A stretch of DNA of 58,994 nucleotides from a virus. Taxonomy: Duplodnaviria; Caudoviricetes. Position numbers and translations under genes: made by a program. The notes under the pieces are model-generated. The model did no database searches. It was not told where the DNA came from and saw only the letters and a program-made list of their open reading frames with translations. Shown piece by piece: positions 1 through 58,994 of this stretch. Numbering within the stretch: the stretch's first letter is position 1; each line of letters begins with the position of its first letter. The stretch lies in IMG/VR virus record IMGVR_UViG_3300033151_000226, positions 1-58,994 of that record; one strand, 5' to 3'.

Positions 1-114
1 TGGTGGATAGTCCCTGCCGCATTTAGGGCAATGTATGTCTCTCTCTTTCATGTTGTTCCCCAAGGGTAAGGCGGGGCACACGGCCCCGCCTGTGGTGGTT
101 ACGGCTGGCCTTTT
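1..114. repeat. Terminal direct repeat, left copy (circular overlap)
   Basis: 1-114 is identical to 58881-58994. Confidence 0.97.
69..91 (-). terminator. GC-rich hairpin downstream of ORF 99..806
   Basis: AGGCGGGGC-acacg-GCCCCGCCT perfect 9-bp stem; no clear U-tract. Confidence 0.4.
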
Positions 115-806
115 ACAAACTTCGGCCGTACTACGTTCGGACCATCTTCGGCACGTCTGCGGGCCACATCAACCGCTTGCTCCATGCGCCGGATAACTTC
201 GGCCGGGAGTTTCTCGGTCATGTATTCTTTCCATAACGGGCTTCGCGGATCCACGGCATTACCCCAACCTACCGAACGGTGGTTCGCTACAGTCTCTCCG
301 CGATAGTTCGGGTTCCTGCGCCACTGGCGGCTATACCGCTGCTCTGGTGTAAGTTTGCTGGCTGTTTCGTCGGTGCGCGTGTTGTAGTAACGATCACCGT
401 ACATGGCAAACTGCCCAAGCCGCAAGCCAACATTCATAAGCCAAAGCCCCTGATTGTTTGCATACACGTTCTTGCGCTGCTCGTCGGTATATTCCCGATC
501 AGGCACAAGGATCCCGTAATGCTGGCTTGACTTCTCCGCGGCTTCCACCTGGAACACGTCGCCATTGGCCAGCCAGTCGGCAACATACTCGTCGATCGCA
601 CGGATCCTCACACAACCATACTGATCGTGATCGCTGAAACCGTACTCGTCATACGTCACAATGTTGAGATCCGTCACATTCTGGTTTCCGCTATTCAGGA
701 TCAAGATCCCGTCTACGCGCACAGTACCAGTAATGCGGCCGTCGTCGATCAGTGGTGATATCGCGTCAATGATATCGCCGGTTGAAATATCTTGTAGTTC
801 ATTCAT
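99..806 (-). CDS. Hypothetical protein, 235 aa
   Basis: Long ORF with GGAG upstream, in line with the leftward operon; no family recognised. Confidence 0.8.
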   Translation of the reverse strand: MNELQDISTGDIIDAISPLIDDGRITGTVRVDGILILNSGNQNVTDLNIVTYDEYGFSDHDQYGCVRIRAIDEYVADWLANGDVFQVEAAEKSSQHYGILVPDREYTDEQRKNVYANNQGLWLMNVGLRLGQFAMYGDRYYNTRTDETASKLTPEQRYSRQWRRNPNYRGETVANHRSVGWGNAVDPRSPLWKEYMTEKLPAEVIRRMEQAVDVARRRAEDGPNVVRPKFVKGQP

Positions 807-837
807 ACCTTTTACTCCATGGTTAAAAACAATTTAC

Positions 838-1680
838 TTACTTACACCGATATACCGGCACCTTGGTATCCTTGGCGATCTGCTTCTCGATATCGCCTGA
901 CATTGCTTCCAGGGCGTCACCAAGGCGATAAAACCGATAACCAAGTAATACAGGATCCCCGTCGGCCTTCGGTGCTTCGATGATGATATCAGCCGTAAGC
1001 GTGATTTCGGGCCCACCATAAAACGGCGTTACCTTGATCGTCATTTGCTTTGGCAACGTCAACACCTTCTCGGTGGTGCTGTCGCTGCGGGTTGATACCT
1101 TCATGCTGTAAAGCAGCTCGGCACTGCCAGTATGCAGATCCTTACTTTCTTTGAACTCGCCCTTTGATAACAGTCGCAAGGTTTGGATGATCTCAAGAAG
1201 CTCCGCGCCTGCGGGATCCATCACGTCTGCCATGTTCTGATAAATGAAATCGGCAAACGTGGACTGCTTGAACTTGCGATCGTTCCCATTGAACCACGCC
1301 ACCCAGGACGGTGTAGATCTCGTCTGGTAGATAGCAAGGTGCTGGCCCCACATGGGCCCGTTCTTTGCTGCGCCGTCACCTGGGGCTTGGTGGTAGTCGA
1401 TAATTGCGCGGGCCGTGAGATCCCCGTTACCAACCGCGTCAAACTTGATGATCGTGGATTGCTCTTTGTGCTTGAGCAAATACGCCACAAACGATTTGAG
1501 ACACGTAATCTGGATAGTCTCTTTAACGCGCCGGGGCTTCTCCATACAATCGTCAAGCTGCGTGGTGGTCCAGCCTGGGGGAGCCACAACTACCGGCACT
1601 TCGTTTACATGGCCCAGGTACGGCGTTTCTGCCGCCATGATAGGAAACTCTTGTCCTGGGTTCTGTGTTGTTTCATTCAT
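838..1680 (-). CDS. DUF2303 (YfdQ-like) phage protein
   Basis: 'SFVAYL..HK', 'AIIDYH', 'WGQHLA', 'KFKQSTFADFI', 'P.GAELLEI' pattern; preceded by its usual small partner gene. Confidence 0.8.
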   Translation of the reverse strand: MNETTQNPGQEFPIMAAETPYLGHVNEVPVVVAPPGWTTTQLDDCMEKPRRVKETIQITCLKSFVAYLLKHKEQSTIIKFDAVGNGDLTARAIIDYHQAPGDGAAKNGPMWGQHLAIYQTRSTPSWVAWFNGNDRKFKQSTFADFIYQNMADVMDPAGAELLEIIQTLRLLSKGEFKESKDLHTGSAELLYSMKVSTRSDSTTEKVLTLPKQMTIKVTPFYGGPEITLTADIIIEAPKADGDPVLLGYRFYRLGDALEAMSGDIEKQIAKDTKVPVYRCK

Positions 1681-2027
1681 TGGTTGTCGGTCCCTGTAGC
1701 TTCGGTGGCTTCAACAACACTTGCCATACCGGGCAGTGGGTTTTGAAGCGGATCGTCGCGCTGTAGGCCGTCGTCGCTATTCACGTAGAACAGTGAGATT
1801 GGCCGTCCGAGCTCTGGCGCCGTTCCCTTGATTGACGGCCGGATCTCCATTTGCTCGTTGCTTGGGCCGCGGGGGTGAAGGGCCAGTGTTACCGAGATCT
1901 TCCCGGCCCGGCCCGTTTTGCGAATAGCCGAGATCACTTCCGTCATTTCGTCGGTGAGCTCGTCAATCAGCCTTCCGTTATTGATTTCCCTCAATACATG
2001 ATCGAAGGGTCTGATAGCTTGTTTCAT
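1677..2027 (-). CDS. YfdP-like partner of DUF2303
   Basis: 'F..VLREINNG....EL......V..AIRKTGRAGKISVTL' and 'LFYVNSDDGLQRDDP.Q'; ATGA overlap with the next gene. Confidence 0.7.
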   Translation of the reverse strand: MKQAIRPFDHVLREINNGRLIDELTDEMTEVISAIRKTGRAGKISVTLALHPRGPSNEQMEIRPSIKGTAPELGRPISLFYVNSDDGLQRDDPLQNPLPGMASVVEATEATGTDNQ

Positions 2028-2374
2028 TGGTTTTCCTCTTTAAGTGCGGTGAGTATTTCTTCCCTCTTTGGAATGTCGGGAAGGTCGAGAATCGTTTGTG
2101 TAAAGGTTGTAGCCATGTGCATGGCGGTGGCATGGTTGCGCTTGAGTAGCGCGTCCATGGTTGGATCCCCGGTATCAGTTCGCATGATCCGAGCGCGTAA
2201 ATCTGTCAACATCTGGACGGGGCAACCGTAGTATGCAACGGCCCGCCATGGGCCCAGGCCGCTACCGTCTTTCTTTATTGCCCGCTGGTAAATGATCCAG
2301 TTCAGGGTATTGATTCCATAGGCCCAGTGATCGCCCAGGGTGAACATGGGTTTTACGTCGTATTTTTTGCTCAC
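2024..2374 (-). CDS. Hypothetical protein
   Basis: GTG start overlapping upstream stop (GTGA); ORF track starts at 2407. Confidence 0.65.
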   Translation of the reverse strand: MSKKYDVKPMFTLGDHWAYGINTLNWIIYQRAIKKDGSGLGPWRAVAYYGCPVQMLTDLRARIMRTDTGDPTMDALLKRNHATAMHMATTFTQTILDLPDIPKREEILTALKEENQ

Positions 2375-2568
2375 TTTCTTTTCCTGTGCTGGTTGACATT
2401 GGGGCAAGTGGCAAAATGTGAAATATGCCGTTTCGGATCGAAATCAGTCTCGTCCTCGTCGTCTACAGAATCAGGATCCACTGGGATATTTTTTCCTGCC
2501 GTTGTTTTCATCCATATAATGTAAGCGTGACAGGACCGGCATTGAGGAAGGTTTAATTTTCCGTTCAT
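2371..2568 (-). CDS. Small Zn-binding phage protein
   Basis: 'CRSC...IIW..T..GK..PVD ... SHFATCP' motif; ATGA-coupled start at 2568. Confidence 0.7.
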   Translation of the reverse strand: MNGKLNLPQCRSCHAYIIWMKTTAGKNIPVDPDSVDDEDETDFDPKRHISHFATCPNVNQHRKRK

Positions 2569-2672
2569 TGCTTGTACGCCATGAGTGCTTGAAGGAATCC
2601 GGCAATGTAGGCCCAAAAGACAATCATGGTAACGAACATTGCTTCGATTAACAGGTGTATGAATTTTTTCAC
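2565..2672 (-). CDS. 35-aa hydrophobic membrane peptide (not in ORF track)
   Basis: GTG-KKFIHLLIEAMFVTMIVFWAYIAGFLQALMAYKQ; AAGGA upstream; coupled to both neighbours by 4-nt overlaps. Confidence 0.6.
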   Translation of the reverse strand: MKKFIHLLIEAMFVTMIVFWAYIAGFLQALMAYKQ

Positions 2673-3034
2673 CACTTATATTCCTTTGGCTTTGAATCAA
2701 AGTCACTCGGCTTCAACTCTGGCAAGGTCACAACTTCCGTTCCCTTACTGATCTGGATCCTGGTGCGGAAGAAGCCCCGGTACTGCGGGTACTCCCGCAT
2801 AAACTGACGAGCCAAAAATGGCGCATGATTGTTGTTGATTTTGAAATCGTCCGGCCCAACTACTGCTTGGTCTGTTTCCCACCGGATCCGCTCGATAATA
2901 CTCTTGGCTGCTGCGTTCTGGAATCCCTGGTGTATTCTCTGAAAAGTGAATTTCAAGAATAGCTGATATACAAGTGGGTGCTTGGTGATGAAATTATCAT
3001 ACTGTTCCTGCATTTGATCGTGTCTGTTTTCCAT
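2669..3034 (-). CDS. Conserved phage hypothetical protein
   Basis: 'HP.VYQLF.KF', 'AKSIIERIRWET', 'FKINNNHAPFLARQFM', 'GFFRTR'; GGAG RBS. Confidence 0.75.
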   Translation of the reverse strand: MENRHDQMQEQYDNFITKHPLVYQLFLKFTFQRIHQGFQNAAAKSIIERIRWETDQAVVGPDDFKINNNHAPFLARQFMREYPQYRGFFRTRIQISKGTEVVTLPELKPSDFDSKPKEYKW

Positions 3035-3057
3035 GGTGCTCTCCGTTCGTTAAATTG

Positions 3058-3106
3058 CCCCGGCCGGAAGGGGCCGGGGACTTGTGCCCCACCCGAAGGC
3101 GGGGGC
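3058..3106 (-). terminator. Two tandem hairpins after ssb
   Basis: 3086-3106 stem with cUUCGg loop on the minus strand; 3058-3079 CCCCGGCC/GGCCGGGG stem. Confidence 0.5.
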
Positions 3107-3124
3107 TTGGTGGTGGCGACGTAT

Positions 3125-3574
3125 TCAGAAAGGTATGTCGTCGTCCTCGAAGTCACTGGCGTTCTGGACCGGCTGCGCTGGCTTGTTTGCCTGCTGGTTC
3201 CTAAACCCGCCCTGGCCCTGCTGCTGGCCGCCGTCGCCCCGGCTACCAAGCATCTGCATATCCTTCGCTACGATCTCAGTGGTATAACGATCAGCTCCGC
3301 TTTTATCCTGCCACTTGCGGGTCTGCAACTTGCCCTCGATGTAAACCTGGGATCCTTTACGCAAGTATTCGCCTATGATCTCGGCCAACCGCTGAAACGC
3401 TACGATCCGGTGCCATTCGGTCTTGGTTACTTTTTCCCCGGTCTGCTTGTCGTTCCAGCTTTCCGACGTGGCCACACTGATATTGGCAATGGCCGCCCCG
3501 GAAGCGGTGTACTTCATTTCCGGGTCTTGACCCAGGTTGCCTACGATAATTACTTTGTTTACGCCTTTACTCAT
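3125..3574 (-). CDS. ssb: Single-stranded DNA-binding protein
   Basis: '[15 protein letters not shown]', 'TEWHRIV', '[11 protein letters not shown]', C-terminal DDDIPF. Confidence 0.98.
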
Positions 3575-3831
3575 ATTTCTCTTACTCCGTTTCTTGATTC
3601 TATCCAGTTGATTATTTCTTTAACATCACCGACCACCCTGTACCCGGTTTCTTCGTCACCAACGCCCTCGGTTGTTGTAACCCAACACTCATCTTCACGA
3701 TCATACGAAGGATAAATGGCAACGATTTTATCCCTGTCGATGTAAAGTGGCTTGGTAGTAAAACGGGGGCCATCCAGCCCGGTACCATCAGTCACAACCA
3801 TTTCAAACTCAACAAACCACTTATCTTTCAT
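3571..3831 (-). CDS. Hypothetical protein (MKDKWFVEF...)
   Basis: ATGA overlaps at both ends; the longer track ORF runs back into the exonuclease gene. Confidence 0.65.
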
Positions 3832-4514
3832 GCTGCTTTCCTCTGTGGTATTTCGACGCCAAGGCTCTCGATCTCCTGCGCCATGCTTTCGGTGAACTGG
3901 TTTATAGCAGATCTGACCTTGACCGTGTATGCGTCGGCCTTCACCAGCACGTACAACGGGGGCAACTTGGGATGATGTGATTGGAAGTACCAGCGTTGCA
4001 GGCCGGTGATCGCCATGGACCAGTGACACTGTTGCTTGTACTTGGTCGGCAAGGCTTCGGCCGTGTAGAGCTCGAAACGCCCAAACTCCTTCATCAAGTA
4101 CGGCCGGGCCATGCGTCGATATCCGATATGCGTCCGGGCCTTCGGGCACTTAGTCTCCCATCCCATCCCGGCACCTGGCAGCTCGATCAATCCATCAGGT
4201 GAGCAACCAGCTGAACCGGCGTCATTGGTGATCCACGCAACTTCCCGGATCTCCATGCCGGTTTCCATTTCAAACAATCCCCTGGCTTCTGCTTCGTACT
4301 CGATACCGCGATCGAGATCCTCAGACTTAAACTTGTCTTTCTCGCTGGTGAGTCCGAGCATGGCTTCTATCAGCTCGTCACAGTACATTGCGGCCGAACT
4401 CTGTATCTTTCCGGCGACACTTACTACCTTGCTGGCGCCGGACGCACTGGGGATCCCTTTCTTGAGCTCGAACCATTCATCGGTCATTTGTGCAATGTGG
4501 TCGTAGATAATCAT
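3828..4514 (-). CDS. Lambda-exonuclease / YqaJ family nuclease
   Basis: 'Q.TDEWF..K.G..SAS', 'RG.E.E.EAR', 'GCSPDGL', 'ETKCP', 'Y.QQC..SM'. Confidence 0.92.
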   Translation of the reverse strand: MIIYDHIAQMTDEWFELKKGIPSASGASKVVSVAGKIQSSAAMYCDELIEAMLGLTSEKDKFKSEDLDRGIEYEAEARGLFEMETGMEIREVAWITNDAGSAGCSPDGLIELPGAGMGWETKCPKARTHIGYRRMARPYLMKEFGRFELYTAEALPTKYKQQCHWSMAITGLQRWYFQSHHPKLPPLYVLVKADAYTVKVRSAINQFTESMAQEIESLGVEIPQRKAA

Positions 4515-5440
4515 CAGTAGTTCACCTGCATGTGGGGGATCTTGCCAGTGATAACCAATGTAGCAACGTCTATGGCCTGTTCGTGATTAAACCCATGTTC
4601 CATAAAAGCCGCAACAATCTCATTGTTGATTTTGCGCTGGTGTTCCAGGTCGTCTGCGCGGGCTTTATCGCCAGCTGCGCGGGCTTCCTCAATCCCGGCC
4701 AGTCGCCTGCGCTCATGCTCGGCTTCGTCGGCCGCTTTCTGCTCGGCTTCCCGTCGTGCGTTCTCTGCACGTTCCTCGGCTTCGCGTTCAGCTGTTGCGG
4801 CCCGGTCCTCGGCTTCGCGTATTTTCTCAGCACTCTCAAGCCGCACCCGTTCCCGTTCATCCTCGCGGGCCTTTTCTTCCCGTTCTCTCGTTTCTTCCTC
4901 GGCAAGCCTGAGTCGTTCCTTTTCTTCGAGTTCGGCAATGCGGGCTTCCTGGGCCTTGACCTTTTCCTCACGCAACCAAAGCTCGTGCAGGGCGTAGGCT
5001 TCTTCCTCGTCTGCTACCAGCTTGTCGGCGTCGGCTTCGGCCTGGGCAATCTTTTCCTGCTCGGCTTCCCAGTCGGTAAGTGGCTTGCGAACTTCGTCCC
5101 GAAGCTCGTCCAGGTACTCGCGGGAATGTTTACGCCGGTTGTCGATCTCTTTAATGGCCGCCTTTTGTTCGGCTACCAGATCCTTACCAGCTTTGTCGAT
5201 CGTGGTCTTGGACCGAGCCACATTGTAAGCAGTGGCCGCGATAAACTTCCGGCCGTCTACTGTTGAGAGATCCGGCACAAACGACATTGCTTCTGTGCGA
5301 ATACCCACAAGCATACCGTCCAGAAACTTACCCTCTTTATCGAACAGCTGTAGTGCGTTGACGTTCTCGATAGGTACGAGTTGTGTGGGCTCGGTTACTT
5401 TCTTTGCCGCCCGTTTCTTGGTTACTTTTTTCTTAGTCAT
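4514..5440 (-). CDS. Coiled-coil phage protein of the recombination module
   Basis: 'PDLST..GRK.IA..AY.VARSKT.ID..GK.LV', E/R/A-rich helix, end 'GKIPH..VNY'. Confidence 0.8.
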   Translation of the reverse strand: MTKKKVTKKRAAKKVTEPTQLVPIENVNALQLFDKEGKFLDGMLVGIRTEAMSFVPDLSTVDGRKFIAATAYNVARSKTTIDKAGKDLVAEQKAAIKEIDNRRKHSREYLDELRDEVRKPLTDWEAEQEKIAQAEADADKLVADEEEAYALHELWLREEKVKAQEARIAELEEKERLRLAEEETREREEKAREDERERVRLESAEKIREAEDRAATAEREAEERAENARREAEQKAADEAEHERRRLAGIEEARAAGDKARADDLEHQRKINNEIVAAFMEHGFNHEQAIDVATLVITGKIPHMQVNY

Positions 5441-6299
5441 TACCGTTCTCCTGCATTGAGTATTTACGCATTATCAGGTTTTCAATCACTGTCCAGTTTT
5501 GCTCCCTGATATCCTCCAGGCAATCAACCCCCTGCCATTTAAGTAGGTGCGCTTCATCAGCTGCCCCGGCTTCGATCGCTTCTTTGATTACACATACCTG
5601 CTTATCGTCGATCGTCGCTACTGGGCCGGTGTTGCCGTCGTTATCAACGTCCTGCGTAGTAGTGAAGTTAAATATCAAGCCCATCAAAATTACTCTGGCA
5701 TACGTTATGGCTGATTTGGTTCCGTGAATAACGGTTTTATTGACGGTTCCTTGTGGCCCGCGAGTATCGGCCGGAAGGTCAACGTGATACGTCTTTGTGT
5801 ACCCACCAACATGATTGAGCTCGGCCAAGGTGCGGAACCAACCATCATCAATAAGTCTCTGGCTGGCACAGTCGCCAGTGCTAAATGAAAGCGAGAAACC
5901 CTCTTTCGTGTAGTGCGGAGCCAGCGCACTTACAATGGTTGTGAGTTTTGAGTAACGGCTACCTGTTTGGTCGTTCTCAGCATCAGCAATAACCGGCTCG
6001 ATACTTTCCTGCACCGTGGCCATGGCCACAACAAATGCGTGCTTGGCCTGCCGATCTTCCCAACGCTCCTGTAGATCCATCAGTTTTTCTAACTTCTCTA
6101 CATCAACGTCCTGGGCGGCCGCGACTGCGATCATCTGAACATACGGGTTCGCATCTACGATTGCCGGGGTCAGATCCTTTTTTATGGTGAGCCCGGTATT
6201 TTCAACGTTACCGTGTTCCGGGAAAGGTTCGATGTGTTTGCTTTTGGGGGGATCCCCGAAGGGTACTACCTGTTCGTGCTCTATCGTTCTTCCGTTCAT
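5433..6299 (-). CDS. erf: ERF-family ssDNA annealing protein
   Basis: 'DVEKLEKLMDLQERW', 'A..AF..AMA..Q', 'Y..L..IV', 'SAITYAR', 'D.DG'; start chosen by AAAGGA RBS. Confidence 0.85.
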   Translation of the reverse strand: MNGRTIEHEQVVPFGDPPKSKHIEPFPEHGNVENTGLTIKKDLTPAIVDANPYVQMIAVAAAQDVDVEKLEKLMDLQERWEDRQAKHAFVVAMATVQESIEPVIADAENDQTGSRYSKLTTIVSALAPHYTKEGFSLSFSTGDCASQRLIDDGWFRTLAELNHVGGYTKTYHVDLPADTRGPQGTVNKTVIHGTKSAITYARVILMGLIFNFTTTQDVDNDGNTGPVATIDDKQVCVIKEAIEAGAADEAHLLKWQGVDCLEDIREQNWTVIENLIMRKYSMQENGND

Positions 6300-6426
6300 G
6301 TGCTTTCCTTTGTTGGTAGATATCAAGACGCTCGGTTGCGTCCAGGGGTATTGTGCTTGGTGTGATTATCATTCTGCGCGAATGGTCACGGCCGATCTGG
6401 CGCCGGATCCAAGCGGATAGTTTCAT
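6208..6426 (-). CDS. Small basic hypothetical protein (MKLSAWIRR...)
   Basis: AGGA upstream of the ATG at 6426; overlaps the erf start. Confidence 0.35.
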   Translation of the reverse strand: MKLSAWIRRQIGRDHSRRMIITPSTIPLDATERLDIYQQRKAHERKNDRARTGSTLRGSPQKQTHRTFPGTR

Positions 6427-6548
6427 AACTGGAACTTCCTGTAGAGCCACACGCCAGCCATGGAAGCCAGTGTGCAGACCACAAAAAGGAGGAAATAAAA
6501 CATACATCTATTAAACCAAAAGATTGGCTATCAATCAACTATATATAA

Positions 6549-6599
6549 GGAGTAATGTCACATTTGTTATTGACCTACTCCATTCCTTTGGCTGATAAT
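6549..6599 (+). promoter_or_regulatory. Rightward sigma70-like promoter with overlapping inverted repeat
   Basis: TTGACC (6570-6575) N18 GATAAT (6594-6599); GGAGTAATGTCA/TGACCTACTCC imperfect inverted repeat; AT-rich divergent gap. Confidence 0.6.
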
Positions 6600-6606
6600 C
6601 AGAAAC

Positions 6607-6837
6607 ATGAAAGCAAAAGACGTGAAACACATAGCCCATTGCCGCCTTGTAGCCCTTACTGAACGTCTTGGGAACAAGATTGCGGCCGTGAACATGGTTA
6701 CAGAAAACAACGGTCCATCAGAGTCTTGGACGCGGAAGTTCTTAAATGAGGAGATCACCAACCCCACGGTTGATCGCCTGGATGAGCTGATCGCTGCACT
6801 GGACCTGATTGACAAAGCGGAAAAAGCCGCCGCATAA
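6607..6837 (+). CDS. Cro/XRE-like HTH regulator
   Basis: 'SESWTRKFLNEEITNPTVDRLDELIAAL' XRE-type helix-turn-helix; first gene of the divergent arm. Confidence 0.75.
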   Translation: MKAKDVKHIAHCRLVALTERLGNKIAAVNMVTENNGPSESWTRKFLNEEITNPTVDRLDELIAALDLIDKAEKAAA

Positions 6838-6910
6838 CCCAAGGTACAATAATTGTACCCAACACTTTACAGGGGATAAGCGTGCTACATATAGAAAGGG
6901 CCATAATGTA

Positions 6911-7636
6911 ATGGCCAGAATAAGAACGGTAAAGCCAGAAATGGCTCAGGACGAAGATTTAGCAGGATGCACATTTGCCGCCCAGTTGTTAGCAGTTAGG
7001 ATCCTCAACCACTCAGACGATGAAGGCTACTTCAAGGCCAATGAAATGCTGGTCCGGGCCGCCTGTTTCCCACTCATGGAACATTCACTGAACGTTCACG
7101 GATTACTCACTGAGCTTTCAAACATAGGTTATTTGCAGCTGGCAGAAGGCGCCGACAAGAAGTTATACGGGTTCGTCACGAAGTTTACGTCACATCAAAA
7201 GGTGAACCGTCCATACGATAGTAAAATCAAGCCCTTAGTATCATTCACTGAACATTCACTGAACGCTCACGAACCATTCACCCCCGGAACAGGGAACAGG
7301 GAACAGGTAACAGGTAACAGGGAGCAGGGAAAGGGTAAGGGAAAACAGCCGCGCAAAAAGCGCACGGCCCTGCCGCCTGACTGGATCCTTCCTGACGGCT
7401 ACCGCGAGTACGCTGTAAAGAAACGGCCGGAGCTCTGTCCTGATAAACTCGCAGCTAACTTTCTTGATTACCACATTGGTAATGGAAAGTTAATGATGGA
7501 CTGGAAGCGAACGTGGCAACGGTGGGTGCGAGAAGATCATGGACGAAATACCCGTAAAGGAACAGATAGCACTGGCCACCGCCCTGTATCAACTCCCGCC
7601 AGCAGAGGAAAGCAAGCCCTTGAACGTACAAGCTGA
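6911..7636 (+). CDS. Phage replication initiator (lambda O-like position)
   Basis: 'MARIRTVKPE', 'NHSDDEGYF', 'F..HQKVNRP..SKI', C-terminal 'F.DYH.......DW..TW..WV'; internal repeats. Confidence 0.85.
   Translation: MARIRTVKPEMAQDEDLAGCTFAAQLLAVRILNHSDDEGYFKANEMLVRAACFPLMEHSLNVHGLLTELSNIGYLQLAEGADKKLYGFVTKFTSHQKVNRPYDSKIKPLVSFTEHSLNAHEPFTPGTGNREQVTGNREQGKGKGKQPRKKRTALPPDWILPDGYREYAVKKRPELCPDKLAANFLDYHIGNGKLMMDWKRTWQRWVREDHGRNTRKGTDSTGHRPVSTPASRGKQALERTS
7082..7330 (+). repeat. Candidate origin iterons inside the initiator gene
   Basis: CATTCACTGAAC at 7082, 7242 and 7253; about six 7-mers G(G/T)AACAG at 7286-7330. Confidence 0.6.
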
Positions 7637-8141
7637 AAAGATTGCCCGGCGTTTCTGGCAGAAGATGTTAGCCATTTACGGCCGCCAGTGGGAAGCCAGT
7701 TACGGGCACGTTGATGGTGATGCGTACCCGGAATGGCGTGACGCCCTTGCAAGACTGGAAACCAATCAGATCCAACGCGGCCTACTGGCTGTCGAGAACG
7801 AAGGCAACGAACACCCGCCCAACCTGATTAAGTTCCTGCGGTTGTGTCGCACTGTTGAGCCATACAGCAACCACAACAAAGCACCAGCACTACCAAGGCC
7901 AAAGCCCAGGTACAGTGTCATGCGGATAGAAATGGCCAAGCAACGTGCACTCACCGGCAAAGCCTTCAAGGTTGCGGATATCCCGGATAGGATGGTCATG
8001 GATTGGAACAGCGACGACGAAGCGGAGCTACTGGGACTGGTTACACAGTGGGATGATTCCACCGGGCTTGACGGCCTGAACTACTTGATTAACGGATTCG
8101 AGTTTAGTCACGGATCCCAACGGGACAACACTGCGCTATGA
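7539..8141 (+). CDS. Replication protein P-like helicase loader
   Basis: 'FW..M.AIYG..W...YG', 'W...L..L...QI.RGL', 'PPNL..F..LCR'; follows the initiator. Confidence 0.7.
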   Translation: MDEIPVKEQIALATALYQLPPAEESKPLNVQAEKIARRFWQKMLAIYGRQWEASYGHVDGDAYPEWRDALARLETNQIQRGLLAVENEGNEHPPNLIKFLRLCRTVEPYSNHNKAPALPRPKPRYSVMRIEMAKQRALTGKAFKVADIPDRMVMDWNSDDEAELLGLVTQWDDSTGLDGLNYLINGFEFSHGSQRDNTAL

Positions 8142-8584
8142 AACGATCGCTGTTTGTTACCGACAAAGAACACATCGAAGCCGCGGCCCAGGCTGTAGAG
8201 GAAATGGCCCAGGACGTGCGGGATCTGGCCAGCAAGGACATACCGGAGTTTGGCTTTCATATCACCTTCGGGCTCAAAGCGGGCAAGCGTACAACCAAAC
8301 AACGCAACGCCATGGAGGTTTATTTCAGATTATTGGCCGAAACCCTGAATGACGCGGGCCTTGATATGAAACGGGTATTGCGGGAAGAAATAGATATCCC
8401 CTGGGTGCAGGCCAGCGTAAAAGAGCACTTGTGGCGCCCGATACAGCTTGCGCTCACTGACAAACCATCCACCGCGAATCTTGAGCGCGACGAAGTATCA
8501 AAAATCTACAAGGTTCTCGATAAGAACCTGGGCGAGAAGCTCAAAGTTCATGTGCCATTCCCACAAAACAGGTATCCAGAATGA
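8138..8584 (+). CDS. NinB-like recombination protein
   Basis: 'RT.KQ.N....YF..LAE.LN.AG', 'ST..L...E....Y..L', C-terminal 'VPFP'. Confidence 0.65.
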   Translation: MKRSLFVTDKEHIEAAAQAVEEMAQDVRDLASKDIPEFGFHITFGLKAGKRTTKQRNAMEVYFRLLAETLNDAGLDMKRVLREEIDIPWVQASVKEHLWRPIQLALTDKPSTANLERDEVSKIYKVLDKNLGEKLKVHVPFPQNRYPE

Positions 8585-8916
8585 CCATGGTAGCTGAAAA
8601 GAGAATTATCATTGATCGTAATTTGGCTTGGGGTGGGGAGCTCCAGCTGTACTACGCCGAGAGAGTCACCGGGGATCCGCAACAAACGTTTTATGCCAAG
8701 CCGATCGAAATGGGCACGCTGCCAAAAGGTTATGTGGTGCCGGGGCCAATGATGCAGCTGGATGATAACGCCAGCCAGCAACTCATGGATCAACTCTGGC
8801 TTATGGGTGTTCGGCCAAGGCCCGGCCTGCGGGATCCCCTGAACACTGAACACCTGGACGGGGAGATAGACTGGCTCCGGGGCGTAGCAGATCACCTAAT
8901 GAAGCGCGGCAAATGA
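8581..8916 (+). CDS. Hypothetical protein
   Basis: ATGA-coupled ORF; 'QQLMDQLW..GVRP'. Confidence 0.7.
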   Translation: MTMVAEKRIIIDRNLAWGGELQLYYAERVTGDPQQTFYAKPIEMGTLPKGYVVPGPMMQLDDNASQQLMDQLWLMGVRPRPGLRDPLNTEHLDGEIDWLRGVADHLMKRGK

Positions 8917-9242
8917 AAACAGGACTCCCGGCAATCACGGAGCCAGAATCGCGCCGTATTGATCGAATCAAACGTGAAGTCGGTTGTATCGCCTGTTTCT
9001 TGAACGGGCACCCACTGGGTACACCGGCCGACGCTCACCACCTGATAGACCCGGCCACCGGGAACAGGATTTCCCACTTGGCCACAATTCCACTTTGCAA
9101 GGCTCACCACCTGGGCCCGTACTCAATCCACAAACGCAAACTCTGGTTTGCTGGCCGCTATGGATCCGATCAGGATCTACTTGACGAAACAAACGCCCAG
9201 GTTTTAATTCTCGAAAACAACACCATCGGGGGTCCGATATGA
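8913..9242 (+). CDS. Ref-like HNH recombination-enhancement nuclease
   Basis: 'GCIAC', 'PADAHH', 'SHLATIPLC..HH', 'SIH', 'YGS..DLL'. Confidence 0.8.
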   Translation: MKTGLPAITEPESRRIDRIKREVGCIACFLNGHPLGTPADAHHLIDPATGNRISHLATIPLCKAHHLGPYSIHKRKLWFAGRYGSDQDLLDETNAQVLILENNTIGGPI

Positions 9243-9496
9243 AGTTTCTTAGTCACAGGGATGCGCTAACAGAAGCAATGGAGAAAACCGCTATACCGTA
9301 CCCGGCTCGGCCCGGCGTGCACACGGAATGGAGTTACGACGTAACCCGGTTGGCCTTGGTCCTCATGGGCCTTGCACCAAACAGGGCAAGCGACGTGGCT
9401 TTCATGTTCGGGGGAATCCCCAGGAAGCGGCTACAATCAGGAGTTGATTACGTGAACGATCACAAACGAATGTCATTTAAGGGATCCACCGAATGA
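9239..9496 (+). CDS. Hypothetical protein
   Basis: ATGA-coupled ORF. Confidence 0.6.
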   Translation: MKFLSHRDALTEAMEKTAIPYPARPGVHTEWSYDVTRLALVLMGLAPNRASDVAFMFGGIPRKRLQSGVDYVNDHKRMSFKGSTE

Positions 9497-9795
9497 GTAA
9501 GGGTATAAAGGTTCGCTGCATTGGCGGGCCAGCTGGCGGCCAAGAAATATTGGTGCTTCACGGTGAAACGTTCCGCGTTCCAGAACACCCGGATATGGTT
9601 ACTTGCCCATCGTGCGCTGGTGCTGATATTTACTCTGAACCAGAACCTATCCACTCAACGACATACAAAATACAAATGCAACATTTTGACTCTGGCCACA
9701 AACACGCATACGCAATACCGGAAAAGAACCAGCTGGTGTCGGCTTTCAACGAAATGTGGCACGAATATAAGGAAAGTATGAGGATGAAGAATTGA
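9493..9795 (+). CDS. Hypothetical protein with CxxC
   Basis: 'IGGP..G' N-terminus, CPSC; coupled ORF. Confidence 0.6.
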   Translation: MSKGIKVRCIGGPAGGQEILVLHGETFRVPEHPDMVTCPSCAGADIYSEPEPIHSTTYKIQMQHFDSGHKHAYAIPEKNQLVSAFNEMWHEYKESMRMKN

Positions 9796-10238
9796 GTAGA
9801 AAACGCCCGGTAGACTGGGAGCACAAAGAAGCCGTGTTATTGATGGAATGGCGCAGACTCCAGGTAGGCGCATACCCACAATTAAGGCAACTGTTTCATA
9901 TCCCTAATGGCGGGAAACGGAACAGGATCGCTGGCGCAAAACTCAAGGCCGAAGGCGTGCGGCCGGGCGTAAGTGACTACTTGCTGCCGGTTATGCGTAT
10001 GAATTGGGAGAATCACGAGATCGAGTATTGCGGGCTCTGGATCGAACTCAAGGTAAAGGGCAACTACCCTACGCCAGATCAACATGAGTTTATGAATGAT
10101 ATGCGGGACCAGTCTTACGCGGCCTACTGGTGCTTTGGATGGGAACAGGCCGTTTCAATCCTTATGCAATACATGACCGGGAAACCGATAACAGCTGGCA
10201 GGGATCCAAAGCCGCGGGGATCCTACCAACTAAAATGA
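9792..10238 (+). CDS. VRR-NUC domain nuclease
   Basis: 'E..E', 'LFHIPNGGKR', 'LKAEGV.PGVSD', 'GLWIELK', 'P.Q..F'. Confidence 0.92.
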   Translation: MSRKRPVDWEHKEAVLLMEWRRLQVGAYPQLRQLFHIPNGGKRNRIAGAKLKAEGVRPGVSDYLLPVMRMNWENHEIEYCGLWIELKVKGNYPTPDQHEFMNDMRDQSYAAYWCFGWEQAVSILMQYMTGKPITAGRDPKPRGSYQLK

Positions 10239-10726
10239 AAAAACGGGGCGAACGTCAACACCATCAGATAGAAGTTACGTTCGGCCGCCGTCGTCGCATG
10301 GGTGAGTTATCCAGGGTGGCAAAGATTCGCCTTTATTCCTGGGGATCTGTGATCCGGGCCGTAATCATTGCTCAAGGCCCGGCCGCCAATCCTTACAACG
10401 AACAACCATTCACCAAACAAAGGGTAGATCTCGAAACGGTGCACGCTGTAGGCCAGCTGGCCAACAAGTTTGACGAAGCAGAAGAAGTGGACGGGTGGTT
10501 GTTTCCGTTGCGCGATAGATCCCCGAACGCTTACCGGGCCACGGTCATTCGATACATTGAGCGTGAGCACGGTGGCCACCAGCTCTCCATGGCAGAACAG
10601 GTCAGACGCTACAGTTACGCCACCGGCCAAAGCAAAAGGACGTATTACAACAACCTGGACCGCGTGTTGCAGCACGTCTGCGCCGAGATCCTACTGAAAG
10701 AAAACCCGGAGTTGAAATATGAATGA
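10235..10726 (+). CDS. Putative Q-like late antiterminator
   Basis: 'RL.SWG' N-terminus and HTH-like 'S.RTYY..L.R....V' C-terminus; position after nin-like genes. Confidence 0.55.
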   Translation: MKKRGERQHHQIEVTFGRRRRMGELSRVAKIRLYSWGSVIRAVIIAQGPAANPYNEQPFTKQRVDLETVHAVGQLANKFDEAEEVDGWLFPLRDRSPNAYRATVIRYIEREHGGHQLSMAEQVRRYSYATGQSKRTYYNNLDRVLQHVCAEILLKENPELKYE

Positions 10727-10991
10727 GAATTGCGATCACCAAACAGTCAAGTTGTACGAGCCTGGCGTGTGGAAGTGTATGGTTTGTAGGGCGGTATTCA
10801 TCCCTGAGATCCCAGGGCGTGAACAGCTTGAGAAGCAAACAGAGATCGAGAGATCTGCCATTGAAGTGAAGTTTCGCAAGGACAACGGCCAAGATCCCGA
10901 AGGCCAGCTACCTGAATACCTGTTCTGGAAGCTGCAATGGATCGAAGCCAATGCCAAGATTGATACCGTATGCGAGTATTTAAGGAAGTAA
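10719..10991 (+). CDS. Hypothetical Zn-finger protein
   Basis: 'C.H ... WKCMVC'; GGAG RBS. Confidence 0.65.
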   Translation: MNENCDHQTVKLYEPGVWKCMVCRAVFIPEIPGREQLEKQTEIERSAIEVKFRKDNGQDPEGQLPEYLFWKLQWIEANAKIDTVCEYLRK

Positions 10992-11146
10992 CGGCTCCTT
11001 GCAATACCGGCCGGGCGTGGGGTCATTAGGTAATCTGTTGTGCTGGTCCGTTACTTTCAGGCGTGGTTTATTTCTTTCCCACGCCGGACATAGTTATAAC
11101 AGCCAAGAGAACCCGCTGCGTCACCTTTTAACGAACGGAGAACGAT

Positions 11147-11575
11147 ATGTATTTTGAAGAACCCAAGCACATTAGAACCGTGTGCCCGTATTGCGGCCAC
11201 ATCGAAGAAGCCCGGCATACCGGCGATAAATATAGTGGGGTTGCTGTCTGCGGAAAATGCGTTAGTGAGTATGCGTACAAGATCAGTTTGGAAGTAGTCT
11301 CTACATCTTCAAGGGTCGAGTGGCTTCCAACGCACAGCCTAACTCCCAAGACGAAGTTGGTAGTCTCGGATATACCAAAAACACCAATAAAAGGCATGTT
11401 CTCTCTCAGGGCCGTAAACACGCTTCTTAAAAATGAGGTAACAACACTGGAAATACTATTAACCTACTCGGAAGTCGGGCTCTTGAAAATGCCGCTTATG
11501 GGTAAGAAAGTTCTTACAGAAATAAAAGACGCACTCGCCATGAAAGACTTGTCTCTAAGATCAAACTCGGCTTAG
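11147..11575 (+). CDS. Zn-ribbon fused to an RNA polymerase alpha-CTD-like domain
   Basis: CPYC/CGKC at the N-terminus; 'SLRAVNTLLKNEVTTLEILLTYSEVGLLKMPLMGKKVLTEIKDALAMKDLSL' follows the RpoA CTD pattern. Confidence 0.8.
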   Translation: MYFEEPKHIRTVCPYCGHIEEARHTGDKYSGVAVCGKCVSEYAYKISLEVVSTSSRVEWLPTHSLTPKTKLVVSDIPKTPIKGMFSLRAVNTLLKNEVTTLEILLTYSEVGLLKMPLMGKKVLTEIKDALAMKDLSLRSNSA

Positions 11576-14500
11576 TTACTTCCTACCAAACATCGGTGAG
11601 AAGTATTTGTAAGCCTTCGCGTCCTGGGCGTTCCGTCGCTCAATGATCTTATTGATCTTTTCGCGCTTCGCCTTCGGGTCCATCTTCGGATCTCTGTAGA
11701 TCCGGTCAATGGCCTTCCGCATCTTAGAGCGATCGCGGGCCCACTTGCCAATACGCTTGCGGGCTTTCAGCTGTTTGCGGTTATCTTCATCCATCAATCC
11801 CTCAATGCTCTCCCGATCGCCCTGCTTCTCATACGCCTTAACTGTGCCATACAGCTCGGTTACTTCCCGGTGGATCTCGTACATTTCAGTACCGTACCGG
11901 GTATTCCAGGCCGGGCCGGATCCACGATAGAAGCCGCCCAGGACTGGCAGCTGTCGCGCTGTCATTGCTGGTACTGGCGCCCGGCCCATGATCTCGCGTG
12001 TAATCACGTCGGCCGCCATGAGTGAGTAGCTTCCCAAGGTACCCATGTAACCACGTACCAAGAACTCGCCTTGTTTCGGTGATAGTCCCATGAGCTCAAG
12101 GAATGGGCCCATTGCTACCATCGTTTCGCTTGTCGAAGCGTTGTACCTGGACCGCTTCATCTTGTTGCGATCGGCCATACCTTCAATCGGCCGGCCAGTG
12201 AACATAGATTCATTTGCGAACACTTCCATGGCAGGCCGCATGATCTGAGGAATGGGGTTAGCCGCCATGGTATCCATAAGGGCATGGCCCATACGCTCGA
12301 ACAGTTTTTCGGGGGTGTCCTTGCCAATGGCGGCCCGGTACATTCTTTCCGGGATCGTGCCGTACAAGACACCCACTTCAAACGGTTTCGGGATCCGTGT
12401 ATGGAACTTAGTGCCCGGCATTAAGTGCCAGTACGCATCCTTATCCCATTCTTCCAGTGCTTCGTAATCCTCGTCACCGGAGTTAAGAGCTGCCAGTGCG
12501 GTACTGGCCAACGCGATCCACATGCCGCGCATGGCGATCTCTTTGGCAATCAGGCCCGGTACCGGCACCGCACCGCTGCGGCCGAGTTTGTATAAGCCTT
12601 GTAACCTGGCATTGAAGAACGGGAGCATATCGTTAAACATTTGGATCCACGCCCAGGATCCGTGCATAGAGAAGTCCATCAGATCCTTGGCTTCAAAGAT
12701 CGCTTGCCTACGTTCCTTGCCATTCTTGGTGGCAGCTTCGTAAACAGCTTCACGGTTAGCGTTCTCAACCGCGTCACCAACACGCCGCCAGCGATCCCAC
12801 ACGCCAGCTGTCAGATCAATGACGGTATCAAGGTGCTCTTGTATGTATTCATTGTCGTAACCCTTCAACCGGAGCGCGACACGGATGCTCTTGCGGGATG
12901 CGTCCGGGTCGGTGCCGTTGATGTAGCCGCCCTGGAAGGATCCACCGGCAAACATCATATCGAGCATACCGCCTTCTTCTTTGGCCGACTTATACAGGCC
13001 GTGCACACTGTCGACGATCGGTATGAAGTGATCCTCGTTGATAACCCAGGCGTGCAATGTATCTCGCGTGAAGTTTCGCGCCATGAAGCCGGGCTCTGAC
13101 GTAATCATGGTGGTGAGTAGCGTCTTGGCCGCACGCATTGGTAGGAACAGGCCGCGCAAAGATTCGATATTCACGTTGGTAAGCGACTTGAGCAACATCG
13201 GATCATTGACCCGGTAATACTCAGGCTTGCCGTCGCGCATGACCTTGACTACTTCCTTCCCGGCTGGTTCGGCCATGGCCCATAGTTTCGCTATTCCGTC
13301 GAATACTCCGAGCTGGCCCATCATATCGAGTATTTCTTCGGGGATCCCATCTTGCAGCATCATTTTCTTAATGCCGCCCCTGGGTATCAGTTTCGGATTG
13401 AACTTAATGCCTTCCTTGTCGAGAGCTCCGGTGCCGTCGAGTGCGTCAACTGTCTCCAGGACGGCCAGATTCTTCATAGACGCTTCAATCAGGTGATTGA
13501 AGTTCATAACGATGTTACCAAGTGGGTCAGATAGTGCGCTCTCGCCGCCGACAAGCCTGCGGATCCCGCTTGTCTGGTGTGATAGGCCCATTCCCTTGCC
13601 AAACTTGATCCCGCCACGCTGCCGGGCGTTATCTACGCGGTAAAAGGGTATCCAATCGGCTTTATCCCACACTGGCCGGGTTTCTTCGTCGATCAGGCCA
13701 GCACGTTCCGCGAGATCAAGGATCCTGCCTTTGAACTCGGCAAAGTCCTCGGCCACTTTTTCGTAGAGATCCTTACGCTGTACTGTCACGCCGTTGCGTT
13801 CCAGGGTGCCATTGGCCAGTTCAAGCCCGGCCGCGATATCGGTATCGTCGAAGTTGCGCTCTTTTTCTTCTTCCATCAAACGCTCGGCCCGGCGTGCGAT
13901 CATCCAGCCAAGGAAATCATCAAGCTCTTGTTTGACTGGCTCGAACACGTCCAGGAGCCCGCGGCTGCCCGGTACCTTGCTGATAACTCCACCACGCCAC
14001 TCAGGAGCGCCGTGTAGCAGGATCCCGCGCATTACACTCGCGGATCCCGTTGATAGCCTTGCTGCAATGTAACCATCCATTGCCGGGGTTTCTGTTTCGT
14101 CCAGGTAGTCCCGGTACGCACGCTTGATCCCGTAGAATTTATCGAACAGGCCGTGCTGTATCGCGTCTGAAAGGTTGCGCTTGGATTCGCGCCACTGGAT
14201 ATCCATGTAACCGCGGAAGGTATCAATCAAAGATCTGCGCTGGACCTTCATGCCAGCTTTCTTCATAAACTCTTTTTGTTCTTCGGTGTACTTGCGGTTG
14301 AAGGCCGGTTCCTGGCTGGCCAGCTTGTTGCGTAACGCAATCTGTCTGTGCAGTCTCTCTCTGGCCTTTTCGGACACGGCCCTTGCCGATTCCATTTCGG
14401 CTTCCAGTCGATCAACGGCCGGATCCTTGATGATCTCCTGCATCAGCTTGACCTGGCGTAATGGTTCGACGGTCGTTCCATTCTCCCAGTCGGCTTCCAA

Positions 14501-17500
14501 CTCTTTAACCCGCCTGCGTAGTTTCAGGTTCATTGAGATCTGTTCTTTCTTCGGGGCGGCCATAAACATCTTGGCAAACCGCAAACGCTCACCGATCTGC
14601 GCTACCTTATCCCCTGCTACCTTGAGATCGTAGTTCGCATCAAGCATTTGCTTTTCGAGATCACCGGATCTCCGTTTAGTAAACTCAGACTGGAACATTG
14701 GATCTTGCCCGGCCGGGGGCGTTTCGGCTTGGCTTTCTTCATACTGCCCAAGGATCTCTTGAACGTCCGATATCATGGTGCCCAGGTCCGTGAAGTATTT
14801 ACCGGATCCCATACCGCGGGCTTTAACCTTCTTCTGGAAGGATTTGAGGATATCAATGATTGCATCCAGGATCCGCTGGAATAGGTTGCGGTCTTTCTTC
14901 GCCAGCTCCCGGATAAAGACAGGATCCATGAAGGCGTCACCAACCACGTTGGCTACCATTTCCCGGAACATCTGAGTTTCGTCGTCGGCTTCTTGCCGGG
15001 CAGTGTCCTCGGTGTCCTCTCGCATCTTGTCGGAAAACTTTTTCAGGCCGCCGAGCTGCACATGACGCATGGCCACGTTGACGATCTGATCCCACAATTC
15101 CGGGTGAGTCTGTTCCAGGGTATGCGCTAACTCATGGCCAGTGACGCCCAGGAATGGATTTTGATTATCAATGTTGACGTAGATTGTCTTGGGATCACTG
15201 GGAAGGGCCACGCCGTTGAACGGGTAGTTTAGGTGTTCATCCCCGGTAGCCTTGAAGAATACGACTTTCTTACCGTAAACCCGCTGGACCGCTTTGACAG
15301 CTCCCGAAACTTCCGTCGGTGCCGCTACTTGCCGGTACGTTCCAGTCTTGACCTTCACGCCCAGGAAGCGGGCCATTGCCTGTTCGAGCTGCTTTGTAGC
15401 CGGGGTGATCCGGCCGAGCCCAACAACCAACCGCTTAACCTTGGCGCCGAAGCCGAGATCGAGCCCGTTCTTTGCGAACATCGGGAAGCTGGCCATAGCC
15501 GCGTCGTACATATCTTCGGTAATGGTGAGTGCGTGTTGCTTTGATGTGCCGCCGTGCAACATCTTGTCCATTGCGGCTTCGGCTTCATCCTTGGTATTAA
15601 ACCCGCCTTCGTAGGTGTAGCCCTCGCCGTCGGTAACGGCCCAGTTATTCATTCCCATCAGCTGCACCGTTACTTGGTGCGGATCCAAGGCTACGCCTTC
15701 GTCCTCCATGCGTTCGTCCAACTCGATCATATCGGTGGACATATCGCGCAAAAACCCTTCTTGAGCCGGGGTTATGCTTATGGATTCATTGGTTAGAATG
15801 TCGTCCGGGTGGCTAAAATGATCGCCCTGGTGATCGAGCATCTGGTTTTCATCCATCCAGTTTTCAAAGCGCGTTTCCAGATCCCCTCTCTCGCTGCGCC
15901 CTGGTTGTTTCGGGATCTCGATCTCACCTACCCGGCCGCCCCACTTCTTAACGAACTTGTTGGTTTCTTTGACAAGGATATTGTCGTAAAAGCCCTTCAT
16001 GCCCTCGCCGCCGACTTTCAGATCCAGGCCGGAGAACATATGGCCGTTGGTTCCGAGATCTATTTGCTCGGCCAACTCGTCTGTGACCTTGTTCACTCTG
16101 GTAAAACTCGCGCCAGCCTGCTCCATATCCGTAAGTTTTGATGATAGTTCTTTTTTCTTGGCCCGGCGTGCTGCTTCCGCTTCGAGTATCTTTTCAGCCA
16201 GTTCTTTGCCGACGTGATCTTCTAATGTTTCATCAGTCGGGTATATATTCTCAATACCGCCTTTCATCAGGCCGATCTCAAGCTCCCACTCGCGGTGCTT
16301 GTCGAGCCGCAACGCGCTACCTTCCGGTAGGTTCGACTGGACACGGCCCGGCCCGGAGCCCGGCTTGTACTTCGGTTTCGCGGTGATCCATTTGACGTGC
16401 TTGCTCAGATCGTAGCGTTCGGCCTGCTGCTGCCCGGTTGTCCAGGCAATCGTATCGTAGCCATTTTCAGCTGCATAACGGATCATCCGTTTCATGGCCA
16501 GCATATTCCAGCCTTTCTTGAATGGTGCGTCCGGTACGCCGCTGCGCTTGTTTATTGATCTGTAATATGTGTTTGCCAACTCTCTGGTGGAAAACGCTAC
16601 AGAAGGATCATGTACTGCACGCAATCGCCATTTTCCATTAGCTTCGTACACCATCCCGTCTGGTATTTCTTGTGATTTATACCCTTTCTTACGCCCGGCC
16701 TGGTGCCAGTCGCTCTGGATCTCCTCAATGAAAAGGATCGTTTCGCCGTTGGGCCCGGTGCGAGTATTGAAACGAATATGAACAATGATGTTCCTTTCGT
16801 CAAAGTGCTGTCCCTTGTAGGCGTCTTTCTCAACATCAACGGTCGTAGCTTCTGGTTTGGTAAGGTGCTTCTCGGCTTCTTCCCTTGTCGGGTAGCCTTG
16901 TTCGGACCATTCGCCATGTGCGGTTATCAGGAAATAATCAACTTCGCCGGTTTCATACCCACCACGAACAGGATCAAAGTCCCTGATCTTGTGCTCTCTC
17001 ACTTCCACGAAACCCTTTTGGGTTGTCCGGGTAACGGTTTCTTTCTGTACGGGGATCCGCAATATGAGCTCTTTGTATTTATCGCCGCCCGGTAGCTGCC
17101 AGTTTGCGTACTTCGTTGGAAAGCCGGTGTTTAGAATGTTCTCGTCGTTAAGTACCTGGGTGATAGCTTCTTCTTCGGTGGAATAGCTATCGGTAACGAT
17201 ATCCATTTCCTCGTCCTGGACATAAAACCCGTCCGGGCCTTCCACGACGCCAGCGCCAGTTGGCAGCATATCAATGGAAACAGTGTCAATCGTGTAGCTG
17301 ACCGCGCCCGCATTTTTGTAAGCCAACTTTGCGAACTCACGGTAAACGTGGTGCGGAAGGTTCTTGAAGATTACCTTGTCGCCTTCATGCCGGTAGTTGT
17401 AGTCCTCGTAACCTTCGGCACCCAAGTCTGTAAGATAGTTCTCTGCCGCGTCCGGGCCGTGTGGGGAGTGCTTGAAGTTGGCTTCGCCGGATACGGTAAG

Positions 17501-20500
17501 GAGACTTTCGCCCTTTTGGTCCTCGATCAACTCAAGCTGGTTTTCAGCTACAAAGTCCTGCAACTCTTTCCGGGTAGTGGATCCTTGCTCGTCGAGCCAT
17601 TCATCCAGGCCCATCCACTCGCGTTCCTCGGCTTTGAACTTGCCACCAGTCTGTACCATTTCGCCGGTTTTCTTACTGCGCTTCAATCCCTGCTGGCCGT
17701 TGAGCCACGTTTTATACAGTTCGGCCGTGCCTTTCTTCGGCATACCCTCGGCCTGGTTGACGGTTTCCACCAGTGCGGAGAAGAATGGATCCGTACCAGC
17801 TGGCACCTTCCTATGAAACTGGGGATCCTGCTCGGTATCAGCTGCCGGGGTCTTATCACTGTCGGCACTAAGCAGATTCATTACTACTTTGTACCGGGCC
17901 CGCGCCGTTTTCAGTTCCTCGGCCTGGGCGTATGGCTTCTTAATTGCTTCACGCTTAACGGCTAACGTTTCGGTATCTTCTTTCAGACTGTGCTTGGCAT
18001 AGGGGTTTTCTTCGTCATAGGAACTTACCCGGTTCTTAATTCTGGTAAGTGCGCCTTCGCCACTGAAACTATCAATGTGGGTGTATGATTTTACGTTCTC
18101 TACCGTCTTGCCTTCGATAGACATATACATCTCTAAGTTGCCCCACATGCTATGGGCCATGGACACATCAAAGCCGCGGTAGCTGAACAGCTTAACGGGC
18201 ATTGTGCCTGGATCTCGTTTCTTGTTGGCGACGTAACCCTTAACTACACTCTCGATCGCGGTAGCGGCCTTACCAACCTTCGTATAGTTGTTTGCGCCAA
18301 CCTGGAGAGAGAATTTATCTGGTAGTGGATTGGCTTCTCTTACAGCAACAAGCCTTTTCATACGATCTACTCTTTCTTCGTATCGGCCCTGTGGCCCGCC
18401 GTCTTTCTCAAGGCGCATGATTTCTTCTTCATCGTCAAATCGGCGTCTTGTGTGTGCGGTTTCACCCAAAGAGAGTTGATTGATCTTTTGGGATAACTCT
18501 ACTTGTTCCAGCATATAAGGATTGCCGGACGCTGCCGCTTTCATTTCTGCTGCGTTGGCTGCTTCCCCGCCGATATCTTCCATTACCCGGCCTGGGTTCT
18601 CTACGTACAGCTGCATGATGTACCGGGCTTTGGTTTCCTGTACTTGCCACATGCGAGAGTCATAGGTTGATTCTGTGGCGTATCGCTTGATCTCGATCTC
18701 GAACCCGTCTGGATCCTTGGCAAAGAAACTATTGCCGCGTCGAATGATCCGGCCTTCGCGCTGAGTTATATCAGCTGGCTTCCAAGGCGCGTCCAGGTGG
18801 TGAAGTGCGACAAGCCTTTCTTGCACGTTCATACCGGCGCCCATCTTGAAGGTGGACCCAAGCAGGATTCTGATTTTCCCGCTTCTTACTTGCTCAAATA
18901 GAAGTTGCTTACGAACGTCAGTGTTGTAATCGTGAATAAACGCGATTTCATTGTCCGGTATTCCCTGGACGGCTAACTTGGCCCGCATATCGTCATAGAC
19001 GGAAAACTGGGAAGTCAGTGCCGCAACGTCGTCTGGACTGTACCTGTCGAGCTTCTTCTGTGCTGGCTTGCTTATCGTCTGGTTCGGGCTATCTGCTTTA
19101 ACCAGTAGTTCACGATACTCCCGCTGCTCTTTCTTTTGGGTTCCCTTCGGGGTTGAGAGATCAATAAACACCAACTGGGTGCCCTTATCAGCGTTCCATT
19201 TGTCGTATGTCTTTTTGATGTTGCGAACAGCAACGTTCGTTTTACTGTCTGGATTGTCCGGTAACGATGGATCAATGAGTCGCATATCCAGCGCGGCCAA
19301 CCGTGCGTGGTATGTGATCGTAAGCATGTTGTCGTCGCCCTTGCCCGGCCTGGTGGGTAGGTTCTCGGCCCGGTGGACGATCTGTGCCATAAATTCGGCT
19401 TGCTCTGCGGATCTTTCAACAATTACGTTTTCAGGTTTGCCGCCCTTGATCTTCGGTATTGGCCAACGCTTGCCCGCTTCTGCGTGGGCCTTCATCAACT
19501 GTTCGTTGGTCATTTGGTCGGCAAAGGTTCGATAGATCCCTAACAACTCTGGCAGATTCTTGAACGATCTGAATCGTTCCTTCATCTTGTAGCCTTGCGC
19601 GGTTGAGTCGAGCTCTGCTTCCGATACGATATCGGCAAACAGGGCGGCCCAACCGTCGAACATATCCATGTTCCTTTCACGTAACAGGTTCGGGGCCACA
19701 TACCTGAACATGGTGTAGAGCTCGGCCACGGTATTACTTACCGGGGTGCCAGTTAAGAACGTAACCCCGCGCTGGCTACCGTTTATTTCCCTTGTGATCT
19801 CTGTCTTGAGATACAAGTCAGAAGCCTTTTGTGAGCCCTTGGTGTCGCCCAGGCCCGCAATGCGTGTGTGTTGGGTGGTGTAAAACAGGTTCTTGAACTC
19901 ATGCGCTTCGTCAACAACCAGATCATCAACGCCCAGTTCGCGCCAATCCATGAAGTCGTCAGTCTTAATCATGGACTGGTGGGCTTCTAACTTGGCCTGT
20001 AGTGATTCCTTCTTCTTTTGAAGCTCTTTGTATGACTTGTCGGACTTACCGGCCGCCACTTCTACCGCGGCTTGGCTTATTTCGAGATCCCGGATCTGCT
20101 TCGCGGTTTGCTTGGCCTTGTCCTCTGGTGACGTGTCTATCCGGCTAAAACTCGAATGAGCAACGATTACCGCGTCCCAGTCGCCCGTCGCTATCCTGGC
20201 AAAGAACTTCCGGCGATTGTCTTTCTGGAAGTCCTGTTTAGTCGCGGCCAGTACGTTCGCGTTCGGATAAAGGAAAGCAACATCTTCGGCCCACTGGGTT
20301 ACAAGGTGGTTCGGAACAACAATCATGGGCTTATTGACCAAGCCCATGCGTTTCTTTTCCATGATCGCGGCAATCGCTAAGAAGGTTTTGCCAGCTCCGA
20401 CAACATGATCTATCAGTCCGTACCCGTCTGATATCAGTCTCCAAGCACCATTCGCTTGGTGAGGATCCAGCGTGATCGAGTTGTTCATCCCAGGGAAGGT

Positions 20501-23500
20501 TAAAAAGGATCCATCAAATTTCTTTTTAGCCTGGGTGTTGAAGTTGTCGTTGTAATGCCGTACCAGCATTGACCGGCGTTCCGGTGTTTTCCACAACCAT
20601 TCCTGGAAGTGCTCTTGCAGTTCTTTCCGCTTTGCGTTTGCTTCCTGTGTGGCCACCGCGTCAACGGACGTAGATCCGTCGTCATTCTTGAATGTGACCT
20701 TTACTTCTTTGCCCCGTATGGCGTGGTCAATAATGCGCTGCAACGATACTGCCTGTGTAGCGTATTCACGCGCTGCAGGCTTCGCTTGGGCCCATGCCTT
20801 TTGTGAACCTTCCCACCTACCCAGGGCAGGAATGTAGGCATATGACGTATTCCATCCAGTGAGATCTTTAAGATACTCGTTCATAGTGTCCGGTGGGATC
20901 CATGGCGAGTGCATATCACTACTAATCTCGATCGCCGGGATATCCGCGGGCTGTACTTCGGCCAGTGCTTTGATGTTTTCCATCATGTTCGAGTCGGTTT
21001 CTGACTCTGCGCGGGCTTCGGCCAGCTTGCGCTTGACGTTTCCTGACAGGTATTCAGATCGGATTACATACCCGTCCTTCGGATCCCGGAACAGTTCGCC
21101 GCCCTCTAACAGTTCCTCGGCTACTTCTTCTTCCGTATTGCCGGTCAATTCAGCAATGCGTTCAAGATTGGCCCGGCCAGTCTCGTTAAGTGAAATCAGA
21201 AGGCCGTCACTGGCGCTGTCGGCGTGGTTCGGTGGTGTTTGGGGTATCGCTACTGCTTTCTTGAAGATATCCGCTTTCCCGGCCTTCGACGCGGCTACCT
21301 GTTGGCCGGTGTTCTTCGCTACCGTTGCGCTAACTGGTTTTGAGTAATCAGTTTCAAGTGCCAACAACCTGGGGAAGTCTGGATCGTCACGCAAAGCCAG
21401 CTTGTTCTGTTGGTCGTGGAAATATCCATGCGCTTTCTGAAATGCGTTGTAATGCTTGTTGAGTTGGGCACGCAAGAGTTTGAGCGCGGCCGGGGGTGAG
21501 TTTGGATTGATCTCGGCTTTGAGTAGGTTGTTAAGCGAATCACGCACGCGGATCCCGCTAATCATCCGGTCCCTGGCTTTCTTGTTCCGCAGGGTTGCTG
21601 GTTCGGATCTGAATGTCGTATTCCCGTCCGGGTCAACTACGTCGGGTAAACGCTGGTACACATTGCCCTTGCTTTCAAAGTAACCATGCACCTTGGCCGT
21701 TGTATCTACTTGCAGTTCAGCGTCGGGAATGGGTTTTTCGAGTCGCTTCCTGGCCTTCGTGTCTACCTTGTAGATCCTGACTGGCAGCATTTCGACTGCA
21801 CTCTTGATCTGGTTCGGAAGGGTTCTCTTTTCGTTCGGGGCCAGTGTGGGCTCGTCCTCACGATACATGGATCCAGAACGTTGCCACGTACCGAGCATCA
21901 TTTCGGGATATCTCGCAAAATACTCGTTTGTCACGATATCTTCGCCGCCCAGGGCGTCGGGGATCTCTGCAACGTTCGTCCAGTTCAGGCTTTTACTGGG
22001 TTCACCTGGGATGCGTTTCTGCAAAAAGATGATATCCGTAACCACTTCGGTTAAGGCATTTTCCTTGAAGGCCGTGTTTGGTAGGCGGATCGCGCCCAGG
22101 AAGTCTGCTTCGCTTTCAAGGTACTTCCGGGTTTTCGCTACCTTCTTGTCCATCAGGTGACGCGAGATAACCATTGCCACCAAGCCACCAGGCCGAACCT
22201 TCTTAATGGCTTTGCCAAAGAAGTAGTTATGAATTGACCAGCCGGAGATATCACGATTGGCCATATCTGTGATCGGGTAATTGCCGAATGGCGGGTTGCC
22301 GATAACCAGATCGAAGGTGTTGTCCTGGAAGGGGATCTCTTGGAAGCCCTTTTCCGCGTGGACCGTAGCTTGTGGGTACAGCTGTTGAGCGATCCGGCCG
22401 GTGATACTGTCGAGCTCTACACCTACCAGTCGGGACTTGGCCCGCATAGTTTCAGGCAATAGGCCAAAGAAGTTACCAGTGCCTACCGCTGGCTCAAGGA
22501 TCCGGCCGCCCCGGAAGCCAAGGCGCCTTATACCCGCGTAGATCCCTTCGATAACGTCAGTGCTTGTAAAGTGAGCATTGGTTGTAGATCGGCCGGCCGC
22601 TTCCAGTTCTGATTCAGTGAGCACGGCTTCAAGCTCTGGAACTTCTGATTCCCAACCTTTTGTAATGCCCTTGCTTGGGTGCCTGAACGCTTGCGGGATC
22701 CCGCCCCAACCAACATACCGGGCAAGGGTTCTCTGTTCTTCTGGCGTGGCCATTCGTTCGGTCTGCTCAAGATCCTTGAGAAGCTCGATAGCCTTGATAT
22801 TGTCTTTGTACTTGGTTTTTGCCCCACCGGATCCGAGCTCGTCGGATGGTGTTATGACATAGTTTGACCCGGCATTGGCTCCGGTCGTTCGATCTGTACT
22901 GTCCCCAGTTCGTCCAGGTACTCGTTCGTTTCCTGCTGGAGATCCTGTAGTTCCTGCATCAACTTCTGGCCTTCCGTCAGTGGTTCCTCGTCCTCGCTCT
23001 CCGGTGGCAGTATCAGGTAGTTGTTCCGTACTTCCATCCACGCTTCTTGGTGGCTGTACCCGCCCTCCATCAGCTCGTCGATCTCCCTCGCTGTCTGGTT
23101 CGCTGCGTCCTGTAGTGCCTGTTCCAGATCCTTCGACTTCTTGAGTTCCAGGTACATCGTCGGCCGGTGCTCCTTCCAGTGCGCCCTTGCCTTCGCTACC
23201 CAACCTCTCAGCTGTCTTTTCATTTTCCGTTTCCTCTGTATTAAGTATAGCACCTAAACCCTCTTTTATGTCCCCAAACAGCTCACCTTGGTCGGTGGTG
23301 GTTGGTTGTTCGGTTTGTGCTACTGCTTCGGCTCTGGCTTCGCCGCGGCTCTGGTATTCGGCTTCTCTGTGCAACGCACGCCACGCGGCCATTACCGCAC
23401 TGTCCTCAAGGATATCGTGCCTGTCCCACATCTCCTGGACGGTGCCTTGCTTGATCGCTACTTTGAGCTCTGCAAGTGGCACGCCGATATACCCGGCATA

Positions 23501-26500
23501 TTCTTTGAGTTGCTTCGGGGTCCAGCCATGGCCGATATCGTCTGCGCCCATTTGCTCGGTATCGTCAAACTCGGCCGTGCCCATCTTTTCTTCGGTAATC
23601 CGATCGCGTATTGCCGGTACTGCTTCGCCAATGCGTTTCGAGTTGGCCCGGAGCCGGTTTGCGTCACTGGTAATGACCGGGGCTTCGTTGCCCGGCCAGT
23701 ATTCTTCGATAACCTTTTTGAGATCCAAGAGCTTCTTACGATTGGCTGCGATACCAAGCAAGTGCACGGCCTTCGGTGTTGGGCCATGCCAGTTACGAAA
23801 CAGGTTTTCGATATCTTGCGGGCTCATGGCTTCGGCTTGACTGGGGAGCCCAAGCACGTAATTACCATCACCAAACAATGCGCCCAGGTGCTTAACCGCT
23901 TCAAAGAAGCCGCCGTCACCCTTCTGGACCGGCATTATCAGATTGGTTTTCTTGGCCAGTCGCATGAGTGCGCTCATGTGTTCTTTCTGGAGCTCGATCG
24001 TGCGGGCCTGCTTGCCAACAACATCGGGAGCAACGATCCATAGTGTTTCTTTGCTGCCTGTTCCAACCGATTCTACAATAGCTTCGTACCTGGCTAATAG
24101 TTCGTCAAAGGGTAGCTCTGCCAAAGCCGTTGCAGCGTCCTTCTCGGCCTTGGTAGTGGCCTTATCGTAAGCTGCCAAGGACTGTTTGAACGCGCTGTAT
24201 GCACCGGAATCAATAAATACCGGGTGTCCATCCTTCGCCATTTCAATAACCTGGCTGGTCGCGGATCCTTGCAACTCTGGAAGTGCCACGCCTACTGCCT
24301 TGCCTGCTTTCTGGTAGCCGCTAAGATCTCCGGGCCTGCTGGCGCCGGAACGGAACGAGTACACGCCCTGGACAAACTGCGAGTCGTTGAGGATCCGTTG
24401 GGTAGTTGATACGTCCGGCTCGGCCGGGGCGGGCACCTTGAACAGATCCGCAACATCAACGACGTTGAACAGGTATAGGCTCATGCCTTCGCGCTCTGCG
24501 ATCGTTACGTTGTTTAAGCTGATACCGGCCATTGTTACCCGGTTCATGTTGTCGCCGCGGATCCGCGCTTCTTCAACGGCCGCATCAATCAACCAACGAT
24601 CGAGTTTATTGCGATCGTTCTTGGCCTTCTGGCCAACGCCAAAGCCACTATCGTTCTCGGCATTGAATAACAGGCCACGCACGTCCGGGAAGGTGAGCGT
24701 CTGCCCGCTGCGGGTTGTTACGGTGTCGGCTGTTACCTTCGGCGTGAACTCGCCTGAAACGTTGTCACCCTCGCGCATGGTGCCGGTGTAGCCTTCGACG
24801 GGTTCTACGTCCCTGGCCGTACTGTTGGCCATGAAGAACGCATACGCAAAGCCTTCCGGGGTCTGCGATCGCCGGGCCTTATCTTCTTCCACGTCACCGC
24901 GGAGTTTGTGCATTAAGGATCCGAGCGTTGCTTCGACGTTCGCGGTCGGCAATGCGGGATTGAACTCGCCCCATAACTGGGTAGTCTTGGTGTACGGGTC
25001 GCCGTAATGGTGGGGCTGGAACACCAGCAATGGTTTTGGTAGGTTCGCTTCTGTCGCTATCCGGCCAATGGGGTTCTCAAGCACGTAAAACGTGGGATCT
25101 GTGAACTCGATAATGACTTTGGTTACATCAACCAGGGTTGTGGCGTACTCAAGCGGAGTGTCGAAGTAGTCAGTAGCCCATAGGCCGTACTTCTTCTCTA
25201 CCATTGCCGAGCTCTTGAGATCGTGTTGTGTTTTCCACCACCGGGCACCGGATACCGCAAACGACGTGCAAGGGCACGCGGCCAGTATGCCTACAACCTT
25301 TTTACCAGCTTCGTGGATATCTAAAATATCCCCTGTTGGCATGAACCGGACCAGATCATCACCGTCTTTGATATCGTAACGGATCACGTCATACCCGGCG
25401 TCTACATACGGTTGACTCCATGCACCAGTGGTATCAAATAGGCTGAGTATCACTTCTCTGCTGTGATCTTCTTCCCGGCCGATCCGCTTGGCTTCACGTT
25501 TCCAGGCTTCCAGCTGTGCTGCTGCCTGCTGGCTGGTAAGTAGCTGGTCGCCAATATGTTTCTTTGCAAAGTGCTTTTCTTCGTGTGCCGGGAATATAAC
25601 GTCCTTGGTCTTGTACCCTTCTGCCTGAGTCTGAGCCAGTTCCGGCGTGATCTTCTGATCCGCACGATCCCGCAAGGTGCCGTTATACATGATCTTGACG
25701 TAAAGGTTGCCGTTTTCGTCGGTAATCTTGGCCGTACCGAGATCCCTTGAGCCCGCACCAGTCTGTTGCCGAAAATCATTCCACTTGTCAATCGCGTCCT
25801 GGACTGATTTAACTTTGAACCTGTGTGGGTTGTCGCCTTCCTTGGGGCCACCCCACTCAACAAAGAATTGCGGGCGATACGCAATCGCGCTATCCGGCGC
25901 CGTGTCGAACGATTCCAGCTGTTCCTTGATGGTTCCCGCTTCCGTTTCTGCTTCTGGTACTGGTTCTGTTGCTGGTTCCGGTTCTGCTTCTGGTTTCGGC
26001 AATACAGATTCGGCCCATTCCTCTAACCTGGAGTCGCCCCAATTCTCGGCCCGGTCGCGCCATTGAAGGTGCCCGGTTACTTCCCGGCCGTCTGCTGATC
26101 GAACTACAGTCTTGTTGGCACCACCGCGGGTATCCTTGAGCTGCATCTTGATTGCCGTACCGTTTGGTAGCTTGATAGTCCTCGTTACGTTCGATTCTTC
26201 CCACAGTGCTTCGTCGGATTGTCTCGCTTTCTTCCAACGCTTCTCGCCTTTAAGGTGGCCTTCGAGTAGTTCAACTTCCTCGAACATGCCGCCATGCTGT
26301 TCCTCGATCTTGCCGGTGAACTCTGCCAGATCTCCCTTGAAGTAGGTTTCTTCCCGCGTGGCCGCCTGCTTGAGCTCTTTCTGTTTGCCCTGGTTGAGTT
26401 TCTTACGAACCGCAAGCCAATACTCCGTCCAAGTCGGGGATCTGCCGAGATCCTTTTCAAGCCTGTTCCAAAGTTGCGTAGCCCGGCTTTCCTGCATACT

Positions 26501-29500
26501 GGTGAAGTTGGCCGTACTGATCGACGCCATTTTCTTTGGAATAGCCCGGTCCATGGCTCCCGCTTCTTCTTTACTCCAAGCCTTTAAGAAACTATCCGGG
26601 ATCGGTGAGTCGTTCGGTTGCCCAAGGAACTCGGCCATAGACGATCGGTACTCGCTTGTTATGCCGTCCTCTTTTGGTGGGGCCGGTGGCATTTTCGCGC
26701 CTTCAAACAGATTGAAGTCGAAATTGCCAAACGGTTTGCTTTGGTTGCCATTTTCTAACCACTCTTTCAGGGCGGGTAGCGTGGTCATTGTGTGACCGGC
26801 GTATACCTGGGTGTCCTCAAAGCCTTCGCTGTAGTTGCGGAAGTAGGTTTCTTTTTCTTTGAATTGCTCGGCACCAATAATTATCTTGTGCTCGTCAAAC
26901 CTGCCAGTCTCGATATCTCGCTGGTCAACGATTGCAACACGCGGCCTGTCACTTGCCGCTTCCGGGCCCAGGAACACATCTACATGATCGCCGTCGTTGC
27001 CTTCGGTGCGTTTGATGTATCCGTAGTGGTCGACCATCGTTACTTGCCAGTCTTTGCCCTCGCGAGTGCTGCCGGACGGGTTCTCGATAGTGATATCAAA
27101 ACCGTGAAGGTTTACGTGGCCCTTCTTATAATTTCCTGCGTCCTTCTGGCCTTCGGTGGGTTCGGGTAGGTCATTGGTAGGCGACGTTGCCGCTTCGTGG
27201 GCCGCTTCGTTTAGATTTTCTTCGCCGTCACCAATTACGGGCGGGGATTTCTCCCCGCCTTCATTGACGAGATCTACTTCGGCTTGTTGCTGATCCCGTG
27301 TACGTGGTTGCTCCCTTCCTTCGCGCACTTGCCGCCGCTGTTCTTGCCCTGGTTCGCGTCCTGGACCCGGTGGTCGTTGTTCACCTTCCGGGATGGGGTC
27401 TTGCCGCCCTTCCTCTTGATCGGGTAGCCCGCTGTATTGTTGTCCATCATCTGTATCCTCTTGTGTTGCCACATCTTCAAGGGTTGTAGCGGAGCCCTGT
27501 TCTGTTGCCGGATCCCCGGTAAGATTTACCGTCTTACCTTCTTCGAGATCTTGGCCTTGTTTCTCTCTGGCACGCTGTTCAATAACGCGCCGCGCTTCTT
27601 TCGCAAGCTCCTCATGCGGGGAACGTTTCAGTTGTTCGAGTACGTGATCCGGGGCGATATCCATGGTATCGAGCAATTCATCATGGAGCCACTTGCGGGC
27701 ATTGACGCCGCGCTCTTTCAGGATATCCCAGGCTACTTGCCGGGCATTGTCGGATCTGGTTGGATCTGCCCACTCGTCGATAAGCTGCCGATCTTCCTGC
27801 TTCTCCAGGGAAGGCCGGATCTTCTTCATTCGTTTAGCGTCTGTCTCGCCGGTTATGCCACTTTCATTCGGTGAGAAGTTCTTAACATCACGATCGCGGA
27901 ACGTGTCTGCGATCATACCTGGCACTGACGCCGGGCCACCCATCATCATACCAACGCCAAAGGCCCAACCGATCCGGCCAAAGCCTTCACCAAACGTGGG
28001 GGCGTTCATTGTTTCGTCAATGTCGCCGCCAATGTGGGCCAGTTCTGTAACGGCTTCTGAACCACCTTCGGCCAAGGTGTTGATACCCAGTCCCTTCAAT
28101 CCCTTGATACCAATGGCCGCACGCTGGAACACGCCAAAGATGCGCTCTGGCACCACTTCGGCCAATGTCCTGAATACCATTTCTCTGGTTGCTTGTACGG
28201 GATCCTTACCGTCGTCGATCCGGGCCTTTACGTACTCGCCTGGTGCAACCATGGCGGCCATAACTGCTTCACCGGCCCATGGCAGCTTCGATACCGCACT
28301 GGCAAACATACCACTGGCCAGATATGGCAGGGAGTCCATTGCATCGGATCCCATTCGTAGAATGATATTCTCAGGACGTGAGAATCCCGCATGACGCATG
28401 TTGGTTGTTGCGGCTTCGTACAGATCCTTTGCAACCTGTTCGAGTGCCGGGTTCATGTTGTCCGGGTGATCGGCCGCCATTTGTGTGACGCCAGCTGCCC
28501 ACTCTTTGCCCATACCGGCATACTGCTGTACCCGGCCAAAGATCCAGTCCTTACCGTTTTTGAAGTCGGCCAATACTTCTTTTTGGAAGGCTTCTTCGTT
28601 CTCAACGCCGCGCTTACGCATTTCGAGCTTGCCCAGGTAGTCGGCCCACTGTTCATCTGAGAACATTGCCAGCATAGGATTACCGGCCATTTGCGGGGTT
28701 ATGTACTTGGTGAGATCGTTGAGCTGCGTTACGCGGGTTGCATACCGGGTAAATTCTTCGTCAGAGATCCGGCCAAGGTCCGGGTGTGAATAAATGGTAT
28801 CAGGGGCGAGTCCACGATCGACAAGAGCTTTCAATCCCTTGTGTCGCTTCTCCATGAGAGCGAAGGTTTCTGGTGTTTGTGTGACAGTGCCCTGGAACGG
28901 ACGGTCTACGCTGTAATCGTTCGGGCCGTCCAGTGCCGGGTTATCAGCACCATGGCGACGGGCGAAACGACTACGCGCCTGCGTGTCTGGTGTTGATGGG
29001 TTGATGGTAGTTTCTTGGCTGGCCGGCCACTTGATGCGATCGCCGTTATCGTCGAACTGTTCAATGCTTCCGGGCTCGTTGTCACCTTCCAGGAAGGCGT
29101 CGATTGCGGCTTCCTCGTTGTCGTATCCTGCGGTATTGACCATGTAACGCTGGCCATTATGGTCAAACGGGATGGTATCGCGCATTTCCACCCCTCGCGG
29201 GGCTGCGGTTGGCTGTTCTCGTTGGGCCGGTGCCTGCGGTGTGTTCAGATCGTAACTGTTGGCAATACCGGCGATATCCGGTTGTTCTAACTCTACGTGT
29301 TCTTCTTCTGCGGCCCTTACTGCTTCATCGGCCGTTGAATACGGATTTACCTTGCCAGCTTGTATATCAGATAGCGCGGCTTCAATCGCTTCATCGTCTG
29401 ATCCATAATCAATGCCGGTGTCTCTATCGAACCCAGGAACGTTGTACCACTTCCCATCTGGCCCTTGGGCCGTTTTGCTGAGTACCGTCGTGGTGGATCC

Positions 29501-29878
29501 ATCCTCGTTGGTTCGCTGCTTACCCTGCCTTACGGTTTCATCGTTATATTGCTGAGTGTAGCTCCGGTCCGGCTTCGGCTCCGCTGGCGTTACCTGGGAT
29601 CCAACATAGTCGGCAAAGCGTTCGCGGGAGTCTGTTGGGGGCTTGAACTCAAACCCTTGGCCTTCTGGTACCGTGCTCGGATCGTGCACAGGAATACCCG
29701 AATCCAAGATGTTGGTACGCTCATTGAACATATTGCGAAGCTCGGTTTCCCTTTCAGGTGTACCGGCCTTCGGTTTTAACTCCCGGTCATAGAAGCGATC
29801 CCGGACCGCTATTTTCTGATCGTAAGTTAAACCTTCCCAACGTTCGTCCTCTTGGATCTCCCGCCACGTACTCGCCAT
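11576..29878 (-). CDS. Giant (6100 aa) polyvalent DarB-like internal virion protein
   Basis: InPase-like 'NYKKGH...YGY......DGDHVDVF'; C5-MTase 'LSLFD..G/PCT.F..SG/ENP'; TGT-like 'IDSGAYS/APDVVG/PVQ/HLLG'; N6-MTase 'LEPAVGTG/GNPPF'; SNF2 'HVVGAGKT/VDEAH/QREGRIIR'; HELAH peptidase; LPD38-like 'RIPKPFE.G'. Confidence 0.93.
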   Translation of the reverse strand: MASTWREIQEDERWEGLTYDQKIAVRDRFYDRELKPKAGTPERETELRNMFNERTNILDSGIPVHDPSTVPEGQGFEFKPPTDSRERFADYVGSQVTPAEPKPDRSYTQQYNDETVRQGKQRTNEDGSTTTVLSKTAQGPDGKWYNVPGFDRDTGIDYGSDDEAIEAALSDIQAGKVNPYSTADEAVRAAEEEHVELEQPDIAGIANSYDLNTPQAPAQREQPTAAPRGVEMRDTIPFDHNGQRYMVNTAGYDNEEAAIDAFLEGDNEPGSIEQFDDNGDRIKWPASQETTINPSTPDTQARSRFARRHGADNPALDGPNDYSVDRPFQGTVTQTPETFALMEKRHKGLKALVDRGLAPDTIYSHPDLGRISDEEFTRYATRVTQLNDLTKYITPQMAGNPMLAMFSDEQWADYLGKLEMRKRGVENEEAFQKEVLADFKNGKDWIFGRVQQYAGMGKEWAAGVTQMAADHPDNMNPALEQVAKDLYEAATTNMRHAGFSRPENIILRMGSDAMDSLPYLASGMFASAVSKLPWAGEAVMAAMVAPGEYVKARIDDGKDPVQATREMVFRTLAEVVPERIFGVFQRAAIGIKGLKGLGINTLAEGGSEAVTELAHIGGDIDETMNAPTFGEGFGRIGWAFGVGMMMGGPASVPGMIADTFRDRDVKNFSPNESGITGETDAKRMKKIRPSLEKQEDRQLIDEWADPTRSDNARQVAWDILKERGVNARKWLHDELLDTMDIAPDHVLEQLKRSPHEELAKEARRVIEQRAREKQGQDLEEGKTVNLTGDPATEQGSATTLEDVATQEDTDDGQQYSGLPDQEEGRQDPIPEGEQRPPGPGREPGQEQRRQVREGREQPRTRDQQQAEVDLVNEGGEKSPPVIGDGEENLNEAAHEAATSPTNDLPEPTEGQKDAGNYKKGHVNLHGFDITIENPSGSTREGKDWQVTMVDHYGYIKRTEGNDGDHVDVFLGPEAASDRPRVAIVDQRDIETGRFDEHKIIIGAEQFKEKETYFRNYSEGFEDTQVYAGHTMTTLPALKEWLENGNQSKPFGNFDFNLFEGAKMPPAPPKEDGITSEYRSSMAEFLGQPNDSPIPDSFLKAWSKEEAGAMDRAIPKKMASISTANFTSMQESRATQLWNRLEKDLGRSPTWTEYWLAVRKKLNQGKQKELKQAATREETYFKGDLAEFTGKIEEQHGGMFEEVELLEGHLKGEKRWKKARQSDEALWEESNVTRTIKLPNGTAIKMQLKDTRGGANKTVVRSADGREVTGHLQWRDRAENWGDSRLEEWAESVLPKPEAEPEPATEPVPEAETEAGTIKEQLESFDTAPDSAIAYRPQFFVEWGGPKEGDNPHRFKVKSVQDAIDKWNDFRQQTGAGSRDLGTAKITDENGNLYVKIMYNGTLRDRADQKITPELAQTQAEGYKTKDVIFPAHEEKHFAKKHIGDQLLTSQQAAAQLEAWKREAKRIGREEDHSREVILSLFDTTGAWSQPYVDAGYDVIRYDIKDGDDLVRFMPTGDILDIHEAGKKVVGILAACPCTSFAVSGARWWKTQHDLKSSAMVEKKYGLWATDYFDTPLEYATTLVDVTKVIIEFTDPTFYVLENPIGRIATEANLPKPLLVFQPHHYGDPYTKTTQLWGEFNPALPTANVEATLGSLMHKLRGDVEEDKARRSQTPEGFAYAFFMANSTARDVEPVEGYTGTMREGDNVSGEFTPKVTADTVTTRSGQTLTFPDVRGLLFNAENDSGFGVGQKAKNDRNKLDRWLIDAAVEEARIRGDNMNRVTMAGISLNNVTIAEREGMSLYLFNVVDVADLFKVPAPAEPDVSTTQRILNDSQFVQGVYSFRSGASRPGDLSGYQKAGKAVGVALPELQGSATSQVIEMAKDGHPVFIDSGAYSAFKQSLAAYDKATTKAEKDAATALAELPFDELLARYEAIVESVGTGSKETLWIVAPDVVGKQARTIELQKEHMSALMRLAKKTNLIMPVQKGDGGFFEAVKHLGALFGDGNYVLGLPSQAEAMSPQDIENLFRNWHGPTPKAVHLLGIAANRKKLLDLKKVIEEYWPGNEAPVITSDANRLRANSKRIGEAVPAIRDRITEEKMGTAEFDDTEQMGADDIGHGWTPKQLKEYAGYIGVPLAELKVAIKQGTVQEMWDRHDILEDSAVMAAWRALHREAEYQSRGEARAEAVAQTEQPTTTDQGELFGDIKEGLGAILNTEETENEKTAERLGSEGKGALEGAPADDVPGTQEVEGSGTGTTGRSEPDSEGDRRADGGRVQPPRSVDGSTEQLPDTATGERGRGTTDGRPEVDAGTTGSPAGNERVPGRTGDSTDRTTGANAGSNYVITPSDELGSGGAKTKYKDNIKAIELLKDLEQTERMATPEEQRTLARYVGWGGIPQAFRHPSKGITKGWESEVPELEAVLTESELEAAGRSTTNAHFTSTDVIEGIYAGIRRLGFRGGRILEPAVGTGNFFGLLPETMRAKSRLVGVELDSITGRIAQQLYPQATVHAEKGFQEIPFQDNTFDLVIGNPPFGNYPITDMANRDISGWSIHNYFFGKAIKKVRPGGLVAMVISRHLMDKKVAKTRKYLESEADFLGAIRLPNTAFKENALTEVVTDIIFLQKRIPGEPSKSLNWTNVAEIPDALGGEDIVTNEYFARYPEMMLGTWQRSGSMYREDEPTLAPNEKRTLPNQIKSAVEMLPVRIYKVDTKARKRLEKPIPDAELQVDTTAKVHGYFESKGNVYQRLPDVVDPDGNTTFRSEPATLRNKKARDRMISGIRVRDSLNNLLKAEINPNSPPAALKLLRAQLNKHYNAFQKAHGYFHDQQNKLALRDDPDFPRLLALETDYSKPVSATVAKNTGQQVAASKAGKADIFKKAVAIPQTPPNHADSASDGLLISLNETGRANLERIAELTGNTEEEVAEELLEGGELFRDPKDGYVIRSEYLSGNVKRKLAEARAESETDSNMMENIKALAEVQPADIPAIEISSDMHSPWIPPDTMNEYLKDLTGWNTSYAYIPALGRWEGSQKAWAQAKPAAREYATQAVSLQRIIDHAIRGKEVKVTFKNDDGSTSVDAVATQEANAKRKELQEHFQEWLWKTPERRSMLVRHYNDNFNTQAKKKFDGSFLTFPGMNNSITLDPHQANGAWRLISDGYGLIDHVVGAGKTFLAIAAIMEKKRMGLVNKPMIVVPNHLVTQWAEDVAFLYPNANVLAATKQDFQKDNRRKFFARIATGDWDAVIVAHSSFSRIDTSPEDKAKQTAKQIRDLEISQAAVEVAAGKSDKSYKELQKKKESLQAKLEAHQSMIKTDDFMDWRELGVDDLVVDEAHEFKNLFYTTQHTRIAGLGDTKGSQKASDLYLKTEITREINGSQRGVTFLTGTPVSNTVAELYTMFRYVAPNLLRERNMDMFDGWAALFADIVSEAELDSTAQGYKMKERFRSFKNLPELLGIYRTFADQMTNEQLMKAHAEAGKRWPIPKIKGGKPENVIVERSAEQAEFMAQIVHRAENLPTRPGKGDDNMLTITYHARLAALDMRLIDPSLPDNPDSKTNVAVRNIKKTYDKWNADKGTQLVFIDLSTPKGTQKKEQREYRELLVKADSPNQTISKPAQKKLDRYSPDDVAALTSQFSVYDDMRAKLAVQGIPDNEIAFIHDYNTDVRKQLLFEQVRSGKIRILLGSTFKMGAGMNVQERLVALHHLDAPWKPADITQREGRIIRRGNSFFAKDPDGFEIEIKRYATESTYDSRMWQVQETKARYIMQLYVENPGRVMEDIGGEAANAAEMKAAASGNPYMLEQVELSQKINQLSLGETAHTRRRFDDEEEIMRLEKDGGPQGRYEERVDRMKRLVAVREANPLPDKFSLQVGANNYTKVGKAATAIESVVKGYVANKKRDPGTMPVKLFSYRGFDVSMAHSMWGNLEMYMSIEGKTVENVKSYTHIDSFSGEGALTRIKNRVSSYDEENPYAKHSLKEDTETLAVKREAIKKPYAQAEELKTARARYKVVMNLLSADSDKTPAADTEQDPQFHRKVPAGTDPFFSALVETVNQAEGMPKKGTAELYKTWLNGQQGLKRSKKTGEMVQTGGKFKAEEREWMGLDEWLDEQGSTTRKELQDFVAENQLELIEDQKGESLLTVSGEANFKHSPHGPDAAENYLTDLGAEGYEDYNYRHEGDKVIFKNLPHHVYREFAKLAYKNAGAVSYTIDTVSIDMLPTGAGVVEGPDGFYVQDEEMDIVTDSYSTEEEAITQVLNDENILNTGFPTKYANWQLPGGDKYKELILRIPVQKETVTRTTQKGFVEVREHKIRDFDPVRGGYETGEVDYFLITAHGEWSEQGYPTREEAEKHLTKPEATTVDVEKDAYKGQHFDERNIIVHIRFNTRTGPNGETILFIEEIQSDWHQAGRKKGYKSQEIPDGMVYEANGKWRLRAVHDPSVAFSTRELANTYYRSINKRSGVPDAPFKKGWNMLAMKRMIRYAAENGYDTIAWTTGQQQAERYDLSKHVKWITAKPKYKPGSGPGRVQSNLPEGSALRLDKHREWELEIGLMKGGIENIYPTDETLEDHVGKELAEKILEAEAARRAKKKELSSKLTDMEQAGASFTRVNKVTDELAEQIDLGTNGHMFSGLDLKVGGEGMKGFYDNILVKETNKFVKKWGGRVGEIEIPKQPGRSERGDLETRFENWMDENQMLDHQGDHFSHPDDILTNESISITPAQEGFLRDMSTDMIELDERMEDEGVALDPHQVTVQLMGMNNWAVTDGEGYTYEGGFNTKDEAEAAMDKMLHGGTSKQHALTITEDMYDAAMASFPMFAKNGLDLGFGAKVKRLVVGLGRITPATKQLEQAMARFLGVKVKTGTYRQVAAPTEVSGAVKAVQRVYGKKVVFFKATGDEHLNYPFNGVALPSDPKTIYVNIDNQNPFLGVTGHELAHTLEQTHPELWDQIVNVAMRHVQLGGLKKFSDKMREDTEDTARQEADDETQMFREMVANVVGDAFMDPVFIRELAKKDRNLFQRILDAIIDILKSFQKKVKARGMGSGKYFTDLGTMISDVQEILGQYEESQAETPPAGQDPMFQSEFTKRRSGDLEKQMLDANYDLKVAGDKVAQIGERLRFAKMFMAAPKKEQISMNLKLRRRVKELEADWENGTTVEPLRQVKLMQEIIKDPAVDRLEAEMESARAVSEKARERLHRQIALRNKLASQEPAFNRKYTEEQKEFMKKAGMKVQRRSLIDTFRGYMDIQWRESKRNLSDAIQHGLFDKFYGIKRAYRDYLDETETPAMDGYIAARLSTGSASVMRGILLHGAPEWRGGVISKVPGSRGLLDVFEPVKQELDDFLGWMIARRAERLMEEEKERNFDDTDIAAGLELANGTLERNGVTVQRKDLYEKVAEDFAEFKGRILDLAERAGLIDEETRPVWDKADWIPFYRVDNARQRGGIKFGKGMGLSHQTSGIRRLVGGESALSDPLGNIVMNFNHLIEASMKNLAVLETVDALDGTGALDKEGIKFNPKLIPRGGIKKMMLQDGIPEEILDMMGQLGVFDGIAKLWAMAEPAGKEVVKVMRDGKPEYYRVNDPMLLKSLTNVNIESLRGLFLPMRAAKTLLTTMITSEPGFMARNFTRDTLHAWVINEDHFIPIVDSVHGLYKSAKEEGGMLDMMFAGGSFQGGYINGTDPDASRKSIRVALRLKGYDNEYIQEHLDTVIDLTAGVWDRWRRVGDAVENANREAVYEAATKNGKERRQAIFEAKDLMDFSMHGSWAWIQMFNDMLPFFNARLQGLYKLGRSGAVPVPGLIAKEIAMRGMWIALASTALAALNSGDEDYEALEEWDKDAYWHLMPGTKFHTRIPKPFEVGVLYGTIPERMYRAAIGKDTPEKLFERMGHALMDTMAANPIPQIMRPAMEVFANESMFTGRPIEGMADRNKMKRSRYNASTSETMVAMGPFLELMGLSPKQGEFLVRGYMGTLGSYSLMAADVITREIMGRAPVPAMTARQLPVLGGFYRGSGPAWNTRYGTEMYEIHREVTELYGTVKAYEKQGDRESIEGLMDEDNRKQLKARKRIGKWARDRSKMRKAIDRIYRDPKMDPKAKREKINKIIERRNAQDAKAYKYFSPMFGRK
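22852..23223 (-). CDS. Overprinted TnpV-like protein (123 aa) inside the giant gene
   Basis: AGAGGA-N8-ATG; 'AHWKEHRPTMY.EL...K.L...L' and 'EA...V....LILPPE'; the giant frame is disordered here. Confidence 0.75.
   Translation of the reverse strand: MKRQLRGWVAKARAHWKEHRPTMYLELKKSKDLEQALQDAANQTAREIDELMEGGYSHQEAWMEVRNNYLILPPESEDEEPLTEGQKLMQELQDLQQETNEYLDELGTVQIERPEPMPGQTMS
23232..23252 (-). promoter_or_regulatory. Internal extended -10 promoter plus RBS
   Basis: TGcTATACT (23252-23244) then AGAGGA (23237-23232). Confidence 0.55.
27274..27450 (-). CDS. Overprinted 58-aa K/G/N-rich basic peptide inside the giant gene
   Basis: GAGGA-N5-ATGATG; 51 of 56 non-Met codons end in G/C by hand count. 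Confidence 0.55.
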   Translation of the reverse strand: MMDNNTAGYPIKRKGGKTPSRKVNNDHRVQDANQGKNSGGKCAKEGSNHVHGISNKPK

Positions 29879-29884
29879 TACCGC

Positions 29885-31051
29885 TTACCCCTCACCCATT
29901 GCAGCATCAAGTATCGCACCTATATCGTCGTTGTTTCCACCACCGCGCATTAACTCGCGTGCGTCGTCTTTGGCCCGCTGCATAGAGGAGTCTCTATCCT
30001 CGTCGTCGTATGAGTTTTCTGCATAGATCTTATACAGCTCCGCGGCAACCTTTCTCTCTGCTACAACCGGGTCAATGGCTCCGCGCTGTACCGCTATCTG
30101 ATAGGCTTCGAGTCGAACTTCGGCCGGGTTACGGCCTTCGTTCTCTGGCATTTGCAACAAGAGCTGGTTGATATCATCTACCGTGCGTTCTTTCTCGGTT
30201 GAAGGCGCTGGACCACCACGATAACCACTGCTGCGGCTTCCACGGACCCCGCCATAGCCACCACGGTTCTGGCCAATGTTGCCGTAACCGCTTAACCGAT
30301 TCACGATCTCTGGATTGGTAAAGGTTTGCATGAAGCCCTGGCGTAGCTGCTCCATGCTCTCAGCCTTGTGCACCTGCCCATCATCCATGGTAATGATGTA
30401 CCCGCCCGGTACGTCTGGATCCTCAGTCGTTGTGGTTCCAGGTGTGTTCGGGAAAAACTCGTCGTAGAAATCATCAAAGGCTTGCGGGCTGCCTGATATC
30501 TCTACCAGCTGATCTGCGTCTTGTGCACCACGAATCTTCTGTTGATCGTCGTACTGCTGTTCCTGCTGATTGGCAACCATACCGCCGATCTTGTCTCTGC
30601 GTTCGGCTGCCCGGTCGTTGTAGTCAACCGCTTTCATGCGCCCAGGGTGTTCCCTGTTGGCTATTTCTTCGTCACGACGGATCCCGGATATCCTGCCCGG
30701 CTGTGAAACTATGTCGGCTTGTTCGTCACGAGCGGCCCCGGATTCCTGTCTATCAATAACGTTCCGGTCGTTTTTCTTTGCATACTCGGAGCTCTCATCG
30801 TTACGGATCCCGCGCCTTGCCTTTTGCTCCCGCGCCCGCTGGTCGAAGTCCACGTTAGCTTGATCGTTCGGCCGTTCCATTTCTGACTGTTCATCCCGGC
30901 GTTCGGCTGAACGGATCTCGATCGGATCCAAGATCTCGTCAAGCATCTTGTCTCGATCAAAGGTGTAATCAGTCTGCCTGCTTTGATCGCGCATCTGTTT
31001 ACCGTTGTAGTAACCCCTGATTCCCAGTCCTGCGCCTGTTCCTGCACCCAT
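29885..31051 (-). CDS. Putative internal virion / DNA ejection protein
   Basis: Gly-rich N-terminus, Q/R/D-rich helices, directly upstream of the giant gene. Confidence 0.7.
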   Translation of the reverse strand: MGAGTGAGLGIRGYYNGKQMRDQSRQTDYTFDRDKMLDEILDPIEIRSAERRDEQSEMERPNDQANVDFDQRAREQKARRGIRNDESSEYAKKNDRNVIDRQESGAARDEQADIVSQPGRISGIRRDEEIANREHPGRMKAVDYNDRAAERRDKIGGMVANQQEQQYDDQQKIRGAQDADQLVEISGSPQAFDDFYDEFFPNTPGTTTTEDPDVPGGYIITMDDGQVHKAESMEQLRQGFMQTFTNPEIVNRLSGYGNIGQNRGGYGGVRGSRSSGYRGGPAPSTEKERTVDDINQLLLQMPENEGRNPAEVRLEAYQIAVQRGAIDPVVAERKVAAELYKIYAENSYDDEDRDSSMQRAKDDARELMRGGGNNDDIGAILDAAMGEG

Positions 31052-31938
31052 TACGCTACCCTCCGTGACGATCCAAACAGGCCGTCATAATCTACATACA
31101 AGAACCCGTTTTCAGCTTCGTGGACGAATCCTGAATCAAGGTGTTCTTGGGCAATAACGCCAGTGGTTAAGCCCTTAATTCCGTGCTTCCTGGCCAGATC
31201 GTTCCAATCCCATGAATAAAGGTTGATACCGTTCCAGCTGCCAGTTTTAACAATGTTGTCTTTAAGGCGCCTGTCACTAAAAAAGCCAGCCGCCTTGCCC
31301 CAGGCACCTGCCCAGTCAATACCGCCAATAGTTTCACCCCAACCAGCTGCGTCTGAGGATCCGGTACCCCGCGTTCCAGCTGATTGCTTGAAGCGTGAAC
31401 CGGCCATATCTTGCATTGAGTTGCCAACTTGCCCGTATGAAGCCCTAACCCCCTGGCCGAGTGATGATTGAACACCCAACAATGAGTTATGAACACCAGA
31501 AAGCCGAGAGTATTTAAGCCCGGCCGAGTCTTGCCGGGCCTTGTTGCGGATCCCGGAATGTGCAGCTGATCGTTTGATAGCGTAGTCGCGTTCACTGTGG
31601 CCATAGGCACCATCGGTAGGTTTAATGCCATATCGCTTCATTTCGCGGCGCTCCATCCCTTGAGCTGAATCAAACGACGTGTTTATGTCCCCGGCGATCG
31701 CGTTGTAGTCCGGGGTAATGCCGTCGTCGATGTGACTCATCATATCGTCGTACACCGGATCGTAGCGCCCTTGCCAGTCGGCATACTGCTCTTTCGAGAA
31801 GTCCAGTCCCTCGCGTTGCAGGGCCAGTTCATCCTCCTGGATCCCGTAACCTTTCTTCCACTGCTTGTCGGCCCGCTTATCGGACTTGTGTTTCATTATG
31901 CCGCCGACTACGGCCGCGCCAATTGCTATCCATGGCAT
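31051..31938 (-). CDS. Putative ejection (pilot) protein with C-terminal peptidase S74 chaperone domain
   Basis: 'MPWIAIGAAVVGG' start; 'SDRRLKDNI ... LYSWDW ... GVIAQE ... G..YVDY'. Confidence 0.8.
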   Translation of the reverse strand: MPWIAIGAAVVGGIMKHKSDKRADKQWKKGYGIQEDELALQREGLDFSKEQYADWQGRYDPVYDDMMSHIDDGITPDYNAIAGDINTSFDSAQGMERREMKRYGIKPTDGAYGHSERDYAIKRSAAHSGIRNKARQDSAGLKYSRLSGVHNSLLGVQSSLGQGVRASYGQVGNSMQDMAGSRFKQSAGTRGTGSSDAAGWGETIGGIDWAGAWGKAAGFFSDRRLKDNIVKTGSWNGINLYSWDWNDLARKHGIKGLTTGVIAQEHLDSGFVHEAENGFLYVDYDGLFGSSRRVA

Positions 31939-31949
31939 GATTTCATCTC

Positions 31950-33758
31950 CTACCTAATTCCCATTAAAAGACCGCGAAGGCTGTTTACTGTTGGCCGGTG
32001 CCCGTCAAAACCAGCCGCACTAAATCTAAACCACGTTTTTCCGTCCCTTCTCTCAAAAGGAAGGACTGCCGAGACATTCCTCGAACCGCCGTACTGTGCA
32101 ATATCGTGAACGGTGTAATGCACAGGTATCCAAGCACCTTCCACGGTTATTTTGTATTCAAGCCGTGTGGATCCTGCTTTCTCTCCGTCGCCGTACATCA
32201 AAAAACCAATATCGGCGTATGGTATGTGTCCGGTGTCAAAGGGCGGTTCTGGCAGTTCCCATACACCCAGTTCCAGCCAAAAGCGTTCTTCCCATGTGGA
32301 TATATCGCCTTTACCTAACTTGCCCCCTGGTGGCTTTGGAACTTGCCGGGGGCCGTCATGGTAAATGATCGCCGTCCGGCTGATCTCCCCGGATACGAAC
32401 TCCGCTTCAACCGTGCCCCGGAATACTGCGTTACCCATGTTGTCAATAAAGAATACGGGTTTACTGTCTAATGTTGGATCTTCCTCATGGGGAATATCAC
32501 CAACACCTGTAAGGCCGCTACCGGCCCACACCAAGAAGTCTGTATTTGGCCCGCCGATCTCGATACGCATGGCCCTGTAATCGGGCTCACCATGGCCGTC
32601 CTCGTCAAACAGGACGTTCCCGGCAAAGAATTTGCCAATGCCTGTGACGTACAACTCCCCGGACAGGAACATTGAGGACGTGTAGAGGGAGTTGCCCTCG
32701 TCGTCCTTGGTCAGATATCGCTGGATCCAGAACAGGCCACCGTCGCCGCCTGTTTCTTCCCGGCCGTACCATAGCGGGAAGCTCTCGTATGTTGTTCCCT
32801 CGCCATTGATCTCAAGACGCCAGTCCGGGTAGGGCCGCGTGGTAAATGTCGAAGTAATGATGTTGTTGGCCGTCATTAGCCCGGCCCAAATTGACTGTGC
32901 GTAGATCTCTCGCGCTCCGATCGTTCCGGCCTGGATAGCCTTGGCCGTGATCGTTCCATTAACGAGAAAGTGACCATCAAGGCCAATGGCCAGTGTCGTG
33001 ATCGGTTCCCCATCCTCGTTTAAGCTGTCGATCTCACCAACGATAAACGGGGCGATACTTCCGTATTCCGGGTGCTCACTGCTTGCAAGCCGGAATGTTT
33101 CAATAAAGAAATCAATATCAGTGGCCGTTTCGCCGCGTACACCATCTTGGTATTCATACGGGGACCACTCGGTAACTTCGAGCTCCCCGGTAGTAGGATT
33201 GTTCCACTCGAAGCGTACCCAGTAATATCGAACACCTGGCGATACTTCGTCTGGATCCCCGGTGGGATCACTAAAACCAATGTTTGAGTGCACGAATACA
33301 TCTGTTGCCGAGTAACCGACGATATTACCATCATCAAACAAGGTCGTTGCCGACGAATGTACCGCGGCCCGGTCCCAAGTGATATTTGGATCCCCTTGAT
33401 CTGGCCAATCCCACAAGACCATGATTCCATCCCATACGGCCTGTGTTCTTACGTTTGTCGGCCGTCCAGGTAGGTAATTGTCGCCGGGATCCACTCCGGG
33501 CGGGAATGGGCCGCCGGGTGGTGGTCGGGGGCCACCTGGGTTCGCTGGCGCTCCAATGATTGCGCCTTCAAGGTTATGATCCAAGCCGGTATTACCGTCG
33601 CGGATATCCCGGAAGGTTACGTATGCGTCCAGTGTGTCGCCGCGGTCGATATCGCGGATCCCCACTTCTACGATCTCTTTCAGTGCATTAAGCACGTCAA
33701 GGTGGTTATCTGGTGTTGGTACTGGAACCGACGGTAGCTTTGTCTTGCGTACACCCAT
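31950..33758 (-). CDS. Tail tip / host-specificity-like protein
   Basis: FN3-like 'P.RPTNV....W.W ... YYWVRF', 'GTITAKAIQAGTI' repeat; TAATG-coupled start. Confidence 0.65.
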   Translation of the reverse strand: MGVRKTKLPSVPVPTPDNHLDVLNALKEIVEVGIRDIDRGDTLDAYVTFRDIRDGNTGLDHNLEGAIIGAPANPGGPRPPPGGPFPPGVDPGDNYLPGRPTNVRTQAVWDGIMVLWDWPDQGDPNITWDRAAVHSSATTLFDDGNIVGYSATDVFVHSNIGFSDPTGDPDEVSPGVRYYWVRFEWNNPTTGELEVTEWSPYEYQDGVRGETATDIDFFIETFRLASSEHPEYGSIAPFIVGEIDSLNEDGEPITTLAIGLDGHFLVNGTITAKAIQAGTIGAREIYAQSIWAGLMTANNIITSTFTTRPYPDWRLEINGEGTTYESFPLWYGREETGGDGGLFWIQRYLTKDDEGNSLYTSSMFLSGELYVTGIGKFFAGNVLFDEDGHGEPDYRAMRIEIGGPNTDFLVWAGSGLTGVGDIPHEEDPTLDSKPVFFIDNMGNAVFRGTVEAEFVSGEISRTAIIYHDGPRQVPKPPGGKLGKGDISTWEERFWLELGVWELPEPPFDTGHIPYADIGFLMYGDGEKAGSTRLEYKITVEGAWIPVHYTVHDIAQYGGSRNVSAVLPFERRDGKTWFRFSAAGFDGHRPTVNSLRGLLMGIR

Positions 33759-34384
33759 TACATGACTGCCTTCGGTTCGTATGCTGGCCGCAAGTGTGGC
33801 GGCATGTAGGCTTCTGTTACCAGCTGGCCAAACATTTCCTTCGCTTCTTCGCAACCTTCGTCAGTTGCGAACCGGCCAAAGCCCTTTATCCGGCCGTCCT
33901 CTACCAAGATCTCGCGCAACATTTCAAGACGCTGGACCGGGAAAGGCGCCGGGATCTCCAAGTATTGCCACAAGGCCCGCAACGTATCGTGCTGGAATAG
34001 ATGTTTGTATTGGATCACCGGGACGTTTGGTACGTTCTTTACCAACCAGTGCAGGCCCGCCCACACAGCTGGCATTGATTCGTCACTACAGGATATGGTT
34101 TTAAGCGATTTGCGTACATCGTCTGCCGGTCGCAGTACCACAAAAAACCTATATCCAAGCGGCCGGAGTTGTGCCGCCAGTGTTGGCGCTATCACTCCTG
34201 CGGCTGTATCAATGCTGCCCTTAACCGGCGTATCCAGACTGTCTATTGAACTGATAAACCCATTGATACTGTCACAACCATACAGGGCTTCATGCCTGCA
34301 AAATGACGATTCCCCATGACAAAGGAAGTTTGATAACCAAGCAGTTCCGCTACGTGGAGTCGCAAAACCGAGAAACTTCATCAC
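33758..34384 (-). CDS. Sulfotransferase-fold P-loop protein
   Basis: 'PRSGTAWLSNFL', 'C.HE', 'VVLR...DV..SL', 'IQY..L'. Confidence 0.7.
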   Translation of the reverse strand: MMKFLGFATPRSGTAWLSNFLCHGESSFCRHEALYGCDSINGFISSIDSLDTPVKGSIDTAAGVIAPTLAAQLRPLGYRFFVVLRPADDVRKSLKTISCSDESMPAVWAGLHWLVKNVPNVPVIQYKHLFQHDTLRALWQYLEIPAPFPVQRLEMLREILVEDGRIKGFGRFATDEGCEEAKEMFGQLVTEAYMPPHLRPAYEPKAVM

Positions 34385-36435
34385 CTGGACATTGCCCCGC
34401 GCAACCCTTCGACTGTTTCAGATACGAACACGGCCTGAATAGGCTTTGTTGTTTTGATTCTTATCTGCCATTGCCAACCCAGGAAGCCGCCCGGTAGCCT
34501 GATTGGTTCCGCGGTATCCACGTCGATCGTGTATTGGCTTACGCCGTCCACAACGAACTCGATACTTATGGTCGCTTCTGGATCTGGCCAAGCTGTGTCG
34601 TACAACACTTGCATGATCCCCAGGTTCGATTCAAATGGCATTACGAACACCTGTGACCACCATTCAGCCTGCAGGCTTTCAGGATCAAGGTCGGGGTTCC
34701 ATTCAAGTACGACGGGCCTGCGCGGGAGATCCGTGCGATCGGCCAGCCAGTAAAGCCGGTCCTCGTCACGATCAACCAACATGCCAGAACAACGATCGGG
34801 AGTTACTTCACTGATCCGTAATAACTGAGCTTCCGGGTCGAAGATAAACGTCTTTGATACCATCGTCGGCTCATTGAAGAACGTCAGATAGTATTTGCCG
34901 TCGTGAACAACCGCGAACGAATCACTGTAGTTCCTGAACCATGCCCGCCAGTCCTTTTCGTCCCACACGTCTTTCAAAACGTTCTTTGTGCCGCCCGGCA
35001 AGGCCAGTTGCAGGCCGTTTGGACTGGGATACATGACGCCATAGCCCAGGGACTTCATAGCCCGCTTAGATATGCACGGTTCTACCGTTGGCAGCTTTGA
35101 AAAGGTCATGCTGAGTGGATCGCTGGCCGTGCCGATATACGGGTTTTCTTCCGTGCCGACTACCAGCTGTTGCCCGAAGGCCGCAAGGCCGACAATAGGA
35201 TTGTCCATGTTCTTTGTGTACGCGGCTGGCCATGCGTGCGGTTGGTACGGTTCGCACAGATAGAGTGTCCTATCAACAAAACCGGCCATAACACCGTTGG
35301 GCAGGACCACAAGCCCGCGTAATTCAGCTGGTGGTGGATACCATTCGAGTGATTGCAGTTCCTCTCCGAGCCCGATTACTTCTATGCTGTCCTCGTAGAG
35401 CTCTTGGCTGATCTCGATTTCAGCTACAAAGTAGTACCTGGCTTCCCCGGTGGACGTTGGGACCGTGCGATAGATCCTCTTGTGTGTGTAGATCGCGCCG
35501 GGATCGTCAATGCTGGTCGGTGTCTGCACTCGAACCGTTTGACCGAAGCCAACCGATACCAGAACCGACGGTAGCGACGGTGGGCCTTCCTCTCCGAGCT
35601 CCGTGACCAGGGTATAAACATAAAACCGATCTTCAACTTGGGAGATCTCAAACTCTTGCTGCCAGTTCACTGAATCAGAAAAGAACAGCTGTAGCGGTTG
35701 CGGTGCATCAGGATTGAGTAGATCTGTTGCAGTGTCGTACCCTTCCGGCACCAAATCGCTGGTATCCAGTGCTTTTAGCGTAAGGAAACTAAGGTGCCCG
35801 TACTCTCCGGGCTCTGCACGCTCTATGAGATAAACCTGATTGTTTACCCGGTCCCATCCTTCATTTTCCGCGGCCGAGATCTTAATGCGGGTTCCAGTGA
35901 CAACCGAATCACCTGGGCCCGGCGTGTAGCTAAGTGGGCCGCTTGCATCAAGCTGCAGTACCGTCGGGGATCCTGCAACCAAGTGGCCTATGCCGTTCAA
36001 TGCTTCCGGCACTGAGACTATCGGCTTTACTGGCCCTGGGATCACGCCGAGCTTGCGCCAGTTGATCGGTGCACCGTAGTAAGTGGCGTCGGCATTTGGC
36101 AGGCCCAGTCGTTTCGTGCTGTAGGTTGGGAACTCTTGGAAGCCATACGAAAGGAATACGCGGTTGTCGATTTCTTCTTCTGCCCGGACGGGCCCGTATG
36201 TCGCGTCCACGTCCTGATTGAAGATAAACATCTGCTGATCGTTGAACACAAAGCCGGATCGGTGCACGAATAACGTTGAGGTTATGTAAGCAAGCTCAGA
36301 CAGGGGTGAGAATGTTCTTAGGTCCGTACCCTGCAAGTCAGAGTTAATGGCCTGCTCCGCGCTACCATCAAGTAACTTCTTTGGATCCTGTATTGGTAGG
36401 ATCCCGCCAAAGTTTGTTACGGCAAAGCCCTTCAT
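34381..36435 (-). CDS. Podovirus tail nozzle / DNA stabilisation protein
   Basis: 'F.GI.P', 'R.YVYTLVT..GEEGPPS', 'RIYRT', 'LPNGVMAGF', 'EPY.PHAWP', 'YPSPNGL', 'RLP.GF'. Confidence 0.8.
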   Translation of the reverse strand: MKGFAVTNFGGILPIQDPKKLLDGSAEQAINSDLQGTDLRTFSPLSELAYITSTLFVHRSGFVFNDQQMFIFNQDVDATYGPVRAEEEIDNRVFLSYGFQEFPTYSTKRLGLPNADATYYGAPINWRKLGVIPGPVKPIVSVPEALNGIGHLVAGSPTVLQLDASGPLSYTPGPGDSVVTGTRIKISAAENEGWDRVNNQVYLIERAEPGEYGHLSFLTLKALDTSDLVPEGYDTATDLLNPDAPQPLQLFFSDSVNWQQEFEISQVEDRFYVYTLVTELGEEGPPSLPSVLVSVGFGQTVRVQTPTSIDDPGAIYTHKRIYRTVPTSTGEARYYFVAEIEISQELYEDSIEVIGLGEELQSLEWYPPPAELRGLVVLPNGVMAGFVDRTLYLCEPYQPHAWPAAYTKNMDNPIVGLAAFGQQLVVGTEENPYIGTASDPLSMTFSKLPTVEPCISKRAMKSLGYGVMYPSPNGLQLALPGGTKNVLKDVWDEKDWRAWFRNYSDSFAVVHDGKYYLTFFNEPTMVSKTFIFDPEAQLLRISEVTPDRCSGMLVDRDEDRLYWLADRTDLPRRPVVLEWNPDLDPESLQAEWWSQVFVMPFESNLGIMQVLYDTAWPDPEATISIEFVVDGVSQYTIDVDTAEPIRLPGGFLGWQWQIRIKTTKPIQAVFVSETVEGLRGAMSR

Positions 36436-36614
36436 TTCTTTTTACCTTCCTTTTCGGGCTCGTCTTGTGTGGCCGCCACAATAGTCCTCATGTGGATGCT
36501 GGCCACGTCTGCGACTGGCTTTCTGGCTACCGGATCCAACGTGTTCACGTAAGACGCGATCGCTTCTGCCATGAAGTTCAATGCTTCTTTCAAAACCTTT
36601 TGGTCATTGCTCAT
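36432..36614 (-). CDS. Hypothetical protein
   Basis: ATGA-coupled 60-aa ORF. Confidence 0.6.
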   Translation of the reverse strand: MSNDQKVLKEALNFMAEAIASYVNTLDPVARKPVADVASIHMRTIVAATQDEPEKEGKKK

Positions 36615-36943
36615 GGCGTTTCCCTTACCCGGATCTTGAACTCAAGTTCTTCCTGGCGCCCCAAGAATGTCGTGATTTTACAGGTGATAATATAGTCAAT
36701 CTTGTCCAGGCCACCACCGATCCATACCTTGCCGCGACGAAGCAGACCACCCCGGCCCGGTAGAAACTGCGTATCGGGTAAAGGATCCGGGCCAAGTTCA
36801 ATCTCTGGCAGTGCTCCAAAGGGCGGTACACTGGTGGCCGCGATATCTACGAGATAGTCCTGATCGTCGCGTTCATCGAAGTAATCTTCGAGCTCAATGT
36901 CGTAGTCGAACAGTTCCCACGGCTGTTTTGTAAAGGTTCTCAT
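36611..36943 (-). CDS. Small tail/fibre adaptor-like protein
   Basis: 'FTKQP.E..DYDI', 'KVWI.GG.....Y.ITC..TT..GR..E.EF.I.V'. Confidence 0.7.
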   Translation of the reverse strand: MRTFTKQPWELFDYDIELEDYFDERDDQDYLVDIAATSVPPFGALPEIELGPDPLPDTQFLPGRGGLLRRGKVWIGGGLDKIDYIITCKITTFLGRQEELEFKIRVRETP

Positions 36944-38418
36944 AATAAACTGGTGTCCTTTCGGCATAAAGCGATTGATCGGTCTACCGGGCACATGAAT
37001 ATCGTGCGTTCATCCGGTGCCGGTTCACCATACCGTGAACGGAGATCGGCTCTTGGTATGCTGAATACGATTACTGGTTGTGCAAGCTGCTCTTGCAGTC
37101 GGGATAGATTGTCTACGCCGCCCAAGGTGAAGAAAAGAGTTGGGTTGGATTCAAGGTGTCGAGAATAGCCGATATCAGCTTCAATGCTGAACTCAATACA
37201 CATTCCATCCAATGTATCGTCGCAGTCGGCCATGAAGTTAATATCACCTTCAAGGGCCGGGGGTTGCATACTGAGCACCATGAACGGAACTGCGCCCAGG
37301 TCGTATCTCAGCACCAGTGCCGGACTCGGCATTGTGAGGTGTAACCAATCTACATCTTGATTAACAGCCAGATTCAGTATGTGCTCAAACTCATGGAACA
37401 GGCTTAAAGTAAAGCCCGGAGCCGCGGCCATATCGGTTCTTGTTCCGGCGCCATAGGCCACCATGCTGAACTCAAGAAGGAGCTCGGCTTCGATATCAAT
37501 GTGTTTGATTAACTCAAAGCCGGTATCGTCAAGCGTGATCTCAAGCAACGGGAACGCGGTGCTATCAATATAGGTGGTGCCTTCGCTGATATCGTTTGGC
37601 GTGCTGAAAACGATTTCGGGGGCGGCTTCCAGGTTCGTTATACCGCCGAGTACCGCTTCCATCGAGAACGAAACAAGCGGGCCTGCTTCCAATCCCAGGA
37701 CCGGCACAAGTTCGATCGGTGATTCAATCGTAAATGCCTTGGTTGGATCCGCTTCAAGGTCAATATCTGTGGTCGGAATATCATAATGGATCTTCATTTC
37801 CACATATTGAAGATAAATTGACGCTTCAACGTAAGGGTATTCTTCACCGCCCCGATAATTAAGAAGCGTATGGAACGCACCATCAGGATTAACAAGTGAT
37901 GCGTGAGTAAAGAATTCAGATACCAACTTGTCGGTAGCCAAGCCAAACAGCTGCCCAGGCCCACCAACAACGACATTGTGCGTGGGTGGATCTGTTCTTA
38001 GTGGCCCAGTTGAACCGCCCGGAAGGTCGTTTGGATCTTCTACAAGGTAAGGTGTCGTTGCTGGATTCCCCGGCGCTTCATCAATAATGGTTCGCTGTCC
38101 AGATAGCATATTAACTGGATTTAGGCTGACGTTAGGTGGGGTGACTCCAGCTTGATATTGGTAGGCCCAAATACGGTATTCAAGCCCGGTGATAATAGCA
38201 TTGTTGGGATAAGCGCCTACCGGAACTACCCAGTTCCATGCAATCGTATCCGTTACAGGTGGGAACCGTGAATCATTCGACGCGCACCAGCTACTTGCGC
38301 CAAAGTTCTGCCACAATGCCAACCATTCAGTGTAATACCACGGATTCCCCCCCTCGCCTGGAGGGGGAGAAGTCGATATCTCACTTGCTGCCGGTTTTAA
38401 CCACCCAGTATCAGCCAT
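36940..38418 (-). CDS. Putative virion fibre/structural protein
   Basis: 492-aa acidic, beta-rich ORF in the tail module. Confidence 0.6.
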   Translation of the reverse strand: MADTGWLKPAASEISTSPPPGEGGNPWYYTEWLALWQNFGASSWCASNDSRFPPVTDTIAWNWVVPVGAYPNNAIITGLEYRIWAYQYQAGVTPPNVSLNPVNMLSGQRTIIDEAPGNPATTPYLVEDPNDLPGGSTGPLRTDPPTHNVVVGGPGQLFGLATDKLVSEFFTHASLVNPDGAFHTLLNYRGGEEYPYVEASIYLQYVEMKIHYDIPTTDIDLEADPTKAFTIESPIELVPVLGLEAGPLVSFSMEAVLGGITNLEAAPEIVFSTPNDISEGTTYIDSTAFPLLEITLDDTGFELIKHIDIEAELLLEFSMVAYGAGTRTDMAAAPGFTLSLFHEFEHILNLAVNQDVDWLHLTMPSPALVLRYDLGAVPFMVLSMQPPALEGDINFMADCDDTLDGMCIEFSIEADIGYSRHLESNPTLFFTLGGVDNLSRLQEQLAQPVIVFSIPRADLRSRYGEPAPDERTIFMCPVDRSIALCRKDTSLL

Positions 38419-38428
38419 GGTGTGCTAC

Positions 38429-38821
38429 TTACGCAGCTTTCGGCGTAAGGGATCCCGTTGGGAACCTTGGCACGTCATTCTGACTGAACACCTTGGACGT
38501 TGATAATGGCGCGTATTCAAGCAAGTTACCGCCTGATACTGCATCCCATATACCAACATGGGTAATGGTGAACGGTCCGGCGTCTGCAATGGCAGCAAAC
38601 TCGATAGCCGCGCTATTACTTACAGTGCCAGCACCCATGATCGGGGCACTCCAGGCAGCAACAATACGGGCATAACCAGCATCGGTAAGCTCGGTATCGG
38701 CCGCGGCGTCGGTCGGGTCAGCTGTGTGAAGTGACACGTATGTAGCGGCCACTGAAAAGGGTTCGTTAAGGAAAATGGCACGTTGTACCTTATCTTCCAG
38801 ATAATCTGTTGCAGCAGTCAT
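38429..38821 (-). CDS. Small tail-fibre-associated structural protein
   Basis: 'DYLE', 'YVSLHTADP', 'GYAR', 'ITHVGIWDA..GGNLL', 'F..GSL'. Confidence 0.8.
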   Translation of the reverse strand: MTAATDYLEDKVQRAIFLNEPFSVAATYVSLHTADPTDAAADTELTDAGYARIVAAWSAPIMGAGTVSNSAAIEFAAIADAGPFTITHVGIWDAVSGGNLLEYAPLSTSKVFSQNDVPRFPTGSLTPKAA

Positions 38822-38887
38822 TAAAATGATCTCCTAATTGCGGTTATGGATAACAAAAGAGGACCATGGCTGGCCCGGTTAGAACTC

Positions 38888-39535
38888 TTACCAGAACTTG
38901 CGTAGCGCGACTTTCAAATCGGCTACGGATTCATCCTTGTTCGTGTTTGCATTGATCTTGGATATCTCTACTTGGAACTCGATTTCTCTGTCGGTTGCCG
39001 CGGCACGGTCATACCAAGCCATATTTTTGATTCGTAACAGCTTGGCCAAGGTACCGGCAACGATCGCTTCCTTGTAGTAGTAAAAGAAACGATCATCTAT
39101 GCGTGGTGTGCGCGGATCCGGCACAAAGGCCACATGCGCGGTAAAACCATCCTCTATGGCCTTTGTCGGGCCTGGGATCAGCTGTATTGTGCTGGCGTCT
39201 ATGTTGATAAACGAGTACGCGGCTTCCCCGGTATCCTGTTCCCAGTCTTTGTTTTCTGAGATCAGGTTACGCCGGGCGGCCTGCGTCAATATCCGGCCTT
39301 GTGATTTCACCCACAACACCCGCCAGATCCTCAAGCATGAGCTCGGAGTCTCCAGCCTGTAGATTGATACGCCGTCCTCGATTTCTACGGGATCCAAGGT
39401 GGCATTGGATATCATGGTACGTTTGCACACTTCGGCCGTGGCCATGATGATTCGATGTTTTACCAGTGGCTTCGGTGCACCGGGCACTTCAAGCAAGATA
39501 TCGTCATACCATTTATCTACGCCCATAAGGTTCAT
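38888..39535 (-). CDS. Head-tail adaptor-like protein
   Basis: 'VPGAP', 'P.P', 'Y.EAI..G.LA.L......W'; paired with the next adaptor gene. Confidence 0.7.
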   Translation of the reverse strand: MNLMGVDKWYDDILLEVPGAPKPLVKHRIIMATAEVCKRTMISNATLDPVEIEDGVSIYRLETPSSCLRIWRVLWVKSQGRILTQAARRNLISENKDWEQDTGEAAYSFINIDASTIQLIPGPTKAIEDGFTAHVAFVPDPRTPRIDDRFFYYYKEAIVAGTLAKLLRIKNMAWYDRAAATDREIEFQVEISKINANTNKDESVADLKVALRKFW

Positions 39536-40206
39536 TAGGCTGTCTCCTCGGTTTCACGTATCTGTTGGGTTTGTTTCTCGCCTTCTGTCTTGGCGCCGAC
39601 AACCAGGCCAAACTTAGTAAGGAACATTTCGGCTTGTGGGGATCCTGCAAACTTCTCGTCTTTCTCAAGCAGTCGCATCATGGCGAAGTAATACACGCCG
39701 TTGATACCTTCGTCAGTAACGCCGAGCTCTGTACCTGGGCCGGAGATAATGCCGGGCCTGCGGGCATAACGCATTTCCACCCACCCTGGCTGGCTTGTTT
39801 CTGGATCCTCACCGACTGGCGGGTAAACCCAAAAGAACTCACGTTCACGCTCTGATTGCATCCAGTGGTCTACTTGGGTATCGCTCGGCTCACTCATCCA
39901 GTGTGTAACGGCCCGGTCCATCAATGGTCGCTCAACCTTTGTCACTGTCGAGATCGGATCCATATCCGCACTCAGGTTATAGGCCAGATCAAACAGTGAA
40001 TAGCAATCGGCCGGCACTGGCTGTTTCGGCCCCAGGATCATCTGGACCGGCTCGGTTACTTCAAACATATCCGGCCGGGCTTCGAGTAGGGCTTTCTGTG
40101 CATCATCAATGCTTTCGTACATTTCATCTTCCGGCCAACGCACCTTGGTTATATCGTGCAGTGTTCGGGCCAGTCGCTTAGTCAGATCTGATGCAAGAAT
40201 TGTCAT
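39535..40206 (-). CDS. DUF6682-like head-tail adaptor
   Basis: 'L.D....RW...E.......AQ......RPD', 'FWVYPP', 'KD..FAG'. Confidence 0.75.
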   Translation of the reverse strand: MTILASDLTKRLARTLHDITKVRWPEDEMYESIDDAQKALLEARPDMFEVTEPVQMILGPKQPVPADCYSLFDLAYNLSADMDPISTVTKVERPLMDRAVTHWMSEPSDTQVDHWMQSEREREFFWVYPPVGEDPETSQPGWVEMRYARRPGIISGPGTELGVTDEGINGVYYFAMMRLLEKDEKFAGSPQAEMFLTKFGLVVGAKTEGEKQTQQIRETEETA

Positions 40207-40210
40207 TCGT

Positions 40211-40561
40211 TTACCCTGCTACGGCCGTGGCGCTAATGTGTGACGCAACCCACCCGATAAAAGGCGGTACGCTCAATATGCAAACAGCAATTATCAGACT
40301 GAGACTGATCCTGTTTGTGTGTACTTGCTTTTCGAGATCTTCCACCTTCTGAGGAGGAACCAGTTTTTCCCTGATAGCGGATAACTGTTTTTGAATACAT
40401 ATCGTGTCCCGATTGTTCGATTCGATATGTTCATCAATCTTCTTGTTTAGAACCGTGTCCTTACGGTCTAACTTGTGGTGAATATCACGTATATCCTGGC
40501 GCATTTCGCGCAACATTTCCGAATCACTCATTCCCTTAGTATCCTTACATTCAGTTCCCAT
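40211..40561 (-). CDS. Coiled-coil protein with a C-terminal TM helix (holin/haemolysin-like)
   Basis: Coiled coil then 'ISLSLIIAVCILSVPPFIGWV'; GGAGG RBS. Confidence 0.6.
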   Translation of the reverse strand: MGTECKDTKGMSDSEMLREMRQDIRDIHHKLDRKDTVLNKKIDEHIESNNRDTICIQKQLSAIREKLVPPQKVEDLEKQVHTNRISLSLIIAVCILSVPPFIGWVASHISATAVAG

Positions 40562-40572
40562 GATTCCCTCCC

Positions 40573-40980
40573 TCACAATGCAGCTGGTATAAGTTTGGCA
40601 AGTCGAAGGATCTCGGCTTGCGAAGTGTTCCCCGCTGAATTACTTGGTACGACTGCTACCCCAGTAGCGACCAACACATCGACAATGTTGTTATTGGATC
40701 CGATTAGATCTACTCGCTCGGCTGCTCCAGAAAACTGGATCGTGTAATTATTTATGATTTCATCAAAACCTGCGTAATCAACGCCTGCGAAATCGAACCG
40801 AGTATTTGAATGTACGAGTATTTGCGGAGCCCAAAGACCGTCGGCCGGATTCCATTCCAGCCTGCGAATCTCTTGCATAAAGTCCGTCATATCGAGTCGG
40901 TAATGCGTGCCCGATACCAACGTCAAGTCAGACGTTGGTATCGTGACAGCTTTATTAACCCAATCGACGGTATAAGCCAT
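40573..40980 (-). CDS. Putative virion protein
   Basis: 135-aa ORF in the structural operon. Confidence 0.7.
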   Translation of the reverse strand: MAYTVDWVNKAVTIPTSDLTLVSGTHYRLDMTDFMQEIRRLEWNPADGLWAPQILVHSNTRFDFAGVDYAGFDEIINNYTIQFSGAAERVDLIGSNNNIVDVLVATGVAVVPSNSAGNTSQAEILRLAKLIPAAL

Positions 40981-40983
40981 TGG

Positions 40984-42741
40984 TTAGCTCTCAGTATCGA
41001 GAACTACGGTCAATGACAACCCGTTTGACGTAACCGTACCTGAGATCGGTACTGGCTTGTCCGGGGCGGCCGGATCGCCATGGCGTACCCAACCAATAAC
41101 GTCCATGTCTGCGTTGTAGACATAAGTATTACTGATTGTCTTGGTAGTGCCACCACCTGTTGCGGAGTCGTACAAGATCGCTTCAAAGGCCGGATCGCCA
41201 CTCGTGAGAGTTTCATCCAGGCCGCCTGCGTGATCTGTTATATCCAAGGTATAGGTTGAGCCAGTCCATGAGGAATGGTGATACGCCTTGTACGTTGTGG
41301 CGCCACCAGTCGTATCAAGCACCATGATCCAACCATCCTGCGGAACGTCAGAAGCAATGGCTGTTGTCATTACAAGATCTGGATCCGCGGCCGTGTTGCC
41401 CACGCCAATGGTGTTGGTCGTGTAGTCCGGGGCGTTGAGTCCACCATCCTTTTCGGCTAAGAACACATGCGGATCGTGGCCAGAAGCATTGGCTTCAACC
41501 GTGATAAGCACCGTAACGTTCTGCGGAACGACTGGGCTCACACCATCAAGCGACGTAACCGCATCACCAAAGGTCAGTTCGTTTGCGATAATGCCGATAC
41601 CATACGCACCGATCCAATTAGAGCCGGTGTAAAGGCCCAGGTGGTTCGGGTCCGTGGTGAGTTTGGCCGGTGTGCCTGAAATAACGCCTGTTGCCGATCC
41701 TAAACCCGTTACCGTCAATGCGGCTTCCGGGAACACGCCGGTATTCAAGTGGAGCACCAAGCGGGCCGTTGTTGTGCCGTCGGTATCATCAACGGCCATG
41801 AGATTGCCGGTGCCAGCTGTGGCGCCGGATCCCCATGACAGTGTTTCATTCTGTGCCCAGGTGCCCGTACCAGATCCGATAACGCAGTCATATACCCGGC
41901 CGGTCCACAAGTTGCCGTCTACGCCATAAAGCGTTTCTACTGTTCCATCAACCAGTAGTGATTTGACGAACTCGGACAATGCTTTCTTGCCAAGCGCGTT
42001 GTGACTCCACTCACCCAGGAAGGGCTCGTCGCCATTACCGTCAACATCAATCAGCTTGTAGCCTTCCGACGGGGTAATTGCATACGCTTCAACCGTGACT
42101 TGCGCGGTATCATTCTGCGGATCGTTCGCGGTAATGATCGCGGCCGTTTTCTCGCCAACACCCAGGATAACGCCCCAAACTGCGTAAGTGTCAAACCACT
42201 TACTCGCTTTTACGTGAACCTGTTTGTTATCAATGTCTGCCCCGGCCGTGCGACATTTGACCATGATGCGAAGCAGGGTGTTTGAATCGGTCTGGTTCTT
42301 GCCTGTTCCCCAGTGAGAAGTAAGCTCCCCATGGTCCTGGATGATCTTCAATGGCGTGGCCGTGGCTGTTTGCCCCTGCACCCAAAGGCCGTAATAACCT
42401 TCGTCGCCGCCGTCAGTTTCAACGGATCCACCGAAATGCTGCTCCATGACCGTATCAGTTACCGTGTAGTTCACACTGAAATCGGTTGTGTGGTCCAGCA
42501 AGGTAATGATCGTGCCCAAGGCTTCCGACGTGCTTGGGTTCGGCTTGGTCAGATTGATACCATCATCACCCGATATGGTGAAGTCCCACGCGATCTTCTG
42601 TAAGGATCTGTGAAGCCACCAAACATGGAACGTGTCTGTTCCGGTGTTGAAGGTAATAGTGCCGTCGGCGTCTACTGTGTATTGTGCTAACCAGGCTGCT
42701 ACGGCTGTGGCAGCGTCAGCTGATCTATCATAAATAGCCAT
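40984..42741 (-). CDS. Putative virion appendage protein (T/G/D-rich)
   Basis: 585 aa, AGGAG RBS, beta-rich composition. Confidence 0.7.
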   Translation of the reverse strand: MAIYDRSADAATAVAAWLAQYTVDADGTITFNTGTDTFHVWWLHRSLQKIAWDFTISGDDGINLTKPNPSTSEALGTIITLLDHTTDFSVNYTVTDTVMEQHFGGSVETDGGDEGYYGLWVQGQTATATPLKIIQDHGELTSHWGTGKNQTDSNTLLRIMVKCRTAGADIDNKQVHVKASKWFDTYAVWGVILGVGEKTAAIITANDPQNDTAQVTVEAYAITPSEGYKLIDVDGNGDEPFLGEWSHNALGKKALSEFVKSLLVDGTVETLYGVDGNLWTGRVYDCVIGSGTGTWAQNETLSWGSGATAGTGNLMAVDDTDGTTTARLVLHLNTGVFPEAALTVTGLGSATGVISGTPAKLTTDPNHLGLYTGSNWIGAYGIGIIANELTFGDAVTSLDGVSPVVPQNVTVLITVEANASGHDPHVFLAEKDGGLNAPDYTTNTIGVGNTAADPDLVMTTAIASDVPQDGWIMVLDTTGGATTYKAYHHSSWTGSTYTLDITDHAGGLDETLTSGDPAFEAILYDSATGGGTTKTISNTYVYNADMDVIGWVRHGDPAAPDKPVPISGTVTSNGLSLTVVLDTES

Positions 42742-42753
42742 GGGTAAATCTCC

Positions 42754-44382
42754 TTATGAAATTGGCTCAAGTCGAATGGTTAATGAAAAACCAGCGTCGG
42801 TTATAGTGCCGCTGAAATCTTTTTGTACGTAATCGGTGCCTGACAAGTCCATCTGCCTGGCCCAACCAACGATATCGAGATCCGCGACATACGTGTACTG
42901 GAACGTTACTTCGCCATTAACGTCAGTGGCGTCGTTTAGTAATTCGCTCTTATCGGAATCTTTACCAATCCACACATGAGCGAATTGGAGGGCAAGGCCG
43001 GTAGAATCATCGAGAACCTTGATCGTTACTGTTACCGGGGCGATAACCACGTCGATCGTCGCGCCGTCGCTTCGGTATGAGAACTCTCCAGTACAACCAA
43101 TAAGGTTGATTGTGATTGTCCCGCCAGTGTCCTTGAAATGGAATGTGCTGTCGTCTTGGGTATCAGAAGCGTTGTAGCCGCTGAATATGCAATTCCTCAA
43201 TGTGATATCGGCCGGGATATCTACACCGAACTCGATCGCGTGCGTGGCCGCGGCACCCTTGGTTATCGTGAGCCCGTCAAACTCGCCGTCTGGATCCGCG
43301 CTGTTGTTGTAAACGATCGCACTGGTATTGTCGGTACCCTCATACCCCGATACCGTGCTGCCGCGTATATCCGCGCCGTCTGGTGTGATCTGTTCGCACC
43401 CAACATAGGTAATGTTCTTGCAGTCCTGCCCGGTAACGTAAAGGAACTCGCCCAGGTTAAGCATGGTTCCGTTGAAAAGGACGGTTCCAATATCGGGATC
43501 CGTCCAATCAACATGCGGGCCGAAAGGACCATCATTGCTCCATATCGCGCCTTGGATATCAATGTCAGTGGTGGCCGTGGCCGAAGCAACTGCCCTTATC
43601 TCGTAGAAACCATCCCTGATATTGTTGTTTTGGAATACGATCTGTTCATTGAGCGATACCAGATTGCACGTTGCAGATCCGGTATCGTCACCCAGGATCA
43701 TGCCGCCCTGGGCCGCAAGGATCCCTGTTACCTTTTGAATGACCGTGTAGTAGTTTGCTACCAACACATCATCCTCTGCGATATCCAAGAAATTGAAGGC
43801 TTCTGTCGTTGCGGATTCGATTTGCAGGCCGTCGCCATATCGAACGCAATCAATCCAGGTGTTATCAACGATCCTGATATTGCCGGAATTACTCGCGTCC
43901 GTGTAGAACGTAATGATATCCACGTCGGCCAGCGACAAAGTACCAGATGAAGTATGCACGTCGGCCGTGTTGGTCAGATCAAGTACAAAGTTACGCCAGC
44001 CACCATCCCACTGATCGGCCCCGGTTACATGCCATTGCGTCCAGTTGCCCGAACCGTCCGTCACGCGAACCATAAGGCCGGAGTTGGTTGTGCTTGTGTT
44101 CAGATCCTCGCAGAACGGGAACACGTCACAACGCATCACCCAGTAAAGGTGGGGATACGTGTAATTGCTCGTCATGTCCTCATTGGTCGGTAGCGTGAGT
44201 ATCGCTGTTGCCAATGTGTTCTTGCCGGTCTGGTAGTTGTAGGATCCGTCCGTACCGATCGAGCCAGCCTGCTTATAGACTTCGGTATCAATCGCTTCCG
44301 AAGATGCGTCCCAGTCGCCCAGGGACGTATTGCCAGTAGTGGTAAGGGAAATGTCAATCAGGTTTTTTGTGACTGCAACCAT
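42754..44382 (-). CDS. Putative virion appendage protein with beta-helix-like segment
   Basis: 542 aa; 'HAIEF...ITLRNCIFSGY' and Ig-like C-terminus. Confidence 0.7.
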   Translation of the reverse strand: MVAVTKNLIDISLTTTGNTSLGDWDASSEAIDTEVYKQAGSIGTDGSYNYQTGKNTLATAILTLPTNEDMTSNYTYPHLYWVMRCDVFPFCEDLNTSTTNSGLMVRVTDGSGNWTQWHVTGADQWDGGWRNFVLDLTNTADVHTSSGTLSLADVDIITFYTDASNSGNIRIVDNTWIDCVRYGDGLQIESATTEAFNFLDIAEDDVLVANYYTVIQKVTGILAAQGGMILGDDTGSATCNLVSLNEQIVFQNNNIRDGFYEIRAVASATATTDIDIQGAIWSNDGPFGPHVDWTDPDIGTVLFNGTMLNLGEFLYVTGQDCKNITYVGCEQITPDGADIRGSTVSGYEGTDNTSAIVYNNSADPDGEFDGLTITKGAAATHAIEFGVDIPADITLRNCIFSGYNASDTQDDSTFHFKDTGGTITINLIGCTGEFSYRSDGATIDVVIAPVTVTIKVLDDSTGLALQFAHVWIGKDSDKSELLNDATDVNGEVTFQYTYVADLDIVGWARQMDLSGTDYVQKDFSGTITDAGFSLTIRLEPIS

Positions 44383-44387
44383 TACCG

Positions 44388-44663
44388 TTATCCGTAAGTG
44401 TAGGTGAGCCGGTTGATCCAGCTCTTGTCAAAGTTTGCGTTACTGTCGGCCCACTCGATCACGATATCGTCACCCCACTGGTCCGTATCTACCTGAGTGA
44501 TCCGTTTAATGCGCCATGTTGAATCTGTGTCCAAGGATCCCGGTACCGCTTCACCGACGTAACAGACGGTATCTGACGCCAGTTCCACCAGTTTCGCGTA
44601 GTTCCCGGACGTTCCACCAGATTCGCCACCGGGGGGCCAGCGAGATAAGCCGCCACCCGTCAC
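44388..44663 (-). CDS. Conserved small phage protein
   Basis: 'YVGEA.PGS......WRIKRI ... WAD....F...W.NR....Y'. Confidence 0.75.
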   Translation of the reverse strand: MTGGGLSRWPPGGESGGTSGNYAKLVELASDTVCYVGEAVPGSLDTDSTWRIKRITQVDTDQWGDDIVIEWADSNANFDKSWINRLTYTYG

Positions 44664-45037
44664 GCTTGGCCCCTCGTTGACGAAAGCACTATTGTTAGAA
44701 TTGCGTCCGGTCCGAAGCTCTCAAGCTCAACCAACTCGATACCGCGTAGCACCCCGGAGAATGTAGCGATCGCTGATTTGTTGTTATCCAGGGTAAGCAC
44801 CTGGCCGATATCTACCGAGTCCAGTATCACGGATCCTATTGTGTCCGGGATGATCCTCGCATTGACGGATCCACTAACAGGCACCGGGGAAGTAATTGTC
44901 AGCTGGTGTTGCGTCATGTGCCGGTGGCCGTCGGTCAGTCGTCGCATGGTGGCCGAGTGCCACACTTGGTTAAGAAACAGTACCGTCGTTGATACGTTGC
45001 CGTCTGTAAGAAAGTCGCCACTCGGTTTCTCAGACAT
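44660..45037 (-). CDS. Hypothetical protein
   Basis: TAATG-coupled start; track ORF begins at 45061. Confidence 0.6.
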   Translation of the reverse strand: MSEKPSGDFLTDGNVSTTVLFLNQVWHSATMRRLTDGHRHMTQHQLTITSPVPVSGSVNARIIPDTIGSVILDSVDIGQVLTLDNNKSAIATFSGVLRGIELVELESFGPDAILTIVLSSTRGQA

Positions 45038-45381
45038 TAGCACTGATCCCGGCGTATGCACTCGATCGTCTTTTCATTCTTCTTGATCTGTTTGTTTATG
45101 AAATCAATTTGTGATTTCGTAAGGCCGCCACTTAACAGCTGGAAATCATAATCGGTATTCCGCTGTTCCAGATCAGCAATCCGCGTGTTCTTTTCCTTCG
45201 TGGCCTGGGTAGCAACGTGCTGATCCCGCCACTCGGCCGCTTCCGCGTCGAACTGGATAAGGCCATAGCCGGTAATGATGGAAGCAAGCATCCCGAACAC
45301 AAGTACAAGAGCACCGACGATAACCGTCACTGCCCGCGCCTTCTTCTCGCACTGCTCCCACCACTCCTTAACCATGGCCAT
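45037..45381 (-). CDS. Single-TM plus coiled-coil membrane protein
   Basis: 'AVTVIVGALVLVFGMLASIITGYGLI'; AAGGA upstream. Confidence 0.65.
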   Translation of the reverse strand: MAMVKEWWEQCEKKARAVTVIVGALVLVFGMLASIITGYGLIQFDAEAAEWRDQHVATQATKEKNTRIADLEQRNTDYDFQLLSGGLTKSQIDFINKQIKKNEKTIECIRRDQC

Positions 45382-45394
45382 ATTCCTTCTGGAT

Positions 45395-46075
45395 TTACCG
45401 CGAAACGGTACAGCTGAGTTTCGTTTTATTCCCGGCACTTGCGATCTCGGCCATGGCAAACTCATTGTCACCACTACCCAGGTCGATCGTACCAATGAAG
45501 TCAGCTGTCTTGCTGGCTGCGACAAGCCACGTTACGCCGTCCTCGGCTCTGACCAGAATGTTGACGGTTGCACCATCCCAACCAATACTCTTGCGAACAA
45601 CGGATATGCCCGATATGTCACCATCGAAGTCCAGATCGGCCCTAATATCAATATCAGTACCGGCGCCAGCAGTAATTTCCTCGATGTAAACACCATCAGC
45701 CGCACGATCAGTGCCTTCCTGGTCGCCAACAACCGGAGTTACGTTACCAGCAGTCTGACCCGTTATAGCGAAAGTAACTTCGTACACTTCACCATCCACC
45801 AATGCAACGGCCGGGGTCTGAGTGAGATCCGAATCGCCGGTCTGTGAAGCATCACTTGACGCAAGATCATTGGCAATCGTCCAGCCTGTGCCTTTGATCC
45901 AGTCCGTATCAGTGGCGAAAAGGCCATTGAGGACATAATTCACGCTATCAGTTATTACACCCCATACCTTTACGTGCAATTTACCTTCGTGCACTTCGAT
46001 AGTTCGTGCTCCAGCACCATCAACAATCTGGTCTTGAAGCAACCACTCAAAAAACTTCTGTCCAATCCTCGGCAT
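45395..46075 (-). CDS. Putative decoration protein with carbohydrate-binding-like insert
   Basis: GAGGA RBS; 'NG.F.TDTDW.KG.GW.I' module. Confidence 0.65.
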   Translation of the reverse strand: MPRIGQKFFEWLLQDQIVDGAGARTIEVHEGKLHVKVWGVITDSVNYVLNGLFATDTDWIKGTGWTIANDLASSDASQTGDSDLTQTPAVALVDGEVYEVTFAITGQTAGNVTPVVGDQEGTDRAADGVYIEEITAGAGTDIDIRADLDFDGDISGISVVRKSIGWDGATVNILVRAEDGVTWLVAASKTADFIGTIDLGSGDNEFAMAEIASAGNKTKLSCTVSR

Positions 46076-46096
46076 ATCATTATCCTCTCGTAGTTA

Positions 46097-46495
46097 CTAT
46101 TTCAATGCCGCCAGCTCTTGAAGCCGAACAGACAACTTGGCCTGCATCGTTGAAGGCTTCATTGCCTTTGACAGTTTGATATCGAGCTGCTTGCCAAACT
46201 TGACGAGCTCGTCCTTGTCCTCGGTGGACATAATCGCAGTCAAGAGATCCGAGCTTCCTGGGGTCTTGGCTGCGGGTTCATCAGCTGCCGGGGCTTCCAC
46301 CATGGGAGCTGCTTCTTTTGCGGCTACAGATACCTTCGCGGGCTCCGGGCCAGCTGCCGTTGCACATGGAACGAAGTACGGTTCCCCGTTTTCGTCTTTG
46401 CGTGCAAGTTTCGCTTCTGTGGCCACCATAACGCGGCCATTTCGTAAGTTAATCAGGTAGGGCAATGCGCCCTTGGGTGTTTTATTGCGTGACAT
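46097..46495 (-). CDS. Hypothetical capsid-adjacent protein
   Basis: A/P-rich linker and 'KDELVKFGKQLDIKL' helical C-terminus. Confidence 0.7.
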   Translation of the reverse strand: MSRNKTPKGALPYLINLRNGRVMVATEAKLARKDENGEPYFVPCATAAGPEPAKVSVAAKEAAPMVEAPAADEPAAKTPGSSDLLTAIMSTEDKDELVKFGKQLDIKLSKAMKPSTMQAKLSVRLQELAALK

Positions 46496-46529
46496 GCGTA
46501 GATCCTCTCATTGAATAAAACACCGATAT

Positions 46530-46554
46530 AAGAGAAAGCCCCCCGAAGGGGGCT
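46530..46554 (-). terminator. Intrinsic terminator after the capsid gene
   Basis: AGCCCCC-TTCG-GGGGGCT followed by TTCTCTT on the minus strand. Confidence 0.7.
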
Positions 46555-46570
46555 AACTCAGACTGGTCGC

Positions 46571-47491
46571 TTAGGTTTGTGCTGCGTACAACACGCCCAT
46601 AGCTTCTGGCTTGACTACCTTGTAGCCGTACACGTTCAGGCCGCGGAAAAGCGTACCGAAGGTGGTCGGGGAAGGCAGGCTTTCGTTCTTCACGAACTGA
46701 CCGGCAAAGGTCAAAGCCGTCTTGTGACCAAACAGGCAGCTGGTAACGTTCGTGCCGCCGTCGTTAGTTACCTCAAGCAAATTGCTGCGGTAAATCTCGT
46801 AGCGGTCGATCATACCAATACGGCCGTTGCGGAGGATGGAAGTGCCGTCGCCCGCGAGACTTGCGTCTTGCAGATCGGACTTCTTAATCATTCCGCACAT
46901 CCAGACTGGGAGTACCATCCAACGATCCGATTCAGGAACGTCTTGCTCATCGAGCACGGAACCAGTGTCAACGATGTAATCGAGAACATTGGTCTTGGAT
47001 ACAACTTCCCAGGCACCGGCCGCGCCAAGGTCAAACGATGCGGTGCGTACACCGGCCGTAGCCCCTGCGTTGCTGGCGTGAACATCGGCGTCGATATCAG
47101 CAAGGATTTCCGTATCAACGGTAATCTTCATCTGCTCGGCCGCGTCACTGGTCCAATCTTCGGTCATGCCGTAATCCGCTTGCTTGACGTCAACATCATC
47201 AGCTACGAACGCCCAATACTTGCCCTGGTCGATATTCAGGGAGATCTTGGTCGGAGTTGGCTGCTCGTAAGTGAGGGCCAATCCCTTCGTGTAGTTGTTG
47301 ATGGTGATATCCGGCGTGGTGCGGATCTCTACCTTATCACCGTAATCTGAGATTTCACCCTCGTAATCGGTGTTACTGATTGCCGGAATTACGCTGGCTT
47401 CATAAAACTTTACCAACAATTTACCGGACCATATTGTAGGGATTGTGATCCCTGACAGTTGGGGTGTTGCCCCGTCTACTGGAAAAGGCAT
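46571..47491 (-). CDS. Major capsid protein
   Basis: 'IPTIWSGKL..KFY', 'N.DYEGEI...GD.V.I', 'LDEQDVP...RW', 'RNG.IG.IDR', 'RGL.VYG.KV..PE'; follows the scaffold gene. Confidence 0.92.
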   Translation of the reverse strand: MPFPVDGATPQLSGITIPTIWSGKLLVKFYEASVIPAISNTDYEGEISDYGDKVEIRTTPDITINNYTKGLALTYEQPTPTKISLNIDQGKYWAFVADDVDVKQADYGMTEDWTSDAAEQMKITVDTEILADIDADVHASNAGATAGVRTASFDLGAAGAWEVVSKTNVLDYIVDTGSVLDEQDVPESDRWMVLPVWMCGMIKKSDLQDASLAGDGTSILRNGRIGMIDRYEIYRSNLLEVTNDGGTNVTSCLFGHKTALTFAGQFVKNESLPSPTTFGTLFRGLNVYGYKVVKPEAMGVLYAAQT

Positions 47492-47568
47492 TATCCTTAT
47501 CCTCCATGGTTGTAAATGACAATAGAGCCGTCACGCCAACACATTGAAGGTGCCTTCAACCGATAGAG

Positions 47569-48528
47569 TTACTTGCCTAAATTCACCCTATCGCTATTAA
47601 CAGCATCAATGTACAGGCGTTCCATACGCTCTGCTTCTTTGGTGTTGCCTTTGAACTTGCCGTTTGGATTGGCCCACTCCTTGTAAAACGCCTGAATGGT
47701 CGATTCGTTATATCGAACATCAGATGTATCTACAGGTTTGGCATTCCCACCGCCGTCTGCGGGCACCACATGACGTTGTTTTTCGGTATCAGGCTTTGCT
47801 CGTTCTTTGAACGCGGTAAGCTGGTTGATGATTGGCTTCGGATCTCCACGCTGAACCGCACGATCAACAATCTCTTGTCGTGTCACTCCCAGGTCCGGGA
47901 GTTCTTCATTCAAGAAGTTGATAAAGGCCGTGGTCGTGTCGATCTGTTCCCAGTCGGAGTGTGCCGCTTTGATCGAGTCAAAGAACACGTCGCGTTTGTC
48001 CGTCTGGTCACGTTTCGTCAGATCCTCAACCTTGTTGGTTAAGCTGTCGATTTTGTCCTGGGCCTTCTTATCCCGGCTCCGCATGAAGTCAGTAAACTCA
48101 GTACCGAACATTTCTTCGATATCAGCAGGAATCTCGTCCGTGCCTGATTCGGAATTGTTGGTAGTGGTTCCAGCTGCGATATCGTCTGGTTTGACGGTCT
48201 TCAACTGTCTAACTTCTTCTTGGAGCCTGGGGATCTCGGCGTTGTACTTGCCTTGAAGCGTACTGTATTGATGCTTGAGCGCGTTATTTTGCTCCTGCAA
48301 CAACTTGTACTCTTTCTCCCAGTCGAGCTTTGTATCATCATCTGGCTTGGCTGCTTCGGCCGGTTTCCCGGTTTCTTCTACCTCGCCAGCAGGCTTCCCA
48401 GTTTCCTCGATATCCGGGTTCGGGGTAATAATCCCACCATCCGGGTCAAGTCCCTGTTCTTCCTGTAAAGCCTTTATCGCGTCGTCAGACCGTTGGCCTG
48501 CTTCAATTACCTGTTTAGGTAAACCCAT
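47569..48528 (-). CDS. Scaffolding protein
   Basis: 'MGLP.QV', 'Y..LQGKYNAE.PRL', acidic coiled coil; AGGAG RBS. Confidence 0.8.
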   Translation of the reverse strand: MGLPKQVIEAGQRSDDAIKALQEEQGLDPDGGIITPNPDIEETGKPAGEVEETGKPAEAAKPDDDTKLDWEKEYKLLQEQNNALKHQYSTLQGKYNAEIPRLQEEVRQLKTVKPDDIAAGTTTNNSESGTDEIPADIEEMFGTEFTDFMRSRDKKAQDKIDSLTNKVEDLTKRDQTDKRDVFFDSIKAAHSDWEQIDTTTAFINFLNEELPDLGVTRQEIVDRAVQRGDPKPIINQLTAFKERAKPDTEKQRHVVPADGGGNAKPVDTSDVRYNESTIQAFYKEWANPNGKFKGNTKEAERMERLYIDAVNSDRVNLGK

Positions 48529-48739
48529 AACAATGTCTCTCCTGGCCGGTCGCTTGCGCGGTATCGGCACGTCATTTACGGAGTCGGTTAGTTCCGGTGT
48601 TCCGCTGGTAAAAACCTACTGCCTTCCATATCTTCATAGCAGTAGGTCCGAGTCACCAGCTGCGCGGCCGGTAGTATTCGGATCTACTGAGAAGGTAGAA
48701 AGTAGTAGGGCGTTTTGCTCCCTGGACGGAGATCCAGGG

Positions 48740-48991
48740 TTACAAACTTTGGCTCATGCGATTCACATGGCCTGACCGTTGTCGGTGTGCTTCTCGCGCA
48801 CCATCAACGGTTTTAATCAATTCAATAAATGCTTGTGCCCGGCCTTGGTGCCGAGCCGGGTTATCTTCTTCAATACACATTGCAATCGCTTCGGCCTGTT
48901 GCTTACGAACCAGATCCATGAATATCTCAAAGTCTTGGTTCTGCGACAACCGGGCGATCGCCATAAGTATCTTTTCGTCTTGGATCCTCAC
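48740..48991 (-). CDS. Small portal-adjacent protein (Bbp19-like)
   Basis: 'QGRAQ...EL' motif; position between portal and scaffold. Confidence 0.7.
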   Translation of the reverse strand: MRIQDEKILMAIARLSQNQDFEIFMDLVRKQQAEAIAMCIEEDNPARHQGRAQAFIELIKTVDGAREAHRQRSGHVNRMSQSL

Positions 48992-49410
48992 AGCACGGCT
49001 ACTGCTTTGTGCACCGCTTCTGCGATCTTCTTCCGTTTCGGCGTCAAGCCTGCTCGAATGTGCATTTCCTCACGCTTGAATATCTTTTTCATTTCACGAA
49101 CAGTCCTAACGCACGTCTTGGCCAGCTGTTCGGCAATCTGTGTGTCCTGGGCTTCGGTGAGCCCGGCTTCCATCTGGAAATCGAACACACGGCCATTCTC
49201 GCCGTCGAGACTTAAAAAGCCATGTACCACAAGGATACCTTTGGTTTGTGCCAGCGCATCTGCTTCCGCGGCCGTCGTAGGTATGTATGGCTTGATCTCT
49301 ATCGCCCGCAATACCTGTGCATCTTCTCGGAGTGCATCACGCACGGTTCTTTCAAGCTGGAGCTCGTAATCGTCCAGGCCCATACGGGCTATTTGTATCA
49401 ATCCACTCAT
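48988..49410 (-). CDS. Hypothetical protein
   Basis: Coupled at both ends by 4-nt overlaps. Confidence 0.65.
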   Translation of the reverse strand: MSGLIQIARMGLDDYELQLERTVRDALREDAQVLRAIEIKPYIPTTAAEADALAQTKGILVVHGFLSLDGENGRVFDFQMEAGLTEAQDTQIAEQLAKTCVRTVREMKKIFKREEMHIRAGLTPKRKKIAEAVHKAVAVL

Positions 49411-51440
49411 GCTGCCATTCCCGATACTGCTTCCTGCGGTTGCTGCGCGGGTTCCGTACCCGGCTGTTCGCCTTCTGGCGGTGGCGCCATGCTTTGTGAC
49501 ATAGCGGCCAGTAATAACTTGTCGTCGCTTGGTAACACCTTATCAACATTCACTGCATCGAGCCCACGCATTGAAGCGCGTAGCAGTTCGAGCCGTCCTT
49601 CCGGGCCCATGAGTTGAAAGTCCACCGGGTTATTGGTTGACGTGAGCATTTCATTGACGCGCATCTGTTGGGTTTCCCGGTGAATCAATGCCTGGGAAGC
49701 CTTCGCCACTACCTCAACGTCACCTTTCTCGGCAAACTCATCGTCATACAGCATGATCTCCCGGTGAGTGCGCTTGGTGCTACCAATGATTACGGAGTCC
49801 ACATTGCGGATAACCAGCTTGAACAGCCTGCTTGAAGCGTTCATCAGCATTGATAGGCCGCTGGCCGTGGATCCGGCGCCACTCATCTTGGTATCGCCGT
49901 ACTGGTACTTCGGTATGCCGGTGTACTCGTCGCTTAGTTGCGAGAAGAACTCGAACACGCCGATAAGCACCTGGGCGTGACTGTCCGGTTGATGGAAGCG
50001 TATGGCCGGGGATCCAGCTCCCTTCTTGTTCGCAGTGGTTTGAAAGATCTTCCATGGGTATATCTGCGTTACCTTCTCGCCGTCGGCCAGTCGGTCTACT
50101 TCCATTTCCACCAGTGGCCCGGATGATATGCCCATGTTGTTACTGATAGCGCGGGCCGCTGAATCACACATATCCTGTAGATCCGTCATTATCTCCGGTA
50201 CGCCCCGGCCCCAGGGCGAGTTGCGGATCCTTACGAATGAATCACTGTAGTAGGGACGTTCCCCCAGTGGATCATCATTGAGCGTGGCCCGAATAACAAA
50301 AGTACCAACCAGCCACACATTAGCTTCGTACCACTTCTCGTTGTCCTCGATCCCTTCCATGCCCCATTCTTTGAGCCATTTACCTTGGACCTTCACCCAA
50401 CATGAAAGCACGTCAATCAGGTTGCCTGAGTCGTACACGCTATCGTATGGACGGCCTTCGAGCGTGGATCTCTCCTGGTCGGCCCACAACCAATCACTGT
50501 GACCGGACCGGCCGTACTGGTCGATCGCCTTGCGGATCTCTGTCTCGTCAAAGCCGGGGATCCCAATCATTGAATAGAGTGAATCCGGGGCCATGCGGCG
50601 ACGGTGAATAAATGTTCCCTCTTGGAAAGATCGTGATTCTGGTGCCGGATAGCAATCGAATGGACTGACAGCTGAATACTTGCGCCTGGGTTCCTCGGTG
50701 ACTACGGCCTTCGCTGCGTTCGGCTTGGCTGGATCCTCGGCGCTTGCCCATGCCAGTTGCTTGGTCATGTTGATTTCCGGGCCCATAAGAACACCGGCCT
50801 TGAGTGTTATCAGATCCTCGATAACTTCTTCCATGGCTTCATACCAGCCACCCTGCTTGTATTCATCGTCAATGTGATCTTCCATGCGCTCGGCTTTCTT
50901 ATCCATTGAGTCTTTGGCTTTCTTGCGAACCATATCCTCGTACTGCTCGATACGGTCCCGGAGCTCGGCCGGAGTCGGCAAACCTGGCATGACCGCACGC
51001 ATTTCCTCGTATGCTTCTTTTGCGATCGCAGACTTGATATCTTCCGGCATTTCCGGGAGATCTGTAGATTCGGTACTGAATGGACGTTCGCCGGATCCAA
51101 ACAGAATGTCATGTAACACTGATTCGGCTGCCCGGCACTTCACGTCGGTAAGCATCATCTTGATCTCGGAGCCGCCACTATCCTTAATGGCCTGTAACTT
51201 GTTCGCGGTGTACCGGCCCTCACGTTGACGCAATGAATCAAGCATTTCACGCTCGATCGGTTGCTTCGCATCCCGGCACCTTACCCATTCAGTTCGGCAA
51301 AACCCGGCCAGATTACTTATGACGGGTGATTTGCCGTCCTCATGCTCCTGGTTCTCCTGGGCAACCTGGCGATCTTCTGCCATGAGCTGCTCATTCGTCG
51401 TGAAGCCGATCATTCCGGCTGAGTTCGCTATTCCTGCCAT
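49407..51440 (-). CDS. Portal protein
   Basis: 677 aa after TerL; 'VSPFD.YP.P', 'WGRGVPE', 'TASGLSMLM..S'. Confidence 0.92.
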   Translation of the reverse strand: MAGIANSAGMIGFTTNEQLMAEDRQVAQENQEHEDGKSPVISNLAGFCRTEWVRCRDAKQPIEREMLDSLRQREGRYTANKLQAIKDSGGSEIKMMLTDVKCRAAESVLHDILFGSGERPFSTESTDLPEMPEDIKSAIAKEAYEEMRAVMPGLPTPAELRDRIEQYEDMVRKKAKDSMDKKAERMEDHIDDEYKQGGWYEAMEEVIEDLITLKAGVLMGPEINMTKQLAWASAEDPAKPNAAKAVVTEEPRRKYSAVSPFDCYPAPESRSFQEGTFIHRRRMAPDSLYSMIGIPGFDETEIRKAIDQYGRSGHSDWLWADQERSTLEGRPYDSVYDSGNLIDVLSCWVKVQGKWLKEWGMEGIEDNEKWYEANVWLVGTFVIRATLNDDPLGERPYYSDSFVRIRNSPWGRGVPEIMTDLQDMCDSAARAISNNMGISSGPLVEMEVDRLADGEKVTQIYPWKIFQTTANKKGAGSPAIRFHQPDSHAQVLIGVFEFFSQLSDEYTGIPKYQYGDTKMSGAGSTASGLSMLMNASSRLFKLVIRNVDSVIIGSTKRTHREIMLYDDEFAEKGDVEVVAKASQALIHRETQQMRVNEMLTSTNNPVDFQLMGPEGRLELLRASMRGLDAVNVDKVLPSDDKLLLAAMSQSMAPPPEGEQPGTEPAQQPQEAVSGMAA

Positions 51441-51442
51441 GG

Positions 51443-52930
51443 TTAGTATCCTGCTGCTGCTGCTGGCGCCTTCTCAACCGGCCGGGCCTTGGCTTTGTGC
51501 ACAACCTTCGTCGTGCCATGCCTTGCCAGATCCGCGAGATACTGAGCCCCGTCATGTGGGTGGCTGTACCTGTTCTTCATAGGTATGTCCTTATAGCGGG
51601 CTTCGCCTGCTAACTCCATTCGTTCGTATTGATAGCCACCGAGAAAGCCTTTCCGCAATACCCGGCACTGTCGGTCCATGATGAAACCCGGCTCACCGTC
51701 GACCATGGCTTCCAGGAAGTATTCGATGTTGCCAAGCCGGAACGCTATCACGTTGCTGCCTGCCGGTTCAGCTGGCATACCCTCCTGACCCATAACGTCG
51801 AATACCGATTCCTCATTATCGTTGAGTGTGACCCCGGAAGGATCTCCCCACACCATGATTGATTCAACTCCTGGGTACTTCTCGGCAAGGTGCGGTCGTA
51901 GCACAGAGCGCGTGAACTTACGCATACCCATGCCCTTGCCTTCGGTATCCACTACAACTTCGTCAAGGATCCGCAGTTGTCCCCTGGGTGACAGCTGGCC
52001 AATGATCGCGGCCGGTGTCCTACCAAAGTCTACGCCGATCAATAACGGGATCCCTTTGTAAACCACCAAACGCTCTGCACTTGAATGGATCGTATCATTG
52101 TATCCAGGGTAGCAAGGCCGCCCGGCGTGACTGGATCCATACTTTCCAAGTATGAAGTTGGCTATCCACTCGGTTGACTTACCCGCTACCTGACGCATCC
52201 AGTACGTGTAGCCAAGCGGTTGATGCTTGACGTTCTCACACCTTGGGTTCGGCAAATACACGTTGCCGTCGTCTGTTTCGATCTTGAGCAAGGCCGGTGG
52301 TTGCTTGAACAACACGTAATCGTCCGGCCTTTCTTCCTCGAATAGCTTGTACCACCAGTGATCGTCGTCCGGGGGGTTCGTATCCATGGTCACACATGAT
52401 CTTGTTGGCCCGCCGTCCTTCTTGGCCGGGTAACGTCCAACTCTGCCGGTGCCCATATCGAGCACGTCCTTCGGCACTTCCTTCGCTTCATTGATCCAAA
52501 GCGTAGTCAACTCCAGGGAGAGCAACTTCTTAACGTCCTTCGGCTTATCCATGGCCAGAAAGATAAACTCCATGCGATACGCATCAATGCCGCGCTCTTT
52601 GTCGCTTGCGTCACCTTCCAGTTCTATTACGGCTTCAATCGGGGATCCAAACGTAATGTTTGAGATCTGACCAAACCAATCCTGAAATGATTTGATCGTT
52701 GTCGATTTCAGTTCCGGGTAGGTATTACGCACTACACCATGGCGGCTGCGGGAGATCCCGTCCGGCCCTGGTTCTTGTTCAAGGCCAATCTTGAACTGAT
52801 CCTGAATACACCCTACTGACTTGCCGGACCCGATCGGACCCATGACCCCGCGCACAAAGCACTGTGAATTATGGAAAGCCGATAGTGTGGGTTCAGCTTC
52901 GTATCCAATGTCAATACGCGCCTGTTCCAT
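51443..52930 (-). CDS. terL: Terminase large subunit
   Basis: Walker A 'GPIGSGKS', 'RNTYPEL', 'WINEA', 'DTNPP', nuclease 'GVDFGRTPA', 'SHPHD..QY'. Confidence 0.97.
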   Translation of the reverse strand: MEQARIDIGYEAEPTLSAFHNSQCFVRGVMGPIGSGKSVGCIQDQFKIGLEQEPGPDGISRSRHGVVRNTYPELKSTTIKSFQDWFGQISNITFGSPIEAVIELEGDASDKERGIDAYRMEFIFLAMDKPKDVKKLLSLELTTLWINEAKEVPKDVLDMGTGRVGRYPAKKDGGPTRSCVTMDTNPPDDDHWWYKLFEEERPDDYVLFKQPPALLKIETDDGNVYLPNPRCENVKHQPLGYTYWMRQVAGKSTEWIANFILGKYGSSHAGRPCYPGYNDTIHSSAERLVVYKGIPLLIGVDFGRTPAAIIGQLSPRGQLRILDEVVVDTEGKGMGMRKFTRSVLRPHLAEKYPGVESIMVWGDPSGVTLNDNEESVFDVMGQEGMPAEPAGSNVIAFRLGNIEYFLEAMVDGEPGFIMDRQCRVLRKGFLGGYQYERMELAGEARYKDIPMKNRYSHPHDGAQYLADLARHGTTKVVHKAKARPVEKAPAAAAGY

Positions 52931-53496
52931 TACTCTGCGGCGTCCACGGTTACGCCCTGTGGAAGCTGCCTACCATCCGGGGGGCCATAGTTCATCGTGA
53001 TATGAACACCGCCCGGCGTTGTCGTTGAAGTGTCGTTATACAGGCCCAGGTGCTTGAATAGCATATCCAAGGATGCACGCTTATCAACGAGCCGGATCTT
53101 GTGTACGTGTTCTACTTCCCGATTGCCGTCCTCGTCTGTCTCGCCAGTGGCCCGGACCACAACTTCAACTGACTGCACGGCTGCGGCAATAGCGTCCGGT
53201 AATGAACGGATATCAATCAGCTGGCCTGCTTCGGTGAACAACTCCCGGATATCAGCGAAGCTCATGTACTGGCATTGTCGAAGCACGCTCTCGGCTGTAA
53301 CGCCTGTCTCCTTGGCCCTTGCATCCATGGCCTTTTTAAGAGCCACCTGGATTACAAGTTTTGACAAGTTCTGTGGACCAATGCGATTAGCTGTCTTTTT
53401 ACTATACCCGGCCCTTATCGCCGCCTGAGTTGCACACAGATCCACAAGGTACTCTTGAACGAAGGCCGCTTGTTTGGGTGTTAGTTTGCTATTCAT
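52930..53496 (-). CDS. terS: Terminase small subunit
   Basis: 'LTPKQAAFVQEYLVD..ATQAAIRAGYS.KTA', 'L..L.KHLG'. Confidence 0.97.
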   Translation of the reverse strand: MNSKLTPKQAAFVQEYLVDLCATQAAIRAGYSKKTANRIGPQNLSKLVIQVALKKAMDARAKETGVTAESVLRQCQYMSFADIRELFTEAGQLIDIRSLPDAIAAAVQSVEVVVRATGETDEDGNREVEHVHKIRLVDKRASLDMLFKHLGLYNDTSTTTPGGVHITMNYGPPDGRQLPQGVTVDAAE

Positions 53497-54716
53497 GGCG
53501 CGGCTATAACAACCGAAGCATACCCGTCATAGCCTGACGTTCCGAACAGTGGGCTAAATGGCCCAACATTACCATCCGCGGATAACAACCTGTACCCCAT
53601 CATCATGCTTGTCCAGTTTGGCACGTTTATTACTGAATTCGCTAAATCCAATCCAGTTACGCCAGCACTCATATCCAATGGTGGGTTCTTGAAGGTGCTA
53701 AAAGCCATTCCGACATAGACGCCACCATTCACGCCTGTCCGGGCCGGGATTGGTGGTGCCGACGAGCTTCCCGCATCAGCAACCAAGGAGGTGTTCGTGA
53801 ACGATGCGGCTATCGCAGACAGTCCGTTACCACTCCGGGACAGTGTAAATGTGTATGTTTCTGGCTCGTCACTTGATGCAACCTTAGTAAGAATGTAGCA
53901 CCTTGATTCAGCCAATCCTGTAGCGCGGCTTACGTCTGCCGTAAATGGATCATGGGCACTTACAATACAGTTTCTTGTCACTATGCCAATGACAATCATA
54001 TCGCCCTCGTTGGTGGGCGGCATATTTATAACCGCAGTCAACCCGTTGGTTACTAATGATATTACACTACCAATATAGAACCCCTTGCTGGTCTGCGGCC
54101 TGCCTGGATCGTAAGGGCCGCTACCAACAAGACTTTTGAAACTGTACTGCAACCGATTATGGATATTCATTCCAACGGTGTCGAGCCAACCAGGGGGGCC
54201 GTCTACAGGCCACTCCCAAAGCGGCCACTCAACCTCATACCTGTCTCTTTGTTCGCGGTAGTACAGATTGTCACCGCGCAAATAAACAATATGAATGTCG
54301 GATTGGCTAACCAATGCAAAACGCTTATCGTCCATGCAGCATCGGGGATTAACCACGTCTGCTGCCATTTGTTGATGAACGTACCCTGGGAGGGTCGGAT
54401 CATACCAATAATAATAGGCTTGCTCATTGACCACATAAACAACAAAAGGATCCATGTTTTGATCGAAGGCTATACTTGCTTCGGTTATTCCAGCAAGCGT
54501 GAATAGTGTTGTTGGTGCACCTGTCGTTTGGGGGGTTACGATTATATCATCGTTACTGTAGCTCAGGATCCACTCTTGTACTTGTAGCCCTTGTGACGGG
54601 TCATTCAGGGCCACTCCACCCAGTTCGTAATCTTTCACGCCGGATCTTTCCTTTCCATCAGGAAAAAGAAAGTCCCCGGATATTACTGTACTGGATAATT
54701 TCGGTGACGGCATCAT
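53493..54716 (-). CDS. Tail/fibre-type structural protein
   Basis: 'DYE.GG..LNDPSQGL', 'AFDQNM.P', 'YWYD', 'R.QRDRY'. Confidence 0.65.
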   Translation of the reverse strand: MMPSPKLSSTVISGDFLFPDGKERSGVKDYELGGVALNDPSQGLQVQEWILSYSNDDIIVTPQTTGAPTTLFTLAGITEASIAFDQNMDPFVVYVVNEQAYYYWYDPTLPGYVHQQMAADVVNPRCCMDDKRFALVSQSDIHIVYLRGDNLYYREQRDRYEVEWPLWEWPVDGPPGWLDTVGMNIHNRLQYSFKSLVGSGPYDPGRPQTSKGFYIGSVISLVTNGLTAVINMPPTNEGDMIVIGIVTRNCIVSAHDPFTADVSRATGLAESRCYILTKVASSDEPETYTFTLSRSGNGLSAIAASFTNTSLVADAGSSSAPPIPARTGVNGGVYVGMAFSTFKNPPLDMSAGVTGLDLANSVINVPNWTSMMMGYRLLSADGNVGPFSPLFGTSGYDGYASVVIAAP

Positions 54717-55711
54717 GGCGGTGTATATCTATCCCACGTAATCCGTCCCTTGAATGTGAAGTTCGTAGTGTTGTTGTGCAAAACACCCTTACCTGTGCCT
54801 TGATTGATTAAGCTAATCTGCCAGTTCCCAGAAGGAGTATCCCATCTGAGGGCTCTTATCCCTTCTGGACCAATGTTTTCGTGGGCATTTATGTCAAAAA
54901 ACAATGTATTCTCATTATAGTGATTACCATTCACATAGGGTAAATAGGTCGGGAAAGAACCAACTCCTTCGTCCTGAAGCGTCGGGGATCCAGTAACCAG
55001 TCCTAAATCCCCCGAATACACATAAAAACCCACGCACCGCCCAAGCGGACCAGTAGAGCCCGCTACTGATAGATACCCAACAACCGCGGGCCGAATCACC
55101 CAATCAAACGTCTGGCTGTCGATAACGATAGTGCCAGTTACGTCTGTTAATACTGGCTGGTAAAACCGGAACTCATAGGTAACGTCCAAAATCTCATCAA
55201 ACAACACGGTGACTGTAATTGGATCTCCGTTACCATCCTTAATCAGAGATCGCGTTGTCAGATCTCCTGTTCCAAGAGCCATACCTGCCCCAACTTCTGC
55301 CAGAATACCCTCTGCGATCCCAATCCCGAACCTGTATGTTCTCCGAGAAAACTTATAGTACGGATCACCTGCAGAACCATCACCGCCAACACCCCTTTCT
55401 TCAAATTGAAGGGCACCAGCTTCCGCTACGTGAGCAACCAAAGCCGCATCGCCAACCGCAGGCACCGGCACCGCACCAGTACCAACACGACAATAGCCAC
55501 TGTACTGTGGCGGGAGTGACGTTGTGGCGCCACTATTACCGAAATTATCCATCCCTGTATCAGTTATTAAATTATTCTGCCACGGCGCTACCGTTCGCCT
55601 GGTTCCGTCCGGCCTGGTAATCCCCATCTTAAAGAGTCCAGCTACGCCTACATGGGCGTTAAGCATTGGCTTTCTTTTTGGTGCTGCTTTCATTTCTGTT
55701 TTCCTATACAT
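54713..55711 (-). CDS. Tail-associated structural protein
   Basis: 'NLITD.G', 'C.VGTG...P...D.AL', 'G.L.EVG', 'R.LIKD..G.P....V...E.LDV.YE'. Confidence 0.65.
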   Translation of the reverse strand: MYRKTEMKAAPKRKPMLNAHVGVAGLFKMGITRPDGTRRTVAPWQNNLITDTGMDNFGNSGATTSLPPQYSGYCRVGTGAVPVPAVGDAALVAHVAEAGALQFEERGVGGDGSAGDPYYKFSRRTYRFGIGIAEGILAEVGAGMALGTGDLTTRSLIKDGNGDPITVTVLFDEILDVTYEFRFYQPVLTDVTGTIVIDSQTFDWVIRPAVVGYLSVAGSTGPLGRCVGFYVYSGDLGLVTGSPTLQDEGVGSFPTYLPYVNGNHYNENTLFFDINAHENIGPEGIRALRWDTPSGNWQISLINQGTGKGVLHNNTTNFTFKGRITWDRYTPP

Positions 55712-56201
55712 GAATCAAGGTTGCATCCTCTATGCTGAACTCTGTAGTCGCCGTGTCTGCTGGCTGATCGTGAGCAAGGTAGCTAACAACAATGATCAAC
55801 GAAACATCTTCTACGCTGAACTCGGTCTGAGCGTTTTCATCCGGTGCTACAAAATCAACATAGCCAACAACAATGACCAGATCGGCTGAAACTGGACTAA
55901 ACGCCGACTGCGCGTATTCAGTTGGTGCGATAAAATCAATGTAATCGACAACAATCTCTAAGGACGCATCCTCAATAGAAAACGCTGTATCTGCTGTATC
56001 AACACTGATTGACCTGTTGTACGCATCGGTCAATGAAAACGCGGTTGATGCGTGATCTTCCGCATAGACCGGATACGGGACACTGGTAAGGTACACGAAC
56101 TCATAACAATGAAGCGGCAATAATGGATCTTTGGCTTCCGCGATCATTGCCGGGGTAATGGCATAAACCGGCCCAACCGAAGGGCGAATCACGTTGACCA
56201 T
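55704..56201 (-). CDS. Acidic repeat-containing structural protein
   Basis: 'YLTS.PYPV' and internal approximately 27-aa repeats 'FS.EDA.L...V.Y'. Confidence 0.6.
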   Translation of the reverse strand: MVNVIRPSVGPVYAITPAMIAEAKDPLLPLHCYEFVYLTSVPYPVYAEDHASTAFSLTDAYNRSISVDTADTAFSIEDASLEIVVDYIDFIAPTEYAQSAFSPVSADLVIVVGYVDFVAPDENAQTEFSVEDVSLIIVVSYLAHDQPADTATTEFSIEDATLIHV

Positions 56202-56204
56202 GGC

Positions 56205-56354
56205 TTATCCCGTAATGTTTTTTACAAATCGTTTCAGTGCTGCCCTTGCACGTAAACAGCCTTCGCAGGGCTCAATCAGCTTGCGGATCCTCTCAATGGG
56301 GCTCCTACGTTGAATAGTTTTGGGCGGGGTGGGGGTGAACCTTCTTCTATTCAA
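56205..56354 (-). CDS. 49-aa basic peptide with CxxC (not in ORF track)
   Basis: TTG start overlapping upstream TGA; 'PCEGCLRARAALK'. Confidence 0.45.
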   Translation of the reverse strand: MNRRRFTPTPPKTIQRRSPIERIRKLIEPCEGCLRARAALKRFVKNITG

Positions 56355-56623
56355 CGTGGTGGCTGGACAAGTGGCGCAATGCTTAGAATGATATCCCGGA
56401 CCGCTTCAACGTCCCCGCCGTTGGATACTTCGCCCGCTTCCAGGTCGAAAGTGCCGGTGGATCTGTTGTACCTGATCTTGATACCGCCATTGAACTCACG
56501 GTATGAGTGCACCTTCATTTTGGTCAAGGTGCCGGTATCCGGGTTTACCCGTTCGGCTTCGTAAGTAGTTACGCACCCGGACAGGGCGAAGATGATTGTA
56601 AGTAAGAGGAATAGCGGCTTCAT
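56351..56623 (-). CDS. Lipoprotein (possible o-spanin-like)
   Basis: MKPLFLLLTIIFALSG-C lipobox; lysis region. Confidence 0.7.
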   Translation of the reverse strand: MKPLFLLLTIIFALSGCVTTYEAERVNPDTGTLTKMKVHSYREFNGGIKIRYNRSTGTFDLEAGEVSNGGDVEAVRDIILSIAPLVQPPR

Positions 56624-57204
56624 TTGGTGTGCTCCAGTATAAAAGTTTGGCAATACTTCCATGTGGTTCGTTTCCACCGGGGGTTAAACCAAGCTGAGTG
56701 GCCGGGGATCCTGTTGTCCTTAACGTTCGTGTTGCGGTTGTCATTGCCTTGATAGCCAACCGCGCCCATGCGTCCCCAGGGGTGCTTGAAAGGAATGAAC
56801 GTAGCCAGCTTCACCCAAAAATCATGTTTGGTGTGCAATACCAGCTGGCGCCGAACAGCTCCGGGGATCTGCGTCTTGTAGTTGAGAGCCGGGCTTATAT
56901 GGATCACAAGGATCTTGTTGTTGTAGTCCGGGCCCATCATATCGAGAGCTTGCGTTGTGAAGTTTCCACCGTTGCTGTGGTCAAGGATCACGTCAGCTGT
57001 CTCGAAGGCTTTGGCCAGTCGATACAGTACCCGGCTTTTCCGATACGCCTTGAACATGCGGATCATCCAGATATTGAAATACCCGTAATCGCCTTCGTCC
57101 TCGTCAACATCGTGGCCCCCGGCTCGTATGTAGGGTATCAGCTGGTCCGTGGTGTTTCTTCCACCGTCCCGGACATTGAAGCCGTGCACTATTACGAAAC
57201 GCAT
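56620..57204 (-). CDS. Alpha/beta hydrolase (esterase/lipase-like)
   Basis: 'VIVHGF', nucleophile elbow 'HSNGG', 'D..V', 'GHS.WF'. Confidence 0.75.
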   Translation of the reverse strand: MRFVIVHGFNVRDGGRNTTDQLIPYIRAGGHDVDEDEGDYGYFNIWMIRMFKAYRKSRVLYRLAKAFETADVILDHSNGGNFTTQALDMMGPDYNNKILVIHISPALNYKTQIPGAVRRQLVLHTKHDFWVKLATFIPFKHPWGRMGAVGYQGNDNRNTNVKDNRIPGHSAWFNPRWKRTTWKYCQTFILEHTK

Positions 57205-57207
57205 AAT

Positions 57208-57480
57208 CTACTTCCTTTTCTTTGCGGCCTGGTACTCACCAACACGCTTAACAGCTTGCCGGCCCTTTGTCCGGTTGACGGATCTGCCTGGCGTAACAGC
57301 TGCCTTTATGTTCTCTTTGGCTCCGCGCATATCCTGGAGGATCATGCCGTGCTCACCCATGATTTCCTTGCGCTTCTTTTTCCGGCTCTGTACCCGGTCA
57401 ATGCGCTTGTTCAATTTCTTCACGGTATGCGTGATGAAACCGTCTTTGCCAGTCTTGCTCTCGTATCTGCTGTCAGTCAT
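57208..57480 (-). CDS. K/R-rich basic protein
   Basis: 90-aa ATGA-coupled ORF. Confidence 0.6.
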   Translation of the reverse strand: MTDSRYESKTGKDGFITHTVKKLNKRIDRVQSRKKKRKEIMGEHGMILQDMRGAKENIKAAVTPGRSVNRTKGRQAVKRVGEYQAAKKRK

Positions 57481-57566
57481 TTGCGGGATCTCCGGCGTTG
57501 TTTGCGGGCCTGTGCGTGCTTAGAAACCCTTTTGCGTGGGTTGGATCCTTCACCGTCAGTTGGCAT
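57477..57566 (-). CDS. 29-aa R/K-rich peptide (not in ORF track)
   Basis: AAGGAG RBS; MPTDGEGSNPRKRVSKHAQARKQRRRSRK; ATGA overlap. Confidence 0.55.
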   Translation of the reverse strand: MPTDGEGSNPRKRVSKHAQARKQRRRSRK

Positions 57567-57578
57567 AACATCTCTCCT

Positions 57579-58046
57579 TCATCCCATTACCCACTGGCCC
57601 TGCCAGTCAGTGTTTGCGATCGCTTCCGCGAGAGCCCTTGCGGGCCTGGGTGTTTGGTGCCACCACCGGGAATCTTTCATTTCCATTACCCAACCATCCA
57701 CGTCACCGATCATTACAGCTTCGCGCATACGAAGGAACCTGGACAGCTTGCGTATCCCCAGTTGGAAACCCATGTGAATTAACACTTCCTGCTCAACACC
57801 ATGCAAGATATCAAAACGGCCAGCATATAGAGCTTGGCACCCGGCTATTGCTTCGAGTAGATCCGATCGCACTTCAACCAGGGCGGCTACTTTGGTGACT
57901 GCTGGTGTATCAGCTGTTACTCGCTCCCCGGCCCATATCGTTGAACCGAAGCCTATGGTCCACACGCCAAGGGTGTCGAGATATGCCGCTGGCCTAAAAC
58001 CCTCGAACATACATTGGCGGCTTATCAGGTGCGATACAGTGAACAT
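57579..58046 (-). CDS. Endolysin, T4-lysozyme-like muramidase (GH24)
   Basis: 'FEG.....Y.DTLG.WTIGFG' E-X8-D-X5-T triad; 'M.FQLG', 'DSRW..QTP'. Confidence 0.92.
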   Translation of the reverse strand: MFTVSHLISRQCMFEGFRPAAYLDTLGVWTIGFGSTIWAGERVTADTPAVTKVAALVEVRSDLLEAIAGCQALYAGRFDILHGVEQEVLIHMGFQLGIRKLSRFLRMREAVMIGDVDGWVMEMKDSRWWHQTPRPARALAEAIANTDWQGQWVMG

Positions 58047-58057
58047 AATTTTTATCC

Positions 58058-58092
58058 AAAAAAAACCCCGGCAAGGGGGGGAGCCGGGGTTT
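58058..58092 (-). terminator. Intrinsic terminator upstream of the late operon
   Basis: AAACCCCGGC-loop-GCCGGGG followed by T8 on the minus strand. Confidence 0.8.
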
Positions 58093-58151
58093 GAGTATTA
58101 CACCACGAACGGTAAATGATGTAATGGCACTTAATATCAGGGATCTATTTC

Positions 58152-58192
58152 AAGATACACTGATTCTCAGGTATTGGTGCAAGTCGTGTCAA
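58152..58192 (-). promoter_or_regulatory. Candidate late promoter (pR'-like)
   Basis: TTGACA (58192-58187) N18 GAGAAT (58168-58163), then -10-like TATCTT (58157-58152). Confidence 0.5.
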
Positions 58193-58198
58193 ATAATT

Positions 58199-58381
58199 TT
58201 ACCGGCCACCCCCGCCAATGTTTATAAATGGATCCTCGTTTAGATTCCGCGTAGTAGGCCAGCTCACTTCCCCGGTTGATTCATCCTTGTACTGGCCGTT
58301 CGGTAGTCTCCTGGTTATCGGATAGGTTTGTTTCTGCTCGGTGCTTTTCTCTTTATCGTCCTTCACTTTCTGTTCTCCCAT
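58199..58381 (-). CDS. Hypothetical protein (start may be GTG at 58366)
   Basis: Last ORF of the leftward operon; GGAG before the GTG. Confidence 0.55.
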   Translation of the reverse strand: MGEQKVKDDKEKSTEQKQTYPITRRLPNGQYKDESTGEVSWPTTRNLNEDPFINIGGGGR

Positions 58382-58464
58382 ATTGAGTTAAGTATCCAGC
58401 CAAGGCCCACAAGGAGCCCGGCCACTATTGCTAACAATGAATAGATCCACCAGTCGTCAGTCAT
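58363..58464 (-). CDS. 33-aa single-TM peptide (not in ORF track)
   Basis: MTDDWWIYSLLAIVAGLLVGLGWILNSIWENRK; fills the gap between neighbours. Confidence 0.55.
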   Translation of the reverse strand: MTDDWWIYSLLAIVAGLLVGLGWILNSIWENRK

Positions 58465-58467
58465 GCT

Positions 58468-58719
58468 TCACCACCTTTGAGCTTCTTGCTCTGCTGCCAG
58501 TTCGCTCTCCAGATCGTCTATACGGCTTTCCAACTCAACAATGCGCCGGGCCAAGGCCACTTCATAAGGAAGGTTCTTGTCTACCACGATCGGCGTATTG
58601 AACTGCAAGATTTCGTGATCCCCTTCGGGCCCAGGTATTCCGATCCCAACTTCTGTAATGGCGCGATCTGAGTTTGGTGCCATGCTTCGTGCGAATTTAT
58701 ACTTCATGGAGCTGGCCAC
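58468..58719 (-). CDS. Hypothetical protein with coiled-coil C-terminus
   Basis: 'RIVELESRIDDLESEL'. Confidence 0.6.
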   Translation of the reverse strand: MASSMKYKFARSMAPNSDRAITEVGIGIPGPEGDHEILQFNTPIVVDKNLPYEVALARRIVELESRIDDLESELAAEQEAQRW

Positions 58720-58961
58720 GCAAGCAACCGATTGAGCTCACTATTCACTGTGATTTCGTGACTTCTTCGATCGTGGTTAGCCTGGGAGCCGTTTCGAGCC
58801 CGGCACTTCGCCCGGCAAAAGCTACACGACTTGGCTTGCTCGGTAAATCCGCGGGCCTTCATATCTTTGACAAACTCCGCTGGTGGATAGTCCCTGCCGC
58901 ATTTAGGGCAATGTATGTCTCTCTCTTTCATGTTGTTCCCCAAGGGTAAGGCGGGGCACAC
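58704..58961 (-). CDS. Small Zn-finger protein
   Basis: CPKC ... CSFC; likely start MKERD at 58931. Confidence 0.6.
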   Translation of the reverse strand: MCPALPLGNNMKERDIHCPKCGRDYPPAEFVKDMKARGFTEQAKSCSFCRAKCRARNGSQANHDRRSHEITVNSELNRLLAWPAP

Positions 58962-58994
58962 GGCCCCGCCTGTGGTGGTTACGGCTGGCCTTTT
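58881..58994. repeat. Terminal direct repeat, right copy
   Basis: Identical to 1-114. Confidence 0.97.

Follow-up and report, generated by a model that had tools for sequence, protein, structure and literature searches.

The textbook example of an embedded phage gene comes from phage lambda, where Rz1 lies inside Rz in the +1 frame. Another point of comparison is provided by the spacers that separate the domains of polyvalent proteins (Iyer et al. 2017; PMC5512222). These proteins resemble the one examined here in being giant, multi-domain proteins of virion type with InPase, methylase, helicase, and LPD38 domains, and the main text of that article contains no mention of linker, overlapping, frameshift, or TnpV. 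Here, we examine an open reading frame (ORF) of 58 codons that is nested in a linker of such a giant gene.

The Giant Gene and Its Linker

The window, by which we refer to the whole stretch of 58,994 nucleotides analyzed from a Caudoviricetes virus (IMG/VR record IMGVR_UViG_3300033151_000226), contained an ORF of 6100 codons (18.3 kb) on the minus strand (11576..29878), which was classified as a gene for a DarB-like polyvalent protein from the ORF list, the Pfam matches, and the annotated relatives. The Pfam domains identified in the protein were InPase (E = 1.7e-39), Eco57I/N6_Mtase, SNF2-rel_dom/ResIII/Helicase_C, and LPD38 (E = 1.5e-44), which places an InPase, an N6-adenine methylase, and an SNF2 helicase in the same chain. 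Polyvalent, DarB-like proteins are characterized by a single giant phage polypeptide that combines unrelated enzymatic domains with LPD domains, as the host protein does. We identified 705 homologs of the host protein at E ≤ 1e-3, and relatives of the host gene carried the annotation "DarB-like antirestriction."

The InPase domain covered residues 910 to 1041 of the host protein (26756..27151, minus strand; Pfam PF18823, 135.2 bits) and was aligned with the corresponding region in Atu_ph08, PBC5, and MW202675. It was preceded by a linker at residues ~795 to 870 (27269..27496, minus strand), the translation of which was rich in Q, E, R, G, P, and D and poor in hydrophobic residues. The 58-codon ORF spans residues 810 to 868 and ends about 40 codons before the start of the InPase match, and only 3 of the 59 host residues across this span were L, I, V, M, or F. 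The initial annotation had placed the ORF in a Q/R/E/G/P-rich linker right before an enzyme domain, and both the location and the composition were borne out by these data. A content of at most 15% L/I/V/M/F in the 80 residues before the InPase domain was also observed in 21 of 118 homologs.

No homolog of the linker was found. Host residues 380 to 885 matched only themselves among 3476 candidate proteins, the linker was missing from Atu_ph08 and PBC5, and in blastn searches of phage records with the linker region the matches were confined to the InPase part. Scans of viral, metagenome, and genome contigs likewise yielded no relative with the linker. A closer relative is represented by a single protein (P0122) from a contig of 1469 bp. 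In four public runs (X1 to X4), the contigs that matched this stretch at 95% or more were identical to it in the parts they covered, with 0 variant sites listed, and none of the public runs containing this stretch was listed as RNA. Furthermore, no tandem repeats were found at positions 27100 to 27650, and no Rfam match was obtained at E ≤ 1 for positions 26900 to 27800.

A 58-Codon Reading Frame in the +1 Frame

A direct reading of the minus strand identified a Shine-Dalgarno-like (SD-like) GAGGA motif at 27460-27456, the spacer TACAG, an ATGATG at 27450-27445, 58 sense codons, and a TAG stop codon at 27276-27274, in full agreement with the original description. The ORF, including its stop codon, is located at 27274..27450 on the minus strand, and its ATG codon at gene offset 2428 places it in the +1 frame of the 6100-codon ORF. 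The GAGGA motif (27456..27460, minus strand), which is located 5 nucleotides before the ATG codon and coincides with the host codons GAG GAT (Glu-Asp), was one of 6 SD-like-plus-ATG sites in the giant gene. The complete stop-free stretch in the +1 frame was longer, 83 codons plus the stop codon (27274..27525, minus strand), and also contained earlier TTG and ATG start codons that would yield ORFs of 68 and 66 codons, both of which lacked an SD motif. It was also noted that 51 of the 56 non-Met codons (53 of all 58 codons) ended in G or C, so that our recount gave the same number as the previous hand count.

The predicted peptide of 58 amino acids is basic, as originally described, with a pI of 10.2, a GRAVY value of -1.51, and 9 lysine, 8 asparagine, and 8 glycine residues. 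A search of 1.84 billion representative proteins gave no homologs at E ≤ 1e-3, and neither the 58- nor the 83-amino acid translation matched any family in Pfam (E ≤ 0.01) or PHROGs (E ≤ 0.1). The search against phage genomes that had been suggested as a check, a tblastn search of 50,697 phage records at E ≤ 10, yielded no match. Pattern scans of viral and genome contigs produced a single match of 17 residues, in three loci; in the one inspected, L185, it was located in the +1 frame of an ORF of 253 amino acids, with no ORF of at least 40 amino acids in the matching frame.

The AlphaFold2 model of the peptide had a pTM of 0.13 and contained no secondary structure. The Atlas recognition value was 1729, below the level of 2300 that was reached by 91 of 100 proteins from known families, as compared to 3292 for a nested basic peptide of equal length that is conserved. 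The look-alikes of the peptide in the Atlas reached at most 0.81, a level also attained by one third of shuffled sequences. With no family, no homolog, and no predicted structure, the proposal that the ORF encodes a DNA-binding or core peptide found no support.

Features Expected from the Host Protein

The open frame, the G/C content at third codon positions (GC3), and the start signals all follow from the amino acid sequence of the host. The +1 frame stays open because a stop codon requires a T at the second position of a host codon, and thereby a hydrophobic residue, which is nearly absent from the linker. Each +1 codon ends with the opening base of the next host codon, and codons for Q, E, R, G, P, D, and A open with G or C. 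The arrangement GAGGA-n5-ATGATG results from the host residues E-D-T-D-D-G, written GAG GAT ACA GAT GAT GGA.

To quantify these effects, we resampled synonymous codons while the host protein was held fixed. The +1 frame was open in 88% of 20,000 resamples, and the expected GC3 of the alternative frame was 0.894±0.022, as compared to the observed value of 0.914. The combination of open frame, start codon, and ribosome-binding site that characterizes an embedded gene was present in the 58-codon ORF, and given the host protein it arises by chance in 15% to 28% of cases: an SD-like 5-mer followed by ATG and at least 58 codons was obtained at the site of the ORF in 15% of 5,000 resamples, and in 28% if a 4-mer core was accepted. 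For the whole gene, the mean number of SD-plus-ATG ORFs of at least 58 amino acids in the alternative frame was 1.05 per synonymous resample, with a probability of 0.28 for 2 or more, and 2 were observed. In the giant gene, the +1 frame was free of stop codons over 58 codons or more in 28 stretches, among which the 83-codon stretch ranked 12th, and 77 of 79 related loci likewise had a +1 stretch of this minimum length just upstream of the InPase domain.

The initial annotation had cautioned that first codon positions in the giant frame are naturally GC-rich. This does not apply to the gene at large, where the G/C content at first positions was only 0.596; the value of 0.91 in this region derives from the composition of the linker. 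This value is the gene maximum, and the bias comes entirely from the amino acids of the host. Two arguments were revised. An estimate of ~93% for an artifact, based on resampling with a fixed host protein, was lowered because such resampling is blind to constraints that shape the host protein itself, and after calibration on relatives. The expectation that a real nested gene should have a normal phage GC3, by which 0.91 would speak against the 58-codon ORF, was dropped, since conserved nested ORFs had a GC3 of 0.84 in the alternative frame as compared to 0.70 for the locus.

Nested Reading Frames in Related Giant Genes

A second nested ORF in the same gene, of 123 codons, was located in the +1 frame at 22852..23223 (minus strand), with GAGGA 8 nucleotides before its ATG codon. 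This frame is conserved in other phages: relatives were identified in 21 phage records and in another 11 viral loci, 8 of the 10 named phages checked have the ORF in frame +1 relative to the giant CDS as annotated, and in all 10 pairs compared the score was higher in its own frame than in that of the host. The match to TnpV (PF14198) was 21.0 bits (E = 3.3e-4), below the gathering cut-off of 27, and the term TnpV-like as used here denotes a resemblance to PF14198, not membership in the family. In PBC5, the TnpV-like part was in frame with, and terminated, a CDS of 2180 amino acids. Scans for relatives of the linker that were seeded with the TnpV-like ORF gave none among metagenome contigs and at most 55% identity among viral contigs. 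The closer relative with protein P0122 was 77% identical in the TnpV-like ORF.

Another family of +1 ORFs, of 64 amino acids, was present in 18 of 80 viral loci (L021, L033, L035, L082, and 14 more), where it precedes the InPase domain. Its members are leucine-rich and helical-looking, with a retained GAGGT-type SD motif (GAGGTGA in 3 of the 4 loci shown), conserved ATG and TGA codons, and substitutions mostly at their own third positions. A profile built from four members recovered the 18 member loci with E values of 1e-27 to 1e-40, whereas the best E value in any frame of the window was 0.27, at a site away from the 58-codon ORF.

Relatives were found for 5 of the 6 nested ORFs checked (the TnpV-like, 64-amino acid, L015, L022, and L011 types), the exception being L019, for which only identical copies were identified. 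Families with the conserved nested pattern comprised the TnpV-like, 64-amino acid, L015/L018/L063, L022, and L011 types. Low-complexity or basic nested peptides can also be conserved, as illustrated by the comparison of L182 and L184, which scored 240 in the alternative frame as against 135 in the frame of the host; 98 relatives were found for the nested peptide in L022. None of these nested ORFs was annotated in the named phage records inspected. In PHROGs, 1 marginal match was obtained for 27 ORFs with a strong signature, as compared to 0 for 30 controls, a comparison that is uninformative because nested ORFs are unannotated and thereby missing from PHROGs.

Across up to 79 related loci, all 36 conserved nested ORFs, a reference class that is phylogenetically clumped with 18 members from one family, were preceded by an SD motif, with a mean z of 5.8 for the excess of A at host third positions (A-excess z) and a mean z of 2.9 for the use of common codons in the alternative frame (alt-codon z). 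Among the other 400 +1 ORFs, the share with an SD motif increased with the A-excess z, from 14% of 326 ORFs (z < 1) to 57% of 14 (z 2 to 3), 60% of 10 (z 3 to 4), and 81% of 16 (z > 4), whereas only 12% to 19% was predicted from the local motif density. An SD motif together with an A excess at host third positions separates conserved nested genes from chance ORFs.

Synonymous Sites and Codon Usage across the ORF

The synonymous third positions of the host frame are the one feature that the host protein leaves unexplained. Across the 58-codon ORF, 28 of the 59 host codons ended in A, as compared to an expectation of 17.1 to 18.6 (z 2.9 to 3.45, whichever part of the gene was used to set the expectation), a z value reached in only 2.6% of the 60-codon windows of the giant gene. 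The frequency of A at host third positions (A3) was 0.47, and GC3 was 0.40 as compared to 0.60. The CAA:CAG ratio was 10:2 across the ORF and 96:146 elsewhere (Fisher P = 0.005), and none of the 8 host Gly codons was GGC. In blocks of 15 codons, the A excess spanned host codons 795 to 869 and was absent from codons 870 to 884, just past the stop codon of the ORF. The common codons of the phage were favored in the alternative frame relative to synonymous resamples, with a z of 2.5 to 2.7 for the 58 codons and P = 0.002 by resampling, although the wide spread of this statistic across 27 stretches of the giant gene (standard deviation 1.4) puts the real P nearer 0.03.

Only 2 of the 14 +1 ORFs of at least 50 amino acids with an ATG start in the giant gene had an SD motif, and these were the 2 with the highest A-excess z, namely the TnpV-like ORF (6.1) and the 58-codon ORF (2.95). 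Three other regions of the gene reached z values of 3.5 to 4.2 with no SD-led ORF. In hydrophobic-poor linkers that lacked an SD-led alternative ORF, an A excess of z ≥ 3 was observed in 9% of 191 windows, and in 14% of 77 windows located at least 300 nucleotides from any such ORF, which bounds the false-positive rate of the A-excess part of the signature at roughly 9% to 14% for orphan candidates.

Alternative Explanations

The explanation that we regard as the leading one, with about even confidence, is that the 58-codon ORF is a side effect of the composition of the host linker and not a gene. Residues ~795 to 870 would then represent a disordered spacer, rich in Q, E, R, G, P, and D, that separates the InPase domain from a lineage-specific region at the N-terminus, and the composition of this spacer would produce the open +1 frame, the G/C bias at its third positions, and the start signals, and the peptide would presumably be under no selection. 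This explanation is favored by the resampling frequencies for the open frame, GC3, and start signals, by the orphan and unprotein-like character of the peptide, and by the A excess in linkers with no SD-led ORF. It is disfavored by the abnormal synonymous sites in the host frame, by the use of common codons in the alternative frame, and by the fact that the same signature marks conserved nested ORFs in relatives. The main rival explanation, which we consider plausible, if somewhat short of an even chance, is that the ORF is a genuine small gene confined to this lineage, and that ribosomes would start at its GAGGA-n5-ATG within the mRNA of the giant gene to make a basic, disordered peptide of 58 residues. 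The spacing between the SD motif and the ATG codon is normal, and the host third positions behave like the second positions of another frame. The alt-codon z is within the range of conserved nested ORFs of up to 70 amino acids (mean 2.95), as compared to 0.65 for ORFs without an SD motif in hydrophobic-poor linkers, and a similarly high mean of 3.08 was obtained for the SD-led +1 ORFs (n = 20) that lie in hydrophobic-poor linkers of relatives but belong to none of the conserved families. A raised GC3 in the alternative frame is typical of conserved cases too, and the host gene itself contains a conserved nested gene 4 kb further downstream. However, the peptide has no homolog of any kind, unlike most nested ORFs checked, it has no predicted structure and a low Atlas recognition, and both frames are of low complexity, such that neither looks constrained. 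Moreover, the signal at synonymous sites is modest and falls inside the heavy tail (9% to 14%) of linkers with no such ORF, the reference class is clumped, and the GC3 of 0.91 in the alternative frame (z 4.9) is beyond that of any conserved case (maximum z 4.0).

It is also conceivable, but in our view improbable, that the ORF is the remnant of a once independent gene, or of a sequence read in the +1 frame, that was swallowed in a fusion into the giant ORF and left a trace in the codons while the peptide is no longer selected. Such a history would explain why a weak signal at synonymous sites coincides with an unprotein-like orphan peptide. By eye, the linker resembles an insertion: compared with Atu_ph08 and PBC5, ~80 additional residues would follow a D-V-A-T/S stretch common to all three and precede the point where the conserved InPase region begins. 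The in-frame TnpV-like part in PBC5 indicates that frame relations do change. Against this, an intact SD motif, ATG codon, and open frame are unlikely to last in the absence of selection, although here they are preserved by the composition of the host, and an ancestral homolog was not found in any frame.

Nested Genes in Giant Polyvalent Genes

The conservation of several families supports a general pattern in which small, independent genes, read in the +1 frame, may be a routine component of the linkers in giant polyvalent (DarB-like) genes. Small genes with a ribosome-binding site may have been swallowed as neighboring genes fused into one frame, and the host would read through them as hydrophilic spacers. 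The suggestion in the initial annotation that linkers hosting nested genes are a repeated design is thus upheld as a general habit by the TnpV-like ORF (8 of 10 phages) and the 64-amino acid family (18 of 80 loci), and the 58-codon ORF, the linker of which was found in no relative, is a candidate example. If it is a gene, which we rate as slightly less probable than not, it would be a young, lineage-specific addition to the set of nested +1 genes, and from its position the peptide might, at a guess, be a partner or modulator of the neighboring InPase domain.

More generally, in a linker with few hydrophobic residues the host protein almost by itself produces a +1 frame that stays open over a long distance, has an extreme G/C bias at its third positions, and even starts with an SD motif and an ATG codon, and none of these features is evidence for a gene. 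Whichever status the 58-codon ORF has, further small proteins are probably concealed in the giant anti-restriction genes, and the combination of an SD motif with an A excess provides a way to find candidates for which there are no relatives.

Comparison with Known Systems

As with Rz1 in Rz, a larger gene on the same strand wholly encloses the 58-codon ORF, which is small, is read in the +1 frame, and has its own predicted ribosome-binding site. Rz1, however, is conserved and has a lipoprotein signal and a proven function, whereas the putative 58-codon gene has no relative and no recognizable motif. The 64-amino acid family differs in being leucine-rich and helical-looking, but resembles the 58-codon ORF in its position relative to the InPase domain, its frame, its similar length, its SD motif and ATG codon, and the hydrophilic linker of its host. 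The TnpV-like ORF, in turn, is conserved, with an A-excess z of 6.1 and an alt-codon z of 5.1, about twice the signal of the 58-codon ORF. The two nevertheless share the host gene, the frame, and a GAGGA-type SD motif, and the host sequence at the TnpV-like ORF is likewise hydrophobic-poor, there rich in G, R, E, D, and T, with A-rich third positions.

Position of the 58-aa ORF in the giant gene

The record of 58,994 bp contained a giant ORF of 6,100 codons on the minus strand (11576..29878), in which a Pfam search identified four kinds of domain: InPase (residues 910-1041, E 1.7e-39), Eco57I/N6_Mtase, SNF2/ResIII/Helicase_C and LPD38 (E 1.5e-44). The relatives of this gene in named phages were annotated as "DarB-like antirestriction", and the architecture is that of the phage-type polyvalent proteins of Iyer et al. 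(2017; PMC5512222). A nested ORF of 58 codons was located on the same strand in the +1 frame relative to the giant ORF, with an SD-like GAGGA at 27460-27456 followed after five bases by an ATGATG start at 27450, and with a TAG stop at 27276-27274. It overlaps host residues 810 to 868, a stretch rich in Q, E, R, G, P and D that ends about 40 residues upstream of the InPase match. The sequence agreed exactly with the start, frame and length described in the initial annotation (GAGGA-n5-ATGATG, +1, 58 codons), and its hand count of G- or C-ending codons, 51 of the 56 non-Met codons, was confirmed.

Composition and codon usage over the 58-aa ORF

A stop codon in the +1 frame requires a T at the second position of a host codon, that is, a hydrophobic residue, and residues of that kind accounted for 3 of the 59 in the host stretch. 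Each +1 third position coincides with a host first position, and host codons for Q, E, R, G, P, D and A begin with G or C. The open +1 frame and its high GC3 are thus due to the host residue composition, and most of what was first observed here comes free with the host protein. When synonymous codons were redrawn with the host protein sequence fixed, the 58 codons were open in 88% of 20,000 resamples. The observed +1 GC3 of 0.914 was the maximum of the gene (0.91), and 0.894 ± 0.022 was expected from the host protein. The suggestion that first codon positions of the giant frame are naturally GC-rich did not account for it either, the gene-wide GC1 being just 0.596. An SD-like 5-mer followed by an ATG and at least 58 codons appeared in the linker in 15% of 5,000 resamples, or in 28% if a 4-mer core was accepted. 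Across the whole gene, the resamples contained a mean of 1.05 SD-led alternative-frame ATG ORFs of that size, and the 2 observed, or more, were reached with P = 0.28. The giant gene contained 28 stop-free +1 stretches of at least 58 codons, among which the stretch with the 58-aa ORF (83 codons) ranked 12th.

Because the host protein is held fixed, the resampling is blind to constraint that shaped the host protein. The synonymous sites of the host are the sole free witness, and they are abnormal over the 58-aa ORF. A-ending host codons numbered 28 of 59 as compared to 17.1 to 18.6 expected (z 2.9 to 3.45 with three training sets), host GC3 was 0.40 versus 0.60, CAA:CAG was 10:2 versus 96:146 elsewhere (Fisher p 0.005), and none of the 8 Gly codons was GGC. 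In blocks of 15 codons, the A excess spanned host codons 795 to 869 and was gone in 870 to 884, just beyond the stop of the ORF. The +1 codon score of the 58 codons was also above that of the resamples (z 2.7, P 0.002; z 2.46 with another table), compared with a mean alt-codon z of 0.38 (sd 1.4) across 27 stretches of the gene and with scores of 4.5 to 5.7 for the TnpV-like nested ORF used as positive control. An equal A-excess z was reached by 2.6% of the 60-codon windows of the giant gene, and 3 regions on the minus strand had an excess with no SD-led alternative-frame ORF (16508-16687, z 4.2; 25928-26107, z 3.7; 18311-18490, z 3.5), so that here the signature also yields false positives.

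It was also noted that a stop-free +1 stretch of 60 codons at 29350-29529 on the minus strand had an alternative-frame codon score of z 2.1 to 2.45 (P 0.002 to 0.012); the ATG ORF of at least 50 aa located there has no SD-like site.

Nested ORFs in related giant genes

Among the 43 alternative-frame stretches of at least 58 codons in the giant gene, the one at 22855-23253 (minus strand, +1 frame) stood out. The TnpV-like ORF at this site (22852-23223, minus strand, 123 codons, +1 frame) has a GAGGA 8 nt before the ATG at 23223; it scored below threshold against Pfam TnpV (21 bits, cut-off 27) and matched a PHROG profile with E 2.4e-17. By tblastn, it was identified in 21 phage records, each time under the giant or large CDS of the record, and it was annotated in none of those inspected. 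The frame was derived from annotated coordinates in 10 phages (LASTA and SJM3 were left out), and was +1 of the giant CDS in 8: Pavtok, PEp14, Stean, Mwe-JY07, Atu_ph08, POI1126, VvAW1 and SopranoGao. The CDS annotated in Itty13 runs on the opposite strand. In PBC5 (NC_003324.1, 24742-27957), the TnpV-like segment is in frame, not nested, and ends an annotated CDS of 2,180 aa; either the giant gene has truly been fused or split there, or the old record contains a frame error. The frame of the nested ORF outscored the host frame in all 10 pairs. A +1 frameshift product ending in a TnpV-like domain is an alternative to a separate gene, but the ATG and an SD were conserved in PEp14, Mwe-JY07, Atu_ph08 and the window, which favors independent initiation. 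Given the frame, the conserved SD and ATG, and the own-frame scores, we conclude that these giant genes do contain embedded +1 genes and that the methods used can reveal them.

From 536 relatives, 80 viral loci centred on InPase were kept; one of these loci (L079) was excluded from later analyses because the match was too close to the contig end. A pair scan of 1,708 alternative-frame stretches in the giant ORFs, with an alternative-frame score more than 1.25 times the host-frame score, yielded clusters of 18, 12, 3, 2, 2 and 2 stretches, all in the +1 frame except for one two-member cluster. The 58-aa ORF belonged to none of these. The largest cluster is a family of 64-aa +1 ORFs in the linker directly upstream of InPase in 18 of the 80 IMG/VR loci (L021:2229-2420, L033:2226-2417, L035:2001-2192, L082:2031-2222 and 14 more), recovered with profile E-values of 1e-27 to 1e-40. 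An SD of the GAGGT type (GAGGTGA in 3 of the 4 loci shown), the ATG and the TGA are conserved in this family, and most changes affect the third positions of its own codons; it has neither a Pfam or PHROG family nor a homolog in the window. In the 12-member cluster, 11 stretches matched the TnpV-like ORF. A basic family of 56 to 62 aa (L015:3141-3308, L018:3174-3359, L063:2271-2450) had an Atlas recognition of 3292 and scored 0.93 against a 140-member viral cluster, and a basic 50-aa +1 peptide (L022:2985-3134) had 98 relatives in viral contigs. A low-complexity +1 peptide of 74 aa (L182:601-822, L184:601-831) showed stronger conservation in its own frame than in the host frame (scores of 240 and 135).

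Calibration of the signature on related loci

The signature was calibrated on 436 +1 ATG ORFs of at least 50 aa from loci, among 79, with at least 600 host codons. All 36 ORFs in conserved clusters had an SD, with a mean A-excess z of 5.8 and a mean alt-codon z of 2.9. As a reference class, these ORFs are clumped by descent. Among the other 400, the share with an SD climbed with the A-excess z, from 14% below 1 (326 ORFs) to 24% at 1-2 (34), 57% at 2-3 (14, where 3 of the 8 SD-led ORFs resemble nonsense by eye), 60% at 3-4 (10) and 81% at 4 or more (16), whereas local motif density predicts just 12% to 19%. SD-led ORFs that lie in hydrophobic-poor linkers and belong to none of the known families (n = 20) had a mean alt-codon z of 3.08, as compared to 0.65 for ORFs without an SD in such linkers (n = 34). 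On the other side, an A-excess z of at least 3 was still reached in 9% of 191 windows in linkers without an SD-led ORF, and in 14% of 77 in linkers at least 300 nt from any such ORF. In the giant gene of the window, 2 of the 14 +1 ATG ORFs of at least 50 aa had an SD, and these were the 2 with the highest A-excess z: the TnpV-like ORF (6.1) and the 58-aa ORF (2.95).

Searches for relatives of the linker and of the 58-aa peptide

Host residues 380 to 885 matched only themselves among 3,476 candidates. Residues 560 to 1060 had 705 homologs, the best of which, self excluded, were 53% to 59% identical over the InPase part only. No close relative of the linker was found in the scanned viral, metagenome and genome contigs, and in Atu_ph08 and PBC5 the conserved lead-in of InPase was present and the linker absent. 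Judged by eye, the linker at 27200-27500 appears as about 80 inserted residues when set against these two phages, with a shared D-V-A-T/S stretch on one side, the conserved InPase lead-in on the other, and the SD of the 58-aa ORF at the 5' edge of the insertion.

Fragments of 26500-28500 were present in four public metagenome runs, from sediment or marine samples of four studies, and contigs matching this region at 95% or more were identical over the covered part, with no variant sites listed. The linker sequence is therefore not an assembly accident, and nothing beyond that follows. The best of the runs contained 93% of the sampled words and may be the source sample. For this part of the phage, the sole near relative found was a protein of 119 aa (P0122), called as a gene on a contig of 1,469 bp and 77% identical to the TnpV-like ORF; a closer relative of the phage thus exists in public data.

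For the 58-aa peptide, no family was found in Pfam and PHROG profile searches and no match at E ≤ 1e-3 among 1.84 billion representative proteins. A tblastn search, the check named in the initial annotation, gave no match at E ≤ 10 across 50,697 phage records, and the best E against +1 peptides from the 79 related loci was only 0.11. When viral and genome contigs were scanned with degenerate patterns, a single match of 17 residues was obtained, present in three loci. In one of them (L185), the match falls within a 253-aa ORF, in its +1 frame, where no ORF reaches 40 aa, and it seems to echo a brief resemblance of the two main frames to each other. AlphaFold2 on the single sequence predicted no secondary structure (pLDDT 66.6, pTM 0.13), and the Atlas recognition was 1729, where 91 in 100 proteins of known families reach 2300.

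Discussion

If the 58-aa ORF is a by-product of host composition, its SD and ATG (0.15 to 0.28) and its third-position signal (0.03 to 0.14) must have arisen together by a joint chance of roughly 0.005 to 0.04, whereas both are expected if it is a real, lineage-specific gene. Against the latter, an orphan, unstructured and unrecognized peptide is atypical, as relatives exist for 5 of the 6 nested ORFs checked. With a prior of roughly 0.1 to 0.3, our own estimate, for a nested ORF in any one hydrophobic-poor linker of these genes, the odds of by-product against gene come out near even, these figures being a matter of judgement and not of computation. We accordingly give a compositional by-product about an even chance and regard a lineage-specific gene as a serious contender at somewhat below even, while a decaying remnant seems improbable.

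The main text of Iyer et al. (2017; PMC5512222) has no mention of TnpV, overlapping, frameshift, low-complexity or linker, and supplements may contain domain maps relevant to the point. Gp21 of Atu_ph08 is a DarB-like protein of 4,877 aa (PMC6630229), in the description of which the words overlapping, nested and embedded are absent. A keyword literature search found no published description of embedded ORFs in these giant genes. As a kind, embedded +1 genes have long been known, as exemplified by Rz1 in the Rz gene of lambda.
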